64,000 bases of DNA from positions 64,294,001-64,358,000 of the forward strand of contig OZ286474.1 in assembly GCA_965644265.1 (NCBI GenBank), in the 5' to 3' direction. Both the position numbers and the translations under genes were made by a program. Below, piece after piece: positions 1 to 64,000 of the stretch; positions within the stretch are counted from its first letter, which is position 1, and each line of letters begins with the position of its first letter. This DNA is from Glycera tridactyla. Its lineage: Eukaryota. The notes beneath the pieces were generated by a model that saw only the letters and a program-made list of their open reading frames with translations, did no database searches and was not told the origin of the DNA.

Positions 1-2290
1 AAAGATATCTTTTGAGGCAAAAAAGTTAGCACGATGTAAAGACGTTTTTGAGCAGTTTTTCATCGTTATTTTTTACCAAACAGTGTTAGTGAACGGTTCC
101 CAGAGTCGGCGAGTTCGCAGTTGAGTCGGTGAAATGCTAACTGAAAGGGACACATTTTACTGGAAACTCACCGGAAATAGATCAATTTTAGCTGGAAGTA
201 GTGCAGATTCAAGGTATCCGACTTGGAGAGGTTGGCAGCTTCTCTCCCGCTTTCAGTTCCCGCTCTTTTTGAAGCTCCAGGAAAGTTACATAAAAGTCTT
301 GAGACCCTAGATTCTGGCACTTGAAAATTTGGTCCTGAAGAGTGGGCATCGGAGCTGAAGGAGTCGGGGAGACTGCCATCTCTGTCCTCTCCAAGATCGC
401 TGCCTTGAACCTGAGAATGGACTCCTGTTGAGAAAACAGCCTTAAGAGACTTTTTTAGGAGTCATTGTGCATACTTGCTCCACTGGCCATTTTAATATCA
501 TGCCATTTCTTGTCATCGGATTTTGCATGTTTTTGGATGATTTTTTGATGCTAGGAATTTTGCTTTTAAAATGTCTTTTAAATCCATCTTTGGCTGATAC
601 TTTACATTATTCATGGCAGTCTGAGTTCTGTGAATTCCCTGTGCTGTTCCGGTGAATGTGGAACAATGTGGAACCAGTGGAACTGCGTGGAACTAGGCTA
701 TCTTTCTCCAGTATTGTTTAACGTTCAAATGCTAGATTGATTACACCTCAGTATTGAGACCAACCTGTCACTTGTGACCACCTGGAGATTTTTGGTCTAT
801 ATGATATAAATACGTTGAGCTGTGTCTTTGAAGGAAAACACTTTTGGAATGATTTTGGGCCATCAAAACGCTGTATCTGTAACCGTTTTGCTTCCGGAGA
901 GAAAAGCCTGCGAATCACTCTCATTTGAGCCCTGAAATACTTTCTGATAGTTTCTGAACTGAACAGCTGATTTCTGACTGATCGGTCAGATGTAAACAAT
1001 CCACCATTTTGGATTTCCGTCTGCTGTTTTGATGAGCCACACTTTGAGCTTCGGATACACTTTACACATTTTAGCAAGTTCGAAACTTTTTCACTTTGGA
1101 TAAAATCTTGTGGCTACTTTTGAATTGATAGGAACTGTTTCTCTGTATTTGCGAATTGCTATTTTAGAAATTCAGTGAACTGGCTTGATTACTATTTGTG
1201 ATTTGACAGTGAGAACTAAGCGTGTTGACTGGACTTAGCGCGGTGCTTACCTGACTTACACATGGTCTTACTCTGTAAGCACACTTGGTTTGTGACACAT
1301 GGGACTGCATATAAATGCATTTCGCTCCTATGTTTTTCAAATTTTACAATTTATTTTGACTTTAGACCTCTCCAAATGGCTTGAAATCAGTTGAAATTGG
1401 GATTTGGTGAATTTTGAAATTCGAACTTAACGCGGACTTGGTTGATTGCTAGTACAGCTGTGGATGGGAGGCGGAACTTGTGTTGTTTTCAGATCTTGTC
1501 ACCTGCTTTGATGAGTGGTATCTCACTCTGATACTGTCTATAGAGACCACCTGTTCTAAATAGAATATTTTCTCAATGATAATTTTAATTCAATTTGATT
1601 TCTTAAATCAAATTTGATTTTTGAATTTATTCAAATTTTTGAATTAAATTTGATGAGATCTTAACTATTTTTGCTTTTGAAAAGCGTGCTTGCTCTTTTC
1701 ATGCAGACAGTTGAACTTCAACTTTTTGCTGTATTGCTGCTGCATCATAACCCCAGCTGGCGGACATGGTGTTATTATCACCTTTCTGGTTCATACCCCA
1801 TGAACTTGACTTCGAGTTTGAGTTTGAAAAATCCTTATTCAGCTCCAGTCAGGTATGTCATGAGGACAATAATGTACATATAGGAGCACAAATAATAAAA
1901 ATACAGGTAACATATATACAATAGATGGCAGTAGAAATGTCTGACACCTTATACGTTAAACCATTTGTCAGCCTCGGTATTCCATCAGTAAATGCGAAAA
2001 AGTTCAGTTACATGAAGTTCACTCAATATTACTTGACGACCGTGAAGAAACGAAAAAAAAAATTATAAGTGTTATATAGGTTTTAAGAGCCAGCTACAAT
2101 TTACACACACAAATATCAGTTTCGACGGCGGGTCCAACCAGTTAATCAGCCCTTATCAAAATTTATTAGCTTGGCTCAGAGAGTGAACAATGATTCCGTA
2201 GCTGTGGTCGTACTGGGGGGCCAAGCTAGGTAGCCAGCCCACGTCAATTTATCAGACAAGTGTCGGTCGTACCATACCCTGATTCCACAG

Positions 2291-2988
2291 CAAGGCAAGA
2301 TTGAAACTAACATCGACAATATTATACCGTTAACACAGGAAAAGCAGGATGCATATGAAAAGCATAGACTAAACAGAGAGAACCAAATATAAAAACAAAA
2401 AATACAATATGCTTCAGCGTTAAGTCGTATAAATATGAGCAAATTATTTTCCCCCTAGCGGGCCAAGCTAGATAGCCAGCCCGGGTCAAATTATCAAGCA
2501 AACATCATTCACAACATAGACTGATTCCACACAAGGCAAAAATATAGCTGATATCCCTAAGCTATTAACAAGTGGAAATTGAATAACGAAATTGAATCCT
2601 GTGATCACCTAGTGGGACACGCTTGGTAGCCAGTCCAAGCAAGGCAAGATTAAAACTAACATCGACAATATTATGCTGTTAACACAGGAAAAAGAAGAAT
2701 TCATATGAAAAGCATAGACCAAAACAGAGAAAACCAAATGTCTAAACAATAAATACAATATACTTGAGCGTTAAGTCATTCAAAATTAAGCAAAGTATTT
2801 CCCCCTAGCGAGCCAAGCTAGATAGCCAGCCTGGGTCAAATTATCAAGCAAACATCATTCACAACATAGATTGATTGCACACTCATGGCATAAACATAGC
2901 TGATATCCCTAAGCTATTAACAAATGAGAAATGAGTAACGAGACTGAATTCTGTGATCACCTAGTGGGACACGCTTGGTAGCCAGTCC
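2291..2988. repeat. Tandem duplication, two diverged ~349-bp units (2291-2639, 2640-2988)
   Basis: caaggcaagatt(g/a)aaactaacatcgac starts both units; the motif (g/a)tagccagccc recurs at about 2230, 2470, 2820, 3985 and 4155. Confidence 0.85.
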
Positions 2989-3032
2989 CAGAACGAACAA
3001 GAGCGCCCAGGGGCGCCGAGAGATCTCCGAAA

Positions 3033-3290
3033 TAGAGAGAGAGGGAGAGAGAGAAAGAGAGAGAGAGAGAGGGGGAGGAAAAAACAGACACAGACAGAGA
3101 AAAAGATGGTATTGACGAGCCCTCCTTCAGGAATATGGGGAAGCGAGTCATGAGCGAGCCACCCGTGGATTTGTCTTGTACAATTATGGCCACATCATTC
3201 ATGTTTATTAGGTTCAGGGCCGGGACTACTTCCACCAAATCTGTCTGTCTGTCTGTCTGTCTGTCGGTCTGTCTGTCTGTTTGTCTCTCT
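3033..3290. repeat. (GA)n and (TCTG)n microsatellites
   Basis: Read directly from the sequence. Confidence 0.95.
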
Positions 3291-4559
3291 CTTGAATCCT
3301 CAACATCCATTTGTCTTATCTCCATGTATAAATCTCCAAAAATCTGTGTTTTGGTTGATATGATGGTTCCTTGGGGAGTAAAGTAGTGCTTCTCCTTCGC
3401 ACCTCATTGCCAGGTTTCATGGATCAATGCACTGATTCATGAATGAAGTTGTGGATAGCGTGTGTAAAACCAGCCAATCAGAAATCAGGACTCGCACTTT
3501 TTAACATGTCAACATCGAAGTGGGCGTGCTCAAAGAGCTTGATTGACAGGCATTTACTACTTGTGCGTAGCTATACATCTCTGAGTGATCGTACCTGTGT
3601 ACTTCGGTGATCGGCCACAAAAACGAATGTTGAGAGAATTTCGTATTACGTAATCGGTACATTTCCTCGAATTGTCGTTCCTCAGATCAATGAATCATCT
3701 TAAAATTGTGTTAGATTAGATCATTCGATCCTTTTACACAGATCCAACCAAGATTCGTTTAATTATATCAGCCTAGAGAGACAGGATCGGCGAAGTTAGA
3801 AAGCATTTCGAGCAGAGAGGTGGCAGCATAGTGATCTCCAACGGAGATCACAAAAAGCCAAAATCAATTGTAACATGGTGTAGACAAAAACCTGGGCGTC
3901 TAATTATAGTATAGTATACTTCGGCACGCAGTCTTATAACAGTGGACAGATGAATGATTATTGATGACATGCGAGGGCCACGATAGATAGCCAGCCCAGG
4001 CCTAATGGTCTTGCAGATTCAGCAGATCCCTATTTCAGGTCCTATAAATCAAATAGATAGGAGACGAAATAGTAATGCAATTAACGACCATTCTATAATA
4101 TGAGCCCGCTCGATTCTGAGTTACCTCATTTACCCGAATTTCAGGCCTAGCAAGATAGCCAGCCCGAGACATTATGATTGAGGTAGATGATCCTGGAGGC
4201 AACATAGTGGTTGCAAAAAATGGACTAAACTTGAGCATGTTCCTGTAGTTATCATGCTTTGCGTAGAGTATGAGCAAACCCAAGCTCTTGAATGAATGGA
4301 TAATAAATTTCCTCGAATGTGTGACATGAGGGAACAATAGCTATCGAAGAAATGTGGAAAACAAATTCAGCCATATAAACTTTTCAGGCCCAGAAAGTTC
4401 CAGATCCCTAGAATTTCAGCTGCGGGGTATACTTTTGGTTAGAGCCGGGGTCTAATTTTGGCACAAGTGTTCTTTCACTCTCTTTTTAAAGATCACAAGA
4501 CTCGTGACAGAGCGAATTTCTAGGGGTAGAGCATTCCAGAGATGTCTGCATCAGTAGGA

Positions 4560-6960
4560 CAAGTTTGACTCTGCAATTTTTTTTAGCAATGTCCGCGGCA
4601 TATTCAACCGTTTACCATCCTGGTAACGTGTCGCATAACTGTGCGTATCCCGTAACTAGAATTTATTTTCAAATACCTGGGTGAGCCTGGTTGAGCACCT
4701 ATGAGAGGATATTTTGTACATTTCCCAGAGGCCATGATATCTCTGCCTTAACTCGAGAGGTAGCTGCTTTGACTCCTCCAGGAGAACTGAACTAGATATT
4801 CCTAAGTTTCTACCCAGAGCAGCCCTGAGGGAGTTGTTAAAGGCAACATCCAATTTCGTAATCAATTTTTTGTTTAGTCCAAGAAGCAACATGTCTCCAT
4901 AATCAAATAATGGCAGTATCAAACTATTACATAAATGTAACGATAATTTGCACTCAATAAAACTCTTCGTTCACCTCAGGATAATGGCACGACTGTTTAT
5001 CTTTGATACTAGTTTCTCGATATACTTATCAAAGGAGAGCTCCGAGTCAAGAGTAACACCTAGGTATTTGTAGTGCGAGACTCTTTCAAAGCCAAGAGTT
5101 GAGTGGTTTGCAGAGAAATGTGATAGCTTCTGCCTAGTCTCAAAAATCATGAATTTTGATTTGCCTTTATTCAAGGTGAGCTTGTTTGATGCAAACCACT
5201 CTTCCAGCCTCCCCATCTCTGAATTAATTTTGTCCAATATTACACATTCACTGAGATCTCTGACCATAATGGCTGTATCATCGGCATACATGAAAATTTG
5301 TGCATGTCTTACTACGGAGGCGAGGTCATTTATAAATACAGTCGAACCTCCCTATAACGACCATCCTCGGTCGCACGCCAGAGTGGTCGTTATTGGGAGG
5401 TGGCTGCTATAGAGAGGTTCTGATGAAAAATTGGATCATCAGACGCAAAGAGTGAGACCGTGGCCGCCATTCCTGTAAACATCACAACTGATCAAAATAC
5501 CCGGATGTGCAAACGAAACTCTTATTGTTTGCATTTTTTCGAATATGAAGATCATTTCAGGGGTTGTAGAAGGTGATCTTTCGAACTGTAATGATGATTT
5601 GAAGAACTTCCATTTAGAAACGTTGACGATTTGCGAGCAGTCAAGTACAGATGATCCTGGCCAGCCATGACGGTCATTAGAAGCGAGCAGGCAAGCTGAG
5701 CACATTTCACGGTGTCAGGTACGGACGATTCTGGCCGGCCAATTGGCGGTCATTAGTGGGGGTGGCTGCTATTTTGTGAGCATCAAGTAGGCAAGCTGAG
5801 CTCATTTTACGGTCTCAGGTACGGGCAATATTGGTGGTAGTTAGCGGGGGTGGCGGCTAGGATGTGAGCAGCGAGCAAGTGAGTTGATCTGAGTATGTAT
5901 CCCGGGCACAGGTACAGATGATCCCGGCTACGAGAGGTCGTTACAGGAAGATTCCCGGGCCAAACATGGTGGTTGCTGGTCGGAGTCGGCAGGTGGTCAC
6001 TATACAGAGGTCAAATATAGTGAAAAATACGTCGGTCTCGGTCAGGGGTGGTCGTTGAAGCGAGGTGATCGCTATACAGAGGTGGTTGTTAGACTGTATA
6101 ATGAAAAGTAGTGGCCCAAGGATAGATCCTTGGGGCACTCCAAAACTAATGTGACACCAATCAGATATATGTCCCCCGAATTTGTTACTTGGTATCGACT
6201 ATCTGGATAAGAGCCAAACCAGTCCAGGGTAATGCGCCTGAAACCGGGCACTTCAAGTTTTAACAGGAGAAGTTTATGATGTACGGTATCGAATGCCTTA
6301 GCCAGGTCCAGGAAGATCACCCCACATGTCTCACCATTGTCCATACCATCATATATGGTGTTACAAAACTCTATCAAACATGAGGCAATGGAATGATCCT
6401 TCCTGAAACCTGACTGGGCCGTAGATAAAATACCATTTCTGGTCAAGTAAGCATGACACTGGATATGGACAACCCTCTCTGAAATTTTGCTCATCGAGGG
6501 CAACACGGATATTGGACGATAGTTTGTGGATAGCTCTCTGGATCCACCCTTATGGAGACTTGACAACATTGCTTCTTTCCAGTGTTTCGGGAAAACTCCA
6601 GTACGAATACTCAAATCTATAACATCTAAAATTATATCATGGAGAGTTTTACCACCTGATTTGATTATCCGGCTGTTGAGGCCGTCACTTGTACTTGCAG
6701 CTTAATTGCTCAGCTTTTTAAACGCTTCATTCAGGTCAGACATGTTAATTTCTCCAAGTACAAATACTCAGCTCTCTCTGACTCAGCTGATGATTTTTCA
6801 ATGCCTTCATCATAAACTCATTACCTTAGTTGGCTTGGTGCCTTCTCAGTTGAGAATGACTTAGTGCATTGAGATTTCTTTTCAATGGTGATACTTGCTG
6901 ATTGTCTTTGACAATCCTTTCAACTGATTGTTAAAATATTTTGAGTAACTTGAATAGCTA
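4560..6960 (-). mobile_element. Decayed, 5'-truncated CR1/L2-group LINE (RT and C-terminal region), interrupted by a MITE
   Basis: Fragments NYRPISVLPSMSKISERVVH, QSGFR, FLDLAKAFDTV, PQGSILGPLLF, MYADDTA, YKYLGVTLDSELSF, ILPLFDYGD; several stops and frameshifts. Ends approximate. Confidence 0.92.
5339..6096. mobile_element. Non-autonomous DNA transposon (MITE), probably Tc1/mariner-pogo type, with TA target-site duplication
   Basis: Termini CAGTC...GACTG flanked by TA at 5337-38 and 6097-98; imperfect subterminal inverted repeats; removing it restores the RT reading LGPLLFIIFINDL...MYADD. Confidence 0.88.
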
Positions 6961-7920
6961 GTAGCTTAAATTCTTGTTCTATTTAGTTAGTGGGGAATGA
7001 AGTGGGATCCTGCCTTCCCACTATAATAGTTCTGGCAATTGCAACCTAACTAAGTGCACGCAACAAACAAATGAGATTTAGACTTGTTTAAAGATATTAA
7101 TTTTGATTTGAATCTATTACTCTTTATATGACACTTGGACACAGTGGTAGGACATGTCTTCTTGCAGCAGTCACCATGTTCAAGATGTCATCCTGAGGAG
7201 TGCGAACTTATCAGGACATGTACCTTTCAACGTCGCCCTTTCCTGGCTTTTGGATGCAGCCTACTTGAGGACTTGAGAAGTCTCTCAGCTTCCTGCTCCC
7301 TGCTGCTGAGATGGACGTTTTACCTGAGCACTTGTTCTACTGGTGATGCGTGGACATTGCTTGTTTTACTCTGGTGAGATGTATTTCTCCGGCATGCAAT
7401 AATCGTGTCCACTAGTGTAGAGGACTGGAATAATCCTCTTCTGCTATCCACAAGCGTCTTTACGCATTCCAGTGATCACACTTTCACCTGAACATGCATT
7501 TCACATCCGTGATTTGTCATCACATGTGTATCTAGGTGGCCACCAATATTATCAACTTTTAAGTTCGTATCTATAGAGTTGGATCTATATTCCAGACTTT
7601 CAAGTTAATATTTCATTGAGAGCTCTTTGACTTTCTAGAGAGAGTGTCTTTGACCATGTTCTGATACCAGCTGTCAACAGTGGCCACTCCTCAAACGCTC
7701 AAGTCGTCATGGAACTCATCTTCGAGAAAAGCATATGCTCAGGGTTGGTTTTCATTAATTGAAATATGGGGTATGAAATATTTGATATGTCTGTGGCTGC
7801 ATAATGAGGTATATCACTTATTTTGATTCATGCCCTGTGGTTATATGTTATCTTGATCCTGGTCTGAATGGTATGAAATGAATGTATTCACAGTCGAATT
7901 CGGGTACTATTGATTTGTGT

Positions 7921-7922
<2 letters not shown>

Positions 7923-7966
<44 letters not shown>
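7923..7966. repeat. (TA)n microsatellite at the 5' side of the Penelope-like element
   Basis: Read directly from the sequence. Confidence 0.95.
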
Positions 7967-7970
<4 letters not shown>

Positions 7971-8005
7971 TAAATAAAAAAATGAATAAATAAATGAATA
8001 AATAA

Positions 8006-10065
8006 TTGAATAATTCCCCCTCCCTCTCCCCTCGGCAAACAGAGCAATTAGAGTCCAAAAAGATACTCGCTCTCATGCCCTCCCAACCCACTTTGTCCAA
8101 ACCAGGAAGTTGGTGCTACCGTCATATCCAACCCAGGGATGCCAACCCAGGAGCCCCTGACGCAGCCAATAAGACCAATCCAGCCATAGACAACACCGAC
8201 CCCACCCAGGCACCCAACACCAAAGGCGCTAAGAAATCGCCTCGCCGGGGCCTGCTCACACCCATCATCTTACATAGCCCCAAATCATTCTCCCACAACT
8301 CCACCCAAGGCATACAACTGTCCAATCACCCTACCAACCCACTCCACAATCAGGCAGGTGAGATGGAAATCACCCATCTGATGTCAGTCCCCACAATCAT
8401 CTGCGTTGACAGTTCCAACACACACCTCAACACATCAGATGACCTAACAACCACCCAACCACCTGCCAACCCAGACCAGGCCCTGAGCTCAACCAACACA
8501 CTCACACCCACCCAGAGCTCCCCCTCCACCGCCCAGGGTCGTAATACTATCAAAGGCAGCAAACCAGCCAAAGACACAGCCTCCATTAGGAGGTTTATGC
8601 ACCCACTCAAATCACGACCACCCACACCCGGTCAACCACGCATTTCCCCGCATACCATATTTGGACAACCACATACCCAATCCGAGTCCAACCTTTTGCA
8701 ACAAACCACAAAGAAACATACCCACATTGTCGACCAAGCCTCTGACACCGCCATCAATGGCTCCCAATCTGAACCCACCCTCCCCGATTCCCAGGACGCC
8801 CACAACCTGGCACTCCTCCATGAAATACTGGGAGACCCCTCCCACAACAACAACACCCCCCCTAGCTCAGAAACCAATCCAACTCCTAATATTCAAGAGT
8901 CTACAGACCCTTATTCATCACCCCTCGGCAAACGCCAGAAACGCGTACGAGACCCCAAACGCAAAAGATCCGATGAACATGACCCTGAAACCACTCCACC
9001 CGACAAGGCCCCACCCGCATCCACTATGCATACCCTGCCACTACCCCCACAAACACACACGATCTGTGGCCACCCCCAACACACACCCCAGAGCAAGACA
9101 GTGAATAATCCATGCTCAACCGCTTTTCAGACCGTGATTGATGAACGTAACGTCGTCATCCCACCATTCCACCAAGATGGCTGCGACTCCATTAACTTCC
9201 CCAGAGGAAGCGAAGAGACATGGAGGATCCTCCGACACCTCATACTAAGCGAAGCCAGAGGCCGCACGAGATCGCTCTGTATGAAAACGCTAGCCGACTT
9301 TGGTCGGCTGGCGCCAGAAGAGCTCTGGACATCATACCACGCTCCCCATATGCCCGCGAAAGGTATGCCGCCCTCTTGCGTCACCAAGCCCGCACCAGAC
9401 TCTTCCTTATAAGCGAGCTCATAGACAGGGAAATGGATGAGCTTGCCGTGAGGGCGGACGCACATTTCCTCACCCTGGAAACCCTCTTTGGTGATGACAA
9501 CGACAGCTTTGAAGCATGCCAGTCACTACTCGCCGAAGAAACAATGGGCGAAAACAACGCAACCTGGGCCAGTTGCAACAGGGTCTACCAGAGGTCACGC
9601 CAGAATTCGATAAGCAACGAGGTGCTCCTCAAGCACTTCATGTCAGAGAATATCCCTGAGTCGGAAGTCCAACCAGTCTCCAAGGGACCCATGATCCCGA
9701 AAACAGCCACAGATTGGCGCCAACAGAGATGCCAACAGGGCCAGAAGAAACTAAGCACGATCCCATCCCTTCTGGATCTCGCAACCAACCCAACCCCAAG
9801 CACAAGCCGCCAAGCCATCAATGTGCAGACCAATAACCAAGCACCACCCAGGCGCGAACACTCCCAAGTTCTCTATAACCGCAGACCCAAGCAGGATTTT
9901 CGCAAGTATACCCAGGGCGAGGTCCCGGCACCACAACATCCCTATGCAAGGTCAAGAGCAAACACGGTGAAGGGCTCCTACTCTGGCCAGAACCCCCACA
10001 CCTATGCTTCAGCTACAACAACATCAGCATCGGAGTACAACCGAACCCAAACTCAGAGAAAATAA
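8006..10065 (+). pseudogene. Long N-terminal/ORF1-like region of the Penelope-like element (Pro/Thr/Ser-rich part plus helical part; two overlapping ORFs)
   Basis: ORFs 8006-9412 (468 aa) and 9220-10065 (281 aa), same strand, directly upstream of the RT; basic KRQKRVRDPKRKR stretch. Confidence 0.55.
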
Positions 10066-12071
10066 CGAACTTTCAGAACTTGAACGTCTCACTCAAACCG
10101 AAAATTGTTGGCGGGACTTAAGCAACCTTCCGTTTGCTCAAATCACATGCAATAAATTATTATCAACCTTCACGAGTCTTTTTCCTGAAGAATGTACCAA
10201 TAACCGCACTGTTGTCAACCTCTCAACAGTCACCTTGTCAGATACCCACTTGTCAGTCCTGGAAAAGAGACTCTCATTCTGCCCCACGCCAGGAGAGCCT
10301 GATATGGGAGAGGTCAGGAATGACCTTGACCGCTTCCACCGACTCATTAAACTGAGAGCTTTTTTTGACAAAAAAACTCCTATACCAGGAGAGTTGTCAA
10401 AAATCACCCACAGTGTTTCCGCCTCGAATTTGAGTTTGCAACCAACCCCCAAGAAAAGAGGGAGATCCAAAAAGTCACAAACGACTTTGGGCACCTCATC
10501 ACACCCAACCACAACCACCACGCCCACAAACGCCGGCCCACAACCAACCTCACTCACACACCGCAGACATTTCCCACAGACACACCACCACCACACCACC
10601 ACCACAGCACCAACACCGCTCACCTCATTCCACACACAGACACCGGCCAACACACTCCTACACAGGCCCACAAACCCTTCGAGCACCTCAAATTCAAACC
10701 CAAAAGCATCTGGGAACCAAAAGCCAACCCACCAGAGGCTATCCAAGCTATGATCATGGTGAACGAACTGGAACTAGCCAGAGTCCAAACAAAGAATCTG
10801 TATCCTCAGAACCTCACTAAAGAAGAGAGGAAAGCATTGGCGGAACTGGCTAATAATCCCCAAATCATCATCAAATCAGCAGACGAAGGTTCCGCAGTGG
10901 TCATCCAGAACAAGAAGGACTACATTGAAGAAGCCAAACGCCAATTATCAGATGCCAAATTTTACCAGAAACTCAAAGAGAATCCCACTGACACACACCA
11001 CGAAATAGTCCAAGACCAACTAGATACCATGCTCTTGAACCATGAAATTGATGGCAGCACCCACAAATATCTGACAAATGAGTCACCAAGAACACCCCAA
11101 CTATACCTCCTTCCAAAGATCCACAAGAAAAAGGAGAAACCACTGGAAGACCTATCATCTCGGCCAACTCCTGTCCCACTGAAAAAATTTCAGAACTCGT
11201 GGACCATTTTTTACAACCTCTCCTACCAAAAATACCGTCCCACACGAAGGACACCAGTCACTTCCTCAGAAAACTTCTGGAGTTGAAGAACCCACAACCT
11301 GAAAACTGCATACTAGCGACCATGGACGTCACCAGTCTGTACACCAATATTCCCAATGAGGAAGGTATAGAAGCAGTGTCTAACTTCCTTAGTGCCCACA
11401 GACCAGCCACATACCGACCATATAACCAGTCCCTCACAGACCTACTCAGATCAGTCCTCACACTCAACAACTTCCAATTTGGGGACGACCACTACCTCCA
11501 AGTAGGAGGCACCGCCATGGGCACCAGAGTGGCACCAAGCCTAGCAAACATCTTCATGAGGGAGTTTGAAAGGAAGTACGTCCACTCTTACCACCTTCAG
11601 CCACTCATATATCTGAGATACATTGACGATATCTTTATACTGTGGCAACACGGACCTGAAGAACTACTCAAGTTCACTCAACACCTTAACACACAACACG
11701 CCTCAATCAAGTTCACCACAGAGTCATCCACCAAGGAAATCAGCTTCCTAGACACCCTGGTCAAACTTGATACCCACAACAACATTTCCACAGACCTTCA
11801 TATGAAACCCACTGACAGCCACAATTACCTACACTACATGTCAGCCCACCCTTACCATAAGAAGAGAAGCCTTCCCTACAGCCAGGTACTCAGAATCAAG
11901 AGAATATGCACCAGGGAAATCGACTTCCTGAAAAACAGCAGCAAAGTGTTGTTCCACTTCAGACGACGAGGCTACCCGGATAAAATCCTGGACGAAAGCC
12001 TCCATAAAATGTCTACCCCTACTGAGAGACCAGCTCCTCATCGAAAAGAAACCACATCACCAAGAAGATGA
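10004..12071 (+). pseudogene. Penelope-type reverse transcriptase in three frameshifted pieces
   Basis: ORFs 10004-10753, 10750-11286 and 11199-12071 carry consecutive PLE RT motifs including YIDD. Confidence 0.92.
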
Positions 12072-12177
12072 TCCACCACCCATCATAACAACCACATTCA
12101 TCCCAAAATTCAACGCCCTCCAGGAGATCACCAAAAGAAACTGGGACCTTCTCAGACGCTCCAGCACCACCAAACAC

Positions 12178-12807
12178 TTGGCGCTTAGGGATCCCATCAT
12201 AGGCTACAAACGCCCCAAAAATCTGAAAGACATCCTGGTGCGAGCGAAATTTGACCGACCCCAGAACAAGGGAACCACCTCATCCACCCCACTATACCAA
12301 CATGCCAACATATGCCAACGGAGCCCGTGCCGCTACTGCAAAATACTGGACACCACAGGCAGAATCACGAGCAAATACACTGGAAGAACCTACTCCAGCA
12401 AAAGCAACGTCACATGCAAATCCAGCAACTTGATATACTGTATTGAATGCACCAAATGCGGGATGCAGTATGTCAGACAGACCAAAAACAAATTGATGAC
12501 CAGATTCCAAGCACATTGGAGAACCATCACCAACAACGAACACCTGTATGATGTTGCAAGACACTTCAACCAGATTGACCACCAGGGAGTGGACAATATG
12601 AAGATCTATATCTTAGACTTCATCTATGCACACCCAGAGAGCAAATTCAGTAAGGAACTACGAGACATCATTGAATTCCACTGGATGCACAGACTCCGAA
12701 CCACACTACCCATGGGCATCAACACCATGGACAAATTACCCATCACCTCTGTCAAGGCACAAAAGTGGAAAAGACAGAAACCTTTACCGAACCACCAAAC
12801 GAGTTAA
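12178..12807 (+). pseudogene. GIY-YIG endonuclease with Cys-rich linker
   Basis: CQRSPCRYC linker; TCKSSNLIYCIECTKCGMQYVRQT (YVG changed to YVR); RFQAH; VARHF; E-x-HW-x3-L-x-T...GIN. Confidence 0.9.
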
Positions 12808-13292
12808 TATCCAACCCCGCCCCTTGCACTGCAGGACCACCTCCAGCAGCCACCAAGGAGCCCAACCCGAGGACCCGGGATCAGCTAAAACAGTGCTTTT
12901 AAGCAGCAAGGTGACCTGCACCTTGCCCCTGGGTCAATGGTGTGAACCTCCGGTCCAATAGCCACGTCTATTCATTTCTTTATCCAATAAAGACCGGAGG
13001 CCCAACATACACCTGAGGGGGCTAATGCCTCCCCCTCGCGCCACAGTGTCATTCCCTCCACTCAACCAACATGAGCCCCTCTCCCCCGTCAGCCAGATTG
13101 CCCTCAGCAATCAGAGGCACCACACCATCACCATATGGGTGGTGAGGTATCAGCACCACAAATAGTGGGCAGGTTGACAACCAACCATTCCCAGGGAGAA
13201 CTTCCTGGGACTTGATACTCCGATTGGGATTGGAGGGCCCCCAAACCTCCAGGGCCCCCCACCCCCGACTGTGCCCACCCCCAGGCTAGTTA

Positions 13293-13350
13293 AAAGTTCC
13301 TGATGAAGGGAAAATAGACCAGAAACCGAGGCCCCCGGCTTAACCAGGCA
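13293..13350 (+). ncRNA. Candidate minimal hammerhead ribozyme in the PLE 3' region (possibly degenerate)
   Basis: CTGATGA at 13300-13306, weak stem II, GAAAC at 13322-13326, near-palindromic CCGAGGCCCCCGG; stem I pairing is not convincing. Confidence 0.45.
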
Positions 13351-13451
13351 CCGACAATCAAATGTCAATCAAATTGTGCCCCCCAATCAAAACGTTATCA
13401 AACATCCCTTCAGTGCCTCCACCGCCTGGGCTAACTTGCCGACTCCGTCCA

Positions 13452-13513
13452 TGACGTCACGGTTGCCCAGCAGTGGACGCCGTTGCCGGGGGCAGTGACA
13501 CTGCACAATATAA
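13452..13513 (+). promoter_or_regulatory. Candidate promoter in PLE pseudo-LTR: CRE palindrome plus TATA-like box
   Basis: TGACGTCA at 13452-59 and TATAA at 13509-13 inside a CpG-rich patch. Confidence 0.35.
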
Positions 13514-13588
13514 GGCGCCAGCCGCGACGCGGCTTCAAATCCTGGGTCGAACCTCTTCGCCTGCGGACCTCGCCACGTCGTATTCTGA

Positions 13589-13611
13589 TATATATATATA
13601 TATATATATAT
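13589..13611. repeat. (TA)n microsatellite at the 3' side of the PLE
   Basis: Read directly from the sequence. Confidence 0.95.
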
Positions 13612-14600
13612 GGTATTAAAGATGATTTCATTCTGAATAATTTCTGCCATTTGCCCTACAAACGTTGATTATCTGTGATACTTTACAAAATAAATATATA
13701 TCTACAAATCTATTTCTGTGTCCTTAGACATTTGTGCCAATAATTAAGTTTACTGTGGTTGAGATGCTTGATAGAGATGACTTCATATACTCTGTTTTAG
13801 ACTTGACGTATATATTTGTGAACACAATCCACAGGAGCAATATCATTTATTTAAATATTTTGGTAAATGGGACAAAAATCCCCGATTAAACATTGCTTTC
13901 TGCTGTTCTTGGTCATGGAATCTATATCAAGGAATTGACTATTAGTCAGTAGTTGTATCTGAGGAAGAGGAGGGAATACTCCTGCAAGCCTGTCGGATGA
14001 CTGGTGAAATTCCATCGTCAAATTGGAAGGATTACACTTGAAGTACTGAAATAGGTAGTCTTGTAGAACAAATGACAGAAAACAATCAAATTATTATTGC
14101 TCAGGGTAAAGGAGAGCAAGTCAGATGGTTCGAAATTAATATATTCGCTAAATGTTCATTGTTTTTGCTAATTCTCACTGAGTAATCGAATCTCATCCTA
14201 AAAAACACAGTTCAGACCAGAAATGAGGTCGTGCTGATGGTACAGCCTCTACACATGCTTCAATCTGCCAGCGTCCCTAGTGAACACTAGCAGGCCATCT
14301 CAGCTGTTTAAGACAATCTCGTGGCACAATTATCATATTCTGCTGATACTCGTTTTTATCTTGACAGGTGCCATATTTATGACATTGTCTTGTTTTCATG
14401 ACATTTTGATGGTAGCCATCTTGAATTTGGCCTATTCATGTGAGACCCTTTATTTGAAAATGGTTATCCCATTGCATTCGCTCAAAAGCAAATATGGACT
14501 GACCGATAAAACATATTTCTATCTTGATTGGTGCCGAATCTATGGCATTTTCTTGGATTTCTGACATTTTCATGGAAGCCATCTTGAATTTTGCCTATTT

Positions 14601-15065
14601 TTGTGGAACTTATTCTAGAAATAATCATCTAGAAATTATTATCCCGTTACAGATATGAAAAGACCCATTAGACATGTTTCTATCCTGATAAGCAAAAATT
14701 ATTCCATATTTGTTTTCTGGACAGTCTTATGGCAGCAATCTTACATTTGGCCGAAAATTGCAAACCTTTCTCTGTCAATTAGGAGGTAACGAAATAAATT
14801 GAGAAGCGTTCTCCAGCAATTTTGTGGAACCTCAACTTATTCTAAAAATAATCATCTAGAAATTATTATCCCGTTACAGATATGAAAAGACCCATTAGAC
14901 ATGTTTCTATCCTGATTAGCAAAAATTATTCCATATTTGTTTTCTGGGCAGTCTTATGGCAGCAATCTTACATTTGGCCGAAAATTGCAAACCTTTCTCT
15001 GTCAATTAGGAAGTAACGAAATAAACTGAGAAGCGTTCTCCAGCAATTTTGTGGAACCTCAACTG
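14601..15065. repeat. Near-identical tandem duplication, ~225-bp unit, next to GCCATCTTGAATT motifs
   Basis: ttgtggaac...tattct...gaagcgttctccagcaatt occurs twice; gccatcttgaatt at about 14415 and 14578. Confidence 0.88.
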
Positions 15066-16033
15066 TTTATTGTCTGGACTAAAAATGTGAATATGACAGG
15101 GAGAATGGATGTCCAGCTCTGCGAGTGCATGCCTCTTGCTATTTATGTAGAAGTCTGATTTTTGCTTTCGAAAACAGTCCTCAGTGCTTACTCTCTTGCT
15201 CATTATTGCCCCCTCTTGCACAGGCTGCTCACTATGTTTGGTTTGCTGTGTTTGAGTACACTATTGCCCAAATTGTTCAATTGGCTCATTTTCTCGATGC
15301 TTGTCTTTTCTCGTTTGGTTGGCTCTGCAAGTCTATACATACATTGACAATGTCATAATTGTCCATTACTCTTGTGTTGAGAAAAAAGGGCATCTTTGTC
15401 CAAATGCATATCCGTACAGATTGCAATTCGATTAGATCAAATGAAGGGAACACAGATATCATTCACTAGTACCTTAAATGATTCAGAGGAAGAGTTGCTG
15501 AGTTGCTCTTCCTATCCATGCAGGACCCCAACACCAACCGTGACAGAAGCAGTCACTTTTTTCAGCCATTATACCTGGAGTTGTGAAAATTGATACGTAG
15601 GATCTCTTTGATCCCATGATGACGTGACAGGATGAGTGTATCATCATAGTCGCCATTCGCTGACAGAGAGAGTCTGATGGTTTCTGGAAGCTTTGACTTC
15701 AAACTACCACTATGAGTAGTAGCATGAAGATCACATCTCATGAGATTGGAGGGAGTCCATCCATCTTATTTTATTCAGCTTGATACTTCATGTTGTGAAA
15801 ATCCTCACTCACCCAACAATCTCACCAGCTTCCTCATGACCCACATCGTCAATCTCCAAAATGTCCTAACTGTGATTCTCTAACCATTGTATTCAGCATT
15901 CACCATTCCGATGTCCATGTCCAATTTTACCTAAAGGGCTATTCACAAGCTGTTGATCCCTAAAACATGAAACATCAACATCGAGTTCAGTATAAGGTAT
16001 ATGTCGAACAAGAAGGGTTGGTCACATACAGTT

Positions 16034-16570
16034 CATATTGATCAGAAATTTTACAGCTATTTTCATGAGCGATACATACATACGATAACATGGGCTTTGA
16101 ATAATGGATTGTGATATGAGATTCCATGCACCTGTTTCTCCCGGATCTCCCAGACAGCATGTGAAGTGGGTCACTAGAACCAGAAGTGATCCAGTGTATT
16201 CATGTATCCGTGAGATTTTGATGCTTGGGAATCCCATATTGTGGTCCACGAAGGACAGTGCCCAAGTGTCTTAAGAGCCTTTTGGTACACATTTCTGTAT
16301 AGGTGTATAAGGAGGATTTCGGACAAGTAGGGTTGGGTACATACGATGCATATTGATCAGACATTTTACAGCTATCTTCATGAGCGATACTTACATACGA
16401 TAACATGGGCTTTGAATAATGGATTGTGATATGAGAATATATGCACCTGTTTCTCCCGGACAGAATGGGAAAATGGGTTATTAAAAAGGGTCCCAATGTA
16501 TTCGTGTATCCATGACATTTTTATGCTTTAGAATTCCATATTGTGGTCCACAAATGTCAGTGCCAAAGTT
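16034..16570. repeat. Direct duplication of about 230 bp (16034-16268 and 16349-16570)
   Basis: catattgatcag...gataacatgggctttgaataatggattgtgatatgag...cagtgcc(c/a)aagt occurs twice. Confidence 0.85.
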
Positions 16571-18613
16571 CGACCGTGCCTTTCGAAGCACACATCTAGA
16601 TTCGGGCTATGTACATGTTTCTATTTTTTTCCTTTCGTCCTTCTTTTCTCTCATTACTCTCCATTATATTGTTGTAATACTTCATCACTTATCACGATTC
16701 CACTGAGCATCATCAAATTACCAGGCCTTGAGAATCATAAGGCCAAAGGCTATTTGCAAAGAATGAATATGTAAGTCAACTTCTTCCATGCATGAGCCTT
16801 TAGTAGGTGCTGAATTCATCACTCCGTTTGTCATATGATTTCTGCATAGGTATCATAGCATTTGAGTCACACCTGCCAGGCATGATGATGGGAATACGTC
16901 AGCGTGATCGGGAACCATTATCTCGGTCAACCTTTGGACTGTCAATTCTATAATGCTCATTGGTGAGGAAAAACAGACAGAATGACATGAATGCCTGGGA
17001 GTTGATCGATGGTGAGATTGATGGAATCAATCCATAGTTTCAAAATAACTGATGGGAGGTGCCGAAGTGGCTGCTTGAGACAGGTGTCAGCTCCCGGATG
17101 TTTGATTGTATTGTTTGCTTCTTCTCAGTGGACGTATATCCACATCTCAGAATGGGATTGTTACCGCCTCAAACTGATCAGGTTTATTGTATTTACCCAA
17201 CGAATCCAATCTCTATTGCCTAATGTGAGAGAACGATATGCATCATGGCATTGACACACTAAAACATCGAACCTGCCCGAACTTTGACTCAAAGAAGATC
17301 CAGACTCAGGAAGGATATTCATATTCATCAGATAGACGGTGGTTCGTGGGATTACGGACCCGGTTGGAGGTCGTGCCTGAAGAATACCCGGGCAGACCTG
17401 GACCACAGATGCATGGAAATTGATATGGAACACCATAGAATTGTCGGACAGATATGACCAGAAGCAGCAGCAGGGCGGAGAATTGCAATAGCAGAAAAAG
17501 TATTTATCATCGATATTATTCGTAAGATTGAACTGAAGATGGCTCAGGATGAAGGCAAACGTTCATATCATGAAGTAAATTGAGCTACCATATCACAGGC
17601 AACCAGGCAAAGATAAAAAGAGTTTGACGACATGTCCATCAACATCCGCACAGCTCCAAGGTCGTCATGCCTCGGGCTTCACCTACTATTATGCTCAGTG
17701 ATCTCCTCACAGAAGCATCCCCACATGCAACGTACACAGTCTCAGTTGGGACTGTGATGACTTTCGGTACATGAACAAGGAAGCTTGATGCAGTTAGTGA
17801 AAAGCCTGAGATTATACGGTGGTAGTCTTTTTTGGAAAGAGGCTGCAATGGCAAATGCATCTAGTGAGTAGGTAGAACGCCTTATAATGATGAGAGTGCA
17901 GAATTTACGTAAACACGTGTGATATCGATTTCCAGACCTGTGCATGTACATGCAGTTTGTGGAAAGCCCGTAATGGTATTATTTCAGAAAGATGATATGA
18001 GAGTAGATATTTAGAGGGAAGATGAAGTGTGCCTAGCTAGGTTTGATGCATTAAGGTCTAAATGATGTACGCACAGAATGATCTAGGTCCGTATATCAGC
18101 TAGATAGCTTTGTGCTATAAGTGTAGAATAATACGCCATCAGCCATTTCGGTGCAAATCATTAATTGGCAGGTTTGGCATGATACATGTGTAATGTTGAC
18201 TTGGCGTGCATGTGAGGATGTTGGAGTGGTGATCAAATAGAAAAACCATGTAATGTTCAGTATTTATCACGCTTACACCACTGCAGGTTTGCTTCATGAT
18301 AACCACACATATATCATCACTATCTGATCACTCTCTCATTGCAGGCTTGGCACTTTATAAGTACACCCACGTATTCCCATGCATACCATTTGATAACTAG
18401 ACCTATATCATTACATGCTTTATATTCAACTTCCGGGATGCAATAATGTGTGCATCCCGGATTAATGTCATAGTACAAAAGTTTCTGTCAGTCTGGAATG
18501 ACCAATGCGATGTCAAAAAAAACGTTTAACATCAAGCAAGCAATCGATAAGTTATCAAGTGAACAATGCAGCAAGCCTTCTGTGGTGATTTCATTGAATA
18601 TATGTGCATGACT

Positions 18614-18911
18614 NNNNNNNNNNNNNNNNNNNNNNNNNNNNNNNNNNNNNNNNNNNNNNNNNNNNNNNNNNNNNNNNNNNNNNNNNNNNNNNNNNNNNNN
18701 NNNNNNNNNNNNNNNNNNNNNNNNNNNNNNNNNNNNNNNNNNNNNNNNNNNNNNNNNNNNNNNNNNNNNNNNNNNNNNNNNNNNNNNNNNNNNNNNNNNN
18801 NNNNNNNNNNNNNNNNNNNNNNNNNNNNNNNNNNNNNNNNNNNNNNNNNNNNNNNNNNNNNNNNNNNNNNNNNNNNNNNNNNNNNNNNNNNNNNNNNNNN
18901 NNNNNNNNNNN
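18614..18911. other. Assembly gap (N run)
   Basis: Run of n. Confidence 1.
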
Positions 18912-20868
18912 CAGCATAATCGTCATCGTCATCATCATCGTTGTCAATGTCGATGTCGTCGTCGTTTTCACCTCCTTTCCGCACACTAATCAATCATGTC
19001 CATGCAGCTGATTGGTGGCCTGTTCAGTTGACCTGGTTTCATCAGTCACATTGCTAATATTGAAGATCTTTGCCAATATGATAGACCAGGAGTTCCTGCA
19101 CGATCTTGTCCGGGTTCTCGCCGGACAGGATATCAAGCAGCCAGCCTCGACCATCCATGGTTGTCCAGCACTCCATCTCTGCATCATTCTGACTCATTAT
19201 CTATATACACTGCCCCTCGAGGCAAAGTCATAAGTTGCCATTGATGACACTGCAATCATTAAGAATTGAAAAAAAAATAGAGTTTCATGTCATCACTCAA
19301 TACAACTCCCACTCCTCAGAATGGGACAATAGTGTAGACTGCTCCCGATTGTAAATGAAGCTTGCCATCAGTCTGTGTGGGAAAGCGGAGTTTGTCTTTT
19401 TTGATGAGTGGAGAATCTGTACATTTTCTCCGGTACTTGGTCCTGGTATGGATAAAAGCAAACAGTTCCACTATTTGAACACAGTTGATGTCAATTACCA
19501 ACAACTTGGGCAAAGTCACTTGAAATCATTCCATGTTTCCTGTCAGTAAAAACACTGGGCTGATACATATTGGTCCAGTGGATTTCCATCCACTCATTTA
19601 CTAATCCATCTCACAATCCAGGTCCATACTGAATTCATACGATTCATGTAGGCTCAAATTCTTAGACGAAGGATCAATGTTGAGTTTTCCGGGCTGTCCT
19701 CCAATTTATTGACATATTCAGTCAGGATATGATTTGCCAGCTGTTCAGTTGACAGCAATCTTGTCAATACAGGAATATTTATGGGATACTCCGCCTCATG
19801 ACACCAAGTACCCATGGTGCTCCATCGAATAACTGGCGTTACTGCCGAAGATTGTCCTTCGGTATCCGAGACCACTTTGACAAGAGCATGGCTGTATGAT
19901 AAGGCCAAACTGACAACTGCCTCTTACAGCCCTCATATTGTCGGGGCAATCCATGGACACTTTGTCTGCATGCCCTAATTTTCTGGTGACAAGAGTGAAT
20001 TTGCAAATTTGGTTTGACCAGTTTGAGTCTATACGTACAGTATTTATATCCTCTTCACCCAAAGGAACGCCTAACATTCATGTTGGATAGAATGTGTCAT
20101 GTATTATTGCGATGTGTTGGCACATGACGACATGAATATCACTTCTGACATGGCTCACATACTATGAGCATTTATACATGAACATGCATACACGAACACA
20201 AACCGGTGATGACATGTTGGAATAAAATATGATTCAGAGACTAGGAGAAAACCCCCACTATATGCATACACGGAAACAGAATTCACACAAACATTATTAC
20301 AATACGATTAGAATGTGTATTCATACTTCGATAAATTCTGAGAGTGGTTGACATATGATTGATTTATGTCTGCAAATAACACTTAGGCGCGTATCCAGAT
20401 ACAAATTACACGGTGCGAGAGTCCTAGAGATATGACTACACGTATTTATGAATGACAGAGTACACACAGACACAATAACCTGCGCTCGACATGACTGTTT
20501 GCATATGTACTCAAACGTAAATAAACATAGAGGATCATCAAACGTACATTCACTGAAACACAGACACGCTGACACCATTACACAAGAACCAGAGATGATG
20601 AATTTTGTCTTTTGATGAAAAGATTATGGATATGATCAATTTCGTTTGCGAATATATTTTGAATGACGAAAGCACTTCAGAAACCATCGAGCATGCAGAG
20701 ACAAATACAGGTCAAGACACCACACAACACGGTAGTTATGAGAGAGCGATTCATAGATCTGATGCCTCATTGTTGGTTTTCCTTAGGTTGAACGAGTCTG
20801 CAGTTCACTTATGATTTCTACACACAAACCAGACACGTATACACTTATAACCTTATAAGCAGCAAACA

Positions 20869-20870
<2 letters not shown>

Positions 20871-20935
<65 letters not shown>
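20871..20935. repeat. (CA)n microsatellite
   Basis: Read directly from the sequence. Confidence 0.95.
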
Positions 20936-20936
<1 letters not shown>

Positions 20937-21879
20937 CATACCAACGAACCCATGATTATTGTAAAGTATTTTAGCATTGGAGTTCGTTCTGACTTTGAAT
21001 TTGATCTGATTGATCTGTTTATGACTCTATACATCATATCATTTGTGAGTAGAATTTTCATATTATCATGTACTTGAAGATATCATTTGGGATGTACGGT
21101 GTTGGGAAGTGACGGAGGGAGATCCAACATGTGGAGAATGTATGTATACATGTAATTCAGCTGGATCATTTGGTGGGAGCGGAGCCAAACAGCATGGCCA
21201 ATTATCACCTCCACTTGTATGAAGACACGAGTGAAGCAGCCAACAAGTACCCCCCCCCCCTCCAAGAAGCAGGTTGAAGTGACCTCTCACGAATTACTAC
21301 AGCCCCCCCCCCCCCTTCCCGTCACATGGGTACATTCACAAATTTCCTCAGAAGTGGGCCTGTCAGTACAAATAACGATGAGAAAGATGATCAAGTGGTC
21401 AGTGAGAGACGACTGCATTCGTATATGATAACTCAGTATAAGCAGTCAACACACAAGTCTAGTAACAACCTAGTAAATTTGTAAATCCGAAAAGGGCAAT
21501 TCTCAGGATTCTAGTGGGTGGAAAGCAAATGAGGTTGGAGCAATATATTATGTAGCTACCAGCCTGATTTATACGAGATGTCTAAGACGAGCGAGACCGT
21601 TCAAATCTTCATTGCAATTGAACAAAGAAGCTTGTTTCCTTCACATCTCAAAACATGGTACAGACGTGGGAAGGTGCGTGCCCCACGGCACAGAAAGAGA
21701 GAGGCATACCGGAATTCAGCATCGGCATTGAGTAGCAAACTACCCCTAGTACGGTAAGATCCATTATGGAAGTAGCCTGTCACAGACCTCGATCTGATAT
21801 CGTAGAATTGCATTACGGGACCTACTGGTAGCCATTTTATGCAAATTAGTCGTATGACATGCAAATGAGGATCGAAAGG

Positions 21880-23170
21880 GGTACGCTGGTGTATGTTTGC
21901 ATCAGACGTGAATAGTTACCTGGAGAACCGGCACTGCCAGGTAAGGGTGGATACTGTGATGTCTGAATATAAAGGAGTGAATTGTGGCCTACCTCAGGGT
22001 CGATACTGGGTCCTCCATTGTTCTCCATATATGTGAATGATGTATCATACTACTTAAGAGGACCCAGTGTCGACATAAATAAATTTGTATGCAGATGATA
22101 CAGCCATTCTTGTAGCTGATCAAGACCCCGAAGTGCTTCGACTTAAGCTTGAACGAATATTACAGCAAGTAAGCACTTGGTTGAAACGTAACAAGTTAAG
22201 CCTCAACTTGAGTAAGACTAAAATTATGTCATTTGGATCGAGAAACCAAATTAGTAATCTTGATCTAAGATTTGTTGTGAAGGGCATCAACTGGAACATG
22301 TAGATAGATTTAAATACCTAGGTGTAGTTTTGGATAGCTTACTGAATTTTAAATATCATGCTGAACATATGAGAAGTAAGACAGCAAGCAGGGTGGGTGT
22401 ACTGGGTAGACTCCGAGGTGTTCTAAGTAAAAGGACATCTCTGATGCTATACAGGGCACTCATCCTGCCCATTTTTGACTATTGTGATACCGTATATGAT
22501 TGTCTGGGAATGGTTGATTCATCGAAATTACAGAAAATCCAAAATAAGGCGGCAAGAATAATTACTCATAGTCCCATGTTAACCAGCAGTACACTACTAC
22601 ATGAATCCCCCAAATTGCCCTTTTTGAACATCCGTAAAGAATTTCATACACTCATTTATGTTAACAAAATTCTGATTGGTGATGTGAATAATCAATATAC
22701 ACCATTGTGTTCATCGGCGACTGGAGGACATAATTATTCCACAAGATCCCAAACAAGTCCGTATGTGGATACATCATTAGTTAGGACAGAACAATTGGAA
22801 GGCTCCTTCAGAAACAGAGGAGCTGTGTTGGGGAATAAAAATGTCTCATGCCATCAAGTATTTGAATGCCTGGATTGTTCACTGTTTAAAAGTAGGCTTG
22901 AAAAATTTATGAACATAAATTAGTAATGCAAATATAAATTACTACATATCTTTTATTGTGCTTGTATATTAGGCAAGTGAAGGAATGTTATCAGACTGTA
23001 TTTCTCTGGGGCCTAAAATGAAAACAGCTAGAGCTTAAATCTATCATTTCAGTGCTTTCCTTTCTTACTCTCTCCATTTATCATTCATATTCATCCACTG
23101 TATATACATGTGCACTTGTTCGAGTTTGTTGAGTTCAATTGTTGACAATGTTATTTCGTTAATCATCATA
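21880..23170 (+). mobile_element. 5'-truncated CR1/L2-group LINE 3' fragment (RT C-half plus 3' UTR)
   Basis: GLPQG, YVND, MYADDTAI, LSLNLSKTKIM, FKYLGVVLDSLL, LYRALILPIFDYCD, LQKIQNKAARII; close in peptide sequence to the pol at 33950-36745. Confidence 0.9.
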
Positions 23171-23419
23171 TCATGACATTTTTATTGTATCAATCATTCA
23201 TACACATTCTTATTACCACTGCATTAAGTTATGTTATTAAGGAAATAGCTAGATCGTCCAACTGGGGAAGCCCCCATGTCTGGGGCAATTGTATCTGTTT
23301 GATTTATGGACGATATGAAATAAAGAAATATACATACAAATATACGTCCTTCCAAAACCAACGTAACTTTCGGAATATCACGCATCTCCATACCAATACG
23401 TATCCCACGTCACTAGATG

Positions 23420-26400
23420 CCCACTAGAAGATTTGATGCTGCAGAAAACACTCAACATTCCTCAAGATCCTTACCTCACAGCCAAGCGGCTGTCTTTATT
23501 CAGCCATTGGGTGTAATGATATAATACGAACAACAAACTACAAATTGCAAACTACAAGCAGGACATCAGTATTTGTGAAGTAGAAAAAGCCAAAGACATT
23601 CGGTACCCCTACAGACATCTATCAAGTCAACGGAAGTGCGCTGACATGACGCCAATTTTCTTTGCTGGAAAGTCCAAGTGACATTCGAGCAGCCATATCA
23701 GCTTCAACTCTGTGCGCTCCACAAAGCTTTGTATACAAACCGTAGTTCAAGCCAGCAGATATTATACTTGGGGCCTCTTTCGAATCAGAGGTGAACCTGC
23801 TGCTAAATGAAACTGGCGGGCTAGCGTGAGATACGGTTACTGCAGAAGATAATTTCCGCGATCATTGACAATCACGCGTTCAGCTCTTGACCATATTGAC
23901 AAATTGTCGGCAATCTGAAGACATACTTGGTACGTCGTCTTCGCCTATCGATCATGTCATGCCTAGCACTTTCATAAAGCAGCGATAGTCCCACCACCTG
24001 AATATGGACCGACCAACGCGTTCATATCCTCTGTGAATGAAGAGTGCCAAGTAGAGACAAGGGCAGACTAATGTCAGTGTCAAACATAACAAGCGAGATG
24101 ACAAATGAAATATAAACTGGTGCTAGTATTGCGTGCAGGCAAGGACATTATGGGCTCTATATTCTATAGCCTGATGTACTGCATATTGTATTCATGAGAG
24201 GCATGCTGACAGAGTTGTCTTTTGCCACTGACTATGCTATGAATATGCCACCCGTGAGTGCTTTGAAACCTGTGAGGCCTCTACAGATGAATCATCATAT
24301 CTAGGACATGAATGTCCTACACCTGATACACCTTATAAACTAGACAGTCATAGGAATGCTATGCCAAGTAGCACAGTACTATCGAGCCAAACTTGCTTAG
24401 AATGATGGTGGGAAAACCGCCGATGTGATAGAGGGCCATCATTTTGGACTTTTGAACTTTGAAATGTTCATTCATACTGTTCGTTTGTGAGGAAGACAGA
24501 ACAGAATGATATCCCATCGGAGTTTACATATAGTTATAGGTTTCGAATGCATCGATAATCCAATATAACGAGAGACAACCACCAGCCAGTGGACCTGATC
24601 CACCGAAGCTTAGTCTGCTTCCTCATCGGCTGTATGTGGGAGAATGGGTGTCCAGTACTGTTAGCTCCATGCTTGTGTCCCAGCCAGTCTGGTCAATCGG
24701 ATGCATTGAAATTGAATGATAAGATTGGGTGGAATCAGGAACATGGTCAAGCGACGTACACTGTCAATATCTCCATCCGGAATCCAAAAGTGGCTGCTCG
24801 AAGCTGCTTAGGTTTATTAAGTTTTTTGCAGAATCCAGTTTTTATTGCCTGATATGATGACTTCATCAAAACGTCGGGGCTGCGTACGTTCATTGTGTTT
24901 TTCACCAAATTCAGTTCCTACTGCCTGATATGAGAAGATGATGTGTATAATGCAAGTTAACAGCTGAAACGACATCAAACGAAATTTCCCAAGGTGCATT
25001 TTCCCGAGAAATTGCAAACAGTGAACCGTTCATATTGATGAAAACCCAGGGAGGATATTCTTGATCATGGGAGTTAACAGTGGTTCCTGGGATCAGGGAT
25101 CCTGTCAATGTTGGTACCCAAAGAATATCAAGATGGAGCTTGGACCATTATTGCATATGAAAATTATGTAGAGCTCCATACTTGTGACAGACAGTTATCA
25201 ACAGAAGTAGTAGCAGACTGAATAACTTCGATAACTGAAGTGTTTCATCGGAAGATGTTATATTGGATTAATACACATATGAATATGATGAGTATGATAA
25301 TGTAACATCTCACAGAAAGGCAGGCAAAGCTGAACCCAATGATATGTCTATCATTATTTGGACGATCTATNNNNNNNNNNNNNNNNNNNNNNNNNNNNNN
25401 NNNNNNNNNNNNNNNNNNNNNNNNNNNNNNNNNNNNNNNNNNNNNNNNNNNNNNNNNNNNNNNNNNNNNNNNNNNNNNNNNNNNNNNNNNNNNNNNNNNN
25501 NNNNNNNNNNNNNNNNNNNNNNNNNNNNNNNNNNNNNNNNNNNNNNNNNNNNNNNNNNNNNNNNNNNNNNNNNNNNNNNNNNNNNNNNNNNNNNNNNNNN
25601 NNNNNNNNNNNNNNNNNNNNNNNNNNNNNNNNNNNNNNNNNNNNNNNNNNNNNNNNNNNNNNNNNNNNNNNNNNNNNNNNNNNNNNNNNNNNNNNNNNNN
25701 NNNNNNNNNNNNNNNNNNNNNNNNNNNNNNNNNNNNNNNNNNNNNNNNNNNNNNNNNNNTTAATCAAACCTTTTGTGGTCGTTTATATTCACATGATACT
25801 AAAATTAGCATTTCACTGATTCCACACCATGCTCATAATAAATAATTTAGTTGAACTGGGAAGATCATGCGAAATCCATTAATTTATTTTTGTACATGTA
25901 AAACCTGAATCCGTGCAATGCAATGAAACGTCATATTGAAGGAATCAGTTTACAGACTTTGTCTTTGCCAGTTTAGCCGCCTGCAGATCGATTTCAAGAG
26001 AGATACATGTTTGCGCATGGTGCATCGTCACGGTGGCGAGAGATCAAAAATATACTCTGCCTCTCATTGCAAAGTCATAAGTTGATTTAAGGTTTCATGA
26101 TAAACTTTCAAGATGACCCAGTCATGTCAGACAGTTAGATATGACCTCCACGCCATGTTTCGAATACGATCAGACAGCCATCCTGAATATATCTGGATAG
26201 TGAAAGGGGTATTCGAGGAAACAGAAAAGGTCTTATTATGAATTTACATCAAGAGACCCTGTCATGAGTCTAGCAATCATTCAGTGTATGGTTAAATCTA
26301 TCGCCAACACTAGGAGGAGGATTGGAACCAAACTGTGATCCGACTGGTCGTTTTGAGGAAGGTAGACTCACCCGATGTCTTTTTACAGATAACGTTGGCC
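23420..26400 (+). pseudogene. Highly decayed coding-like unit, copy C (identity uncertain)
   Basis: Shares FSH(W), VTAED, VRK-x-(E/R)QND, PKWLLE, FIVF, WT and TLPL-x-AKS remnants with 15480-20100. Confidence 0.4.
25371..25759. other. Assembly gap (N run)
   Basis: Run of n. Confidence 1.
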
Positions 26401-26501
26401 TCCATGCAATTTTTTCGCCGTCACCTGTAGGTCATATGGTCCACATTTGCAGGATTCAGCTAGTGTGGTACACTGGTGAGAAACTGAATGATGGGAATAC
26501 C

Positions 26502-26790
26502 ACCCATCCACCCATCCATCCATCCATCCATCCATGCATCCATCTATCCACCCATTCATCCATCCATCTATCCATATATTCAACCATCCACATGCTGCTC
26601 AAATGATTGATTCAACTTTTCATTCATTCATTCATTCATTCATTCATCCATTCATCCATTCATCCATCCATCTATGTATCCGATCATTTTTATCGGGCTT
26701 GATCGATTGATCCATTCATACATCCATCAATCCATCTATCTACTCATCCATGCATCCTTGCTACCTTTCATCCATCAATCCCAACATTCA
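26502..26790. repeat. Degenerate (CATC)n/(CATT)n microsatellite
   Basis: Read directly from the sequence. Confidence 0.9.
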
Positions 26791-28399
26791 TCCCACCATG
26801 GGGATTGTTGTTTGTGTATAGAGCCTTCAACTGCAAAGTCACTGGCTCTGAAGACATATATCTGTTCCCAGTGGTTTGGGGTTATCATTTCGACCTGATG
26901 ACTGATTCTCACCTCCCTTTACTGGACACATATGACAGGATCGTAACTGTATCAAATGATACTGCAAATTCGAAGAGATGGTACTCAACACCCTGTGTTC
27001 AGAACCAAACCAAAGGCTTCGACCTCACAATTCACGAGAATAATTGAGGTGTTAACTCGGATGATAGCCTTACTGCTTGGGTGATGAATATGTTAGGTGG
27101 ATAATTCGCGTCTCTACTTGCAGGCAGTGGAGTTGTTCCACCACTGGGTTGATGTGATCCCTATTTCTGGCAAGAGTCACCACGCATGCTGCTGCATATG
27201 ATTAATTCGGGGTCATCTGGTTGAATCATTTTCCAGAAAATATTGGTTTCGAAAGGATTAACATGATCAAAAATTGATCTGGAGACTTATTATATGAGGT
27301 CGTTCGGTTGATCCACTGAAAAAAAACATGGGAACAATTGCTCCATATAATGCCCCGCTGCTCTTTTTATCCTGTACTCAGAGTTTGCCGACATCTAGAT
27401 CGGCAGAAAATGACTTTTGTTCTAATATTTCTGATAATTAGAGGACTCGAGAAGTTTCCGTATTTTGTGATGAGATTTTTTGTCTATGTAGACCTTTCTT
27501 GGATTTAGAAAGTACATGTAATATGACACACATGACATTGAAGTGAGACTTGTAATTTTCAAACAATACACAGCTCTAAAAAAGGTGTATAAATATGTTA
27601 TCGATTCAATAATTTTCAGTACATATCTTTTTTTCACAGAGCCAAAGCGCTGTTTATAGGTTAAAGTTTCAGAGAAATAAGTATCTGCCGACCTGTGTTT
27701 ATTTCCCATGATGATAGAGGCTTGGAGGTATGACATATAAATTTGATGAAGATGGATAAAAGCACATATGAACGACTGGAATATGATCATAGATGGCCTT
27801 GAACAGGCATCGATTTTTCAATTACCACAATGAGATGCTCTCCAGGGCCACAAATCTGACTGCATTATGGATGACTTCGGAGCATAGCCAGCACGACTGC
27901 GCGAAAGTGACGCCCCTATACATTGCAATTCAGTGCATGTCGGATCATTTGGTAACATTCTGATCACTTGCACTCTCACATTTGGTCCAAATGTTCATAT
28001 AGAGCGGATTGTGAGGTTTTTGATTGATTGATCTTTATTTTTTGGCTTTGTCAATTATGGAAATATACGCATACAGATACCCACTATATATGGGACATTC
28101 ACAAATTGACGTAGATAGATTTCAAGTATAACAATAAATGATATATACATGAAATGAAATGATGTGAAAAAACACGATTAGCTAATAACAAATATACATG
28201 GCTGACAGTCAGTCTGATGGATGTAATAATGTGATGAGTTGGAGTTTGTGTTTCTGAGTTTGAATATATGCGATGAGCAGAGAGAGGCGTTTAGAGTTAG
28301 GGGAAGATATCGCAGTGGTGGCCTGCCCTGGGGCTCGGTTAGAGCAGCTCTTGTCATGGGCCCTGGGTTATAGCAACTCCCACATAGTCTACTTCAATA

Positions 28400-28700
28400 A
28401 AGAGAATAAAGATGTCCGTTGTCTAGTATCTTACAAAGAGCGGCCCATTTTGGACACTTACTCCTGCTGAGCCGAAACTCTCTATTCTATACTTAAAGAA
28501 TACAAATCCTGACCACTTGGACATTGGCTTCTCTTTCCTGGCAATAATGATCATGCTATGGTCAGATGATGCTGTTTCCAGAATTCCATGATGATGATAC
28601 AATGACGCATCCTTCATCACAGTATGATCTGTTATAGCCCTCCTCTCAGTGGTCACTCTAGTAACCTTGTCATGGAATGAGTCCAGGTATGTGTTTTCAA
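28400..28700 (-). mobile_element. Decayed LINE APE-endonuclease fragment related to the 33950-36745 pol
   Basis: LYHHHGILETASSDHSMIIIARKEKPMSKWSGFVFF matches LYHQHGVLDTGITDHSMLIVIRKKLPMSKASEFVFF. Confidence 0.75.
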
Positions 28701-29212
28701 GATTTCCCTATAATGTTTGGAAATTGCTGAATATACACGCAGTGCGCGAAGGCATGGATGGATCTAAATGGGAATGGATGACAGCAGCATGTGTAAGACA
28801 GGGATGCAATGATGCTGACATATCTCAATCATCCCTTCATGCTCTAACCTCGATGAGATGAGGGTCCCTACTGCCAATGAACTGTTAATAGAATGTATTT
28901 CTGTGTCTGATGATCGTTTCCGAGACCATCACCGTAATTAACAAATATAATTATTGCAGTACGTCCGAGGATTTCGTGACTGGGCATAAAAATGGTGCCG
29001 AAATTGCAATCAAAGTTGCGGGCCGTTTTTTTGTAAGGAAATATACGAATATTCGGCTTTGAAACACGTTTTCAGTGGTTGGAACCACCTCCACATGTAT
29101 TCAATAACATGAATGATTGGAGTGTGGAAGTGCTAACAACTTCTCTCGTCTCCTCGTCAGAAATGATCACAGGCCATGTTTAAATGCTGTTGTTGTTGTT
29201 GTATAAATTTTA

Positions 29213-30502
29213 GTGGAGACATCCGTTGAAAATGCATCGAGAATTAACAAAAAAGAAATGCTGGACAAATATCGTAGGCTTGTAGAGGCCTTTCAAGATC
29301 ACGAGGATAGGTTAAAGTCTCATGAGGGTAAATTGCAAGATCACGAGGAGAGACTGAAAACCACTGAAGATAAGCTGAAAGAACTTGCTATGCAGACGGA
29401 GAAAGAACTAGATGCTATTGATGCAGATGACTTGGTAGATTCATCCCAAGAGGAGAAGCTGGAGGAAGATATGGAAGCAATGGAAGCCTTGAAGGATTTT
29501 CTATACCAACTTTCTTCAAGAGTGGATAATGCTGAAGAGTGAATAGAGAAAAATGAGATAGATATCGACCTCATTCAGAAAATAGAGGGACTCAGTGTAG
29601 TGATAGTGGAGGGTCTGGAGGTCAAGAAGAATGTTACTCTTCATGAACAGATTGTATGTTTTTTTAATGAAACTGTTGGTCTCAGTATCACAGTAGATGA
29701 TATTTGTCAAGTTATCAGGTATGGTCCAATCAGAGAGGGGAAGCCAAGAGCGGTAATGGTGAGATTTTGCAATCCAAACTTGCGTAGGAAAGCACTGAAA
29801 AGAAAGACAACTCTAAAAGGCACAAATTATTTTCTTCGGGAACAACTTACCCCATGGAAAGGGAGACTTTTCAGTCTTGCTAGAGAAGCAAAAAAAGATG
29901 GAAAGATTGCTTTCTGTTGGACACAGGATGGAAGAGTCTGCATTTCACATAGGAAAGACCAGAATAGAATAATGCTCAGAAATCAACAAACATTAATAGA
30001 TGCAATCAAACGAGCTGGGAAATACCCTAAACAATCAGAAAACAAGGATGAAATAACTGAAAAGGGAAATCTTTTACCCCAAAAAGACTCAGGGTTAGAC
30101 AAATCGAACACACCACGTGGAAAATCGAGCCCAGACCTTGATCAGACGAGTATACCTAAACAACTCAGTGACTTTGAAAATGTTTCAGAATCAGTTTCTG
30201 ATACACATAGGCTTTCTAATTCTAAAAAAAAGGAAAGTAATCCAGCAAAAGGCGCAAATCCCCCCCAAAATGAAAATGTGAAGAAATGGCAGAACATAAA
30301 AGCAAAAGTCCTAGAAAAGGAACGAAGTCTTAAAACTATGAAACAGTCTACACTTAGTTTCGGTGAGGCGTATATTCCAAACCAAGATGACTTTCCTGAC
30401 CTAAAGCAGTCATCAGAAACATCCGTGAGAGGGGGAAAAAGTAATCGTGGTTTACGGAAACCAAATAATCGAACAGGCCGTGGGGCTAAAGCCGGAACCT
30501 AG
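29213..30502 (+). pseudogene. LINE ORF1 (coiled coil plus RRM-like/FP25K-like domain), one in-frame stop at 29540
   Basis: Heptad/charged region, then VIVEGL...RYGPIREGKPRAVMVRF...FLREQLTP...CWTQDGRV; both ORF pieces are in the same frame. Confidence 0.85.
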
Positions 30503-30905
30503 CTGTTGCGCATGTGTACTGCTGTACATGGAGTTTCCTGTGATAAACAACATGCGGCGATAATTGTTTGATATGGCCACATTTCACGCCTGTCACGTAA
30601 CAAATAGAAGGGAAAGAAGATTTCCTCTTGGGCGCGCGTGTGTGCGACCTGGCCTAACTGATGTATAGGCATCTATCCATTCAATTGTTATAATTGATAA
30701 AATTGCACTGGCAAGAAGTGATACACATTCTACGCCCGTAAATGTAGATAAATCTTAAATGTAGATAAATATTGAATGATCACTGTCATATCTATGATGG
30801 AAAATATATATTAAAGCATGATAAAATCATAAATAAATGTATAGAAATTGTAGCTAATGTAATAGACATTGTAGTAAATTTTGTTATCACTATTTTGTTG
30901 ACTAG

Positions 30906-31781
30906 GTGGAATACCAGTCGGCTGTAGAAGCTGCCAAACAACGAGTGAATTGGAGCTATGAGAAGTGTCCAGTCTATCACCAACGAGACCTTCTTGAAAT
31001 GTATGGAGGACCAGATGTGACATTTCTTGGAAGCAGTCACGTGTGGAGACTGGGAAAATTTGTTCAAGAAATGCCGCAAGATAACACAATGAAGCCTCTA
31101 TTATCTACTTGGGACTATAAAGGAATAAGTGGGGCGAGCTGGGGCTGCTTTGAGAATGAAGTTCAAGGCATTTTTGCTAAGTCAAAAGCAGGAACAAATA
31201 AAGCCAGGCGATATGGCAATACACTGCAGAAAATGATAGATGCTCAGAGATCACCAAACTACCTGGTTATGGTTTTAGGGTCGAATGACTTGGATCGCTT
31301 TGCCACCAAAATGAGAACTGTAAATAGAAGTGTTAGAGATCCACGTGTTAGGAAAAGGAAGATTATCAAGATGCGCCATGAAGAGTACAGTTATTTGATA
31401 AATAAAATTTGTGATGTACTTAGACTGTTGCACAGTTTTTTCCCTTTGACTACTTTCTGCTTTGTCCCGATCACATGGAGACACGGATGGGATGATGAGA
31501 CTAGAGTGTTGGGTTTGTGGGTTGATCACTATCTAAAAAATCATGCATTTATCAGAATGCTTTTTCTACACACACATCAGCTATTTGTCAAACCATTTAA
31601 AAATTATTCCCAGCTCATGGAATTGCAGAAGAAACAAAAGAGGAAGAAGCCATGTTCCCATGGAGATATTTTAAATGGCATGTTTCTTGCTGATAAAATA
31701 CATCTCAACCAGTATGGTAATCTTGGCCTATGTTACTCTGTGGTTGGACAATTACTAGATAATTGGTTTTATACTACCTAA
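30906..31781 (+). CDS. SGNH/GDSL-type esterase of LINE family A, intact frame beginning at a splice acceptor
   Basis: Blocks FLGSSH (I), GISGA (II), VLGSND (III), DKIH (V); preceded by tattttgttgactAG at 30904-05; no ATG at the start of the frame. Confidence 0.85.
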   Translation: MEYQSAVEAAKQRVNWSYEKCPVYHQRDLLEMYGGPDVTFLGSSHVWRLGKFVQEMPQDNTMKPLLSTWDYKGISGASWGCFENEVQGIFAKSKAGTNKARRYGNTLQKMIDAQRSPNYLVMVLGSNDLDRFATKMRTVNRSVRDPRVRKRKIIKMRHEEYSYLINKICDVLRLLHSFFPLTTFCFVPITWRHGWDDETRVLGLWVDHYLKNHAFIRMLFLHTHQLFVKPFKNYSQLMELQKKQKRKKPCSHGDILNGMFLADKIHLNQYGNLGLCYSVVGQLLDNWFYTT

Positions 31782-33100
31782 TAAGTATGAAGCATGTGCG
31801 GTGTGAAATTTGAATGGATTATGGAACCATATTATGATTCTTCAAGCACTTTGAATTTATTTTGTGTGTCAATATATATACTCATGCCTTGTTATTAGTA
31901 TGTTATATAGGAGGAGATCTGCGAGGAACATACCTGAATACCTCTGAACCTTAACAATGGAGGCTGATAGATGCAGTGCCCTGATGGGGTAGGTACTGAC
32001 GTGGGATTCGTAAAATATCCAAAATGTGCCAATAAGCACAAATGCTGGGCTAAATCTGAGGCATTATGTTCTCATCATTGGCTGTCGTCCTAGAATGCAT
32101 TGAGAATTATTCCAGCCTCCTAGGCTGATCAAGAATTTGTTAAAAATGTCATAGATATTTATCTATTTATTTAATGGGTAGAGTTGCAGTGGAATGTATT
32201 CCGGCTCTCACTGTTGGCTGTGGTCCTGGAAGAAGAAACTGCAAAAATGCCTCACAAGATGAAGATAAAATCAAAATTTTTTTATTTCAAAATCTAATTA
32301 TCCTGCCACATGCCTGCCTGGCCAGGGTGGTGCATCTCACGGTTTCCCGAGCAGTGCAAGGGTATTTCCATATTTTCATATTTACATATTTTCACAACTT
32401 TCCTCTTCTATTTCCTAAGTCAATATTAATTATAATTTTCCCTGCAAATAACATACTTCTGTTGGTGCCGTGTGAAGCCTTACAATGACAGGAATGTTTT
32501 GGGGATTTCAATGAGGCGATATGGGATATAATTTGTGAAATGGTATTTTGAAAGCTTGTAATTGAGTCTGATTGTAATGCCATACATAAAGGTGACATAT
32601 ATTTAAAAAGGTCGGCAAGTTTGCTTTCTCTTAATTTCAAATATTATACTGTTGATTTGAGTAAATTCTAAGAGGGATCATTTTAGTTTTCTTATACAGG
32701 AGAGAGCATGTAGTTAGTCACATTATCTTGAAATAGACTTGAATTTGGTCGCATTTATCACTTTCATTTCCTAGGACAAAACCTGAATTTGGCCAATTTT
32801 TGAAGTAAATCATTTTTTAAAACATATTGTCTATTACTACTAATGTTATATTAGGCAGTACTTTGTTCACTATGATTTTCGATGAATTATTAGGGTGTGA
32901 GCTGGGGAGCTGTGAGGAATGCATTTACTTTAGGTTTTCTTTTGTTTAGTGTATTTTCAAGCCCTGGTGAGGTGAAGTTAAAGCCATACTTGACATTTGA
33001 CTTTTTCGTATATCGAATCATAAATGATGAGACAGTGAAAGCTAGTGATATATGTGTGTTTATGAAGTGTACTTGTGGATCTTGAGTTGAATTTGAATTG

Positions 33101-33540
33101 GTATCCTATCTTACAAATATCAAAAAGCCAAGATGACTGTACAGTATTTTGAGTTGAATTCAAGGCTTTATTTTCTCCAGTGACTTGTTTATCAGTATTT
33201 ATGTACATTAATTTTGGAAACTCAGATTGACCATTGTCCACTCTTTTCAAATTATTTTCCAATCCAATTTTATTTTAATTAATTGCTTGTCACCAAGTAT
33301 GTTTTTGTTCACTGATTTTGTTCACGGAGTATCCCATCTTACAAATATCAAAGAGCCAGGATTGCTGTACAGTTTTTGAGTTGAATTCAAGGCTTTATTT
33401 TCTCCGGCAACTTGTTTATCAGTATTTATGTACACTAAGCTGGGAAACTCAGATTGACCATTGTCTACTCTTTTCGAATTATTTTCCAATTTTATTTCAA
33501 TTAACTGCTTGTCACCAATTGTGTTTTTGTTCACTGATTT
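33101..33540. repeat. Tandem duplication (~228-bp unit) in the LINE-A esterase-pol spacer
   Basis: gtatcc(t/c)atcttacaaatatcaaa...gttcactgatttt occurs twice. Confidence 0.85.
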
Positions 33541-33949
33541 TCCTAAAAACTTTGCTTAAAGTGCGAATTGTTTTGTTTAATGAACTTTGATTGCCATACA
33601 AAGGTGAAGTGAAAGGTAAGTGTGACTTTGCTGTAAATCAAGAATTTGAACGGAATAATATTGCATCTTGAGGGAACTCATTTCCTGTTGCTTTTCTATA
33701 TATGAAAACTTCTCTCCTCTTTACTGATAGTGGTGATTTATTAACTAGGCTGAATTAATAAGTTTCCCAAGTTGGTGTGGGACCTGCTGTCTCTCCCAGA
33801 GAGGCAAACATAGCTATTTACTAATAAATACACTATAGCAATTTACACTAAAACATCTTGAATTTAGTTGAATTAACTATTGCTGTACTCGAAATATTTT
33901 TCTATTCTAAATTAAAATACAGATTTCCAACCACTGATTCATCATCATC

Positions 33950-36745
33950 ATGTCATCTCTCATAGACCCATTTGTAGGTAAGAAGGAGAGCTTTTCGAAA
34001 CCAACTCCACAACTGGCATCAATACAAGAATGTCATGACTTTAAAGGAGTGAAAATCTTAATATAAGAAGCCTTGTGAAAAAAGTGGATGAGATACAATT
34101 GCTTCTGTTACAGAGTAAACTTGATATTTTGATACTATCAGAATCTTTCCTCACCTCAACTATAGAAAACTCTGAAATTAGTATTCAAGGATATTATATT
34201 ATTAGAGCTGATAGGACTGTGGAAAGTGGTAAGCGTACTGGAGGAGGATTAGTTGTATATATTAGGAAAGATCGTGTTGTTGAACTTATGGATGAAACAG
34301 TTATATGCTGTCCAGACCCCCTAGTGGAAACAAGAGTGTGTTTTGTGATTGGCTGGATGAAAGTCTCATAAAAATTGAACAGTGTAAGTTTGGAGATGTT
34401 TTGGTAACCGGAGATAAGAATATTGATCTAATAACCCTAGATAAGAATGATCAATATCATAAAGTGTTGAAAAATAATAATCTATCACAACTAATTACAA
34501 AACACACTAGGGTTACTGAATTTTAGTGTGAACTGCCCAGAACTCTATCACCAACATGGAGTTCTTGACACAGGAATAACAGACCATAGCATGTTGATAG
34601 TCATACGAAAGAAATTACCTATGTCAAAAGCATCCGAATTCGTTTTTTTCAGAGACTTTGCCAAGGCTGATTTTAAATTAATTCAGGATAAGATAAGAAA
34701 TGCAAACTGGGAGGAACTTTTCTCCAGTAATGATACTGATAATTGCACTAAAATTTTCCATCAGATTATGAATAATATCATAACAGAAAATGTCCCATTG
34801 AAAAGACATCGAGTGCGAGAAAATTGGTCGAAATGGCTCACAGGAGAATACCTTGATTTAGTCAAGGATCGAGAGAGAGCAAATAGAAATTTCAAATTGG
34901 ATAATTCTGAGACTAATAAAACTGCAAAGAAGGTAATAGAGAAGCAATGTAAGAACTTGAAACGAAATCTTCAACGACAATATATAGAAGAATTATTGAA
35001 AGAGTACAAGTCAGAACCAAAAAAACTGTGGGAAACTATACATGCATTTTGGGGAAAATCGAAAGGGCCTACTGAAATTATGAAGATTGGTGATACTACT
35101 GATAAGAATGAAATTTCTGAACGCTTAAATCTTTTCTTTGGAAGTATAGGGAGTAAATTAAGTGATGGGACTGATCCAATTGCCAATTTTCCGTACAATT
35201 TAAATAATGCATTAAGTTTGATGGCAGTTGATTCACATGATGTACGGAAGACAATAGATAGGTTATCAGCAACAAAGGCTGGAAAAGATGATGGGATTAG
35301 TGCTAAAATTGTTAAAAATTGTGTAGAATCCCTTTGCCCTATTTTATAACATTTATCTAATACTAGTATTTCGGAAGGGACTTTTCCTACTCAATGAAAA
35401 TCTGCAACCATTATACCGTTGTTTAAAGAAGGTAGTAGATCTTGCGAGTCAAATTATAGACCCATCAGTCTTTTATGTACCCTTGGCAAGGTCCTGGAAA
35501 GATTGATTCACCTACAAATGTCAAAGTACTTCGAAAGTCATGGTCTACTGTGTCGGGAACAGTCAGGATTCAGGGAGGGGTGCTCCACTGGCACATGTTC
35601 ATCAGTATTTTTAGATAAAATATATTTCAATATTGAAAAACGAGATACCAGTGCGGTCCTCTTCCTGGAAAAAAGGCTTTCGACACAGTAGACCATGTCA
35701 TCCTGCTTAAGAAATTGGAGAGGTACGGTGCAAACCCGATGTGTGTGAAGTGGTTCAAGAGTTATCTGACTGGAAGGAAATGTCATGTAAGGGTAAATGG
35801 AGTGATCTCGAATGAATGTACAGTGTCATGTGGAGTCCCACAGGGATCCATACTGGGCCCCCTGTTGTTCACTATATATGTGAATGATATATCACATTAC
35901 ATGAGGGGGCTCAGTATGAATCTCTATGCGGACGACACTGCTATCATGGTATCAGATAAAGATCCAATGATATTGCAGACAAGACTGGAGGATGCTCTTA
36001 AACAAGCCAGTATAAGCTTAGCTTAAACATCAAGAAAACGCAAATTATGATATTTGGTTCTAAACAACAGGTCAGTCGCTGTAATTTTGAAATGAAGTCT
36101 CAAAATGAGCACGTAAAGCAAACGAAGACTTTTAAATATCTAGGAGTGATCTTGGATGAAACGTTGAGCTTCTCCAGTCATGCTGAACATATTAGATCAA
36201 AAACTATGGGAAGGGTGGGTGTTCTTGGCAGACTCAGGGACAGACTCAGTCGAGATGTGTCCCTGATGCTGTACAGGACACTCATCCTTCCTATATTTGA
36301 TTATTGCGATATTGTTTATGACAGTCTGGGTATGGTAAATGCGAGTAAACTTCAAAAAATTCAAAATAAAGCCTTTCGAATTATAACTCGGAGTGCACCT
36401 TTAACAAGAACATCTTATATACATAATGAATTACAAATGCCATACCTAGATTGTCGTCGACAGTATCATACTCTTATACATGTAAACAACATATTGACTG
36501 AAAATGTGCATCCCCAGTATGACCCATTATGTACCTACTTACAAGTATCACATGAATATCATACCAGATCACTGGGCAAGCAATATGTATCAATAAAACA
36601 ACCTAGATCAAAAATGGCAGAGGGTTCCTTTCATTTCAGAGGTAGCAGCCTATGGAATAACTATGTGAGGAGATATGAAGAATTTGGAAGTAAACCACCG
36701 AAAGTATTTAAAGAACAACTGAAATTTTTTATGCATATTGCTTGA
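33950..36745 (+). pseudogene. LINE pol: APE endonuclease plus reverse transcriptase, several stops and frameshifts
   Basis: LNIRSL, LSESFL, GGGLVVY, GDKNID, TDHSM, NYRPISLL, QSGFR, PQGSILGPLLF, YADDTA, FKYLGV. Confidence 0.93.
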
Positions 36746-37309
36746 ATATGGTGTCTGTAGTGATTGATACAATGTTGTTAATATAGATTGGAGGGAATCA
36801 ACCTTTTCTATAGATGTTTTTGCACCGTGCCTAAGCCTGAAACTGAAATTGATTTTGATTTTGTCTTCGACTAAGAACTTGAATTTGAATTTGAATGTGA
36901 ATATGGTTGTGTAAATCAAAACAAAAACAGAGTGCGTAGGTGGATGACTCTAATAATGTTGAATTTCATCTATTTACATAATAAGTGTACCAGTTGTCTA
37001 TTATAGTTTATGTAAGGTACATATCCTTAATGAAGTTCACTAAAAAGTTTCTGTTAATCTTCTTTCTCTTGCAATAGGGTCTTCTTCTTTTATTCATACG
37101 TCATCCTCATTACATCTCTGTCAAATCCATTCATCAACTTCACCTGAAATTATAAAGATGGTTATTTGTAAACAATTTGGAATGAGTACAGCATGTATGT
37201 ATTGTTGTAATAGTAATAGTTTTCGTCGCATTGGGAACGCCGTCGATAGGAGGCATTGTATATTTGTATTTGTATACAGTACAATTGACGAATCAAAATA
37301 AAGTAACAA

Positions 37310-38170
37310 TATATATATATGAAGCATTGAAAATCATGCTACATGCTATTAAGTCAAACAATGAGCAAACAAAACATATATACAATATGTACATCACCAA
37401 ATAACAATTGAAGACAAATATAACTTGCATAGAGCGCAAATATAGCCCGGTGGAGATACTGCACTAATAAGTATAGGTATTCCCTTTTTGGTTAACAAAG
37501 TGTTGACACACGAAAACTTAGATTCAACTTACAGTACAGCACCAAACAAAATGGGATTACACAAAGTGTGAATCGATGGGATGAGATGATATTGACTGAC
37601 GAGTAGGTGTATCACAACAATATGTGGGTCCTGGAGCGAAATCATGGATGATTAGTTAGCATAAGAACAATTTCATATTCTTTTTGAAAGTCGCCCTACT
37701 GACGTCTGTTCGCAGATGTTGTGGAATAGTATTCCATAGCTTTGTGCCCCCCCCCCCCCCGTATAAATTTACTGCCACTTGCAAAGACTGTGCGTGTTTG
37801 TTTTATCTCCAGGTCATTCCTGGACGATTGCCTGGTAGACCTGGTGGACACAGCTGATCGAAAAGTGATGTGTTCTGCTAGTGGGTTCCTTCTTGGTAGG
37901 GTTTGTTTAAATATCTCAGTTTCTTCAACGTTTTTCGCCAGTATTTGCAAAAGTACACATTTGGGTTTTCAGGAGGTGGTCTGTAGATACCACTTATAAA
38001 AAGGAGTCTTGTGTCTGGCAAAATTAACTTCATCCAAAGTGCTTCCATATCTGTGCATCAAATAGTTCAATCATCAAGCAATTAAACTATCTGGTCTGAT
38101 CTCTGAAGAATACCACCACCAGATCGTTTTTCCACAAGAATATTTGCGATCAACTGAACGTTTTGATGAA
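37310..38170 (-). mobile_element. Decayed LINE 3' fragment (RT C-terminal region plus 3' UTR)
   Basis: HITFRSAVSTRSTRQSSRNDLEIKQTRTVFASGSKFIRG...WN-like C-terminal segment; ends approximate. Confidence 0.7.
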
Positions 38171-38499
38171 TATTCACCTATCTAAACCTATGTCTAAAAA
38201 AAAGAGGCTTTTCAGTGACGCGATGGCATGAAACGGTCATTGGGATGATACTACATTTTTTGTATTTTAGATCATTTCACATCGGACCCCAAAAGAGTCT
38301 GGTCTAGAATCAAGCAAAATGTGGCCTCAATATCATGATGGGATGGACATACTGGTCATGGGTAACATAAAGGCACACATGGATACAGGTGAGATGTTCA
38401 ATTTCGTGGTGGTTGGCTTGTCTCATGCTAGTCAATTTGTTGACAGGGACATTGACCCCAGTGAATTCGTGATTCATTCTCCTCCTATGTTCGACTTGC

Positions 38500-39860
38500 A
38501 GCCATCGACGCTGAAAGACGTGGAGAAGGTCACAAGTGCTTCCAGTGCGTGCTTGCGCAGTCCTTTCTTTCATTTGCAACATGTCCCTGAGTGGCAGTGC
38601 CATCCCATCAAATTGGAAGAGAGCTCATATTGATGTGTTGACTACCAGACCATATCGTTTCTTCCCACCTTTGGGAATGTTATTGAAATACCGGTTCACA
38701 TCCAGCTGTTCGAATATCTGACGAAATCCTTTCGGATCGCCAATTTGGATTCAGAAGGGCATGCGTCACTGGGACATGTCTCACTATCTCATTGGATCAT
38801 ATTTTCATGGATTCTGACACTGGTCGTCCCACTGGAGCCCTACTTCTGGCTCTTAAATAAGCTGAAATATTCAAGGTATAGAAATAGCGCGCATATATGG
38901 TTCAAATCACACTCATCAGGACGTGACCAGATGAAAAGTCTGAAATTTCTTTTGCAAGATGTGTCACACATGATATGCCCCAGGGATCCACCCTGGGACC
39001 ATTGTTATTCGACATAGCCTTAGTATTATCTCACTTGCAAATTCGTGATATGCGGATGACACTGCTCATTTTGCCAGTAGAGATCTGAAGCAGAGATCAT
39101 TGCAAAACTAGATTCTGACCTAGAACGCCTGAGCTCAGGGTTTGAGTGCATGAAGTTGACCCTGAATACCAGCATGAATGCAGCCCTGGTGCTGGCCTTC
39201 CTCCGAATATAACTAAAATCATACTTATTCACGTAGTTATTTACCTACCTACTCAACTTTGGGAAAAGAGCCAAGACAATTGAAATCTCTCGTTAATCTC
39301 TGCTGTTCAGGAACAGCAATATCTCTCGAGTCAAAAACTGCAAATATCTGGGTGTCATCTTGGATTGGAATTTGAATTTTTAGGCGCTTGTCTAGTCTAT
39401 CTTGTCTAAGATTCGTATTAGGGGAGCATTGTTATGGGAAATGCATTCGCTTAGTCTGCCTAGTTCCATCCGATTCTACAATGCCTCATAAAATCAATTT
39501 GATAACTTCGTTTATAACCATATGGGCATCACACAGGCGAATCACCTCCGATTTTATCAAAATGTTTGCTTACGTACTGTACTCAATGGCTATTCTGTTA
39601 GGTCTGAAATAGCTATACAACAAATGTTACGAGTTTCATACTTGCATGTATACAAACAGCTAAGCATTGTGATACAAACGTATCATGCATTGAATGCCCC
39701 TACTTCTGCTTTTCTGGTCCACCTATTGATTACAACTTCTGACATGAGCACTCAATCTACAGGTTTGAGCTCAAGGGGAGATCTTCATCCATCTCAGCGT
39801 ACCAGATCCCAAGAGTTAGGGGCCCCTGAGTGTGGATTGACTTGCCCGAGGATATCAGGG
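38500..39860 (+). mobile_element. Old, heavily decayed CR1/L2-type RT fragment
   Basis: IPSNWKRA, YRPYRFFPPLG, PRDPPW (PQGS-like), KYLGVILD remnants across frames. Confidence 0.7.
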
Positions 39861-40914
39861 GTTCCACCACAGCAACTACATCTTAAACGCCACCTATCTC
39901 GGTTTCAAAACTTCAGATTTTTAAGATTCAAGTTTTTTTTAGGGGGGGGGGTCTAGAATATCTAGGTCCGAATGGTTAGGATCAGATCAACCATGTTTGT
40001 ATATTAAGCATCAGTGTTTTGGTATTGATCCTTGAATTGATTTCATCGGCCGCAGAAGAGCCGAAATTGCTCATTCTGGAAACAGCTGCAATATAGTGAC
40101 TTTCTGTCACGATTGCTGCCTCAATAATATATGGAGGTGCGTTTTATGGCCAAGGTCGAACCAATGTCAACAAAATCTTTGGTGACATCACCTGGGTCTT
40201 GTTTCCCATCATTATATCCCAAACAACTGTGTGAATATGTGGCAGATATGTGGCATATCAGCAGGCATGAATGACCGTTTGGTGAATGTCTCATTTCTGG
40301 CGTGTGTGACACTTTTATTGAAACATCTCTGGTTGGTAGTAACAAGGCAGTCCAAGCAGCTGTTGGCCACTCAGGTACTACTTCTAAGGCGTCGACTGAA
40401 TGGTGTATGCGTTTCATATTTGAAAGGCCGCTATTCACGGTGGACCAGTTCTTAGTGTGAAAAGTCGCTCTGTTGTATGGCGTCATTGTTTGTAGTGTAT
40501 GACTGAAGCGTGTCAAGCGCCATGGGGATTTGTGATGATCCGATCTGACTCTGTGTGCCCGAAAGGTTTTCAACAACCTAAATATATCGGATCAAATCAA
40601 CCTATTCGCTTTGGATTGGCTGATCATTCACTGACTCTACCAAAGACTCCTGAACTTCAACTAAATCTTGACAGAGCGGAATCCCACTTCAAGAAGGGTA
40701 GAGACATCTTTATGGGAACTGGAGACAGCACTGACAGTATCGGCTTCATTAGACATGTAGGCTTCTTATCTGCCGCCGAGTGAATGTGCCTGGTGGCTGC
40801 ATTCGACATTTCCACATATCATGATTTTCAACAACATCCTCCCTGTCATGTTCCATGATAATCCTCTGAATATTTCAAGGTCCGAGGTGAGGCGTCACTG
40901 AGTAGAGACCAGTA

Positions 40915-41070
40915 TCTCTAGATAAGATAAGATAAGATAAGAGAAATTTTAATGCATAAGTTCAACATGATTACATATGGACCTCTAGGGTCGTATAACA
41001 CGCTTATGCAAACATATATACAGCAGGCATGGTGACTAGCGCACAATATATCAAAGATTCATTAGACTAT
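40915..41070 (-). mobile_element. Short LINE/SINE 3' end with (TCTTA)n tail
   Basis: (GATAA)4 on the plus strand followed by UTR-like sequence. Confidence 0.45.
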
Positions 41071-41125
41071 TGAGGGATGTCGCATGAAGATGTCGCTCCT
41101 TCTGCGTGATGTCGCTTGGCTTAAA

Positions 41126-41842
41126 TGTTAGTGTGAGTAGGTTGGATCACTTCTCTCATTGTGACTAGTAGCAGGGGTTGCCACAGACAAGTCAACGACG
41201 TGGAGTTCCAGTTCAACATTTATTCCCCAGTATACATCAGGCAGACATAGTATAAATACTATGATGTAATACTGTGGGGAAAGAAGTCTGTCAGCCCATG
41301 GAGTCCACACTCGACCAGTGTGACCCAGCTCAAGGAATGGTCTGCCGGTGCTTCCTTCTCCCACTTATTTATATGTTTCAGGCACACAAGTCATTACCAT
41401 AGGATTACACACTCATACACTTTATAGTTTTTTTATGGTATTTTTATGGTGCACAGGGAAACAGAAAAGCGGGGTTCTCACTAGCTCACCCTTCATAACT
41501 TACAGCAATCTGACTTTCATGTCTTACTTTATAGCTTCACATGGATATATCTTTTGCACTGAAGCGGGGGTCAGCACAAGTGGCTTGCTTCTTGAGTCCC
41601 ATTACTCAGAGTAATGGGTATGAGTAATCTCGAGAGCAAGGAGCAATAAAGTTTTATTGCTCGTGGGCTAATGCAGAAGACCTATTATCCCTATGGATAA
41701 GATTAGCCCGTCTGCATTCCAGTTTATGGCCAAAGGCGTAGAGAGCCATTATTTATGGGGCCATATACTGGCTCACTCGTGCGACACAGATGAAATAGTC
41801 ACAAGTTTAGTAATAGTTAGTATAAACGATTTGAGATATACA
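41126..41842 (-). repeat. Candidate 3' LTR of the Gypsy element
   Basis: Minus strand reads TGTA...TAACA; TATAAATAA box at about 41365-41373; AATAAA at 41219-24; purine run AAAGAAGAGA directly upstream (PPT-like). The partner LTR lies outside the window, so this is unconfirmed. Confidence 0.6.
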
Positions 41843-41862
41843 TCTCTTCTTTAGAAGCTAAC

Positions 41863-41923
41863 AGTCCGATATGACCCATTTGGTGTTGAAAGGACGTTAA
41901 ACCAAAATCAATCAATCAATCAA
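41863..41923 (+). mobile_element. 61-bp 5'-truncated SINE/LINE 3' tail with (TCAA)n and 12-bp target-site duplication
   Basis: TTAGAAGCTAAC at 41851-62 and 41924-35 flanks ...gttgaaaggacgttaaaccaaaatcaatcaatcaa. Confidence 0.9.
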
Positions 41924-44900
41924 TTAGAAGCTAACGTCCTCGTAGCTTCCAGGTCCCATCCACCCAAGCCAGCCAGGGACGTCCAGCCACCCAAGACCAG
42001 TCAATGAAAGATAATGCTGCCTTGACTAGCCATAGGCCTACTGATCACCCTCACTGAGCCAAATGGCCAGTGAAGCCGGATCACCACGAGGAGTCATCTG
42101 TTTCCGAATCCAACTTTCAAATTCCGTGCCCAACAGCTTCCACTGGCTTCCCTCATTTCCGGCTACTTGCGCGAAATAGCTTGACCGGTTGTTACCAGCG
42201 TCCGTCATTTATCAGTCGCAATGCGAATTCGAGAGTGCTTTCGTATACGTCTGCGCCTCCAATACGGAGACCGTCGTTTACTTATGGCTTCACTCTTCTC
42301 GTACCTCATGAGCATATACATTTTCGATATCAACTAGGTATGTCTCGGGTTTCCATTCTGTTCCTGCCTGGCGAATCAGGTCTTCATCCAGACAAGGCCG
42401 AACGTAATCGTTTGACATTTCATATTGTCAGTAACCAACAAAAATTCACATAATCATTTTACATATATGATATAACACAGTTTTCATTTTTGGTTCTTTG
42501 TCCCCCTTCAGACCAATGAATGCCTTAGCGTGGGAGTATCAGTGAAGGTTTCCTCCACATTCGCCAGTCACATTCTTTTGACCATTTTTGGTTGGTAAAA
42601 ACCAACCAGGGGCTGTGTATCACTCTTGTTCCTGGTTAATTTGAATGAAACGTTCACTGATACTACCACGTAGAACATTCATTCAACCCCCATGAAATAG
42701 AGTGATACTTGGGTAAAAGTATGACAAATCTGGAACCCTCTTCAACCTTCATAGGCATACCATTGCCGGGGATATGCACCATTTCTCCCCAGTCTTCCTG
42801 CACCATTTCTGGCACTTGAAGGTCTCAAACAACCCTACCAACTCACAAATAGCAATAATCACCACTAGTCTCGAGTTTTCATGCAGAAATCGTCTGACCG
42901 GCTTGCGGATTTTAGAAGTTACACAATGCGAAGCCATTATGCCAGGTGATTTGGTACGAAATATCTAGGTCACTGCGGCGAGATCGACTCCGATCATGGC
43001 GCCACCCCATGTATAATCACGGAACCGATACCGTTCAGCCTTGCCACTGCCAATAGTGCCTTACAAGAGAAGGCTGATGTTTCTCTTTCCCTAGAGTGTT
43101 TTTCATTGATTGTTTGGCCGATAAAAATTGGCCAGGGAAGGGAAGAAGGAAGGGAGGAAGGGAGGAGGAGTTGACGGGAGGAGAAGGAGTGGAATTCAAA
43201 AGTCGCTGGTAAACACTGTCCATTTTACAGAATGGACACCCAGGAAGCAGCCTGTGCACCACCCAATCGAAGTCTTCACCTCAACTTGGTAGCCAGGAGC
43301 CTCCAAGGCTGTGACACCAGTGCCTCTGAGTCGGCATCAACCATACCAGCAAGGTAGCACCGCAAGTGGTATGGGCTTTGGCACCAACCTGAAGGGAATC
43401 CGGATCCTATTCAACATGGTGGTCTCACCCATGTCCAAACTACGGGGGTTGATAACCAGAAGAGTATGCCTCTGCTGCTTCCTTCTCCAACCCTTATAAG
43501 ACTCAGCCTCCTACTATCCAGGGTTTCGACAATCCACTGGAAATTCCTAATTTCATGTATTTCCGGTGATTCTCAAAGAGATCGTACCCATTCCTTCATT
43601 TCTTCTGATTCCCCTTTTGAAATGCTGAATTTTAGTATTTGTTTTGAAGTGATCGGCCCATTTTTAACAAAGATATTACTCAATCGTTTTCTGACTAAAA
43701 TCTATCTTCAGAGAATCTAACAAAAAATGGCCGTCGTCGATTTATCCGCCATCTAGCGGAGTCCTCCAGAACTAGGCGTGTCTACTTTTGATTTATTCGA
43801 CCAGTAAAGACCAGCCAGGAGGAAGAGGAGGAAGAAGGAGGAAGAAGAAGGGGAAGTTTCACCAGCGCATCAGAACTTCGGACTAATGCCAGAAATAGAT
43901 GAAGAGAAAGTCATGACGAATGAGCGAGTTCCACCCATAGTGCATGGCCATCATAGACACATCTCTAGCAAGCCGGAGAATGATACATGGTCAGAATGTA
44001 TGTCCCCTCCCGATTTAATCTCCACCTTCATACTCTAATGCTCCATGCCTACCCCCGGTCGTATGCTCAAAAATGATTTTTCCTTGTTCTAATATTTCCA
44101 TATGCTCTGCATCGCCAGTTCTGGATTTCTTTATGATCGACGTATTCTTCATGAAAAATTGAAAATTTTGGTTACTCTATCTTGTACCTAGGTTTCTCCT
44201 ATGACTCGCTAACTGGTTTCAAATGCGATTAAAATGACTATATGTTGGTATTTCCAAGTTGACCTGACGTTGACCTTTCGGTTACAACCGTCGCACCATC
44301 TCGTGAGCAGTTTTGGAACTCTTAACGCCAAATTCCCTCACTGGGAAGCGCTATTCCTCAACTGCGATTGTTTTTCGTTCCAGTCGGTTTCCCATGGCAT
44401 AAATGGGATATACATCTCGAAGACGCTCTGCGTCTTTATTAAAACCAAAGAAATGTGTTTTCACTCCAATTGACATAACGATAGCGTGTTCAAAACACAT
44501 ATTTCAGAGAATAGATACGAAATGACCAAAAGATTGGCAGTCTTGAGGAATCGCGTATCCGGCTACAGCTCCATTCATCCCTAACATGAAGATCGAACAT
44601 CTACTAATCGGAATGTTACCAAACCGTGAACTGGGTTATTTTCAGGATAGGTGACCCAGAAGCCAATGGCTTCATCAGTAGAGAACAAGAAGGATAAACA
44701 GATGGCAGGAATAGAGAGAGAGATACAAAGAGAGTGAAAGTTAGTCGTACCGATAGAAGAACACACAACATCCATTACATTAAATCACAACATTGACTGC
44801 ATTGCCACGCCAGGCAGACACGATGAAGACAGGTCATAAGTCAACCATACTTCCCCCTGCTATGGCGATACAGTCCATTTCCAACACACCCCATAGACAT

Positions 44901-46165
44901 GTCCACTCCATCAGTCTATGTACACACTTCACGCCCATAGGCATGTCCATTGGTCACCCATGTCCCTCTTGCATGTCCATACACACGCTCAAGGGAATTG
45001 AGTGATAAGGACTGATAAAAACCCATCATTCTCTCCGGGGTCCCACATGGAACCCCATGATTCATTCTGATAGTCAGATCTAATCATCTGGGTGAAGTCA
45101 AACGTTTCACATGGCGCTTGTATTAGAGTTCACCATCTTCAGCCTTTCCTTGGCTGGGTTTCATATGCAAAAAGGGTATCGTGAAATAGAAATCATTCTA
45201 GCAGTATATATACATCGTCCGGGATAGCTCCCCACGATTCCCTATCTACTAGTCTCTGCTCAGTCTAAGCTAGGGTGAACTATCCCACTGCTTTCTCCTG
45301 GTGATACAGTGATATCTTAATCTTTGGTTATCCGATATCCATGTGCCTCCCCGATATGCATGACCAGCACGTCCATTTGCGAGGTCAAGGGACCAAATCG
45401 TAGACCTCCTGACATACAGTTCACCATCCGTCCCTGGAACTCAAGCAAATGAACATACCAGTTAATAACCATACACAATCAACAAAACATAATGGAATCA
45501 ACAGGCATATCACTATATATCACCTTACAGATTTTACAGTAAAAGTTGGCCCACAACATCCCTTCAAAGACCCAGAAGATTTCTATTCTAACCTGTCTCT
45601 AATACAACGTAACACCAAAATTCACACAAAAATATAGTACCCTATCGAAAAATTTTCCCTGGTACGATAGGGGTGATAGGGTGCTACATACGTCAATATC
45701 AGGGGAAAAAGATAGGTCGCGGTAAGAGCACACATCTCTCTCCCTCACCCAACCGTACCATACACCTTTCATACAACAGATACGAGGATCATTAGCATAG
45801 CCACGGTCTTTATGACCTAACTTCAGGTCAAGCCCTGGAGTACAGCTTGCAACAGGACTCCTTATAACTGATACTACCAGATTCCTCCATTCAAACTTTC
45901 CCGCCAAAAATATGCAAGGCTCCCTGTTCACACATACATACGAAGCCCTGCCATTAATATCGGGTACATGGTCTTGATGACACAGTCTAGGAAGACAGGT
46001 CGAATATTCCTAGTCTGAGTCAACAATCATCTGCATCGTTCATAAGGTCTCCCCATGCATGAATAGTATCAAGATTGGTTCTATTGCGAAATATAAGGCT
46101 ACCTGAGATGGAACCACATGAAGAAGAGATATATGTATATTCATATATATACTTGTGAGATGCCA

Positions 46166-47814
46166 TTACATTCTGGTGATCTCATTTTTGGGATTCACCT
46201 TTCTACCATCGTTTTGCAACTCATATTTGTCTGTTCCATCTCCAGAAGCTGAGGCTAGCAGAGGAATGTTAGCATTATCAATAGCATTTTTAGGGGTCTG
46301 GTCCATAGCAGGGTATAGTACGTTAGGGGTTATTTCCGGGTTATATATCCCTTTACATTTCCAGCCGTCACAGTCCGGCTGGCAGATTTTTGGAATGATG
46401 TAAAATTTGCATCCAATCTCTATTCTGAATACAGCAGTAAAGCGACCTTGTAGAATACGTTTAACTTTCAAAGCTTCCCATGGAAGTAGTCTCAATCGCT
46501 CAGGCATGGGTAAAGGTGTATTCCCCATCCTATTTCCCACAATCAGACCCCTCCAAGAGGCAGACAGATACGACATGCATCGGAAGTCTTTTACCTGATA
46601 AGGTCCTGGGACTCCTAGTCCCATCAAATGATAATTTGACATAGACCCAGGAAGTTTCATGATCAAAATGTCCTGATATTCCACTAAGTTTCCTAATTCC
46701 AAGATCAGCTTACTCCTCGTTCTGCAGCGATGAGCGTACATGGTATACGCCAAGTATCCTATTATGACTAATAGTCCCGCCACAGCCAGAAGCGCCAATA
46801 CACCTACTACCTCGATATGCTTTCCTTCATAACACATGTCCTGAGTAAAGGTATCCACTTGGAAACCATCTATATGAGGGATCCTACTTTTTGTAGTGGT
46901 TGGAATGGTCCGTCCCAATAGACGTTCATAGAAGTCCTGAGGGAGGTCCTCCAGCCCATCTACAGCTGTAGGCTGTAAAACACCAGCTAAAGTATATGCA
47001 TTCATCATCTTTTCTAGCAGACAATACGAGCGCCTAGTGTATATAGCCAGGCCCATGGAGGCAACGGCTACCAAAATACTGAGCAATCCTAACACATTCG
47101 AAAGTGTGAAGAATTCGTCTGCTGAGTCTAAGTCCCACATACTAGCAGCAATCTGCTTGATAGGATTCACATCCAGCCCTTCCTTTGCTCTTTTCATCAC
47201 AGAAGCCAGTTGCATCGAATAATCGTAATCTCGATTCAAATTCAATTCAAAGTCCTCACTCACTTTGATTTCTGGCAATTTCGGTAGCCACTTCTCACTA
47301 TACAAAGTTTCACCATTCACCTCTTCAATATTTTTTCAAATCATAAATATGTGACAAAGCAGCTAGATTAATCGGATGTACGACAGTAAGCCCAGACGAT
47401 TTCTTCACACAGTTATTGATACGGGCTGGTAAAGCTGCTGCTGAGATCATATTAGATATATGAATAGTTCAACCGCATGGTCATTCCATTTGGCAATATA
47501 CGCATCCTTCTCGTTGTTTAGGTAGCTCAGCCCCACAGTGTTGAAAGATGCTCTCAGCGTTATGTACCAACACCTCACCATTTCCAACATCCACTAGGTC
47601 TACAACAGGCTCAGTTTTCTCAAATCTGAAACCACATAGCTCTCTAACCAAACCAGAATCATCTTGAAAAATGGCCGCCATACAAGATGGTTTATCCATG
47701 TCAAATATTTTCATAGATGATGAACACCTAAAAGCAGTTGTATCATCACATCTAGCTAATTCTTTATGAGTCATCTGAATATAATTCAGATTATCGTCAG
47801 ACACTCCGAGGTAT
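46166..47814 (-). pseudogene. env: env, C-terminal half (Cys-rich ectodomain, TM1, TM2, C-terminal domain)
   Basis: YLGVSDDN...CVYC...PARINNC...HPINLAAL; hydrophobic segments VLGLLSILVAVASMGLAIY and VVGVLALLAVAGLLVIIGYLAY; continues in frame from 55601. Confidence 0.82.
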
Positions 47815-47908
47815 ATAGTTCAAGCGAGGCATGGAGTAACCGCACACCAGTCCGCTCTGAGAAGAATCTAACCTCACGCAATATCAGCAGATGCTATAGC
47901 AACGAACT

Positions 47909-50173
47909 ATGGACAGCTTCAGGGACTATATCTCAGGAAGGAAAATCGATAACATCGAGGATTCTGAACGGAAAATGGAAGGCAAAATCAAGCAAACTGG
48001 TGAGAACTTGAGCGATAATAAGAGTACTACGGATGGCAAGTACACCCCCCTCCCCAGAATTGCAAGGAGTTGTAGTGCTAGATCTCCAACAGACCATGAC
48101 CCAGACAATAAGAAACAACGTAGTATAGATACTGACCACGAGCTGCAAAATGAATGTTCTAAAACAGCGAACAGTGATATTGATTCACCAGAAGATTCTT
48201 TTAATTCATTAAGTGTTGCTAGTGATGAAGAAAGCGATGAAAGTGTAGTAGTAGACGATGAAGTGGAAAAAGTGGATGAATTTGCAAAGAGGCCGCTTGT
48301 ACGACTGCCAGGCTCGAATCAAGTCTCGAATGGTTCGGGAATCAGCAAGCAAATCGAGATCGCAGATCCCGAAATGACCGCCGAGACAATCGACACTCAC
48401 CCGGAGGCGAACACCGATAAACAACTTGCAGCCGTCGGTCCCCACTGCAAATCCTCCCCGTGCTCCTCGGAATCATCGCGCGTGACCACACCGATAAGTG
48501 TCAATGAGAAGAACCGACCTGACGACCATGGCGGTCACGCTTCAATGAGCACAGATATTGACTTCCCCACTGAAATCGAATTCTCCCCTTCACCAAAACC
48601 AAATGGTGGGACTACCTTGATATGTCAACCTCCTAATGCCTTTGACATTGTGAATTTGCGCAAATCGCTGCGCGAGGATCTAACTGAGATAATACACTTG
48701 GAACTGAAAAGTGATGTCAAACAACAAGTCAAATCAGAATTGATAACCGAATTGAAAACAAGTATTGTACACGAGATAAAAACAGAACTTGTACACGAAG
48801 TTAAAAGTGATCTTGTGAAAGAAATTAGGACAGAACTAAAGCTCCTGACCCATGCTGAAGTCGACAGGTGTGTCAAATCTGAAATGAAAAGCATGATCAA
48901 AACAAAGAGCTTCCAAAAAGAACTGAAAGAGGAAATAGACAATAAACTCAAAAATCGAGACATGATAAAAAACGTGTGCAAGGATGTTGCTAAACAAGAA
49001 TTGGCTCCACTCTGCAAGAAGATCGTCAATGATGATGTTTCCCATAAAATAAACAGTGAATTGGGGAAATTTCAGACAACATGGAGAAGTGAACTAACGA
49101 CAACAATAGAAGACTCGCTAATCGATAACACCAACATGCAACAAAATATCATAAAACATGATGAACTCCTGGAGAAGCTTGGTGACATTGTGAAAAATCA
49201 ACAACAAGAGATATTATGGCTTGAGACGGAACTGAAAACGATGAGAGGAGACATGGATGATAAAATCGAAACACTAAATCAGGAGATCATACAATTGAAA
49301 GAAGAAGTAAAGAAGATGATGGATATTGGAATAACTCCTGATAGTAAGGACATCAACAAAATTCAAGAGAAGATAACCATCTTGGAAAGAGACATCGAAA
49401 TATTGAAAAAGAATGACCGTCTTAATGTCATTATTGTAGACGGCCTGACCTTCGAGCGTGATACTTCTCTCTTCGAGCAGCTGGTAAGAGTGTTCAATGA
49501 TATAACTGGCTTAAAGTTAAATGAAAACCATTTGGCTCAAGCAGTCCGCTTTGGACCTGTCACAAAGGGGAAACCTAGGCCTGTGAGAGTGAGATTTGTG
49601 AACCCCAATATCAGAAGGGATCTCTTGCAAAGAAAGTCAATGTTCCAAAAATCATCAATTTTTATTAGGGAACATCTCACGCCGAACGAAAATTCTATCT
49701 TTCAAGAGGCGAAACAAGCAAAAATTGACAAAAAAATACACCAAGTATGGACATCACAGGGGCAAGTTTTTGTTGCGAAAACAGAACATGAGCAAAAAAT
49801 CTCTATACCCAGCATTGCCAAACTAAATGATATAATTAAGAGTAAAGCCAAGCAGCCGAACGATGTTGGATTCAAACCTAGACGAAGGTGGAACCCATTA
49901 AAGGGAAATCAAAATCCACCACCAAATTCAAGAATCACAGACACTACCACTGGAGCCTCAAATGCTGAGCTAAAATCGCGAGAAAACACTCAGAATAAGT
50001 CAAATCCATGGACCAATATCCCATACAAAAATGAGGCGACTATAAAATCGCGGGATGTAAGTAGCGCCGGCGGAGCAAATCAAGCCCATACTAGCGCGAC
50101 CTTGTCAGATGGGCTAAACCTGGCGAATCCGTTCGATACCCTCGGCAGCCTAGAAGAATCTCACCGACCTTAG
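47909..50173 (+). CDS. LINE ORF1p, 754 aa (disordered N-terminus, long coiled coil, RRM-like/FP25K-like domain, disordered tail)
   Basis: Uninterrupted ORF; VIIVDGL...RFGPVTKGKPRPVRVRF...FIREHLTP...VWTSQGQV is homologous to ORF1 of family A. Confidence 0.9.
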   Translation: MDSFRDYISGRKIDNIEDSERKMEGKIKQTGENLSDNKSTTDGKYTPLPRIARSCSARSPTDHDPDNKKQRSIDTDHELQNECSKTANSDIDSPEDSFNSLSVASDEESDESVVVDDEVEKVDEFAKRPLVRLPGSNQVSNGSGISKQIEIADPEMTAETIDTHPEANTDKQLAAVGPHCKSSPCSSESSRVTTPISVNEKNRPDDHGGHASMSTDIDFPTEIEFSPSPKPNGGTTLICQPPNAFDIVNLRKSLREDLTEIIHLELKSDVKQQVKSELITELKTSIVHEIKTELVHEVKSDLVKEIRTELKLLTHAEVDRCVKSEMKSMIKTKSFQKELKEEIDNKLKNRDMIKNVCKDVAKQELAPLCKKIVNDDVSHKINSELGKFQTTWRSELTTTIEDSLIDNTNMQQNIIKHDELLEKLGDIVKNQQQEILWLETELKTMRGDMDDKIETLNQEIIQLKEEVKKMMDIGITPDSKDINKIQEKITILERDIEILKKNDRLNVIIVDGLTFERDTSLFEQLVRVFNDITGLKLNENHLAQAVRFGPVTKGKPRPVRVRFVNPNIRRDLLQRKSMFQKSSIFIREHLTPNENSIFQEAKQAKIDKKIHQVWTSQGQVFVAKTEHEQKISIPSIAKLNDIIKSKAKQPNDVGFKPRRRWNPLKGNQNPPPNSRITDTTTGASNAELKSRENTQNKSNPWTNIPYKNEATIKSRDVSSAGGANQAHTSATLSDGLNLANPFDTLGSLEESHRP

Positions 50174-50560
50174 TGAACAATGGCTCGATTAATAAGCGCT
50201 ATACGAATTAATGACAGATTAGCAGGCTTCGAGAATCCGGTAAGAACGAAGGGATATATACAATTGAAAGGCGGGGTGTGGTTTGTGCTCTATATCTCGG
50301 GTTTAGTGATCAAATCGGAATCGATACCGTGGGATTTCCCTCATCTTAATGACGTCATCACTCCATATATGGTAGTTAATTCCAAACACCATATGGTATT
50401 GAACTTGCGGGATTTTCCTGATAATAGTGACGTCAGAACCCCATATAAGGAAATTATTGTTAAAATTAGGAGTTCCGCGTTTTAACTCCATACCATCGCA
50501 TGAATACAACTGCCACAACCATGAATGAATATATTATAATGATACTATTAATTTCTGCAG

Positions 50561-51460
50561 GCTGACTGGACATCATCACTGAGACTAGCCAAGAGTCGAG
50601 TCCAAATTCCTCCAAAAAGATGTCCTATATACAGAAGACGAAAACAGCTAGAAGGGATCGAATACCCTGAGGTTCTCGTCACAGGCTCCAGCCACGCTGT
50701 CCATACTGGCTGTTATATCAAGAACCTATCTACTGGTGACGCAATGGGAGAAGTCATGTCAAAATGGAAATTCAGAGGCTTCAGTGGTAGCAAGTGGACC
50801 GAAATACAAGAACACCTACATGGTCGTTTTGGTGATGATCAGCGTAAACATGATAAATATGGTAACACTATTCAATCCCTGACATCTGATGGCTATAGGC
50901 CTAACTATGTAATCATCATTCTTGGAAGTAATGATGTTGACCAGTTTAATGTTGAAATAAGAAATATCTCAAAACAAATCACCAACCCATTGGTGAGGAA
51001 TACAGAAATTAACAGAGAAAAAATTGCTCGTTTTGGTAAGATTAAAGCAAAAGTTCTCAACTTGCTACGACACCTAGAATACCTGTATCCTGAAGCACTT
51101 ATCATAACAATACCAGTCCTGTGGCGCCCTAAGTGGTGCGATGAAGCAAGATCCCTGGCACTTTGGATTGATCATCTGTTCGTGATGGAACTGAAGAATA
51201 AGCACCTTGATGTTGGTATTCAGCAGAATGTTAAAATGCTACAAATAAACCAATTGTTTGTACGCCCATATAAGAATACCCCACTTGAACAGACCCGTAA
51301 ACAAAATCGTAAACATGCTGCTAAATTTGGTGAACTACTAAATGGCATGTTGGCATTTGATCGGGTTCATTTGAACAACTATGGCATGCGTATTCTTAGT
51401 AGACACATAGTGGGCTCAGTATTGGACCATTGGATTTCTAAATCTGAAACTAACAAATAA
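50561..51460 (+). CDS. SGNH/GDSL-type esterase of LINE family B, intact frame beginning at a splice acceptor
   Basis: Frame is open from 50552, upstream of the listed ATG 50744; VTGSSH (I), GFSGS (II), ILGSND (III), DRVH (V); preceded by tattaatttctgcAG ending at 50560. Confidence 0.87.
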   Translation, partial: ADWTSSLRLAKSRVQIPPKRCPIYRRRKQLEGIEYPEVLVTGSSHAVHTGCYIKNLSTGDAMGEVMSKWKFRGFSGSKWTEIQEHLHGRFGDDQRKHDKYGNTIQSLTSDGYRPNYVIIILGSNDVDQFNVEIRNISKQITNPLVRNTEINREKIARFGKIKAKVLNLLRHLEYLYPEALIITIPVLWRPKWCDEARSLALWIDHLFVMELKNKHLDVGIQQNVKMLQINQLFVRPYKNTPLEQTRKQNRKHAAKFGELLNGMLAFDRVHLNNYGMRILSRHIVGSVLDHWISKSETNK

Positions 51461-52351
51461 AACGGTCAGCACAAATCTCACTGCCACACGACGAATGATA
51501 GATTGGGGATAATGGGTTATCACAGCAAATAACATGACTTGTTTGTATCTAGTGTGCGTGCTTACTCAAAGTGCGAAAAGACTACGCCATTATCCATTCC
51601 AGATGACCAGATGGGTGGTTATATGAAATGAATAATTGGGAAGCTGGACCGGTTTTTCTCGAGGTATAGTGATCTGCTTTTGTTTCTGTTTTCTATATTT
51701 TATTTTTATATATTTTTGCTGCCCGAAAGGTATTGTCAAGGTCGTAGATGCTGGATGTCGTTGTGTGTGATGGTGTCTCGTGTCTTTGGTCCTCTCCTTA
51801 AAATGGGGTCCGCCAATAGGCAATGGGGTACTATCGCATACATTCGGCATCAAATCAGTCTCTATAGCTTTGAAAATGTTTCTCTGGGATCTTGAAACAG
51901 CTAATATATATTTTTATTTAATGGCATGAATTCTGATTGACTGGTGCTCAGCTGCTGGCGTATAGGATGGACAACCATGCACTGGTCCTCTCCGTAAAAT
52001 GGGGTCCGCCGGAACATTGGAAACTGGCTATCCTGCATGCCATCATCGGGTCAAATAACCATTCAACCACCATTCAAATAAACCATTCAATCGATTAAGA
52101 ATAATTTGTATAGCCTATATATTTTTGAAATTATCAAATGGGTATTTGGAGATGGAGAGGATATGTATGTACTTGGGAGGAGGGGGGGGGAGGGAATAAG
52201 AACTAAGATCACAGTTGTCACTCACTTGAAAGAACCGAATTGAATATACTATATCTGCTACTATCTTAGATATGATTGTATAGCTTCTCAGGGACAATAT
52301 GATATTTTCCACTTGCATCAAAGCTAAAGTGCATCATCACTTTAATCTGAA

Positions 52352-55233
52352 ATGAACATTTGTATAAACTCATCTAAAGAATTAGCCGAATTATCTGGTA
52401 TCAAATATGCATATCTGAATGTCTGCAGTATTGTCCGCAAAATTGAAGACATAAGAGTTTTCTTGTTTAGGAGTAAGATAGACTTGCTAATTATTGGGGA
52501 AAGATTCCTGAATACTTCTATATCTGATTATGAGATTCAGATCAATAATTATAATATGTATAGATTCGACAGGGATTTAGGACAGGGAAAACGAGGGGGG
52601 GGGGTCTACTTGTGTATACTAGAATAGACAGAGATTTTGAATTCATTAGTATTTGGGGTCTATGTACGCCAGATCTAGAATATGTATGGCTAAAATTGAA
52701 CCTGAAGGATACAAGACCAACATATATATGTGGCTACTATCGTCCACCTGACGGAAATGTTATAAATGCCATTGACCTACTTGATAATAAGTATAAAGAT
52801 GTCATACATCTAGGGAATCATGATGTAATTTTTCTCGGAGACACGAATATAGATTTGGCATCTAAAAATAGACACTCTGAAAAATTAATAAATTTTTTGA
52901 AAGAAAATCACCTTACGCAGGAGATAATAAATCCAACTCGTATCACGAGTAAATCAAAATCGCTGATAGATCATATTATCACAAATAACCGAGAATTATA
53001 TGCTCGATCTGGCCAAATAGATATTGGTGTCTCTGATCATTCTATGATATTCACGATTCGAAAGAAGGGCCGATCATCTAAAAGAAGTCACTACATACAT
53101 TTGAGAGATTATAAAAACGCAGACTTTGAGAAAATAAATGCTGAGATTTTAAACATAGATTGGAAATTTCTGAATAATCTTGATGATATAGATTCCACAA
53201 TGAAAGACTTCTACATGAAAATTGGGCCTATTTTTGAATCGCATATTCCTGTCAAAAGAGTGAAAGTGAGAGATGATGCACCAGCATGGATGACTGGGGA
53301 GTATCATTGCATGGTAGATGAACGTGAGAAGGTAAGCAAACAGAAAAGACTTGACCCTACCCCTCAGATATGTTTAAGAAAGAAAGAAATTCAGAAAGAA
53401 ACCAAGAAATTGAAAATCCATCTTCAACGTAACTTTTTGAAAAGCAAACTAAACGAAAATCATGATGATCCTAAAACTCTGTGGAAAACTATAAGACATT
53501 TTTGGCCATCAAATAAACAAAACTCATCAATTAATAAAATAAATGGTAAAACAAGTGATCTTGAAATGTCTGAAGAGTTAAATAAATTTTTTGGAACCAT
53601 TGGAACCTCCCTATCAGAAACAATTGGACCTGTGGACCTCGATCCCACATCACTTATTAGACAGAAATATCACAATACCTTCTCACTATCAGAAACCACC
53701 AAAGATGCAATCCAGGAAATTATTGATGATATTAACCCGCATAAGGCTGGAATGGAAGATGTCCTCTCTGGTAAGTTTCTTAAGGGCATATCAGCATCTA
53801 TTTCACTACCGCTATCCCACATTTTTAATAAAAGTATACGTGATGGTAAATTTCCCACAGCTTGGAAACAAGCGACGATTAAGCCTTTATTTAAAGAAGG
53901 ACAGAAATCTGACCCTGCAAATTACCGTCCTATAAGCCTGTTAATACCTGCTAGTAAATTACTAGAGAGGATAATACAAAATCAGGTATCTTCTTACTAC
54001 GAAAGAATGAATCTACTGTGTCGAGAACAGTCGGGTTTCAGAAAGTTTCACTCCACTGGGACCTGTTTGATAGATTTTTTGGATGGCATATATCGAGGTA
54101 TAGATGAAGGAAAAGCAAGTGGAGTGATCTTCCTGGACCTGAAAAAAGCTTTCGATATGGTGGACCATTCAATCCTTTTACAGAAATTATCGGATTACGG
54201 TTTTGATCCACGGTCTGTACAATGGTTTGCCAGTTATTTAACCGATCGCGTATGCATGACACGAGTTAATGATGTTACATCAGGTCGACTGCCAATCAAG
54301 TGTGGGGTACCACAGGGATCAATACTTGGCCCTAGTCTTTTTACAATCTATATTAATGACCTTCCTACTTTCCTAGACAACGTGAAGACCAATTTGTATG
54401 CAGATGATACTGCCATCTCAGTCAGAGGAGATAATGCAAATGACTTAGAAATAAAGATGAATGATAACCTCTCTAAGGTTGCAACATGGTTGGCAGCAAA
54501 TAAACTGTCACTAAATGTAAAGAAAACGAAAGCGGTTGTTTTTGGTACTCGTAATATGATAAAAAATTATGGAAATTTAAATATTATAATAAATGAAACT
54601 AAAATTGAGATCGTAAATGAAATGAAATATCTGGGGCTCGTGCTTGATTCGCTGTTGACCTTTAACACTCATACTGAATATGTACGTAAAAAAACTATCG
54701 GCAAGATCAGGTTTCTTGGTAGACTAAGACCAATTTTAGATCAATCAACGACCATGATGTTATATAAAAGCCTGATCTTGCCGATTATTGATTATTGTGA
54801 TATCATATACTGTGGGACGAGTCAGAAAAGCTTACAAGATATACAAAGATTACAAAACCATGCCCTCAAGGTCGTCGCACGAAAACCCAAACGCACAAGT
54901 ACTATAGAATTACATGAGGAATTGAATATGCCCTTATTAGAAAAACGTCAAGAGCACCACACTCTTATACAAACAAGTAGAATGCTAGACGAAAAGTCGC
55001 CTGGAAAATTTAAAGATTTTTGTAAAATAAAAGCTAATCGACATTCTCACCAGACAAGAGCCAGTGCGAAAACATTGCTTGAAAAACCTGATACTAGATT
55101 GAGAATGTGTGAAAATAACTTTACAGTGCGTGCAGCAAAAATTTGGAACAAGTACTGCGAAGACTTTGAGGACTTTGAATTATTGCCTTATGATCAATTT
55201 AAAGACCATGTGAAACAATTTCTGCATTTATAG
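52352..55233 (+). CDS. LINE pol (APE plus RT) with a single frameshift in a G10 run at 52595-52604
   Basis: YLNVCSI, IIGERFL, GGGLLVY, CGYYRPP, GDTNID, SDHSM, NYRPISLL, FLDLKKAFD, PQGSILGP, YADDTA, KYLG; 873 codons open after the run. Confidence 0.93.
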
Positions 55234-55600
55234 TAGACTTACTCTTTAAACTTTTGCTATATATTGACCAAAGACGCCTATTTATCGGACATGAACATTG
55301 ACGATACACATCTCACCTCTATTACGATACCAACCCAAAAGGAAAGAAGTTTATAATCTTTGTAATGCTCACCTTATTATTTTATTTTTTCAAAATTCAG
55401 CATTTATTAAGTTAGAAAATGTTTTTGGATTTCTTGGTTATTATACTGTATTTTATTTTTATTTTTACATATTTGTCACTTATATGTGCGGATACTAACC
55501 CATTGCCATTGTCACTAACGATTTACTGGAGAGGGCTGCTACAGGCAGTTAATTGTATTAATCGTTATAAAATAAAGGTATATCTATCTATCTATCTATC

Positions 55601-57123
55601 TATTCAACAGGAGTCTTCAGACGACTAGTCTGGGTTGAGTCATCTGTAATAGGAGTATTATGGATGGTCACAGAGTACAACCTAAAATCTTTTGTCAATG
55701 CTGACAACGGGAAGTCCAAAGAGACCATTAGATACTCCTCATTAGTCCTAAAATAATTCACCCGTCCATATCGATAATAAAACTGAGGAGATAATTCCGT
55801 GAGATGAAAATAGGGATAATCTCATCTCATTTGCTCCTGCAGAGTCAAGATAGTATCTGTCAAGATTGCGTGATTCACCAAATAGGGGCTCAACTTCCCT
55901 CTTACTAAATCATTCACTGCTGCCATAAGATGGTCAATCTGAGGGCTCAATGTTTGCATTTTTTCTATCATGCTCGCAAGCACTGAACTGGAACTAATGC
56001 TGTACTGCATCACCCTCCAGAGGCGGTTGTCCACATGATGGGACAGGTCCTGCAGCTGTCCCTGCAATTCCGTTTGTAGTGCTGAAATGGTCCCTGCCAC
56101 GTTGGTAAATCGTTGGGACACTACATCCATGAACGAAGCAGTTTCACTTTGAAATTTGGTGAAGTGCCTCGCCGCTGTGAGTTGCTGATCTGTAGCAAAC
56201 TTCACCACCCTAGCCAGTCTCTCAACATCTTCGTTGATGGATAGTCCGAATACGTGTTTCCCTATCCAAGCGAACGGATTCCATCTCTTAACTTGACTAT
56301 TACACCTCACCACAGGTATGTACTGTTGAACTATTTCTCCCATCTCACCCAGCTGTATATCTACCTGCATAGCTAATTCCAAATAATGGTTATATTGTGC
56401 TAATTTATGATCCAAAATATTATTGACTTCATATGAGTCCTTCTGGGTGATATTCGCCAAAATCAAGGGTTCTGGTGCCTGTTGGGCTATTCTATCTTTG
56501 ATAGAACGTCTGGTTCGTTTTCCCTGTCCCCATTCATCCATTAGAGATGAACATTGAGGGTCTGGGCATTGTCTCTCAAATTCCTTTATACAATCAGGGT
56601 TATTATTTTCACAAGCGTCTCTAGCAGCTCGTCTTGAGCATACCAGACGTTTCTGTCTACCAGAGGATGTGAGATCCTTATCGATATCACTTATATCCTT
56701 CTTCATACACGCTTGATAGTTTACTACATAAGCCTGATAGGTCTGAGTATATCACCCATAGCTACTCCAGTTCACATAAGAGGCTAGATCCAAAATGGCA
56801 GTCCAAACTTTATTCGCATCTCTTACCATTTGGCGTTGAAACTTTCTCAGAAATCTATCTAACGAGTGGTTATCAGTACAATGCTGGTCCGTGCATGTTG
56901 TTTCTACATCTCTGAACAATTGCCTGCTAACTTCAGGAGGTATATCTACACAAAAGATATGTGTCCAACTTGAAGAAGCTAGATATAGTGTTTTCAAAGG
57001 TTGAAAACTCACACCATAGTTTGGTCTACTTACTGTATCTAGAACCCCATTGACTTCCATTTTGATATTCGAGATATCCAAATTAGATAAGGCCATAAGG
57101 GCAACTGTCCAAACCAGCGCCAT
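55601..57123 (-). pseudogene. env: env, N-terminal half (signal peptide, furin-like sites, fusion peptide, heptad repeat); two in-frame stops
   Basis: MALVWTVALMAL signal; RPNYGVSFQP...WTHIF; KRTRR and VKR/WNPFAWIGKHVFGLS; heptads; GKLSPYLV. These features resemble class I F-type fusogens (baculovirus F, errantivirus env). Confidence 0.85.
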
Positions 57124-57133
57124 CTCTCGGCTT

Positions 57134-57150
57134 CTGCAACACCAAAAATT
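57134..57150 (-). promoter_or_regulatory. Candidate splice acceptor for env subgenomic mRNA
   Basis: Minus strand ttttggtgttgcAG/aagccgagagATG, 10 nt before the env ATG. Confidence 0.5.
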
Positions 57151-57366
57151 ACGAAACTGGTTTTTAACTTCCGACTATGACCATTTTAGTATTACACTCT
57201 GCCCCTTACATTGATATATATATTTCTGCCATCTCTCTTTCAGATCAGTTGAAATCCAGCTAAAACCGTCTGACTCAAACTCTATCACAGATTCCTACTG
57301 CTGAAGTCCCTGTTTTCTCCATACTCGTTGCACACATTCATCCTCTTCTCTCACAAAACTGTTACT

Positions 57367-58056
57367 ATGGATCAAGTGGTTCTGCAGGAATCGATTCTGG
57401 ATCGCCTGGTTTACATTCTACAGGATCTGGATACACATCATGGTATCTCCCGGATTGATGTTCTAGCCGGGACGGATATCACTGTTGCGATCCTGAATCA
57501 ACAAGGATCAGGGGCACCACCTATGGGACATAGCATTTCTAGTCAATCCCAGCCTCCTCATCATACCATTCATTCAACTCTATGGTCGCTGGGAGACCAT
57601 TTGCTAACGACCACTCGAAATCTGGATGTGCCTCTTCGTTATGAGGAGCGCAGAGACCTGCAAAGGGTGATATCTCTGTTGTCTGAGATACCCTCTGTTG
57701 AGATGCCTCCCGCTCCAGGGAGAATGGACAATCCTCCCTCCAGACCTTCTAATACTGTCCGGCCTAGAAGGTTATCCATTACTTCATCCACAGCAGCTCA
57801 ACCTAGATCTGAGGAGGGATCACCCCCAAGTTCACCCTTTTCAGATATTGCAATGGATCCTCCCCCACTTCAAGATACTCCGTCTCCCGGCCATATCTCA
57901 CCTGCCCCCAGTATCGATTCCTTTCCACATTCGCCTAACTTCCCTCCACCAGCCTGGGGACATGATCCTCCAATGCCTCTGCTTATGGAAGACAATGACT
58001 CTAACGTATCTCTCCCCAGCCTAGAAGAAGGAGAGATACCCCCATCTGAGGAATAA
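57367..58056 (+). CDS. Antisense ORF between pol and env, 229 aa from ATG, Pro/Ser-rich acidic C-terminus, unknown function
   Basis: Uninterrupted although the flanking sense genes carry stops; ends SLEEGEIPPSEE. Confidence 0.55.
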   Translation: MDQVVLQESILDRLVYILQDLDTHHGISRIDVLAGTDITVAILNQQGSGAPPMGHSISSQSQPPHHTIHSTLWSLGDHLLTTTRNLDVPLRYEERRDLQRVISLLSEIPSVEMPPAPGRMDNPPSRPSNTVRPRRLSITSSTAAQPRSEEGSPPSSPFSDIAMDPPPLQDTPSPGHISPAPSIDSFPHSPNFPPPAWGHDPPMPLLMEDNDSNVSLPSLEEGEIPPSEE

Positions 58057-58712
58057 GGGATATAAACTGTTGGGATTGTATGTGTACATATCTGTTTATA
58101 AAGGAAGGATCTATCTACATTATCCCTCCTATTATCATGAGACTCCCCTATACTTCCATGAACCTTTCCCCAGACGCGTCATGGACTCTGGAGAAACATG
58201 GACGATGTCGATGTTTCACCACGCAGCACCCTACAAGGTGAGTTTACAGTCACATCTTTTGCTAAGTAGCTTAAGACTCAAGATGGCAGAGCCTACGACC
58301 TGGCCTAGTCGATTTTTATCACAGATAAGTTGTAAGGTACCTTATATACATTCATATGATAAATACAAGATAGCTCTCAGTGAATCCAGTTGGCTTCTAC
58401 GATCCCTATCGTACTGATTCCGGCCTACATTCGTGGCCAAGTCATAATGTCAGAAGATGTATTTGAACACCCACAAAGATCTCACATATGACATCCGGTC
58501 ATCGCTATCACCTAACATGTCCTTGTTACGGACATTCCTCATCCCTTGGTTACTGTGAATTGCATGATGGTCTACACATACAAGTATCCGATTCCACAGT
58601 CACTTATATACATCTATGAGTATTCCCCTACCTAGGAACGATATGAGCTCAAATTAGGATTTCTAATGGGGCTGCATCGAGATGTGTATGAACATCAAGC
58701 AAATTCCTGGCC

Positions 58713-58733
58713 ATATATATATATATATATATA
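58713..58733. repeat. (TA)n inside the Gypsy pol-env interval
   Basis: Read directly from the sequence. Confidence 0.9.
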
Positions 58734-58854
58734 TGGTCACATCTAGAGGCGCTATTGATTTATACCTTGATATTCCTCAATGCAGCTTGTCTTCTCGTAA
58801 CCGGCCCGGTTAAGTGCACCCTATCTGGATTTGCTGGTTTATGAACAGTCTTCG

Positions 58855-59987
58855 CTACCTGCTTGACCTGGGTTCTATTTCTTTGGCCAGATCTGCATGG
58901 ACTCTGGGTTCAGGATTCGCATGAGGGTCCTTAGAAAGGGTCCTTATCCTGCTATCGTCTTCGTCTCTGAATAACGATAATTTATTGCCATGTATAAGAG
59001 ATCCCAGAGACATGTTTGTGTGGGAATCTTGCAACTTATCCAAAACTCCGCCAAGAGTATCGGTGATACGATAGGGGCCCAAATGTTGGCTATCAGTTTT
59101 TCCTACTGCTTGTCCCGCTGGTCTGGCGGTTTTCATCCAGACAAGATCACCGATTTTGAAAGGCATCTAACCCACTTGGTATCGTTTCTCATATACCTCC
59201 TTATACCTCTTTGCAGAAATTTCTATATTCTTTCGGGCCATTTCCCTATGATAAGTAAGTTCTGGCAGCAAAGCCTCCAGGACTTCTTGGTCCTTGTCTG
59301 ATAACATTTCTGGATCTCTCACATGACAATATTCCCCAACCGAGGTATCAACCCCTGTCGCCAAAAACATGGGGGTATACCCTGAGGTCTGAGAGGTTGA
59401 AGTGTTTAGGTTCAACCTAACTACTGGCAGATATTGAACCCAATCATTGGTTTTACTCACCAACATCCTCATCATTGCTAGAATCGAACTATTCACTCTC
59501 TCCACTTTGCATTAGATTCGGGCCTATGACTACTGGTAAAAATACGTTTGTATCCCAAGAGAGATGCTAAGGTCTCCATCAGGATACTTCTGAAACTCTG
59601 GTGCCTATCAGTGGTTAAAATAACTGGGCAACCATGCCGACATATCCACTCACGAAAGAACGCTTTTGCAAGTGTTTCCGCCTTCTCATTTGGTATTGCA
59701 GCTAGCTCAACATAAGACGAAAATGAGTCTATCATCACCAGCAATTTAGTATGTCTTGTTTAAGGGTCTGCCGGAAGGGACAGGACATCCATATGGACAT
59801 GATACCAAATAGGGAATATTTGGCGCAATTCCAATGGAGACTTATAAGAATTATAAGGTCTCTTACCACTTCCGCATGTCTGGCAACTCTGTACGTATGC
59901 TTTCATATCTGCAGTCATCTTCGGCCAATAATACTTATTACGTACACTTATAAGTAACTTCGAGGCGCCTCGATGGTATCCCATCAT
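58855..59987 (-). pseudogene. Integrase (H-H-C-C remnant, D,D-E core, GPY module) in pieces
   Basis: YYWPKM...CQTC; VHMDV; IDSFS; LTTDR; HRPESN; ERVN; LGPYRI. Confidence 0.92.
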
Positions 59988-60984
59988 GTAAGTCTATTAC
60001 ATGGCTGCGAAACTGGATAGGTAGGCAGAGTTGCAAATAGTGATCGTCCCTCTCGCGGGAACCCGGCGTACTAAAAATTCTGTACATCAGGTCTTCTGCA
60101 CCTAGGATATGATGCTGATGGTCTCTCAATACGACTTTCATTTTCTCAGATTCTTTTGGTAGGGTTCCAAATTTCAAATAGTAATACATCTCTTTGAAAT
60201 CTGGACTTTCTTGTTGCATATCCCTCCACAAATGTGAATCTGCTTTAAACTGTTTCAGTTGTTCTTCTAAAAGGCGTGGTCCCAAGAAAGCATGTATCTC
60301 CTCATCGGATTCGCCATCTTTGGTTCCTTCCACGATTTCGTCTGAAACCATAGCCTCTTTCTGAGAAGTTTCCACCGCCTGCTTTGTATAAACATCACGA
60401 TTATTAGAGGTATGTCGGGTTTCATTTGCTATTTGACTTATAGTCTTTTCCCTAGGCATATCACCACCTATAGTCTTCACAAACATTACTATCGTTTCAT
60501 CCAACGGTGTCCCTAAATCCCTTTGGGTATAGTTTGTTTTGATGGATTTCTCTTCTGGTATCCTAGATAGTGCATCTACAGCCTCGATGGTTTTTCCAGG
60601 GGCATGCGTGATCTCTATGTCAAGACCCTGGATTTCCAGAGCCCATCTTAGGAGATTTGGTGCTGAAGAAGTCCTCAAATTCTTGAGATATCGTGCAGTC
60701 AAGTTATCAGTGGTGACATTCATTTTCTGTCTCCCCAATAAATGACGATATAAGCGTATTGACAGAATCAGACTGAAGGCTTCTTTGGAATTTATGTCCC
60801 AAACTCGTTGTTGTTCATTCAACTTTTTAGAGAAGAATGCCACAGGTCTGAGGCCATCATTGTCGACCTTCTGACTCAAAATGGATGATATACTATGTTT
60901 GGATGCATTGGTAGTCAGGAAGAATTCCAGATCCAACCTTGGATAGTGCAAGACTGCATTTTTCAAAAGTTCGGCACTTTCCAT
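59938..60984 (-). pseudogene. RNase H and linker
   Basis: TNASKHSISSILSQ, RPVAFFSKKL, KEAFSL, VTTDN, RWAL, HAPGK, VDALSR. Confidence 0.9.
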
Positions 60985-62128
60985 CCCACAGAAAAGGTGT
61001 ATCTTTTCGAGTAAGATTCGTAATGGGTTCGGCTATTTCTGCATACTTCTTGATGAATTTCCGGTAATATCCGGTAAGACCTAGCCATCTCCGGACTTCA
61101 GTCACGTTGGTCGGAGCCGGAAATTTCTGAATAGCCTTTACCTTTTCTGGATCTGGCTCAAGACCCTTTTCAGTCCAAATGTGACTTAAAAACTTGAGTT
61201 TCTTGCGTGCAAAATCACATTTTCTTGAGTGTCTGGTGAACCCATATTGTCTGAACTGATTGAACACTCTGGCCAGATGGACCAGATGGTCCTTAAAGGT
61301 CCTAGAAGCCACGAACACGTCATCCAGAAAATTCCAGACATACGTCTGTCCCAGACGACTAAGAGCTGCACTCATAGCTCTACTATATGTAAATGAAGCT
61401 AACGAGAGTCCAAAGGGTAATCGAAGAAATTTGTAGCTACCTTTCCCAGTTGTGAAAGTTGTACAGTCTTGACTATTTTTCTCCATAGCTATCTGATAAT
61501 AGCCAGATAGCATATCCAGAGAGGACATCCATCGTGGTGCTTGCCTGGCTATTGATTCGTATATATCGTCAAAAGTAGGCATCACGAACTATCCAGCCTC
61601 CTTCTGAGTCTTAGCATTCAGTGCTCGATAGTCAATGCAAGCTCTGTATAACACAGAACCGTCTGGCGCAGGATTTTTCTTTTTGACCATTACCACTGGA
61701 GACTGCCAAGAACTGTCAGACTCGACAATCAATTTAGCGGCTAGTAACTCCTGTATCTGTTCATCCAGAGATTCTTGCTTCTCTGGACTCAATTTGTATG
61801 GTCTCTGGCATACAATTTTTGCATCAGGCTCGAGTTTGATTTCATGTTCCACACATGTGACCTTTCCTAAATGTTCCGTAGAAGTGGCAAATATATCACG
61901 ATTCGCATTCAATAAGTCTACAAGTTGTCTTTTCTGTTCTCTGTTACAGTCTGACAAATCAAGAATTTCGTGCCATTCGATTTCTTCAAATACACAATCA
62001 CCACATAATTCCAGACCCAGCACGTTTTCTTTGAAAGCCTCTTCATTAAAGTAATTAGGCGGAACGGTTACGGTCGCCTGCTGATTTGATGTTACCATCT
62101 GCATAATGGCCATTACCTCTCCGCCCAC
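60893..62128 (-). pseudogene. Gypsy reverse transcriptase (in-frame stop at 61589)
   Basis: QRPYKLSP, WQSPVVMVKKK, RACIDYRALN, LDMLSGYYQI, TTFTT, LPFGLS, FLDDV, FLSH. Confidence 0.95.
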
Positions 62129-62179
62129 ATTACATGGATCAATGATCTCAATGTCATCATCGAAAGTGAGGCGTGCCAG

Positions 62180-62902
62180 TTACATGGAGGGTTGAACCTT
62201 TAATGGTTTATCACCAGAGTTCGCCACTTTTACTACGAGAGACCCTGACTCACTGATAGTAACTGAGCATGGATCCAACTGTAAGTTCACAGGTGTATCT
62301 GCATTGTTACTTGGGACTACGAAACCTTGGACTGATTCTACATCACTTTCGCCTGTGAAACCAGGAGAAAATAATGCGCTCAGCCAGTATTTATCGGCAA
62401 CTTGTAGCTTGATTGTTATGAATGTATGTGGTGGGATTGTGATATGATCTGTACTTATGACATCGATCGCCCGGTCAATAGGAACATGTGGCAGTATAGT
62501 AGCAATCAGTGGAGTTCCCTCAAAGGAGACAATACCCTGTTCAAGGTCTATAACCGCTCGGTGGTTCTTTAAAAATTCCATACCTACTATCATAGATACT
62601 GGCAGACCCTCAGCTACCATCAGGCCCACCGAAATTTCACGGCCTGCAATTTCAATAGGAATTTCCATGTGTCCTAAAATTGGAATTTGTTTCCCTGAAG
62701 CGTCTGCTAATTTCAAAAATTTACCACCATCTATGGGCAAATAGCACTCCAGGTTGAATTGCTCCCACTGATTCTTACTAATCAGACTTGTGGTGGCCCC
62801 GGTATCTACAAGAGCCCTCGCAACCATGCCATTATGCATCACACATATGAGACTACCATCTAGATTCAGAGAGAATTTTGTACCATCATTTTTAGCAAAC
62901 AT
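62180..62902 (-). pseudogene. Retropepsin-type aspartic protease and spacer
   Basis: ALVDTGATTSLI and MIVGMEFL motifs. Confidence 0.92.
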
Positions 62903-62950
62903 TATATTTGGATCACCACTTTTTGTCTTTGGAGGAGTGAATATGGAAGA

Positions 62951-64000
62951 TCATTGCAACATTTGATTATACCAACATGATTCGGTGGGATGATTTTTCC
63001 CACAATTTTTACATGTTGGGGGGCATGTCTTGTCCATGGCACTTTTCCTGTGAGGACAATCTGCCATGAAATGTCCCTTGCAACCACAGTGAAAACATAC
63101 AGCAGCTACTATGCCAGTGGAGGAAGAGGAGAAGTTATTAGCAGGTTTTGTGAATTTCGCATTTGGCTTAACTGTGTCTTTCTCAGGACAATGTGGGGCA
63201 TAATGTCCCACTTGTTGACACTTATAGCAGGTTACTGAAGCCATTTGTTGGACGAGACTTTCCCCCTAATCCTACTATTTTGTTGAAATTATCATTATTA
63301 CCACCATTGCCGTTTTTACCGCGGCCTTTGCCATGACCTCGGCCAGCACCTCTTTTCATGCCTCGGCCTCTTGAAATTCTGCGGGAAAATCCGGAATTTC
63401 CAGAATTTCCCGGTTGAGCATACATGACTGTATCCTCAGTCTGCTCAACATCGGCCTTTGTAGAGGCCTGTTGTTTCTGAGTAGTCGCACTGGCGACTAT
63501 TCCATCTTCATATCTAGAATCTGAAAGTTTCGCAGATTTCGCTGCTCGTATGAAGTCACTTAATGTCTTTGGCCCTCTGGTGGTGATTAATTGCCTTACA
63601 GCCTCTCGGGCTCCTCTGACAATAACGAACATTACATATCTTCCTTCAATAGGAGAGAACTCCTCATCTTTTTCATTAGTATAGACTTTTCTGGTTATTG
63701 ACATCACCTTTCTGATAAATTCTTCTGTTCGTTCTGCCCCTTGACGTAATGCGTCCAATTTGTATAATTGGTCCCAAGGTTCAATGCCTAGTTTACCAAA
63801 TTCTTCAATAAATTGGGCCTTAAGTCTCGCCGGTTCTTTGTCCTGGAGAGATTCGTACCACATAACTGCCTCATCTCCAAGAACTAGAGGTAAAATTTCC
63901 TCTGGTTTCATACCTTTAAAGGTACAGTATCTTTCTAGTCTGCCTTACCAAACGTGGGCATCATCTTTGGCCGCATCAAAAATGGGTAATTTCAAAATAC
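62951..64000 (-). pseudogene. gag: gag (capsid-like region, RGG-rich stretch, three zinc knuckles), truncated by window edge
   Basis: LGDEAVMWY, QFIEEF, LRQG; CYKCQQVGHYAPHC, CFHCGCKGHFMADC, CKNCGKNHPTESC. Confidence 0.88.

What the first reader, a model, noticed from the sequence alone, without database searches (positions are those of the whole stretch)
30425..31781. Second, diverged LINE family carries the same intron at the same position
Seen: in family A the esterase frame starts at ttgttgactAG/GTG (30906). The first residues VEYQSAVEAAKQRVNWSYEKCPVY align without gaps to ADWTSSLRLAKSRVQIPPKRCPIY from family B. ORF1 has a phase-0 TCC/GTGAGA donor at 30425, giving a 481-nt AT-rich intron against 504 nt in B. 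The intron interiors are not visibly similar, yet all four SGNH catalytic blocks are intact in both. Inference: acceptor position, phase, size and catalytic residues conserved between two distant families point to selection, so this would be a clade-level feature rather than cryptic splicing.
Basis: partly seen in the sequence, partly recalled or inferred. Interest (0 to 1): 0.85.

Follow-up and report, generated by a model that had tools for sequence, protein, structure and literature searches.

The report
LINE esterase gene with conserved intron
A decayed jumping gene (LINE) carries an extra lipase-like gene split by an intron at a site shared with distant relatives, which is unexpected for RNA-copied elements, but the intron most likely starts after the gene's own tiny first exon, not inside the neighbouring gene as first proposed.

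Summary
The sequence facts hold. The family A esterase frame opens exactly at TAG|GTG (30905/30906). It aligns with family B from residue 1 (33% identity). The SGNH catalytic residues are present, and a phase-0 GTGAGA sits at 30425.

The acceptor is real and old. Eleven loci (A, B and nine contigs from one public metagenome sample) have a pyrimidine tract plus YAG at the same codon boundary, in at least four deep esterase lineages.

The donor is misassigned. In B, L006, L008, L009 and L011, an ATG lies 1-148 nt after the ORF1 stop. It opens a 15-24-codon mini-exon that ends in a phase-0 GT. The conceptual splice product is colinear with intron-less relatives that have their own Met. A has the same layout, now broken: ATG 30552, TAA at codon 4, GTAACA at 30597, and a 309-nt intron.

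So this is a three-gene, CR1-like (not placed by phylogeny) LINE: an L1-type RRM ORF1p, an intron-split esterase, and EN-RT. No RNA evidence was available. The scan had already noted this phenomenon elsewhere in this genome; I found no published description.

The parts
29213..30502 (+). Copy A, ORF1 (coiled-coil segment plus L1-type RRM-CTD domain). Probably 5'-truncated. One in-frame TGA at 29540-29542. Stop TAG at 30500-30502.
   Evidence: ORF list and sequence. 33-39% identity to B ORF1. Aligned with B and L006 in A5, whose B member folds like human LINE-1 ORF1p.
30425..30430 (+). Probably fortuitous.
   Evidence: Present. It lies 7 codons after the conserved ORF1 tail motif (DFPDL in A), whereas B's counterpart lies 26 codons before that motif. 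L006 and L009 have no counterpart.
30552..30596 (+). Copy A, proposed esterase exon 1: a 15-codon mini-exon with its own ATG, 49 nt after the ORF1 stop. Inactivated by TAA at codon 4.
   Evidence: Same 15-codon length as in L006, L008 and L009. Its start ATGCGGCGATAATT resembles B ATGGCTCGATTAAT and L006 ATGCCTCGATTATT. The degenerate pattern built from these occurs only at 30552 and 50180 in the window (expected 0.06; the pattern was derived from the sites themselves).
30597..30905 (+). Copy A, proposed phase-0 GT-AG intron of 309 nt. Weak donor GTAACA; acceptor ttttgttgacTAG. GC 0.31.
   Evidence: 6-16 stops in each frame. The acceptor sits at the same codon boundary as in 10 other loci.
30906..31781 (+). 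Copy A, esterase exon 2: 291 codons, open, with SGNH blocks I, II, III and V present. No ATG upstream of residue 32.
   Evidence: The fold of the B homologue matches SGNH/GDSL hydrolases.
31782..34074 (+). Copy A, long non-coding spacer between the esterase gene and ORF2. Contains a ~227-bp tandem duplication at 33101-33541.
   Evidence: B has a comparable spacer of 891 nt and L010 one of 1.1 kb.
34075..36745 (+). Copy A, ORF2 (endonuclease and reverse transcriptase) in at least six ORF pieces, so a dead copy.
   Evidence: tblastn with B ORF2 gives 35-53% identity over four segments. ORF list.
36879..36905 (+). Copy A, short (TGAATT)n-like repeat in the 3' UTR. Probable element end.
   Evidence: Read from the sequence. 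Inference only.
47909..50173 (+). Copy B, intact ORF1 (754 aa): coiled coil, L1-type RRM-CTD, and a tail with the NPFDTLG motif. Stop TAG followed by TGA.
50180..50239 (+). Copy B, esterase exon 1: a 20-codon mini-exon (starts MARLI) beginning 6 nt after the ORF1 stop.
   Evidence: Followed by ccg|GTAAGA in phase 0, the best-scoring donor in the region.
50240..50560 (+). Copy B, proposed phase-0 intron of 321 nt with acceptor ttaatttctgCAG. Holds two TGACGTCA palindromes at 50350 and 50428.
50561..51460 (+). Copy B, esterase exon 2 (299 codons). No Met precedes the catalytic Ser.
   Evidence: AF2 model pLDDT 86.7; Foldseek top matches are SGNH hydrolases.
52352..55233 (+). Copy B, ORF2 (APE endonuclease plus RT). 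One frameshift at a G-run near 52596-52606.
   Evidence: Pfam RVT_1 at 2.5e-38 and Exo_endo_phos_2 at 5e-8. Sequence and ORFs.
55582..55603 (+). Copy B, (TATC)n microsatellite tail.
   Evidence: Read from the sequence.

Best explanation
**What it is.** Copy A (about 29.2-36.9 kb) is a dead, probably 5'-truncated member of a LINE lineage with three genes. I call it CR1-like, but I did not place it by phylogeny.
- Gene 1 is an L1-type ORF1p with coiled coil, RRM and CTD.
- Gene 2 is an SGNH esterase.
- Gene 3 is ORF2, with endonuclease and reverse transcriptase.

**Structure of the esterase gene.** It has its own start codon in a very short first exon placed 1-148 nt after the ORF1 stop. A phase-0 GT-AG intron of about 0.3-0.8 kb follows. 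The second exon holds the whole catalytic domain.
- In A: exon 1 is 30552-30596 (now with a stop at codon 4 and a weakened donor), the intron is 30597-30905, and exon 2 is 30906-31781.
- In B: exon 1 is 50180-50239, the intron is 50240-50560, and exon 2 is 50561-51460.

**How it probably works (inferred, not shown).**
- The full-length unspliced RNA is the template that gets copied back into the genome. That is why genomic copies keep the intron.
- A spliced fraction of the RNA is the only form from which a complete esterase can be translated.
- Translation probably starts by termination-reinitiation, or a similar event, just after ORF1.
- Occasional copying of spliced RNA would give the intron-less relatives.

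For: **Acceptor.**
- Eleven loci carry a pyrimidine tract plus YAG at one and the same codon boundary. The esterase frame is closed or unrelated upstream of it.
- Pyrimidine enrichment gives P<1e-5 against control AG sites.

**Mini-exon.**
- L006, L008 and L009 have ATG plus 15 codons (consensus M-[PG]-[RN]-x-[FY]-I-P-P ... R-P-K-[IV]), then GTAAGT, GTATGT or GTGAGT in phase 0.
- The conserved residues are encoded with synonymous differences.
- B has ATG plus 20 codons plus GTAAGA. L011 has ATG plus 24 codons plus GTATTG. A has ATG plus 15 codons plus GTAACA.

**Junction check by homology.**
- Mini-exon joined to exon 2 aligns colinearly with intron-less homologues that have their own Met, such as P0030, P0004, P0047, P0007 and P0016.
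- The L011 product aligns without any gap to P0013, P0035 and P0096. Exon 1 against their first 24 residues gives shuffle P about 0.001.

**No way to read through.** The introns have 4-23 stops in every frame. In B and L008 no Met precedes the catalytic Ser in exon 2.

**ORF1 donors not conserved.**

**Protein identities.**
- The esterase model matches SGNH hydrolases, including PAF-AH Ib.
- The ORF1 model's ten best matches are all human LINE-1 ORF1p.
- ORF2 has APE and RT domains.
- L010 shows the same three-gene order without the intron.
Against: - No transcript or protein evidence of splicing was obtainable.
- In A the mini-exon is broken (TAA at codon 4) and its donor GTAACA lacks the +5 G. 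The L011 donor GTATTG is also weak.
- The mini-exon peptides of A and B resemble those of the other lineages only at the first few codons.
- B also has a perfect GTAAGT in phase 0 inside ORF1 (50057), which could be used as well.
- All external loci come from one metagenome sample (ENA ERZ23486739, NCBI GCA_013332675.1, Logan SRR11343830). They are probably one eukaryote's DNA, so spread across species is not shown.
- Only one copy of each of families A and B was available.
Confidence: 0.72

Rival explanations
1. The intron runs from a phase-0 GT inside ORF1 (30425 in A, 50057 in B) to the esterase acceptor. Splicing would then make an ORF1p-esterase fusion protein, and there is no separate esterase start.
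For: Both GTs exist and are in phase 0, and B's is a perfect GTAAGT. The fusion frame is open in both copies.
Against: - L006 and L009 have no in-phase ORF1 donor of score 6 or more in the last 300 nt, and L008 has only GTCAGG.
- The A donor lies 7 codons after the conserved ORF1 tail motif, the B donor 26 codons before it.
- Intron-less relatives continue upstream into a short Met-initiated N-terminus that matches the mini-exon, not ORF1.
- In L010 the intron-less esterase is a separate ORF starting 145 nt after the ORF1 stop.
Confidence: 0.07
2. Alternative 5' splice sites. Both the mini-exon donor and, in some families such as B, an ORF1-internal donor are used. This would give a stand-alone esterase and a minor ORF1p-esterase fusion.
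For: B has two good phase-0 donors, GTAAGT at 50057 and GTAAGA at 50240, upstream of one acceptor.
Against: There is no conservation of the ORF1 donor in other lineages. By my rough estimate, chance occurrence of an in-phase GTRAG in 50-100 codons is not small.
Confidence: 0.1
3. No splicing at all. The esterase frame would be translated some other way (non-AUG start, internal entry) or would be a relic. The GT, the AG and the pyrimidine tract would be coincidental or serve another purpose.
For: No RNA evidence exists. A is a dead copy. A, L006 and L009 have an internal Met 12-18 residues before the catalytic Ser that could give a shortened enzyme.
Against: - 11 of 11 loci have YAG plus a pyrimidine tract exactly where homology begins.
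- A conserved Met-initiated mini-exon ends in a phase-0 GT in five to six loci.
- The conceptual splice reproduces the N-termini of intron-less relatives.
- B and L008 have no Met before the catalytic Ser.
Confidence: 0.07

Closest known systems
Esterase-type (type IV) ORF1p of CR1, L2 and RTEX LINEs, e.g. zebrafish ZfL2-1 (Kapitonov and Jurka 2003; Schneider et al. 2013, PMC3905857; Metcalfe and Casane 2014, PMC4120745)
   Same: A LINE-borne SGNH/GDSL esterase lies upstream of an APE-RT ORF2. The catalytic Ser, Gly, Asn, Asp and His are kept. The fold resembles PAF-AH-like SGNH hydrolases.
   Different: - In the known elements the esterase is ORF1 itself, uninterrupted and joined to a coiled coil. 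Schneider et al. state that no esterase-containing ORF1p in Repbase had an RRM domain.
- Here the esterase is a separate second gene behind an L1-type RRM-CTD ORF1p, and it is split by an intron.
- Sequence similarity is low. Pfam GDSL models score below their cut-offs, and the ZfL2-1 structure was not among the listed PDB matches.
Penelope-like elements, the retroelements known to keep introns (Arkhipova et al. 2003; Craig et al. 2021, PMC8557442)
   Same: A spliceosomal intron persists in genomic copies of a retroelement through retrotransposition.
   Different: - PLEs have a GIY-YIG endonuclease and a telomerase-like RT. Their best-studied intron is in the 5' UTR and overlaps the internal promoter.
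- Here the element is an APE-type LINE and the intron is a phase-0 coding intron inside an accessory gene.
Splicing of LINE RNAs: human L1 spliced variants and functional splice sites in zebrafish ZfL2 (recalled from memory: Belancio 2006, Larson 2018, Tamura 2007; not checked here)
   Same: LINE RNA can be a substrate of the spliceosome.
   Different: In those cases splicing removes essential parts and yields defective copies. The sites are not needed to build a gene. Here the intron is needed to assemble the esterase reading frame, and its position is conserved between deep lineages.
Retroviruses and env-carrying Gypsy-like elements (general knowledge)
   Same: The proposed logic is the same: unspliced RNA serves as the genome, and spliced RNA serves as the messenger for an accessory, membrane-related protein.
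   Different: Those are LTR elements with a different replication mechanism. For this LINE the division of labour is only inferred.
GDSL esterase as ORF3 of bdelloid rotifer Vesta LTR retrotransposons and Athena elements (Rodriguez et al. 2017, PMC5408684)
   Same: An SGNH/GDSL esterase is carried as an additional, separate ORF of a retroelement.
   Different: The element class is different, the gene lies downstream of pol, and the capture was independent according to that paper. The word 'intron' does not occur in its text.

Membership tests
SGNH/GDSL hydrolase | Conserved blocks I (G-x-S), II (G), III (G-x-N-D) and V (D-x-x-H) with catalytic Ser, Asp and His | tested here: met
   In A and B, G42-S43-S44-H45, G76, G-S-N-D and D-x-x-H are invariant. 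S44 and G122 are invariant across 16 homologues, and H45, G76, N124 and H270 are kept in at least 90%.
SGNH/GDSL hydrolase | SGNH alpha/beta/alpha fold | tested here: met
   The AF2 model of the B esterase has pLDDT 86.7. 65 Foldseek matches have E<=0.001. The natural-protein matches among the 50 listed are SGNH/GDSL-type esterases (PAF-AH Ib, sialate O-acetylesterase, Axe2), with probability 1.0.
SGNH/GDSL hydrolase | Score above the Pfam gathering cut-off for a GDSL/SGNH model | tested here: not met
   B scores 20.0 bits on Lipase_GDSL_2 (cut-off 32.9) and 18.6 on Lipase_GDSL (cut-off 23.6). A has no hit. This is a divergent member.
Esterase-type (type IV) LINE ORF1p | The esterase is the first ORF, uninterrupted, with a coiled coil and no RRM | tested here: not met
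   The esterase follows a separate RRM-CTD ORF1 and is split by the proposed intron.
Esterase-type (type IV) LINE ORF1p | Transposon-specific conserved positions (H191 and S228 of ZfL2-1; Schneider 2013) | not tested
   No alignment to ZfL2-1 was made. It did not appear among the PDB sequence or fold matches listed.
CR1-group (Jockey superfamily) LINE | ORF2 with an APE endonuclease and RT, and no RNase H or LTRs | tested here: met
   Pfam RVT_1 at 2.5e-38 and Exo_endo_phos_2 at 5e-8 on B ORF2.
CR1-group (Jockey superfamily) LINE | Short microsatellite-type 3' tail instead of poly(A) | tested here: met
   (TATC)n at 55582-55603 in B. A (TGAATT)n-like run at 36879-36905 in A. Element ends were not confirmed by target-site duplications.
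CR1-group (Jockey superfamily) LINE | RT phylogeny places the element inside CR1/L2 | not tested
L1-type (type II) ORF1p | RRM plus CTD fold of LINE-1 ORF1p | tested here: met
   The AF2 model of B residues 501-654 has pLDDT 85.7. The ten best Foldseek matches are all human LINE-1 ORF1p (2yko, 2ykp, 2ykq, 2ldy), E 1e-5 to 5e-4. Pfam Baculo_FP_2nd scores 24.5 bits on the CTD part.
U2-type spliceosomal intron | GT at the 5' end, YAG at the 3' end, and a pyrimidine tract | tested here: met
   Donors are GTAAGT, GTATGT, GTGAGT, GTAAGA, GTATTG and GTAACA. Acceptors are 10 CAG and 1 TAG. Pyrimidine enrichment gives P<1e-5.
U2-type spliceosomal intron | Removal restores one reading frame whose product matches uninterrupted homologues | tested here: met
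   All are phase 0. The products are colinear with P0030, P0004, P0047, P0013 and P0035.
U2-type spliceosomal intron | Spliced RNA is observed | not testable with these tools
   No transcript data for this organism. All protein-database homologues come from unspliced gene calls on DNA contigs.
Penelope-like elements | GIY-YIG endonuclease and a telomerase-like RT | tested here: not met
   ORF2 has an APE-type endonuclease. The resemblance is only in keeping an intron.

The most novel reading that the evidence does not exclude
A deep lineage of APE-type LINEs has kept a working spliceosomal intron inside a third gene through very many rounds of RNA-mediated copying. That would imply a retrovirus-like split between unspliced genomic RNA and a spliced messenger for a lipid-acting esterase, or an indispensable cis-element inside the intron. 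It would also mean that an RNA-binding ORF1p and an esterase act together in one element, a combination that Schneider et al. (2013) did not find within any single ORF1p in Repbase.
Probability: 0.45. Interest if true: 0.85.

Novelty: new variant of a known kind. Interest (0 to 1): 0.66.

Why it matters
LINEs multiply through an RNA copy, so any intron that is spliced should vanish from new copies. A coding intron kept at one position in several deep LINE families means one of two things. Either these elements control which RNA form is copied, or the intron carries something they cannot lose. Either would be a new piece of LINE biology.

The finding also shows an L1-type RNA-binding ORF1p and an SGNH esterase encoded side by side in one element. 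Schneider et al. (2013, PMC3905857) found no RRM domain in any esterase-containing ORF1p in Repbase. These elements therefore give a natural system for asking what the esterase adds to retrotransposition.

For annotation, ORF-based or prokaryote-style gene calling truncates these esterases at the acceptor. The gene models need the mini-exon.

Tried and rejected
- **Word-indexed protein search with the A esterase.** No hit. The exhaustive HMM search with the A+B profile gave 92 distant homologues and no close relative of A or B.
- **The search for related loci on metagenome contigs.** The A+B alignment returned only one short locus, L007, which lacks the junction.
- **MAFFT of the A and B spacers, and of the mini-exon regions of five loci.** No usable DNA alignment outside the first codons.
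- **Sequence searches of ORF1 against the PDB.** The single sequence and the 3-sequence profile both found nothing. Only the fold search identified it. One search failed on a frame slip and was corrected.
- **Target-site duplication of B.** Two candidates were examined by eye: TGAGTCATCTG at 47768 and 55638, and a TCAGAC-type repeat near 47797 and 55621. Joining the flanks across the first candidate does not restore the interrupted minus-strand ORF in frame. The ends of B are left undefined.
- **Mini-exons in L001, L002, L003 and L012.**
  - L003 and L012 have too little upstream sequence.
  - L001 and L002 look decayed. L002 has an M-P-R-H-I-A-R-L-I-S stretch resembling B's M-A-R-L-I-S, but no good phase-0 donor.
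- **dN/dS between A and B.** Not attempted. At 33% amino-acid identity, synonymous sites are saturated.
- **Identity of the metagenome sample.** No paper was found for its accession numbers.
- **Literature searches for a LINE esterase intron or a three-ORF esterase LINE.** Nothing relevant found.
Full report
**1. What is in the window**

Two diverged LINE copies lie on the + strand.

Copy B (about 47.9-55.6 kb) is nearly intact:
- ORF1 at 47909-50173 (754 aa).
- An esterase frame at 50561-51460.
- ORF2 at 52352-55233, with one frameshift in a G-run.
- A (TATC)n tail at 55582-55603.

Copy A, the subject of this finding, is a dead copy:
- ORF1 at 29213-30502, with an in-frame TGA at 29540 and probably a missing 5' part.
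- An esterase frame at 30906-31781.
- A 2.3-kb spacer.
- ORF2 in at least six pieces at 34075-36745.

The proteins of A and B are 33-53% identical, so these are two different families of one lineage.

**2. Check of the observation**

- The A esterase frame opens at TAG|GTG, 30905/30906.
- It aligns with B from residue 2 of both, without gaps over the first ~90 residues. Overall it is 33% identical, E 8e-65.
- GTGAGA at 30425 and GTAAGT at 50057 are in phase 0 of their ORF1 frames. They lie 481 and 504 nt upstream of the two acceptors.
- The spacers are not alike.
- The SGNH blocks are intact.

**3. What the proteins are**

- An AlphaFold model of the B esterase (pLDDT 86.7) matches SGNH/GDSL hydrolases such as PAF-acetylhydrolase Ib, sialate O-acetylesterases and acetyl-xylan esterases. 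Pfam GDSL models score only below their cut-offs.
- A model of the conserved ORF1 domain (pLDDT 85.7) has human LINE-1 ORF1p (2yko, 2ykp, 2ykq, 2ldy) as its ten best matches.
- ORF2 has an APE endonuclease and RT.

The element therefore encodes an L1-type RNA-binding ORF1p and also a separate esterase. Schneider et al. [quoted passage not shown]

**4. Relatives**

The word-indexed search found nothing. An exhaustive HMM search with the A+B profile found 92 distant homologues (best E 1.4e-27). Every cluster whose source I looked up came from unspliced gene calls on short contigs. Every contig I fetched belongs to one metagenome sample: ENA ERZ23486739, NCBI GCA_013332675.1, Logan SRR11343830.

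Many of these ORFs read hydrophobic residues followed by Q just upstream of the conserved N-terminal motif. The DNA shows why:
- L001, L002, L003, L005, L006, L008, L009, L011 and L012 each have a pyrimidine tract plus CAG exactly at the codon boundary where A has TAG and B has CAG.
- The junction is always 13 residues before a conserved R-[VIAL].
- Pyrimidine content at -20..-4 averages 0.65, against 0.44 at 1020 control AG sites (P<1e-5).
- Seven further homologues show the same signature at peptide level only.

The acceptor is therefore a conserved feature.

**5. The 5' side of the intron**

L006 (3.2 kb) carries the end of an RRM-type ORF1 and its stop codon. After 148 nt comes an ATG with 15 codons (M-P-R-L-F-I-P-P-P-R-Y-R-P-K-I) and GTAAGT in phase 0. 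A stop-rich stretch of 521 nt follows, and then the acceptor.

L008 and L009 have the same 15-codon exon, 6 and 18 nt after their ORF1 stops. Their donors are GTATGT and GTGAGT. The conserved residues are encoded with synonymous differences.

| Locus | ORF1 stop to ATG | Mini-exon | Donor | Intron |
|---|---|---|---|---|
| B | 6 nt | 20 codons (ATG 50180) | GTAAGA (50240) | 321 nt |
| L011 | 1 nt | 24 codons | GTATTG | 328 nt |
| A | 49 nt | 15 codons (ATG 30552), TAA at codon 4 | GTAACA (30597) | 309 nt |
| L006 | 148 nt | 15 codons | GTAAGT | 521 nt |
| L008 | 6 nt | 15 codons | GTATGT | 809 nt |
| L009 | 18 nt | 15 codons | GTGAGT | 546 nt |

The first codons of the A, B and L006 mini-exons are alike (ATGCGGCGATAA, ATGGCTCGATTA, ATGCCTCGATTA). 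A degenerate pattern built from them occurs only at 30552 and 50180 in the window (expected 0.06). That test is partly circular, because the pattern came from the sites themselves.

**6. Test of the junction by homology**

A second set of homologues has its own Met and no interruption. Examples are P0030, P0004, P0047, P0007, P0016/P0099 and P0013/P0035.
- Mini-exon joined to exon 2 is colinear with their N-termini. For example, R-Y-R-P-K-I | P-P-T-D-E-E-N-K-I-A-W in L006 lines up with I-Y-R-P-R-V-C-P-D-A-K-Q-Q-K-L-A-I in P0030.
- The L011 product aligns with P0013, P0035 and P0096 without a single gap. Its 24-residue exon 1 scores better against their first 24 residues than 99.9% of shuffles.
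- L010 (10.4 kb) shows the complete three-gene order with an uninterrupted 783-aa esterase ORF starting 145 nt after ORF1. A 1.1-kb spacer then precedes ORF2.

**7.

- L006 and L009 have no in-phase ORF1 donor of score 6 or more in the last 300 nt of ORF1. L008 has only GTCAGG.
- The ORF1 tails share a motif: DFPDL in A, PFDTLG in B, DFPPLG in L006 and L009, NFPLL in L010. The A donor lies 7 codons after it and the B donor 26 codons before it.
- An in-phase GTRAG within 50-100 codons is not rare by chance (my estimate, about 10-20% per element).
- Use of B's GTAAGT as an alternative donor cannot be excluded.

**8. Distribution**

I built a maximum-likelihood tree of 33 esterase rows. I left out fragments and rows without a recognisable block I. 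Several intron labels rest on peptide signatures only.
- Intron-bearing rows fall in at least four deep groups. One is A+B, with support 100/99.
- One large clade of 11 rows is intron-less (100/99).
- The intron-less pair P0013/P0035 sits as sister to intron-bearing P0019 (99/91), nested among the intron-bearing rows of one group. This fits a precise intron loss, as expected if spliced RNA is occasionally copied.
- The direction of change is not proven, because the tree is unrooted.

**9. Mechanism**

Shown:
- The gene anatomy.
- The conserved splice signals.
- Frame restoration.
- That a complete esterase cannot be read from unspliced RNA. There are stops in all frames, and B and L008 have no Met before the catalytic Ser.

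Inferred:
- The unspliced RNA is the copying template.
- A spliced fraction serves as the esterase messenger.
- Translation starts just after ORF1 by reinitiation or similar. The ATG is 1-18 nt after the ORF1 stop in four loci.
- Loss of the intron happens when spliced RNA is copied.

Why the intron is kept is unknown. One idea is that it holds a needed cis-element. The B intron has two TGACGTCA palindromes in a direct repeat, but I did not see these in the A or L006 introns when reading them by eye (no search was run on the other loci).

**10. Comparison with the literature**

- LINE esterases are described as ORF1 of CR1, L2 and RTEX elements, without an RRM (PMC3905857, PMC4120745, PMC13343379). 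The word 'intron' does not occur in the first two papers. In the third it occurs only as the group II intron outgroup.
- Retention of introns is described as highly unusual and typical of Penelope-like elements (PMC8557442).
- GDSL esterases as extra ORFs are known in rotifer LTR elements (PMC5408684).
- I found no description of an intron-split esterase gene in a LINE. Repbase and Dfam could not be searched.

**11. Earlier notes of this scan**

Earlier notes report the same phenomenon on other pieces of this genome. One follow-up reads it as an esterase with its own intron. My results agree with that reading and contradict the ORF1-fusion reading given for B in this window.

**12. Verdict**

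- The conserved intron is supported.
- The ORF1-fusion donor is not supported.
- Copy A itself is a decayed witness of the arrangement.
- No transcript evidence exists yet.

Noticed in passing
window 50340-50440: The B intron holds a two-copy direct repeat about 78 nt apart. Each copy has the palindrome TGACGTCA, the consensus cAMP-response element. Only one other such site occurs in the 64 kb (3 found, 0.84 expected).
   Followed up: partly
window 50180-50485: If the B intron is not removed, the mini-exon frame stays open for 101 codons into the intron. The corresponding read-through products in L006, L008 and L009 are 21-52 residues and unrelated, so this is probably chance.
   Followed up: partly
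window 51461-52351 and 31782-34074; L010 5775-6870: A long non-coding spacer (0.9-2.3 kb) separates the esterase gene from ORF2 in A, B and the metagenome element L010. It contains direct repeats: 28 nt, 196 nt apart, in B, and a ~227-bp tandem duplication at 33101-33541 in A. It could be an internal promoter or entry site for ORF2.
   Followed up: partly
window 46166-47804 and 55600-56706, minus strand: Copy B interrupts a minus-strand run of large ORFs that look like an envelope or fusion-type protein. These lie next to a Gypsy-like gag-pol (59938-63911, minus strand). The target-site duplication of B could not be settled.
   Followed up: partly
window 8006-12807: [quoted passage not shown] Its class is the one known to keep introns.
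   Followed up: no
window 52596-52606: The only break in B's ORF2 is a frameshift at a run of about 10 G. It could be a real mutation or a homopolymer sequencing error.
   Followed up: no
window 49680-49835 (B ORF1 residues 591-642): The C-terminal domain of the L1-type ORF1p reaches the Pfam cut-off for Baculo_FP_2nd (baculovirus FP protein domain 2). This hints at kinship between LINE ORF1p CTDs and that viral protein.
   Followed up: partly
ORF1 tails: window 30390-30404 (A), 50125-50145 (B); L006 ~1200-1220; L009; L010: A short motif, [DN]-[FY]-P-x-L-(G), recurs near the end of otherwise unalignable ORF1 tails of all these elements. Its function is unknown.
   Followed up: partly
L001 118-170: About 300 nt upstream of the acceptor, L001 has a Met-initiated stretch (M-T-R-H-R-N-R-P-P-G-E-I) that resembles the region spanning the exon junction in intron-less P0013. 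There is no usable donor. The copy has in-frame TGA stops and may be rearranged.
   Followed up: no

Follow-up and report, generated by a model that had tools for sequence, protein, structure and literature searches.

We consider it reasonably likely that the single env open reading frame (ORF) of an abundant Ty3/gypsy retrotransposon family in Glycera tridactyla joins a class I F fusogen to a module that is freed as a membrane-anchored, matrix-fold protein organizing budding. The copy in the window, by which we mean the whole 64,000-nucleotide stretch of DNA analyzed here, is a dead, LINE-broken member of this family on the minus strand.

The 3' LTR of the window copy (41045..41842, minus strand) is 96.8% identical over 802 bp to a 5' LTR located about 1.1-1.9 kb past the window end (L021:3116-3919), and the K2P distance of the pair is 0.026. 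A purine-rich tract precedes the 3' LTR, and a TGG start adjoins the 5' LTR on its inner side. Pfam profiles identified a broken gag (62951..64000, minus strand), with a capsid-like part, CCHC knuckles and its start outside the window, and a broken pol (58855..62950, minus strand) with protease, reverse transcriptase (RT), RNase H and integrase (PR-RT-RH-IN), the RT of which matched Ty3 RT best in the PDB (E 5.7e-28), with foamy virus and MLV RT behind. Judged by sequence, the LTRs, gag, the PR-RT-RH-IN order and an RT nearest to that of Ty3 among solved structures place the element in the Metaviridae (Ty3/gypsy) with env. The 4.3 kb between env and the 3' LTR (41843-46165) are common to other copies down to at least 43700 and hold no ORF longer than 160 aa in the window copy.

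Env is interrupted after codon 507 by a LINE of about 7.8 kb (47824..55602, plus strand), the one that the first-pass annotation had removed to read env. This LINE encodes ORF1 (47900-50173, plus strand), an SGNH/GDSL-like ORF lying between ORF1 and ORF2 and scoring below the Pfam cut-off (50552-51460, plus strand), and an endonuclease-RT ORF (52564-55233, plus strand); it has a (TCTA)n tail, and the 5-bp repeat at each junction may be a target duplication. Elsewhere in the window, a second LINE at about 29500-36700 also carries a separate SGNH/GDSL-like ORF (30906-31781, plus strand; below the Pfam cut-off), and a broken element at 8006-12807 (plus strand) with RT-like and GIY-YIG-like frames looks Penelope-like by eye.

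The first piece of env (55603..57123, minus strand, as are all env features below; 507 codons with two in-frame stops, ATG at 57123) contains, in order, a signal peptide, a Cys-rich insert, furin-like sites, a fusion peptide (56245-56283) and a helical region, with the KRTRR furin-like site at 56506-56520 and the cleavage-like site VKR/WNPFAWIGKHVFG at 56245-56292. The middle piece (47334..47813) encodes the Cys-rich F ectodomain, with two stops and a weak Baculo_F match (E 0.046), and ends at a frameshift. The last piece, a 389-aa open frame (46166..47335), comprises the end of the ectodomain and the F protein anchor TM1 (47039..47095), followed by an internal signal-peptide-like segment (46955..47038), which by our own heuristic has a basic n-region, an AYTLAGVL core and small residues at -3/-1. 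Behind it come a short, predicted lumenal segment of 46 aa that is Ser/Thr/Pro-rich in homologs (46817..46954), TM2 (46745..46816), which has acidic residues ahead of it and basic ones behind and would anchor the second protein, a presumably cytosolic beta domain with a predicted mononegavirus matrix-like fold (46382..46735; model pLDDT 88), and a tail. The window env lacks 17 codons near codon 115, its frame shifts near 47335, and in-frame stops interrupt it four times, at codons 124 and 434 ahead of the LINE and twice around 47470-47483. It aligned to a natural open copy in three pieces (residues 1-524, 525-684 and 677-1072) with 86-90% identity, which gives about 1,055 codons, in agreement with the approximately 1,050 of the first-pass annotation. 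The parts named there, from the signal peptide, Cys-rich stretch, KRTRR, VKR/WNPFAWIGKHVFG, helical region and GKLSP to the Cys-rich ectodomain, TM1, AYTLAGVLQPTAVDG, TM2 and the roughly 190 aa up to the stop at 46166, were all located where they had been placed on the minus strand.

The 2.04-Gb genome was searched with the last 389 aa of env, and 106 of the 2,579 candidates were scored, revealing two subfamilies with approximately 91% and 67% identity to the query. By our own count, at least 60 of the 106 scored copies have a stop-free frame of at least 1,036 aa that spans the part behind TM1. Nineteen copies picked for open frames measured 1,072 aa (12 copies) or 1,066 aa (7 copies) from ATG to stop, and open copies are 91-99.8% identical within a subfamily. 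Because the part behind TM1 lies in one frame with the F part in these intact copies, for which the first-pass annotation had suggested a search, a separate ORF behind TM1 was ruled out.

A profile of four C-terminal parts, run against 1.84 billion representatives, gave 516 clusters, the best 150 of which were examined; among the matches listed, all 52 hits of at least 760 aa have an F ectodomain. These 52 and 10 full-length sequences from the genome formed a sample of 62, in at least 90% of which R297, F309 and G310 are kept. Of the 19 full-length envs that were scanned, 7 scored above the cut-off for Baculo_F. By homology and modelled fold, the env ectodomain is of class I F-type and a predicted fusogen, so that the likeness on which the first-pass annotation had staked its reading holds. 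The furin site adjoining the fusion peptide, RVKR/WNPF, occurs in all 19 open copies. Both cleavage-like sites described earlier are present in the window, but two is too low a count for the family, since R-x-K/R-R occurs three times or more in 17 of the 19 open copies, with the third site immediately ahead of WNPFAW.

Homologs have a median length of 810 aa, with at least 1,000 aa in 3 of 52 and at least two strict sites in 6 of 52. Most of the length that this env has beyond typical homologs falls in a poorly modelled N-terminal stretch from the first to the third site. In RSV F, the peptide flanked by two furin sites is released, a possible parallel by analogy. Length and several furin-like sites were rejected as a peculiarity of this env, as some F envs with a single TM in the same genome also measure 900-1,000 aa and have 2-3 sites; one single-TM copy (L060:1539-5444) has an extra N-terminal part in a 1,302-aa open frame. 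Among 20 other Baculo_F loci taken from the genome, the module was absent in 18 and present in two, and a search with one of these two retrieved further module-bearing families.

Both TM helices are hydrophobic (60 of 62 sequences each), and the C-side is the more positive one at both in 61 of 62; at TM2, the charge is positive after the helix in 61 of 62 and before it in none. As the charge bias is the same at TM1 and TM2, the helices would be parallel, which requires a third crossing between them. By a heuristic of our own, and on sequences gathered with a profile that includes the scored segment, 55 of 62 sequences combine, between the two helices, basic residues with a short hydrophobic core and with small residues at -3/-1; shuffled controls gave a mean of 8.4 and a maximum of 20 of 62. 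As far as sequence can tell, this looks like an internal signal peptide, behind which comes a segment of about 35 aa rich in Ser, Thr and Pro. A hydrophobic core of 8-12 residues is typical of cleaved signals and short for a lasting TM helix. The conserved signal pattern and the same-direction charge bias thus favor the polyprotein with a second membrane protein that the first-pass annotation had suggested; its cleavage is our inference, and three crossings with cleavage are, in our assessment, very probable.

An env that stays uncut, as one three-pass protein in which F carries a covalently attached, matrix-like cytosolic domain, would suit the weak and short core of the window family, which is among the weakest of the 62, as well as the conservation of the whole architecture as one ORF. 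We consider it quite unlikely, given the short core, polar linker and small -3/-1 residues in 55 of 62 homologs and the fit of 8-12 residues to a cleaved signal. Just two segments pass the 19-residue hydropathy threshold and the domain region has several Cys, as would be expected if the protein crossed the membrane only twice, with a cytosolic loop and the C-terminal domain exposed on the outer side for attachment or receptor binding. The charges flanking TM2 speak against this arrangement, subfamily A has no N-glycosylation sequon behind residue 434, and ESCRT-type motifs are sensible only in the cytosol; its probability is very small.

In fold searches with the isolated beta domain, four different viral families occupied the top five ranks, and the matrix-like match was repeated with a second model. 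Structural alignments to mononegavirus matrix proteins showed 7-12% identity and no sequence similarity. Foldseek against the PDB returned no match at E<=0.001, a profile search of the PDB returned no matrix protein, and Pfam analysis of 79 domain-bearing members showed no matrix family among the 25 of 68 families listed. A word-index homolog search gave nothing with single queries and 2 proteins with the domain profile, and none of 25 pattern matches in IMG/VR was confirmed. No Pfam family covers the domain, which occurs in 516 or more clusters. In one of the 79 sequences that bear it, a chromodomain is present as well (E 3e-9), perhaps through fusion of pol with env or as an artefact of gene calling.

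The domain behind TM2 and the F core are under equally strong selection (dN/dS 0.044 and 0.038, respectively; pooled pairs, 12 copies). Late-domain-like motifs are enriched in the tails, with LYPxL in 38 of 148 and PT/SAP in 8 of 148; the present family has the variant LYPxM, as LYPAM in the window (46304..46318) and LYPEM in subfamily B. We take such a LYPxL-type motif in the env tail to be a putative ESCRT-recruiting late domain. The second protein could be real and its matrix likeness a common beta arrangement, in which case it might act as a chaperone, trafficking adaptor or immune antagonist. This seems unlikely in view of the four viral families in the top five ranks, the agreement of the second model and the enrichment of late-domain-like motifs. 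2H enzymes have a pair of conserved His-x-Thr/Ser motifs; the domain has no such pair, which excluded a 2H phosphoesterase and also argues against a common beta arrangement. Homology of the domain to matrix proteins, as judged from the models, is probable.

In the mechanism that we propose, the product of the one ORF, with its F-homologous ectodomain, would be cut by furin at as many as three sites, and the final cut would expose the fusion peptide. TM1 would stop transfer, the next segment would restart translocation and be cleaved by signal peptidase, and TM2 would stop transfer again; the cut would leave F with a short tail only. The predicted matrix-like, cytosolic domain behind TM2 would then form a layer under the membrane and link F to the Gag core, while LYPxL/PSAP motifs would recruit ESCRT, tasks for which retroviruses use Gag MA and late domains. 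Matrix-like work of this kind in budding appears fairly likely. Ty3/gypsy Gag is without the retroviral MA layer, and an env-made matrix-like protein with budding motifs offers a testable route to an envelope.

The top 10 matches of the isolated domain in BFVD were long chu-like virus glycoproteins of 1,041-1,235 aa (prob 0.98-1.00, E 3e-3 to 6e-2), and for the whole env the leading matches were for the most part these proteins again (E 7e-26 to 6e-12, over 800-1,300 columns in most cases). The best whole-env matches (E 7e-26 to 3e-15) rank ahead of baculovirus F; the relation to baculovirus F env proposed in the first-pass annotation thus stands for the F ectodomain, but jingchuviral glycoproteins are closer among predicted viral structures. 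Shayang fly virus 1, Atrato chu-like virus 5 and Hubei myriapoda virus 8 belong to Aliusviridae or Myriaviridae by look-up; one other matched virus is unclassified, and four more fit the genus list by name. We infer from the models that the F-plus-matrix layout, with the C-terminal domain and internal signal, is common to env and chu-like glycoproteins. An uncharacterized abalone herpesvirus protein of 801 aa (BFVD A0A145VUZ2) is also similar to the model of the whole env (E 3e-21) and is possibly a captured env of the same type.

A tree of 44 ectodomains, in which sampling favors module carriers, the branch is long and the root is at midpoint, grouped five single-TM envs of the genome, with starred support, as the sister of the clade that holds the window env, within the module-bearing envs. 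Module presence requires two changes on this tree, and the placement would fit a loss of the module. The chances are about even that a widespread group of invertebrate LTR retrotransposons and long-glycoprotein jingchuviruses share an ancient polyprotein of fusogen plus membrane-anchored matrix. The retrotransposons would then bud in the manner of negative-strand RNA viruses, with env, not Gag, supplying a budding matrix with ESCRT motifs, the matrix of these jingchuviruses would be at the glycoprotein end, and the free mononegavirus M may descend from the tethered module. If true, what passed between a retroelement and negative-strand RNA viruses would include an assembly module besides the fusogen.

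An antisense ORF of 229 aa (57367..58056, plus strand) lies between pol and env in both subfamilies, with 229-230 aa in subfamily A and 317-333 aa in subfamily B. It has a helical-looking N-terminus and a Pro/Ser-rich acidic tail, no match in Pfam and a dN/dS of 0.10 over codons 1-140, and of the 150 copies scored, most have the frame open. Antisense ORFs of roughly 190-300 aa also lie where pol meets env in other env-bearing families of the genome (L046:1464-2096, L053:1220-1990, L049:3938-4852), some overlapping the pol end; a weak likeness (E 5e-5) links the ORFs of L046 and L053, and none clearly resembles the window's. Antisense ORFs were rejected as carriers of the matrix-like domain (E 1.4 or worse).

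The ICTV profile (PMC10770922) gives the aliusvirus and myriavirus genes as GP, NP, L and unknown ORFs and names no matrix gene; the glycoprotein C-terminal part is where we predict the unannotated matrix. In its available part, the Viro3D paper (PMC12583693) counts Aliusviridae among the long class I glycoproteins and discusses N-terminal extensions, leaving the C-terminal part unexplained. The available parts of PMC5408684, PMC8220671 and PMC6932829 contain nothing on a matrix-like domain in env or GP, and within literature in which subscription journals were thinly covered we found no report of such a domain in a retrotransposon env or jingchuviral GP. The first-pass annotation had cited insect errantiviruses as known carriers of an F-related env; the available text of PMC13524379 already reports Ty3/gypsy elements with env from hosts other than insects. 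The element type is thus known, and the matrix-like second protein in env appears to be undescribed and widespread.

In that study (Chary and Hayashi; PMC13524379), the available text describes 'ancient errantiviruses' with F-type env across invertebrates that share with the present family the Ty3/gypsy gag-pol-env, LTRs, F ectodomain, furin site, fusion peptide and many open copies. Two module-bearing families of the Glycera genome also have a pol chromodomain, as does a cnidarian-mollusc-annelid clade in that text. Env was trimmed there at the first TM and the ectodomains were analyzed, and the main text available does not once use the words 'matrix', 'late domain', 'ESCRT', 'cytoplasmic' or 'antisense'. 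Baculovirus F and gypsy/ZAM env have a similar F ectodomain but, unlike the window env, one TM anchor, about 500-660 aa (BFVD rows) and no second protein. The long glycoproteins of Jingchuvirales (Aliusviridae, Myriaviridae and unclassified chu-like viruses) are the best structural matches in BFVD of both the domain and the whole env, although they belong to negative-strand RNA viruses and are 10-15% identical to the env described here. The beta fold predicted here may be that of Borna M, paramyxovirus and pneumovirus M and filovirus VP40; there is a single domain as in BDV M, and VP40 bears late-domain motifs to which those of the tails are similar. Mononegavirus matrix proteins are soluble, peripheral and encoded by their own gene, whereas the present domain is TM-anchored and made in env behind a TM helix, which weakens the case that it is an M and leaves the case that it works like one unaffected. 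In alphavirus, flavivirus and bunyavirus envelope polyproteins, a TM anchor is followed by basic residues, an internal signal peptide and the next membrane protein; their fusogens are of class II, and the likeness is one of layout, with no homology implied.

Follow-up and report, generated by a model that had tools for sequence, protein, structure and literature searches.

A LINE retrotransposon with a putative SGNH esterase gene that is apparently split by a short intron

Esterases in described retroelements and introns in their genomic copies

Esterase-type (type IV) ORF1p proteins are encoded by CR1/L2 LINEs such as ZfL2-1 and chicken CR1 (Kapitonov & Jurka 2003; Schneider et al. 2013, PMC3905857; Metcalfe & Casane 2014, PMC4120745). 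In those elements, which are endonuclease/RT LINEs with a tandem-repeat tail, an SGNH esterase with an intact catalytic set is encoded upstream of ORF2 as the C-terminal domain of one continuous ORF1p behind a coiled coil. None of the esterase ORF1ps in Repbase was reported to have an RRM, and H191 and S228 of ZfL2-1 are given as transposon-specific conserved positions (PMC3905857). LINE-1 ORF1p (type II; coiled coil, RRM, CTD; PDB 2yko) belongs to an element that has no esterase gene and ends in poly(A). A GDSL esterase as a stand-alone extra ORF3 has been described in bdelloid LTR retrotransposons and in Athena elements, which are other element classes, and the LINE esterases do not cluster with those ORFs (PMC5408684). 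Penelope-like elements, a different element class, retain spliceosomal introns in their genomic copies although they replicate through RNA (Arkhipova et al. 2003, cited in PMC1636488), and introns reported in L1, Tad and TART transcripts lie in UTRs or antisense RNA or represent aberrant splicing (PMC1636488). Translational coupling of LINE cistrons by termination and re-initiation occurs in SART1 (UAAUG) and human L1 ORF2.

The window analyzed here is a stretch of 64,000 nucleotides from Glycera tridactyla (GCA_965644265.1, OZ286474.1, positions 64,294,001 to 64,358,000), and all coordinates refer to it. An initial annotation had noted that an esterase frame without an initiator begins at a splice acceptor, had proposed that a donor within ORF1 is joined to it to give an ORF1p-esterase fusion of about 1,015 aa, and had inferred a retrovirus-like strategy in which the intron-retaining RNA is the one that retrotransposes. 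All sequence features that it reported were found to be correct, whereas its interpretation is only partly supported: an intron ending at the proposed acceptor is well supported, but the fusion is not. Its comparison with an esterase inside one continuous ORF1p does not describe this lineage, where the esterase is a separate cistron.

Organization of element A and of the related element B

The LINE under study (element A) consists of the following features.
47909-55603 (+): element A from the ORF1 start to the 3' tail, the 5' UTR and true 5' end lying somewhere in 47321-47908
47909-50173 (+): ORF1, 754 aa, with no internal stop
50057-50062 (+): donor GAT/GTAAGT inside ORF1, phase 0, a possible alternative 5' splice site
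50180-50239 (+): putative esterase mini-exon 1, 20 codons, starting Met-Ala-Arg, with the ATG in an A-3/G+4 context 6 nt after the ORF1 stop
50240-50560 (+): favoured intron, 321 nt, GC 0.38, phase 0/0, donor CCG/GTAAGA, acceptor ...TTTCTGCAG/G
50331-50456 (+): two 48-nt direct repeats inside the intron (50331-50378 and 50409-50456), each holding the palindrome TGACGTCA plus CCATATAWGG, possibly a regulatory module; two of the three TGACGTCA sites of the window lie here
50561-51460 (+): esterase exon 2, 299 codons plus stop
51461-52351 (+): non-coding spacer of 891 nt between the esterase stop and the ORF2 ATG, with a 28-nt direct repeat at 51787 and 51983; relatives have spacers of similar length
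52352-55233 (+): ORF2 (AP endonuclease and reverse transcriptase), broken by one frameshift in the endonuclease-coding part, with no in-frame stop seen elsewhere
55581-55603 (+): 3' tail, (TATC) x 5.8

ORF1 has a disordered N-terminal part, a coiled coil, and a predicted L1-ORF1p-like RRM and CTD, with a C-terminal NPFxxLGxL motif a few codons before the stop. Its AF2 model, of moderate confidence (pLDDT 74, from a 2-row alignment), shows helix 2-26 followed by two alpha/beta domains. The C-terminal half of ORF1 is predicted to fold like LINE-1 ORF1p, and the ten best Foldseek matches are all human LINE-1 ORF1p entries (2yko, 2ykp, 2ykq, 2ldy; E 4e-5 to 4e-4). Similarity to LINE-1 ORF1p is not detectable by sequence, as no Pfam Transposase_22 hit was obtained and only Baculo_FP_2nd was found at 21.7-24.1 bits (24.1 bits on the domain piece). 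ORF1 is 25% identical to ORF1 of L002 and L004, two related loci from other assemblies, that of L002 having an in-frame stop.

The esterase frame is closed by a stop at 50549-50551 and open from 50552 to 51460, and its first ATG lies at 50744, after block I (GSSH, 50684-50695), so that the predicted catalytic Ser has no initiator in front of it. The frame contains block I Ser47, block II Gly91, block III Asn127, and block V Asp270 and His273 (numbered from 50552), and these columns are kept in 22, 23, 22, 17, and 18 of 23 aligned rows, respectively, the remainder being mostly gaps. Pfam matches are below the gathering scores (Lipase_GDSL_2, 19.9 bits against 32.9; Lipase_GDSL, 18.6 against 23.6), although 5 of 23 relatives hit at up to 4e-7. 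The AF2 model (pLDDT 88.4, pTM 0.87) predicts a flavodoxin-like SGNH fold, and Foldseek against the PDB finds GDSL lipases, sialate O-acetylesterase, and PAF acetylhydrolase at E 1e-6 to 1e-4. The esterase therefore looks functional as judged from its catalytic residues and predicted fold. The solved ZfL2-1 esterase, of the same fold class, was not recovered by phmmer or by a profile search, nor was it among the listed Foldseek matches. A search among 1.84 billion protein representatives detected 49 relatives (best E 1e-18, best identity 32%).

ORF2 gives Pfam Exo_endo_phos_2 and RVT_1 matches without RNase H, and two frame pieces both align to ORF2 of L002 at 38% and 47% identity. Like a CR1/L2-group LINE, element A has this ORF2 and a short-tandem-repeat tail and not poly(A). 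An Rfam scan of the element gave nothing relevant, including no UnaL2 3' element match, and no target-site duplication was found.

No other copy of element A was found in the window by blastn, but tblastn revealed element B, a second and decayed three-gene LINE of a related family, with 33% identity to A for ORF1, 33% for the esterase, and 35-53% for ORF2.
29204-36902 (+): element B
29204-30502: ORF1-B, with 1 in-frame stop; only the part matching residues 417-650 of the ORF1 of A aligns
30573: start of a 'Met-Ala-Thr' mini-ORF
30905: end of the acceptor TAG/G, at the 91.6th percentile
30906-31781: esterase-B exon 2, open
34057-36745: ORF2-B, with at least 4 frame changes
36875-36902: tail, (GAATTT)4.7; that of L002 is (ATA)26

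Predicted splice sites, their counterparts in relatives, and the choice of donor

In order to evaluate the splice sites, a simple weight matrix, a generic metazoan approximation and not host-specific, was scored against every GT and AG of the + strand of the window. The donor at 50057, which lies directly after the GAT codon 50054-50056 and 38 codons before the ORF1 stop (50171-50173), is at the 98.4th percentile, and the acceptor ending at 50560 is at the 97.7th. Readthrough from ORF1 into the esterase is excluded, as the spacer 50174-50551 has many in-frame stops. Three features had been missed by the initial annotation, namely the ATG at 50180, in the same frame and 6 nt after the ORF1 stop, a stronger phase-0 donor at 50240 (99.2th percentile), and a third phase-0 donor at 50276. 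All three phase-0 donors would keep the frame.

A pyrimidine tract plus AG sits exactly where the esterase frame opens in A, in B, and in seven related loci from other assemblies (L001, L004, L006, L007, L009, L011, and L012), at percentiles from 91.6 to 98.6 among all AG sites. The position is the same alignment column, whether the preceding codons are open, closed by a stop, or in another frame. A conserved 'Phe/Leu-Gln' before exon 2 was at first considered a coding N-terminal peptide, but this reading was dropped because in L007 the AG is kept in a different codon register, in B, L006, and L009 the pyrimidine tract lies before the in-frame stop, and the intron-less L010 uses CAA there.

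In A, L004, L007, and L009 an ATG within 20 nt of the ORF1 stop opens a short frame that ends in a donor at or above the 90th percentile in the phase that the acceptor needs. By dinucleotide shuffling, chance is 5-11% per locus, and only 5.3% of the shuffles give such a model for A. L012 has the same layout, whereas in L001, L006, and L011, with contigs too short or readings ambiguous, no exon 1 could be identified, and B lacks a good donor after its mini-ORF. In L004, L007, L009, and L012 the two exons lie in different genomic frames and the GT-AG pair restores the frame, with intron lengths of 521, 175, 118, and 328 nt, respectively. In exon-by-exon BLASTP, exon 1 residues 51-69 of L004 match residues 5-23 of P0029, a protein of an intron-less relative (E 0.003; Smith-Waterman p 0.004), and exon 2 residues 2-198 match P0029 residues 25-222 (E 9e-36), so that the exon ends abut on an intron-less relative. 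For A this contiguity is shown only by alignment register, because BLASTP of exon 2 picks up from residue 37.

A global MAFFT alignment of short exon pieces with full proteins misplaced the fragments and was replaced by BLASTP and by pairwise Smith-Waterman and global scores with shuffles. The mini-exon of A starts Met-Ala like 9 relatives, has their length of 19-24 codons, and resembles them weakly (p 0.04-0.08). It starts like P0029 (Smith-Waterman p_max 0.042), and its summed global score against the N-termini of relatives is in the top 3% of all 20-aa windows of ORF1. The mini-ORF of B resembles the N-termini of relatives as well (p 0.033). In contrast, the ORF1 residues before 50057 show no similarity to these N-termini (p 0.5-0.8).

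The fusion proposed initially would arise by splicing from 50057 to 50561, which would remove 504 nt and join, by arithmetic, 716 and 299 codons (1015 aa), whereas unspliced RNA would make ORF1p with its own C-terminal tail. Both sites are strong and in phase 0, B has in-phase but weak donors in the ORF1 frame, and a fusion would put a coiled coil in front of the esterase as in known esterase-type ORF1p proteins (PMC3905857). However, no in-phase donor inside ORF1 exists in L004 or L009, and the fusion would delete the conserved NP[FY]xxLGxL tail of ORF1p. Relatives start the esterase with their own ATG, either in a continuous ORF (L002, the proteins P0019 and P0029, and others) or in a mini-exon of 19-69 codons at or next to the stop of the upstream ORF (L004, L007, L009, and L012). 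Among the 1.84 billion representatives searched, no protein carries this esterase at the C-terminus of a long ORF1-like protein. Furthermore, one strong in-phase GT in the last 80 codons is not rare by chance (roughly 0.08, estimated from site densities). The fusion is therefore considered unlikely, although the 50057 donor cannot be excluded as a minor alternative site.

It might also be argued that there is no splicing and that a decaying element has simply lost the start of its esterase frame, the splice-like sites being chance or by-products of coding sequence. ORF2 of this copy has a frameshift, B is clearly decayed, and codons for Phe, Leu, and Pro followed by Gln (CAG) mimic an acceptor. 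This is also unlikely, as the same arrangement recurs in at least five independent, highly diverged elements from two genomes with frame restoration by GT-AG pairs, the exon ends of L004 abut on an intron-less homologue, the pyrimidine tract of B, L006, and L009 is not coding, and exon 2 is intact in both A and B with catalytic residues kept. Least likely is translation from unspliced RNA by internal or non-AUG initiation near 50552, with the pyrimidine tract belonging to an internal ribosome entry signal. Some internal entry sites have a pyrimidine tract shortly before the start, and L002 has such a tract 13 nt before its esterase ATG without any intron. However, A has no AUG before the catalytic Ser, and this reading does not explain the ATG mini-exons, the matching phases, or the contiguity on P0029.

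A probable three-gene LINE with an inferred intron in its esterase gene

The reading favoured, with moderate confidence, is that element A is a three-gene LINE encoding an L1-type ORF1p, a separate SGNH esterase, and ORF2, and that the esterase gene is very probably interrupted near its N-terminus by a GT-AG intron, most likely 50240-50560. On this model only spliced RNA can give a stand-alone esterase of 319 aa, which would probably be translated by re-initiation after ORF1, as the ATG abuts or overlaps the upstream stop in A, L004, L007, and L009 (gaps of +6, -14, +7, and -20 nt). Unspliced RNA would give ORF1p and be the form copied into the genome, since all these genomic copies keep the intron. 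The analysis itself establishes the sequence features, the conservation of their position and phase in independent relatives, and the modelled folds, whereas the occurrence of splicing, the donor used, the mode of translation, and the reason for keeping the intron are inferred from DNA alone. Neither the genome of the window nor close copies of this family were in the collections searched: there was no exact ORF1 match, and word-based protein searches with ORF1, whole and over residues 490-680, found nothing, so that the conservation described rests on diverged relatives. This copy, with its ORF2 frameshift, is not itself an intact element, and the model leaves unexplained why retrocopying of spliced RNA has not removed the intron.

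Compared with the esterase-type ORF1p of CR1/L2 LINEs, the esterase of element A is a separate cistron behind a full L1-type ORF1p and is apparently split by an intron. Compared with the introns of Penelope-like elements and of L1, Tad, and TART transcripts, the inferred intron interrupts a coding gene of a LINE at a position conserved across diverged families. With retroviruses, in which unspliced genomic RNA contrasts with spliced subgenomic mRNA, there is an analogy of logic only, as by inference one protein is made only from spliced RNA while the unspliced RNA is replicated, but there is no evidence for regulated export or packaging and the spliced RNA would still carry ORF1 and ORF2.

A further reading, possible but tentative, is that a lineage of LINEs present in at least two genomes has kept a spliceosomal intron at one position inside a protein-coding gene through deep divergence (24-35% protein identity between members), even though every copy passes through RNA. 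That would imply an active division of labour, in which unspliced RNA would be the replicated genome and the ORF1 message and spliced RNA the esterase message. Some feature would keep spliced RNA from being copied or would make the intron indispensable in cis, one candidate being the repeat module with TGACGTCA palindromes inside the intron of A. The element would also be the first described LINE pairing an L1-type RNA-binding ORF1p with a separate esterase.

LINEs are usually described as intron-free, with one or two ORFs, and the esterase of CR1/L2 elements as a domain of ORF1p that never co-occurs with an RRM, whereas here an ORF1p with a predicted RRM and a putative esterase are encoded side by side, and a conserved intron inside a LINE gene is rare. 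If splicing is confirmed, gene callers and repeat libraries that ignore it mis-annotate these esterase ORFs, several database proteins found here beginning inside the intron and one starting at a TTG. Splicing would also suggest that the dose of the esterase is set in this way, and the family would give a natural case for asking how a retroelement keeps an intron through RNA-mediated copying, a question so far posed mainly for Penelope-like elements.

ORF1-esterase junction and gene content of element A

In order to verify the sequence features of the initial annotation, the region between ORF1 and the esterase frame of the LINE under study (element A) was re-examined on the + strand, and the following features were obtained:

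47909-50173 (+), ORF1, 754 aa, without internal stop
50054-56|50057-62 (+), GAT|GTAAGT, candidate donor in phase 0, 38 codons before the ORF1 stop
TTTCTGCAG (+), ending at 50560, candidate acceptor
50549-51 (+), stop closing the esterase frame
50552-51460 (+), open esterase frame
50684-50695 (+), block I Ser motif of the esterase
50744 (+), first ATG of the esterase frame, located after the block I Ser motif

The coordinates reported in the initial annotation are therefore exact, and its observation held in full. Every GT and AG of the + strand of the window was scored with a generic splice-site weight matrix based on approximate frequencies, and the donor at 50057 was found at the 98.4th percentile and the acceptor at the 97.7th percentile. 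As the in-frame spacer between ORF1 and the esterase has many stops, readthrough is not an option. The initial annotation had proposed that removal of 50057-50560 creates an in-frame fusion of ORF1p with the esterase, which by arithmetic would comprise 716 + 299 = 1015 codons.

ORF2 (52352-55233) has AP-endonuclease and RT domains and is broken by one frameshift in this copy, and the element ends in (TATC)n at 55581-55603. A non-coding spacer separates the esterase stop from the ORF2 start (51461-52351), and unusually long spacers of this kind (0.8-1.1 kb) recur in relatives (L002 5416-6509 and L007 1365-2174, both loci on contigs that encode related esterases). The spacer of element A contains a 28-nt direct repeat at 51787 and 51983. 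The assignment of the element to CR1/L2 rests on domain content and on tandem-repeat tails, and not on a phylogeny. In structure prediction the esterase frame folds confidently (pLDDT 88) into an SGNH hydrolase whose best matches are GDSL lipases and PAF acetylhydrolase, and Ser47, Gly91, Asn127, Asp270, and His273 are kept and are conserved among relatives. The C-terminal half of ORF1 gave a model of moderate confidence (pLDDT 74), and its ten best matches in the structure library are all human LINE-1 ORF1p, covering coiled coil, RRM, and CTD. This LINE therefore pairs a predicted L1-type ORF1p with a predicted esterase, a combination that Schneider et al. (PMC3905857) reported to be absent from Repbase esterase ORF1ps.

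Relatives of the esterase and other elements of the window

A full HMMER scan of 1.84 billion representative proteins with the esterase frame gave 49 hits, with a best E-value of 1e-18 and identities of at most about 35%; neither the genome of the window nor close family copies were present in the collections searched. Nearly all hits are proteins of 150-340 aa with the esterase near their N-terminus, and none is a long protein with the esterase at its C-terminus. The contigs encoding these relatives show the same gene order. L002 has an ORF1 that is 25% identical to that of element A, followed 145 nt later by an esterase ORF with its own ATG and then by ORF2 (38% identical). The esterase ORF of L002 (3061-5415) carries a C-terminal extension of about 490 aa of low-complexity sequence. 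The related loci L004, L007, and L009 show ORF1 tails followed by the esterase. In L010, the intron-less esterase ORF of the database protein P0019 has no ORF1 in the 285 nt upstream, where TATA-like stretches occur (L010 1-400), suggesting that in some relatives the esterase may be the first ORF.

A tblastn search also revealed a second, decayed element of the same three-gene architecture and of a related family in the window itself (element B, about 29204-36902, +), with ORF1 33%, the esterase 33%, and ORF2 35-53% identical to element A. Element B has 1 in-frame stop in ORF1 and at least 4 frame changes in ORF2, although its esterase exon 2 (30906-31781) is still open, and its tail is (GAATTT)n. 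The esterase is thus a separate cistron in this lineage, not a domain of ORF1p.

The window is a nest of retroelements, and its remaining features were as follows:

59938-63911 (-), LTR-retrotransposon pol region with aspartyl protease, RT, and RNase H
4533-6767 (-), RT fragment
11199-12068 (+), RT fragment
21875-22917 (+), RT fragment
46166-47320 (-) and 55822-56706 (-), long ORFs without Pfam match, flanking element A on the opposite strand
8001-14000, GC-rich stretch (0.47-0.54) with strong negative GC skew and overlapping + strand ORFs, one of which has an RT domain
18614-18911 and 25371-25759, two runs of N

Evidence for a probable intron in the esterase gene

An alignment of the esterase frame with its relatives shows that the first residues of the open frame of element A are homologous to relatives, and that many "short" relatives open their frame at the same column. 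The DNA at that column is in every case a pyrimidine tract followed by AG. This holds for elements A and B and for the related loci L001, L004, L006, L007, L009, L011, and L012, at the 91.6th to 98.6th percentile. In B, L006, and L009 the AG is part of the in-frame stop and so the tract is not coding, in L007 the AG sits in another codon register, and the intron-less L010 has CAA at the corresponding Gln. These points argue for a nucleotide signal and not for a conserved peptide. The database proteins P0015, P0014, and P0012 (L011 274, L004 2006, and L012 461) start inside the pyrimidine tract of the intron, P0015 at a TTG, and these starts are annotation artefacts of intron-blind gene calling.

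Upstream of the acceptor, L004 has a perfect GTAAGT at 1503, which closes a 69-codon frame that starts with an ATG overlapping the ORF1 stop and lies in a different frame from ORF1. When the exons of L004 were searched separately, exon 1 residues 51-69 matched residues 5-23 of the intron-less relative P0029 (E 0.003), whereas exon 2 residues 2-198 matched P0029 residues 25-222 (E 9e-36). The two ends are contiguous on P0029, which is the classic signature of a true intron. L007, L009, and L012 repeat the pattern, each having an ATG mini-exon of 19-24 codons that abuts or overlaps the upstream stop, and a GT donor and an acceptor of matching phase (phase 2 in L007, phase 0 in the others). Intron lengths are 175, 118, and 328 nt, respectively, and the exons lie in different genomic frames that the GT-AG pair restores. 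The donors of these relatives from assembly GCA_013332675.1 (L007 343, L012 145, L009 807) read GTATTG or GTATGG, and a host-specific donor preference would cause the generic matrix to underrate them.

To explore how often such a model arises by chance, a dinucleotide-shuffle test was employed, in which an ATG within 25 nt of the ORF1 stop was required to open a frame that stays open to a donor at or above the 90th percentile in the right phase. Such a model arose in 5-11% of shuffles per locus and was present in 4 of the 5 loci tested.

Donor choice and inferred expression of the esterase

Element A has the family pattern, with the following features:

50180 (+), ATG in an A-3/G+4 context, 6 nt after the ORF1 stop, opening a mini-exon of 20 codons
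50240 (+), CCG|GTAAGA, donor in phase 0 at the 99.2th percentile, stronger than the donor at 50057
50240-50560 (+), resulting predicted intron of 321 nt
50276 (+), further in-phase donor

The mini-exon begins Met-Ala, as do nine relatives, has their length, and resembles their N-termini weakly (p 0.04-0.08; top 3% of all ORF1 windows), whereas the residues before 50057 show no such similarity (p 0.5-0.8). An in-phase donor inside ORF1 is absent in L004 and L009. The fusion would also remove the NP[FY]xxLGxL tail of ORF1p, which lies close to the C-terminus in diverged elements and is conserved in element A (about 50120-50150), L002 (about 2876-2902), and L009 (about 690-720), the corresponding motif in L004 (about 1200-1230) being YDFPPLGEY. 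The 50240 donor and a stand-alone esterase of 319 aa are therefore favored, although the donors at 50057 and 50276 remain possible alternative sites, since all three are in phase. The interpretation offered in the initial annotation is thus only partly supported: an intron ending at 50560 and the copying of the intron-retaining RNA agree with the present reading, whereas the ORF1p-esterase fusion is not supported.

Esterases have been described as a domain of ORF1p (PMC3905857, PMC4120745, PMC13343379) and as an extra ORF in LTR and Penelope-like elements (PMC5408684), and introns have been reported in L1, Tad, kangaroo-1, Penelope, and Athena transcripts and in TART antisense RNA (PMC1636488). 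No report of a LINE with an L1-type ORF1p plus a separate, intron-split esterase was found in literature searches that did not extend to Repbase itself.

The sequence features and their shared position and matching phases in the relatives were established directly and the folds come from structure models, whereas splicing itself, the donor employed, the esterase activity, and the mechanism that follows are inferred from DNA alone, in the absence of RNA data and from copies of which A is defective in ORF2 and B is decayed. The intron of element A holds two 48-nt direct repeats (50331-50378 and 50409-50456, 77% identical), each with a TGACGTCA palindrome plus CCATATAWGG, and two of the three TGACGTCA sites of the window are located here, as compared to 0.84 expected in the whole window. 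This may be a cis-acting module, but it is not shared by the introns of the relatives. Intron-less relatives exist (L002, L010, P0029, and others) and could be products of intron loss, and the survival of the intron through RNA-mediated copying is unexplained. In the inferred mechanism, unspliced RNA would encode ORF1p and would be the form that is copied, because the genomic copies keep the intron, whereas spliced RNA would additionally allow the esterase to be made, its translation probably occurring by re-initiation after ORF1, given the stop-to-ATG spacing of +6, -14, +7, and -20 nt.

Follow-up and report, generated by a model that had tools for sequence, protein, structure and literature searches.

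Can a mobile element whose sense genes are broken hold a genuine gene on its opposite strand, and what would such a gene do? The question is raised by a 64,000-nt stretch of DNA (hereafter, the window) in which an earlier note described a 229-aa plus-strand ORF inside a Gypsy element, ending in a LEEGEI word, and proposed that it encodes an accessory protein engaging host ARS2. We find the ORF where it was claimed, together with the Pro/Ser-rich tail attributed to its product (Table 1), and we consider below whether it is a gene, how it would be expressed, and what its protein may do.

The host element and its antisense ORF

The host is a Gypsy element with an env gene, and the ORF fills its integrase-env slot in antisense orientation, head-to-head with env; the distance from the ORF start to env is 244 bp. 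Without an inserted LINE the element measures ~17 kb, and its LTR pair flanks gag, pol and env, as in env-carrying Ty3/gypsy elements generally. The pol order is PR-RT-RH-IN: Pfam models identify gag, PR, RT and RH, whereas the integrase pieces of the window element have no Pfam match and were placed from their position and their homology to the pol of sister elements. The window env falls short of the Baculo_F cut-off (Table 1); it shares ~23% identity with the env of another locus (L083) that passes, and cleavage and membrane segments are recognizable by eye.

The sense genes are broken, as had been stated. Env carries five stops and one frame change, pol four stops and four frame changes, and gag in the window copy is divided between two frames. 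The ORF overlaps none of them (env begins at 57123 on the minus strand, and pol homology stops near 58760-58855), and it is no shadow frame, as was also claimed, because the exact antisense frame on the sense strand has eight shared stop variants against none in the ORF. One argument did not survive. The openness of the ORF amid broken gag, pol and env had been offered in its favor, but a single copy would stay open by chance ~26% of the time at the element's own decay rate (14 breaks in ~2350 env and pol codons, applied to 229 codons). Openness while the other genes are broken is therefore no evidence by itself; selection across the whole family is.

The element and its surroundings have further peculiarities. 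The LINE within env has three ORFs: a 757-aa ORF1, an SGNH/GDSL esterase-like ORF (50552-51460), and an endonuclease-RT ORF. An unusually long 4.3 kb (41841-46165) separates env from the 3' LTR; this stretch shows no codon periodicity and contains short blocks conserved between the two families described below, for example 45428-45487 at 88%. At two other loci (L077 and L091), DIRS-like elements adjoin or sit inside errantivirus copies, as judged by eye from RT/RNase H and tyrosine-recombinase-like ORFs. Elsewhere in the window, positions 8001-14000 form a 6-kb tract with strong C and A skew and a GC content above that of its surroundings.

Table 1. Coordinates of the antisense ORF, its signals and its host element in the window.
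Feature	Position	Strand	Remarks
Antisense accessory ORF, 229 aa, ATG to stop	57367..58056	+	without lysine
Predicted folded N-terminal domain, ~residues 8-110	57388..57696	+	common to families A and B
Pro/Ser-rich tail, likely disordered	57697..58053	+	PxSP..PPPxWxxDPPxP block common to family B
LEEGEI, match to the ARS2-recruitment consensus	58021..58038	+	residues 219-224
Antisense 3' splice site: branch-point-like word, pyrimidine tract, AG	57203..57243	+	29/29 A, 17/17 B
Antisense 5' splice site AAG/GTGAGT, 181 nt past the stop	58235..58243	+	GTGAGT in 29/29 A, 17/17 B, 3/3 older copies
Sense 3' splice site immediately ahead of the env start	57128..57146	-	TTGCAG in 27/29 A; also 4/4 B copies examined
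3' LTR	41045..41840	-	96.8% identical to the 5' LTR outside the window (L051 2117-2918)
Gag (zinc knuckles), protease, RT, RNase H and integrase region, broken	58763..63944	-	gag extends past the window
Env 5' part, broken in the window copy	55603..57123	-	
Env 3' part, broken	46166..47813	-	weak Baculo_F match, E 0.046, under the cut-off
LINE inserted in env, foreign to the element	47814..55602	+	~7.8 kb

Selection on the ORF in family A

A DNA search of the genome (40 of 78 candidates scored) yielded 30 loci of the window element's own family, hereafter family A, and removal of one exact duplicate left 29 copies. Because these are the best DNA matches, the open fraction leans towards intact copies. 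The ORF is open in 25 of the 29, one of which has lost the ORF end, and each of the other four has a one-base deletion. Variants shared by at least two copies comprise 122 synonymous, 44 nonsynonymous and no stop changes, giving a pN/pS of 0.12, and the other five frames of the same region contain 8-27 stop variants. Two stretches of env give 0.13 and 0.09 in family A copies, and the adjoining spacer gives 0.64-1.00; selection on the ORF is as strong as on env. The constraint extends along the whole protein (pN/pS 0.11 for residues 1-110 and 0.14 for the tail), pairwise dN/dS is 0.12-0.14 at dS 0.44-1.0, and indels within intact copies preserve the frame.

An orthologue in a sister family

A protein search of the genome, in which 150 of 3179 candidates were scored, separated the matches into 80 rows of family A (74-100% identical) and 70 rows of a second family, hereafter family B (38-42%); 69 of the 70 listed family B matches are without an internal stop. 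The family B orthologue is antisense and lies in the integrase-env slot in the 16 listed of 17 loci taken. It is longer, at 317-333 aa, and full length in 16 of 17 copies, with a pN/pS of 0.21 and no stops; over residues 1-110 the ratio drops to 0.08. The A and B proteins are 40-42% identical, rising to 44-47% over residues 1-136. Family B is the larger of the two, pol and env are open in most of the copies taken, and relative to the window element its RT is ~90% and its env ~65% identical. The gap between pol and env is ~1.7 kb in family A and 2.1 kb in family B. No third family with an A-type tail appeared among 150 scored of 327 candidates.

Conservation of the ORF and its dN/dS across sibling elements had been named as a check, and the outcome favors the ORF: it is open in most family A copies, its amino acids are kept, and it has an orthologue in family B. 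On these codon patterns, the ORF is almost certainly a real gene under selection.

Family B also carries PSAP at residues ~112-115 of one protein (L031 aORF), where family A has PPAP; we take PSAP to be a Tsg101-type late-domain word.

Splice signals and expression

A strong plus-strand acceptor had been placed upstream of the ATG at 57243. It is there: the AG falls at 57242-57243, leaving a 123-nt leader before the ATG. Upstream of it the branch-point-like word is ACTAAT in 17/17 family B copies and CTAAC in 15/29 family A copies, and the flanking leader has diverged between A and B while the acceptor has been kept. The antisense donor beyond the stop is the sole perfect MAG/GTRAGT on the plus strand within 41001-64000. 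The simplest reading of these signals is one 994-nt exon containing the entire ORF. Alternatively, the donor may terminate exon 1 of another antisense unit, because an AT-rich box lies ~140 nt before it in both families.

The block from 58090 to 58290 is conserved between A and B and holds the AT-rich box, the perfect antisense donor and the word CAAGATGGC, which is kept in 17/17 B and 12/29 A copies and which we take to be YY1-like; possibly this block is a second antisense promoter. At 41251-41258, the antisense TATA-like word TATAAATA is present in 15 of 16 family A LTRs and missing from the single B LTR examined. There are several candidate donors for an upstream antisense exon, none standing out. 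A genome search for spliced retrocopies found none, a weak test in which a control pattern matched only three copies, and Rfam gave no match. With an acceptor and branch-point-like word kept in two families, expression of the ORF from a spliced antisense mRNA is likely. An antisense promoter in the 3' LTR is known from HTLV (cited in PMC7264820).

The LEEGEI motif and ARS2

The LEEGEI word is present as claimed, not quite at the terminus, since five residues (PPSEE) follow it. Its EEGEI, residues 220-224, equals exactly the published ARS2-recruitment consensus (E/D)(D/E)GE(L/I/V) (PMC9402713; bioRxiv 2023.07.25.550453), and it is preceded by EDNDS in an acidic setting that, judging by composition, is probably disordered. 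According to these reports, motif carriers exclude one another from the ARS2 zinc finger, to which they bind with affinities of 0.16-9 uM (bioRxiv 2023.07.25.550453; PMC9402713), the bound peptide bends round its glycine and FLASH has the EEGEI form (PMC9402713), and carriers can recruit decay in addition to export (bioRxiv 2023.07.25.550453). Ars2 is also described as repressing transposons in the fly germline (PMC12123415).

How surprising is the match? Shuffling the protein 200,000 times produces the motif in 0.22% of cases, or in 0.02% if the leading L is required, and the consensus occurs three times in 127,996 six-frame window positions. The motif was chosen after the fact, so these figures understate how readily a motif of this sort would turn up. 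Within family A it is well kept: all 29 copies have LEEGE, and I follows in 28/28 having that codon, one motif being cut by a deletion. No invariant run of the protein is longer than residues 215-225, which contain LEEGEI, and synonymous changes occur inside the motif. Three older copies (74-81% identity) read DLEEGEL, DLEEGEI and, in one case, a stop within the motif; the I/L exchange still fits the consensus while the flanks differ. However, 35 of the last 45 residues are invariant in family A, and this region is conserved as a block, so the motif is not singled out.

Conservation of the motif itself, which the earlier note had likewise made a test, thus holds in one family and fails in the other. 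It is whole in 28 of 29 family A copies and in two of the three older ones, but at the corresponding site 16/16 full-length copies of family B have LEE[S/N]DV (LEEGEIP against LEESDVP), which lacks the glycine at the bend. No ARS2 consensus occurs anywhere in six whole family B proteins, nor in 22 proteins of the unrelated type described in the next section. Given LEESDV in the sister family, ARS2 binding, if it occurs, would be confined to family A. Of the proposal of an ARS2-engaging accessory protein, what stands is a selected accessory gene with a motif in family A that fits the published consensus and persists into older sub-lineages; a general role in ARS2 binding is not supported, the motif being absent from the other three families. 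On the host side, the genome has an ARS2 exon (PF04959) with the zinc finger, reading GKKFKG...NKH, whose three lysines are spaced like the required K719/K722/K734 of human ARS2 (a mapping by spacing), and the zinc-finger surface looks intact; bivalve molluscs are among the best named matches of this exon. We put binding of the family A tail to ARS2 at somewhat less than even chances.

Two further candidate words were rejected. A second EEGEV at 43844 is shared by the window and only 1 of 20 sibling loci, amid frame-breaking indels, and a WG Argonaute hook reads WD in two older copies.

A different protein in the same slot

We surveyed the slot at 20 loci picked from 64 Baculo_F matches, and then at 13 more chosen to enrich for two distant families, C (L085, L086, L089, L094, L099-L111) and D (L090, L092, L093, L096, L097, L104-L107, L112), whose RT is ~32% identical to that of the window element. 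In C and D, too, the integrase-env slot contains an antisense ORF, with dN/dS of 0.03-0.11 over five pairs. In this enriched sample, 22 of 33 loci carry the C/D type of protein and none the A/B type; several other env families among the loci surveyed are without such an antisense ORF. The A/B and C/D proteins show no profile similarity (probability 0.3%), have different predicted topologies, and belong to well separated clades in an RT tree of 13 rows, all from this genome. Family C has a TATA box ~75 nt before the ATG, which it appears to use as a local promoter element in place of an HBZ-like 3' LTR promoter, and in both C and D a donor lies close to where the ORF stops.

The C/D protein runs for ~160-180 aa before this splice donor, with a predicted helix-strand-strand repeat, and the predicted second exon would overlap the end of integrase. 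A third version of the antisense ORF in this slot, broken, occurs at one locus (L079).

Composition, relatives and predicted folds

The family A antisense protein is acidic, and inspection of its sequence showed no classical lysine-rich nuclear signal. In the window copy it has no lysine in 229 residues, against 6.0 expected from base composition. Lysine is likewise zero in 15 of 17 family B copies (10-11 expected) and in the unrelated family D protein (5-6 expected), and family C proteins have 2-3; lysine counts are unremarkable in the env and pol proteins of B, C and D. One lysine is common to 6 of 29 family A copies, so the lysine-free rule is not absolute. Lysine deserts are described as a guard against ubiquitylation, and as enriched in parts of the ubiquitin system and in disordered proteins (PMC10169902).

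Outside this genome, the A/B protein has no homologue by word search, Pfam, PDB sequences or phages, and an ESM Atlas search gave no usable match. Three profile-search matches were rejected as tandem-repeat proteins aligned over short stretches only, and a single metagenome locus as a bacterial chance match. An alignment search with the C/D protein found no homologues either. No Pfam family matched the window ORF at E 0.1, neither TRP28, which is a Pfam model, nor bZIP, and no RNA- or DNA-binding domain was detectable in the protein.

The AF2 model of the A/B protein is a low-confidence helix-strands-helix arrangement (pLDDT 50), for which Foldseek returned nothing at E 0.001. Its best fold match is capping protein (Z 7.0, rmsd 5.0, 117 aligned), none of the matches rising above background, and many rows are UBC/RWD/UEV-type domains (Z 4.3-6.3, not significant for a model at pLDDT 50). 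The C/D model (pLDDT 64) has common ferredoxin-like layers (best Z 6.9, rmsd 2.4, 71 aligned), also not significant.

A proposed mechanism and its alternatives

We propose that splicing would join 57244 to an upstream exon originating in the 3' LTR region or at an internal promoter, and that the resulting mRNA would encode a small stable adaptor. The folded N-terminal domain, kept in both A and B, would provide the core function, and the acidic tail of family A would dock on host ARS2, competing there with the degradative partners ZFC3H1, ZC3H4 and ZC3H18 for one site. Their displacement would blunt nuclear RNA surveillance and protect the ~17-kb genomic RNA, and the lysine-free composition would shield the protein from ubiquitylation. 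For this mechanism as a whole, from spliced antisense mRNA to a tail that docks on ARS2, we put the probability at about one in three. The donor 181 nt past the stop counts against it: the RNA could be a target of nonsense-mediated decay, or the donor could belong to another transcript.

A competitor that we regard as equally probable keeps the accessory adaptor and discards ARS2. The protein would work through its folded domain and the PxWxxDPP block, and EEGEI would be a chance-like form of a patch, LEExx[IV]P, that serves some other partner. The N-terminal domain and the DPP block are indeed what survives at ~42% identity between A and B; the two tails align at the patch itself, with the motif confined to family A; and look-alike motifs arise easily in these tails, PSAP having appeared in B only and WG having been lost in two older copies. 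Two observations resist a chance patch, namely the rarity of the exact consensus among shuffles (0.2%) and the older-copy exchange of I for L, which stays within the consensus although the flanks change.

Retroviral Vif and Vpx are adaptors that deliver host factors to a ubiquitin ligase, and the antisense protein might similarly hand over ARS2 or some other host restriction or silencing factor to such a ligase for destruction, its own lack of lysine sparing the adaptor. This we consider unlikely. The lysine-free composition of A, B and the unrelated D proteins would suit it, as would the enrichment of lysine deserts among ubiquitin-system parts (PMC10169902) and the UBC/RWD/UEV-type rows of the fold search. 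Set against these, the model is of low confidence with no fold match above background, no ligase-docking motif was seen by eye, disordered proteins often have lysine deserts too, and family C retains its 2-3 lysines.

Negative self-regulation is less probable still. The protein would recruit ARS2 or surveillance to its own RNA or LTR, or the antisense RNA would dampen sense transcription, leaving copies latent. Latency has been proposed as a role of antisense retroviral genes, and antisense ORFs or RNAs as regulators in plant elements (PMC7264820). The capacity of motif-bearing proteins to recruit decay would fit, and since the gene overlaps the region from the env acceptor to pol, sense and antisense transcription must interfere; the acidic protein, with no detectable RNA- or DNA-binding domain, fits poorly. 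That there is no gene at all, the frame being open by chance or constrained by RNA or DNA signals, would agree with the chance openness of a single copy and with the failure to find homologues outside this genome, but it is already refuted by the codon pattern, in which two families, both saturated at silent sites, retain their amino acids despite unrestrained synonymous variation, and by the frame-keeping indels of intact copies.

Comparison with known systems

Antisense ORFs between pol and the 3' LTR (aORF-3R) are known in plant and fungal Ty3/gypsy elements, including maize Grande gene23, rice RIRE2, Retand TRP28 and Botrytis Boty (PMC7264820; PMC11963269). The gene described here resembles those of the Grande/Retand type in its orientation and general position, its presence in most copies and its lack of database relatives, and a regulatory role has been proposed for those ORFs (PMC7264820). 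It differs in its animal host, in the presence of env, in lying between pol and env and head-to-head with env, in having no TRP28 or other Pfam domain, in its candidate host-binding motif, and in being lysine-free.

The element itself resembles the invertebrate 'ancient errantiviruses' surveyed by Chary and Hayashi (PMC13524379) in its LTR-gag-pol-env layout, putatively F-like env, multiple copies and recent activity. That survey describes three ORFs, and the window element has a fourth, antisense one; the words 'antisense' and 'accessory' are absent from its main text (PMC13524379). Its filter rejected POL-ENV gaps above 1000 nt (PMC13524379), and would therefore probably miss families A and B with their wider gaps. 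In Oikopleura Tor4b, the space between pol and env holds an internal env promoter, and no antisense gene is described there in the portion cited (PMC4402516). In a literature search that covered subscription papers thinly, we found no report of an animal Gypsy element with an antisense gene in its pol-env gap, and none of an EDGEI motif encoded by a transposon or virus.

Among complex retroviruses, HTLV-1 HBZ and HIV-1 ASP are similar in being antisense accessory genes of LTR elements, as this gene is, with likely splicing. HBZ is a bZIP protein, and unlike HBZ and ASP the protein described here has no bZIP and no homology to them, and its gene overlaps no sense gene. With FLASH, ZFC3H1/Red1, ZC3H18, ZC3H4, NCBP3 and PHAX (ELM LIG_ARS2_EDGEI_1), the family A protein shares the exact consensus in an acidic, low-complexity setting, and its leading L recurs in ZC3H18 DLEEGEV. 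Unlike these proteins, it is encoded by a mobile element, has a single motif that is lost or absent in the sister orthologue, and has no zinc finger or RNA-binding domain.

If the motif does bind ARS2, the transposon would have built a mimic targeting the hub where capped RNAs are assigned to export or decay. The tails of families A and B, LEEGEI and LEESDV, form a natural contrast pair for such binding. A broader and rather doubtful extension is that invertebrate errantiviruses keep a swappable antisense slot filled by unrelated lysine-poor proteins, the family A one mimicking the ARS2 motif to disarm cap-linked nuclear RNA decay. Animal env-carrying Gypsy elements have been described as three-gene elements, and at least four families in this genome have a fourth, antisense gene selected as strongly as env, which makes them 'complex' in the retroviral sense. 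Antisense extra ORFs are already known from plant and fungal Gypsy elements and from complex retroviruses; what is new here is their occurrence in an animal, env-carrying element, in the slot between pol and env.
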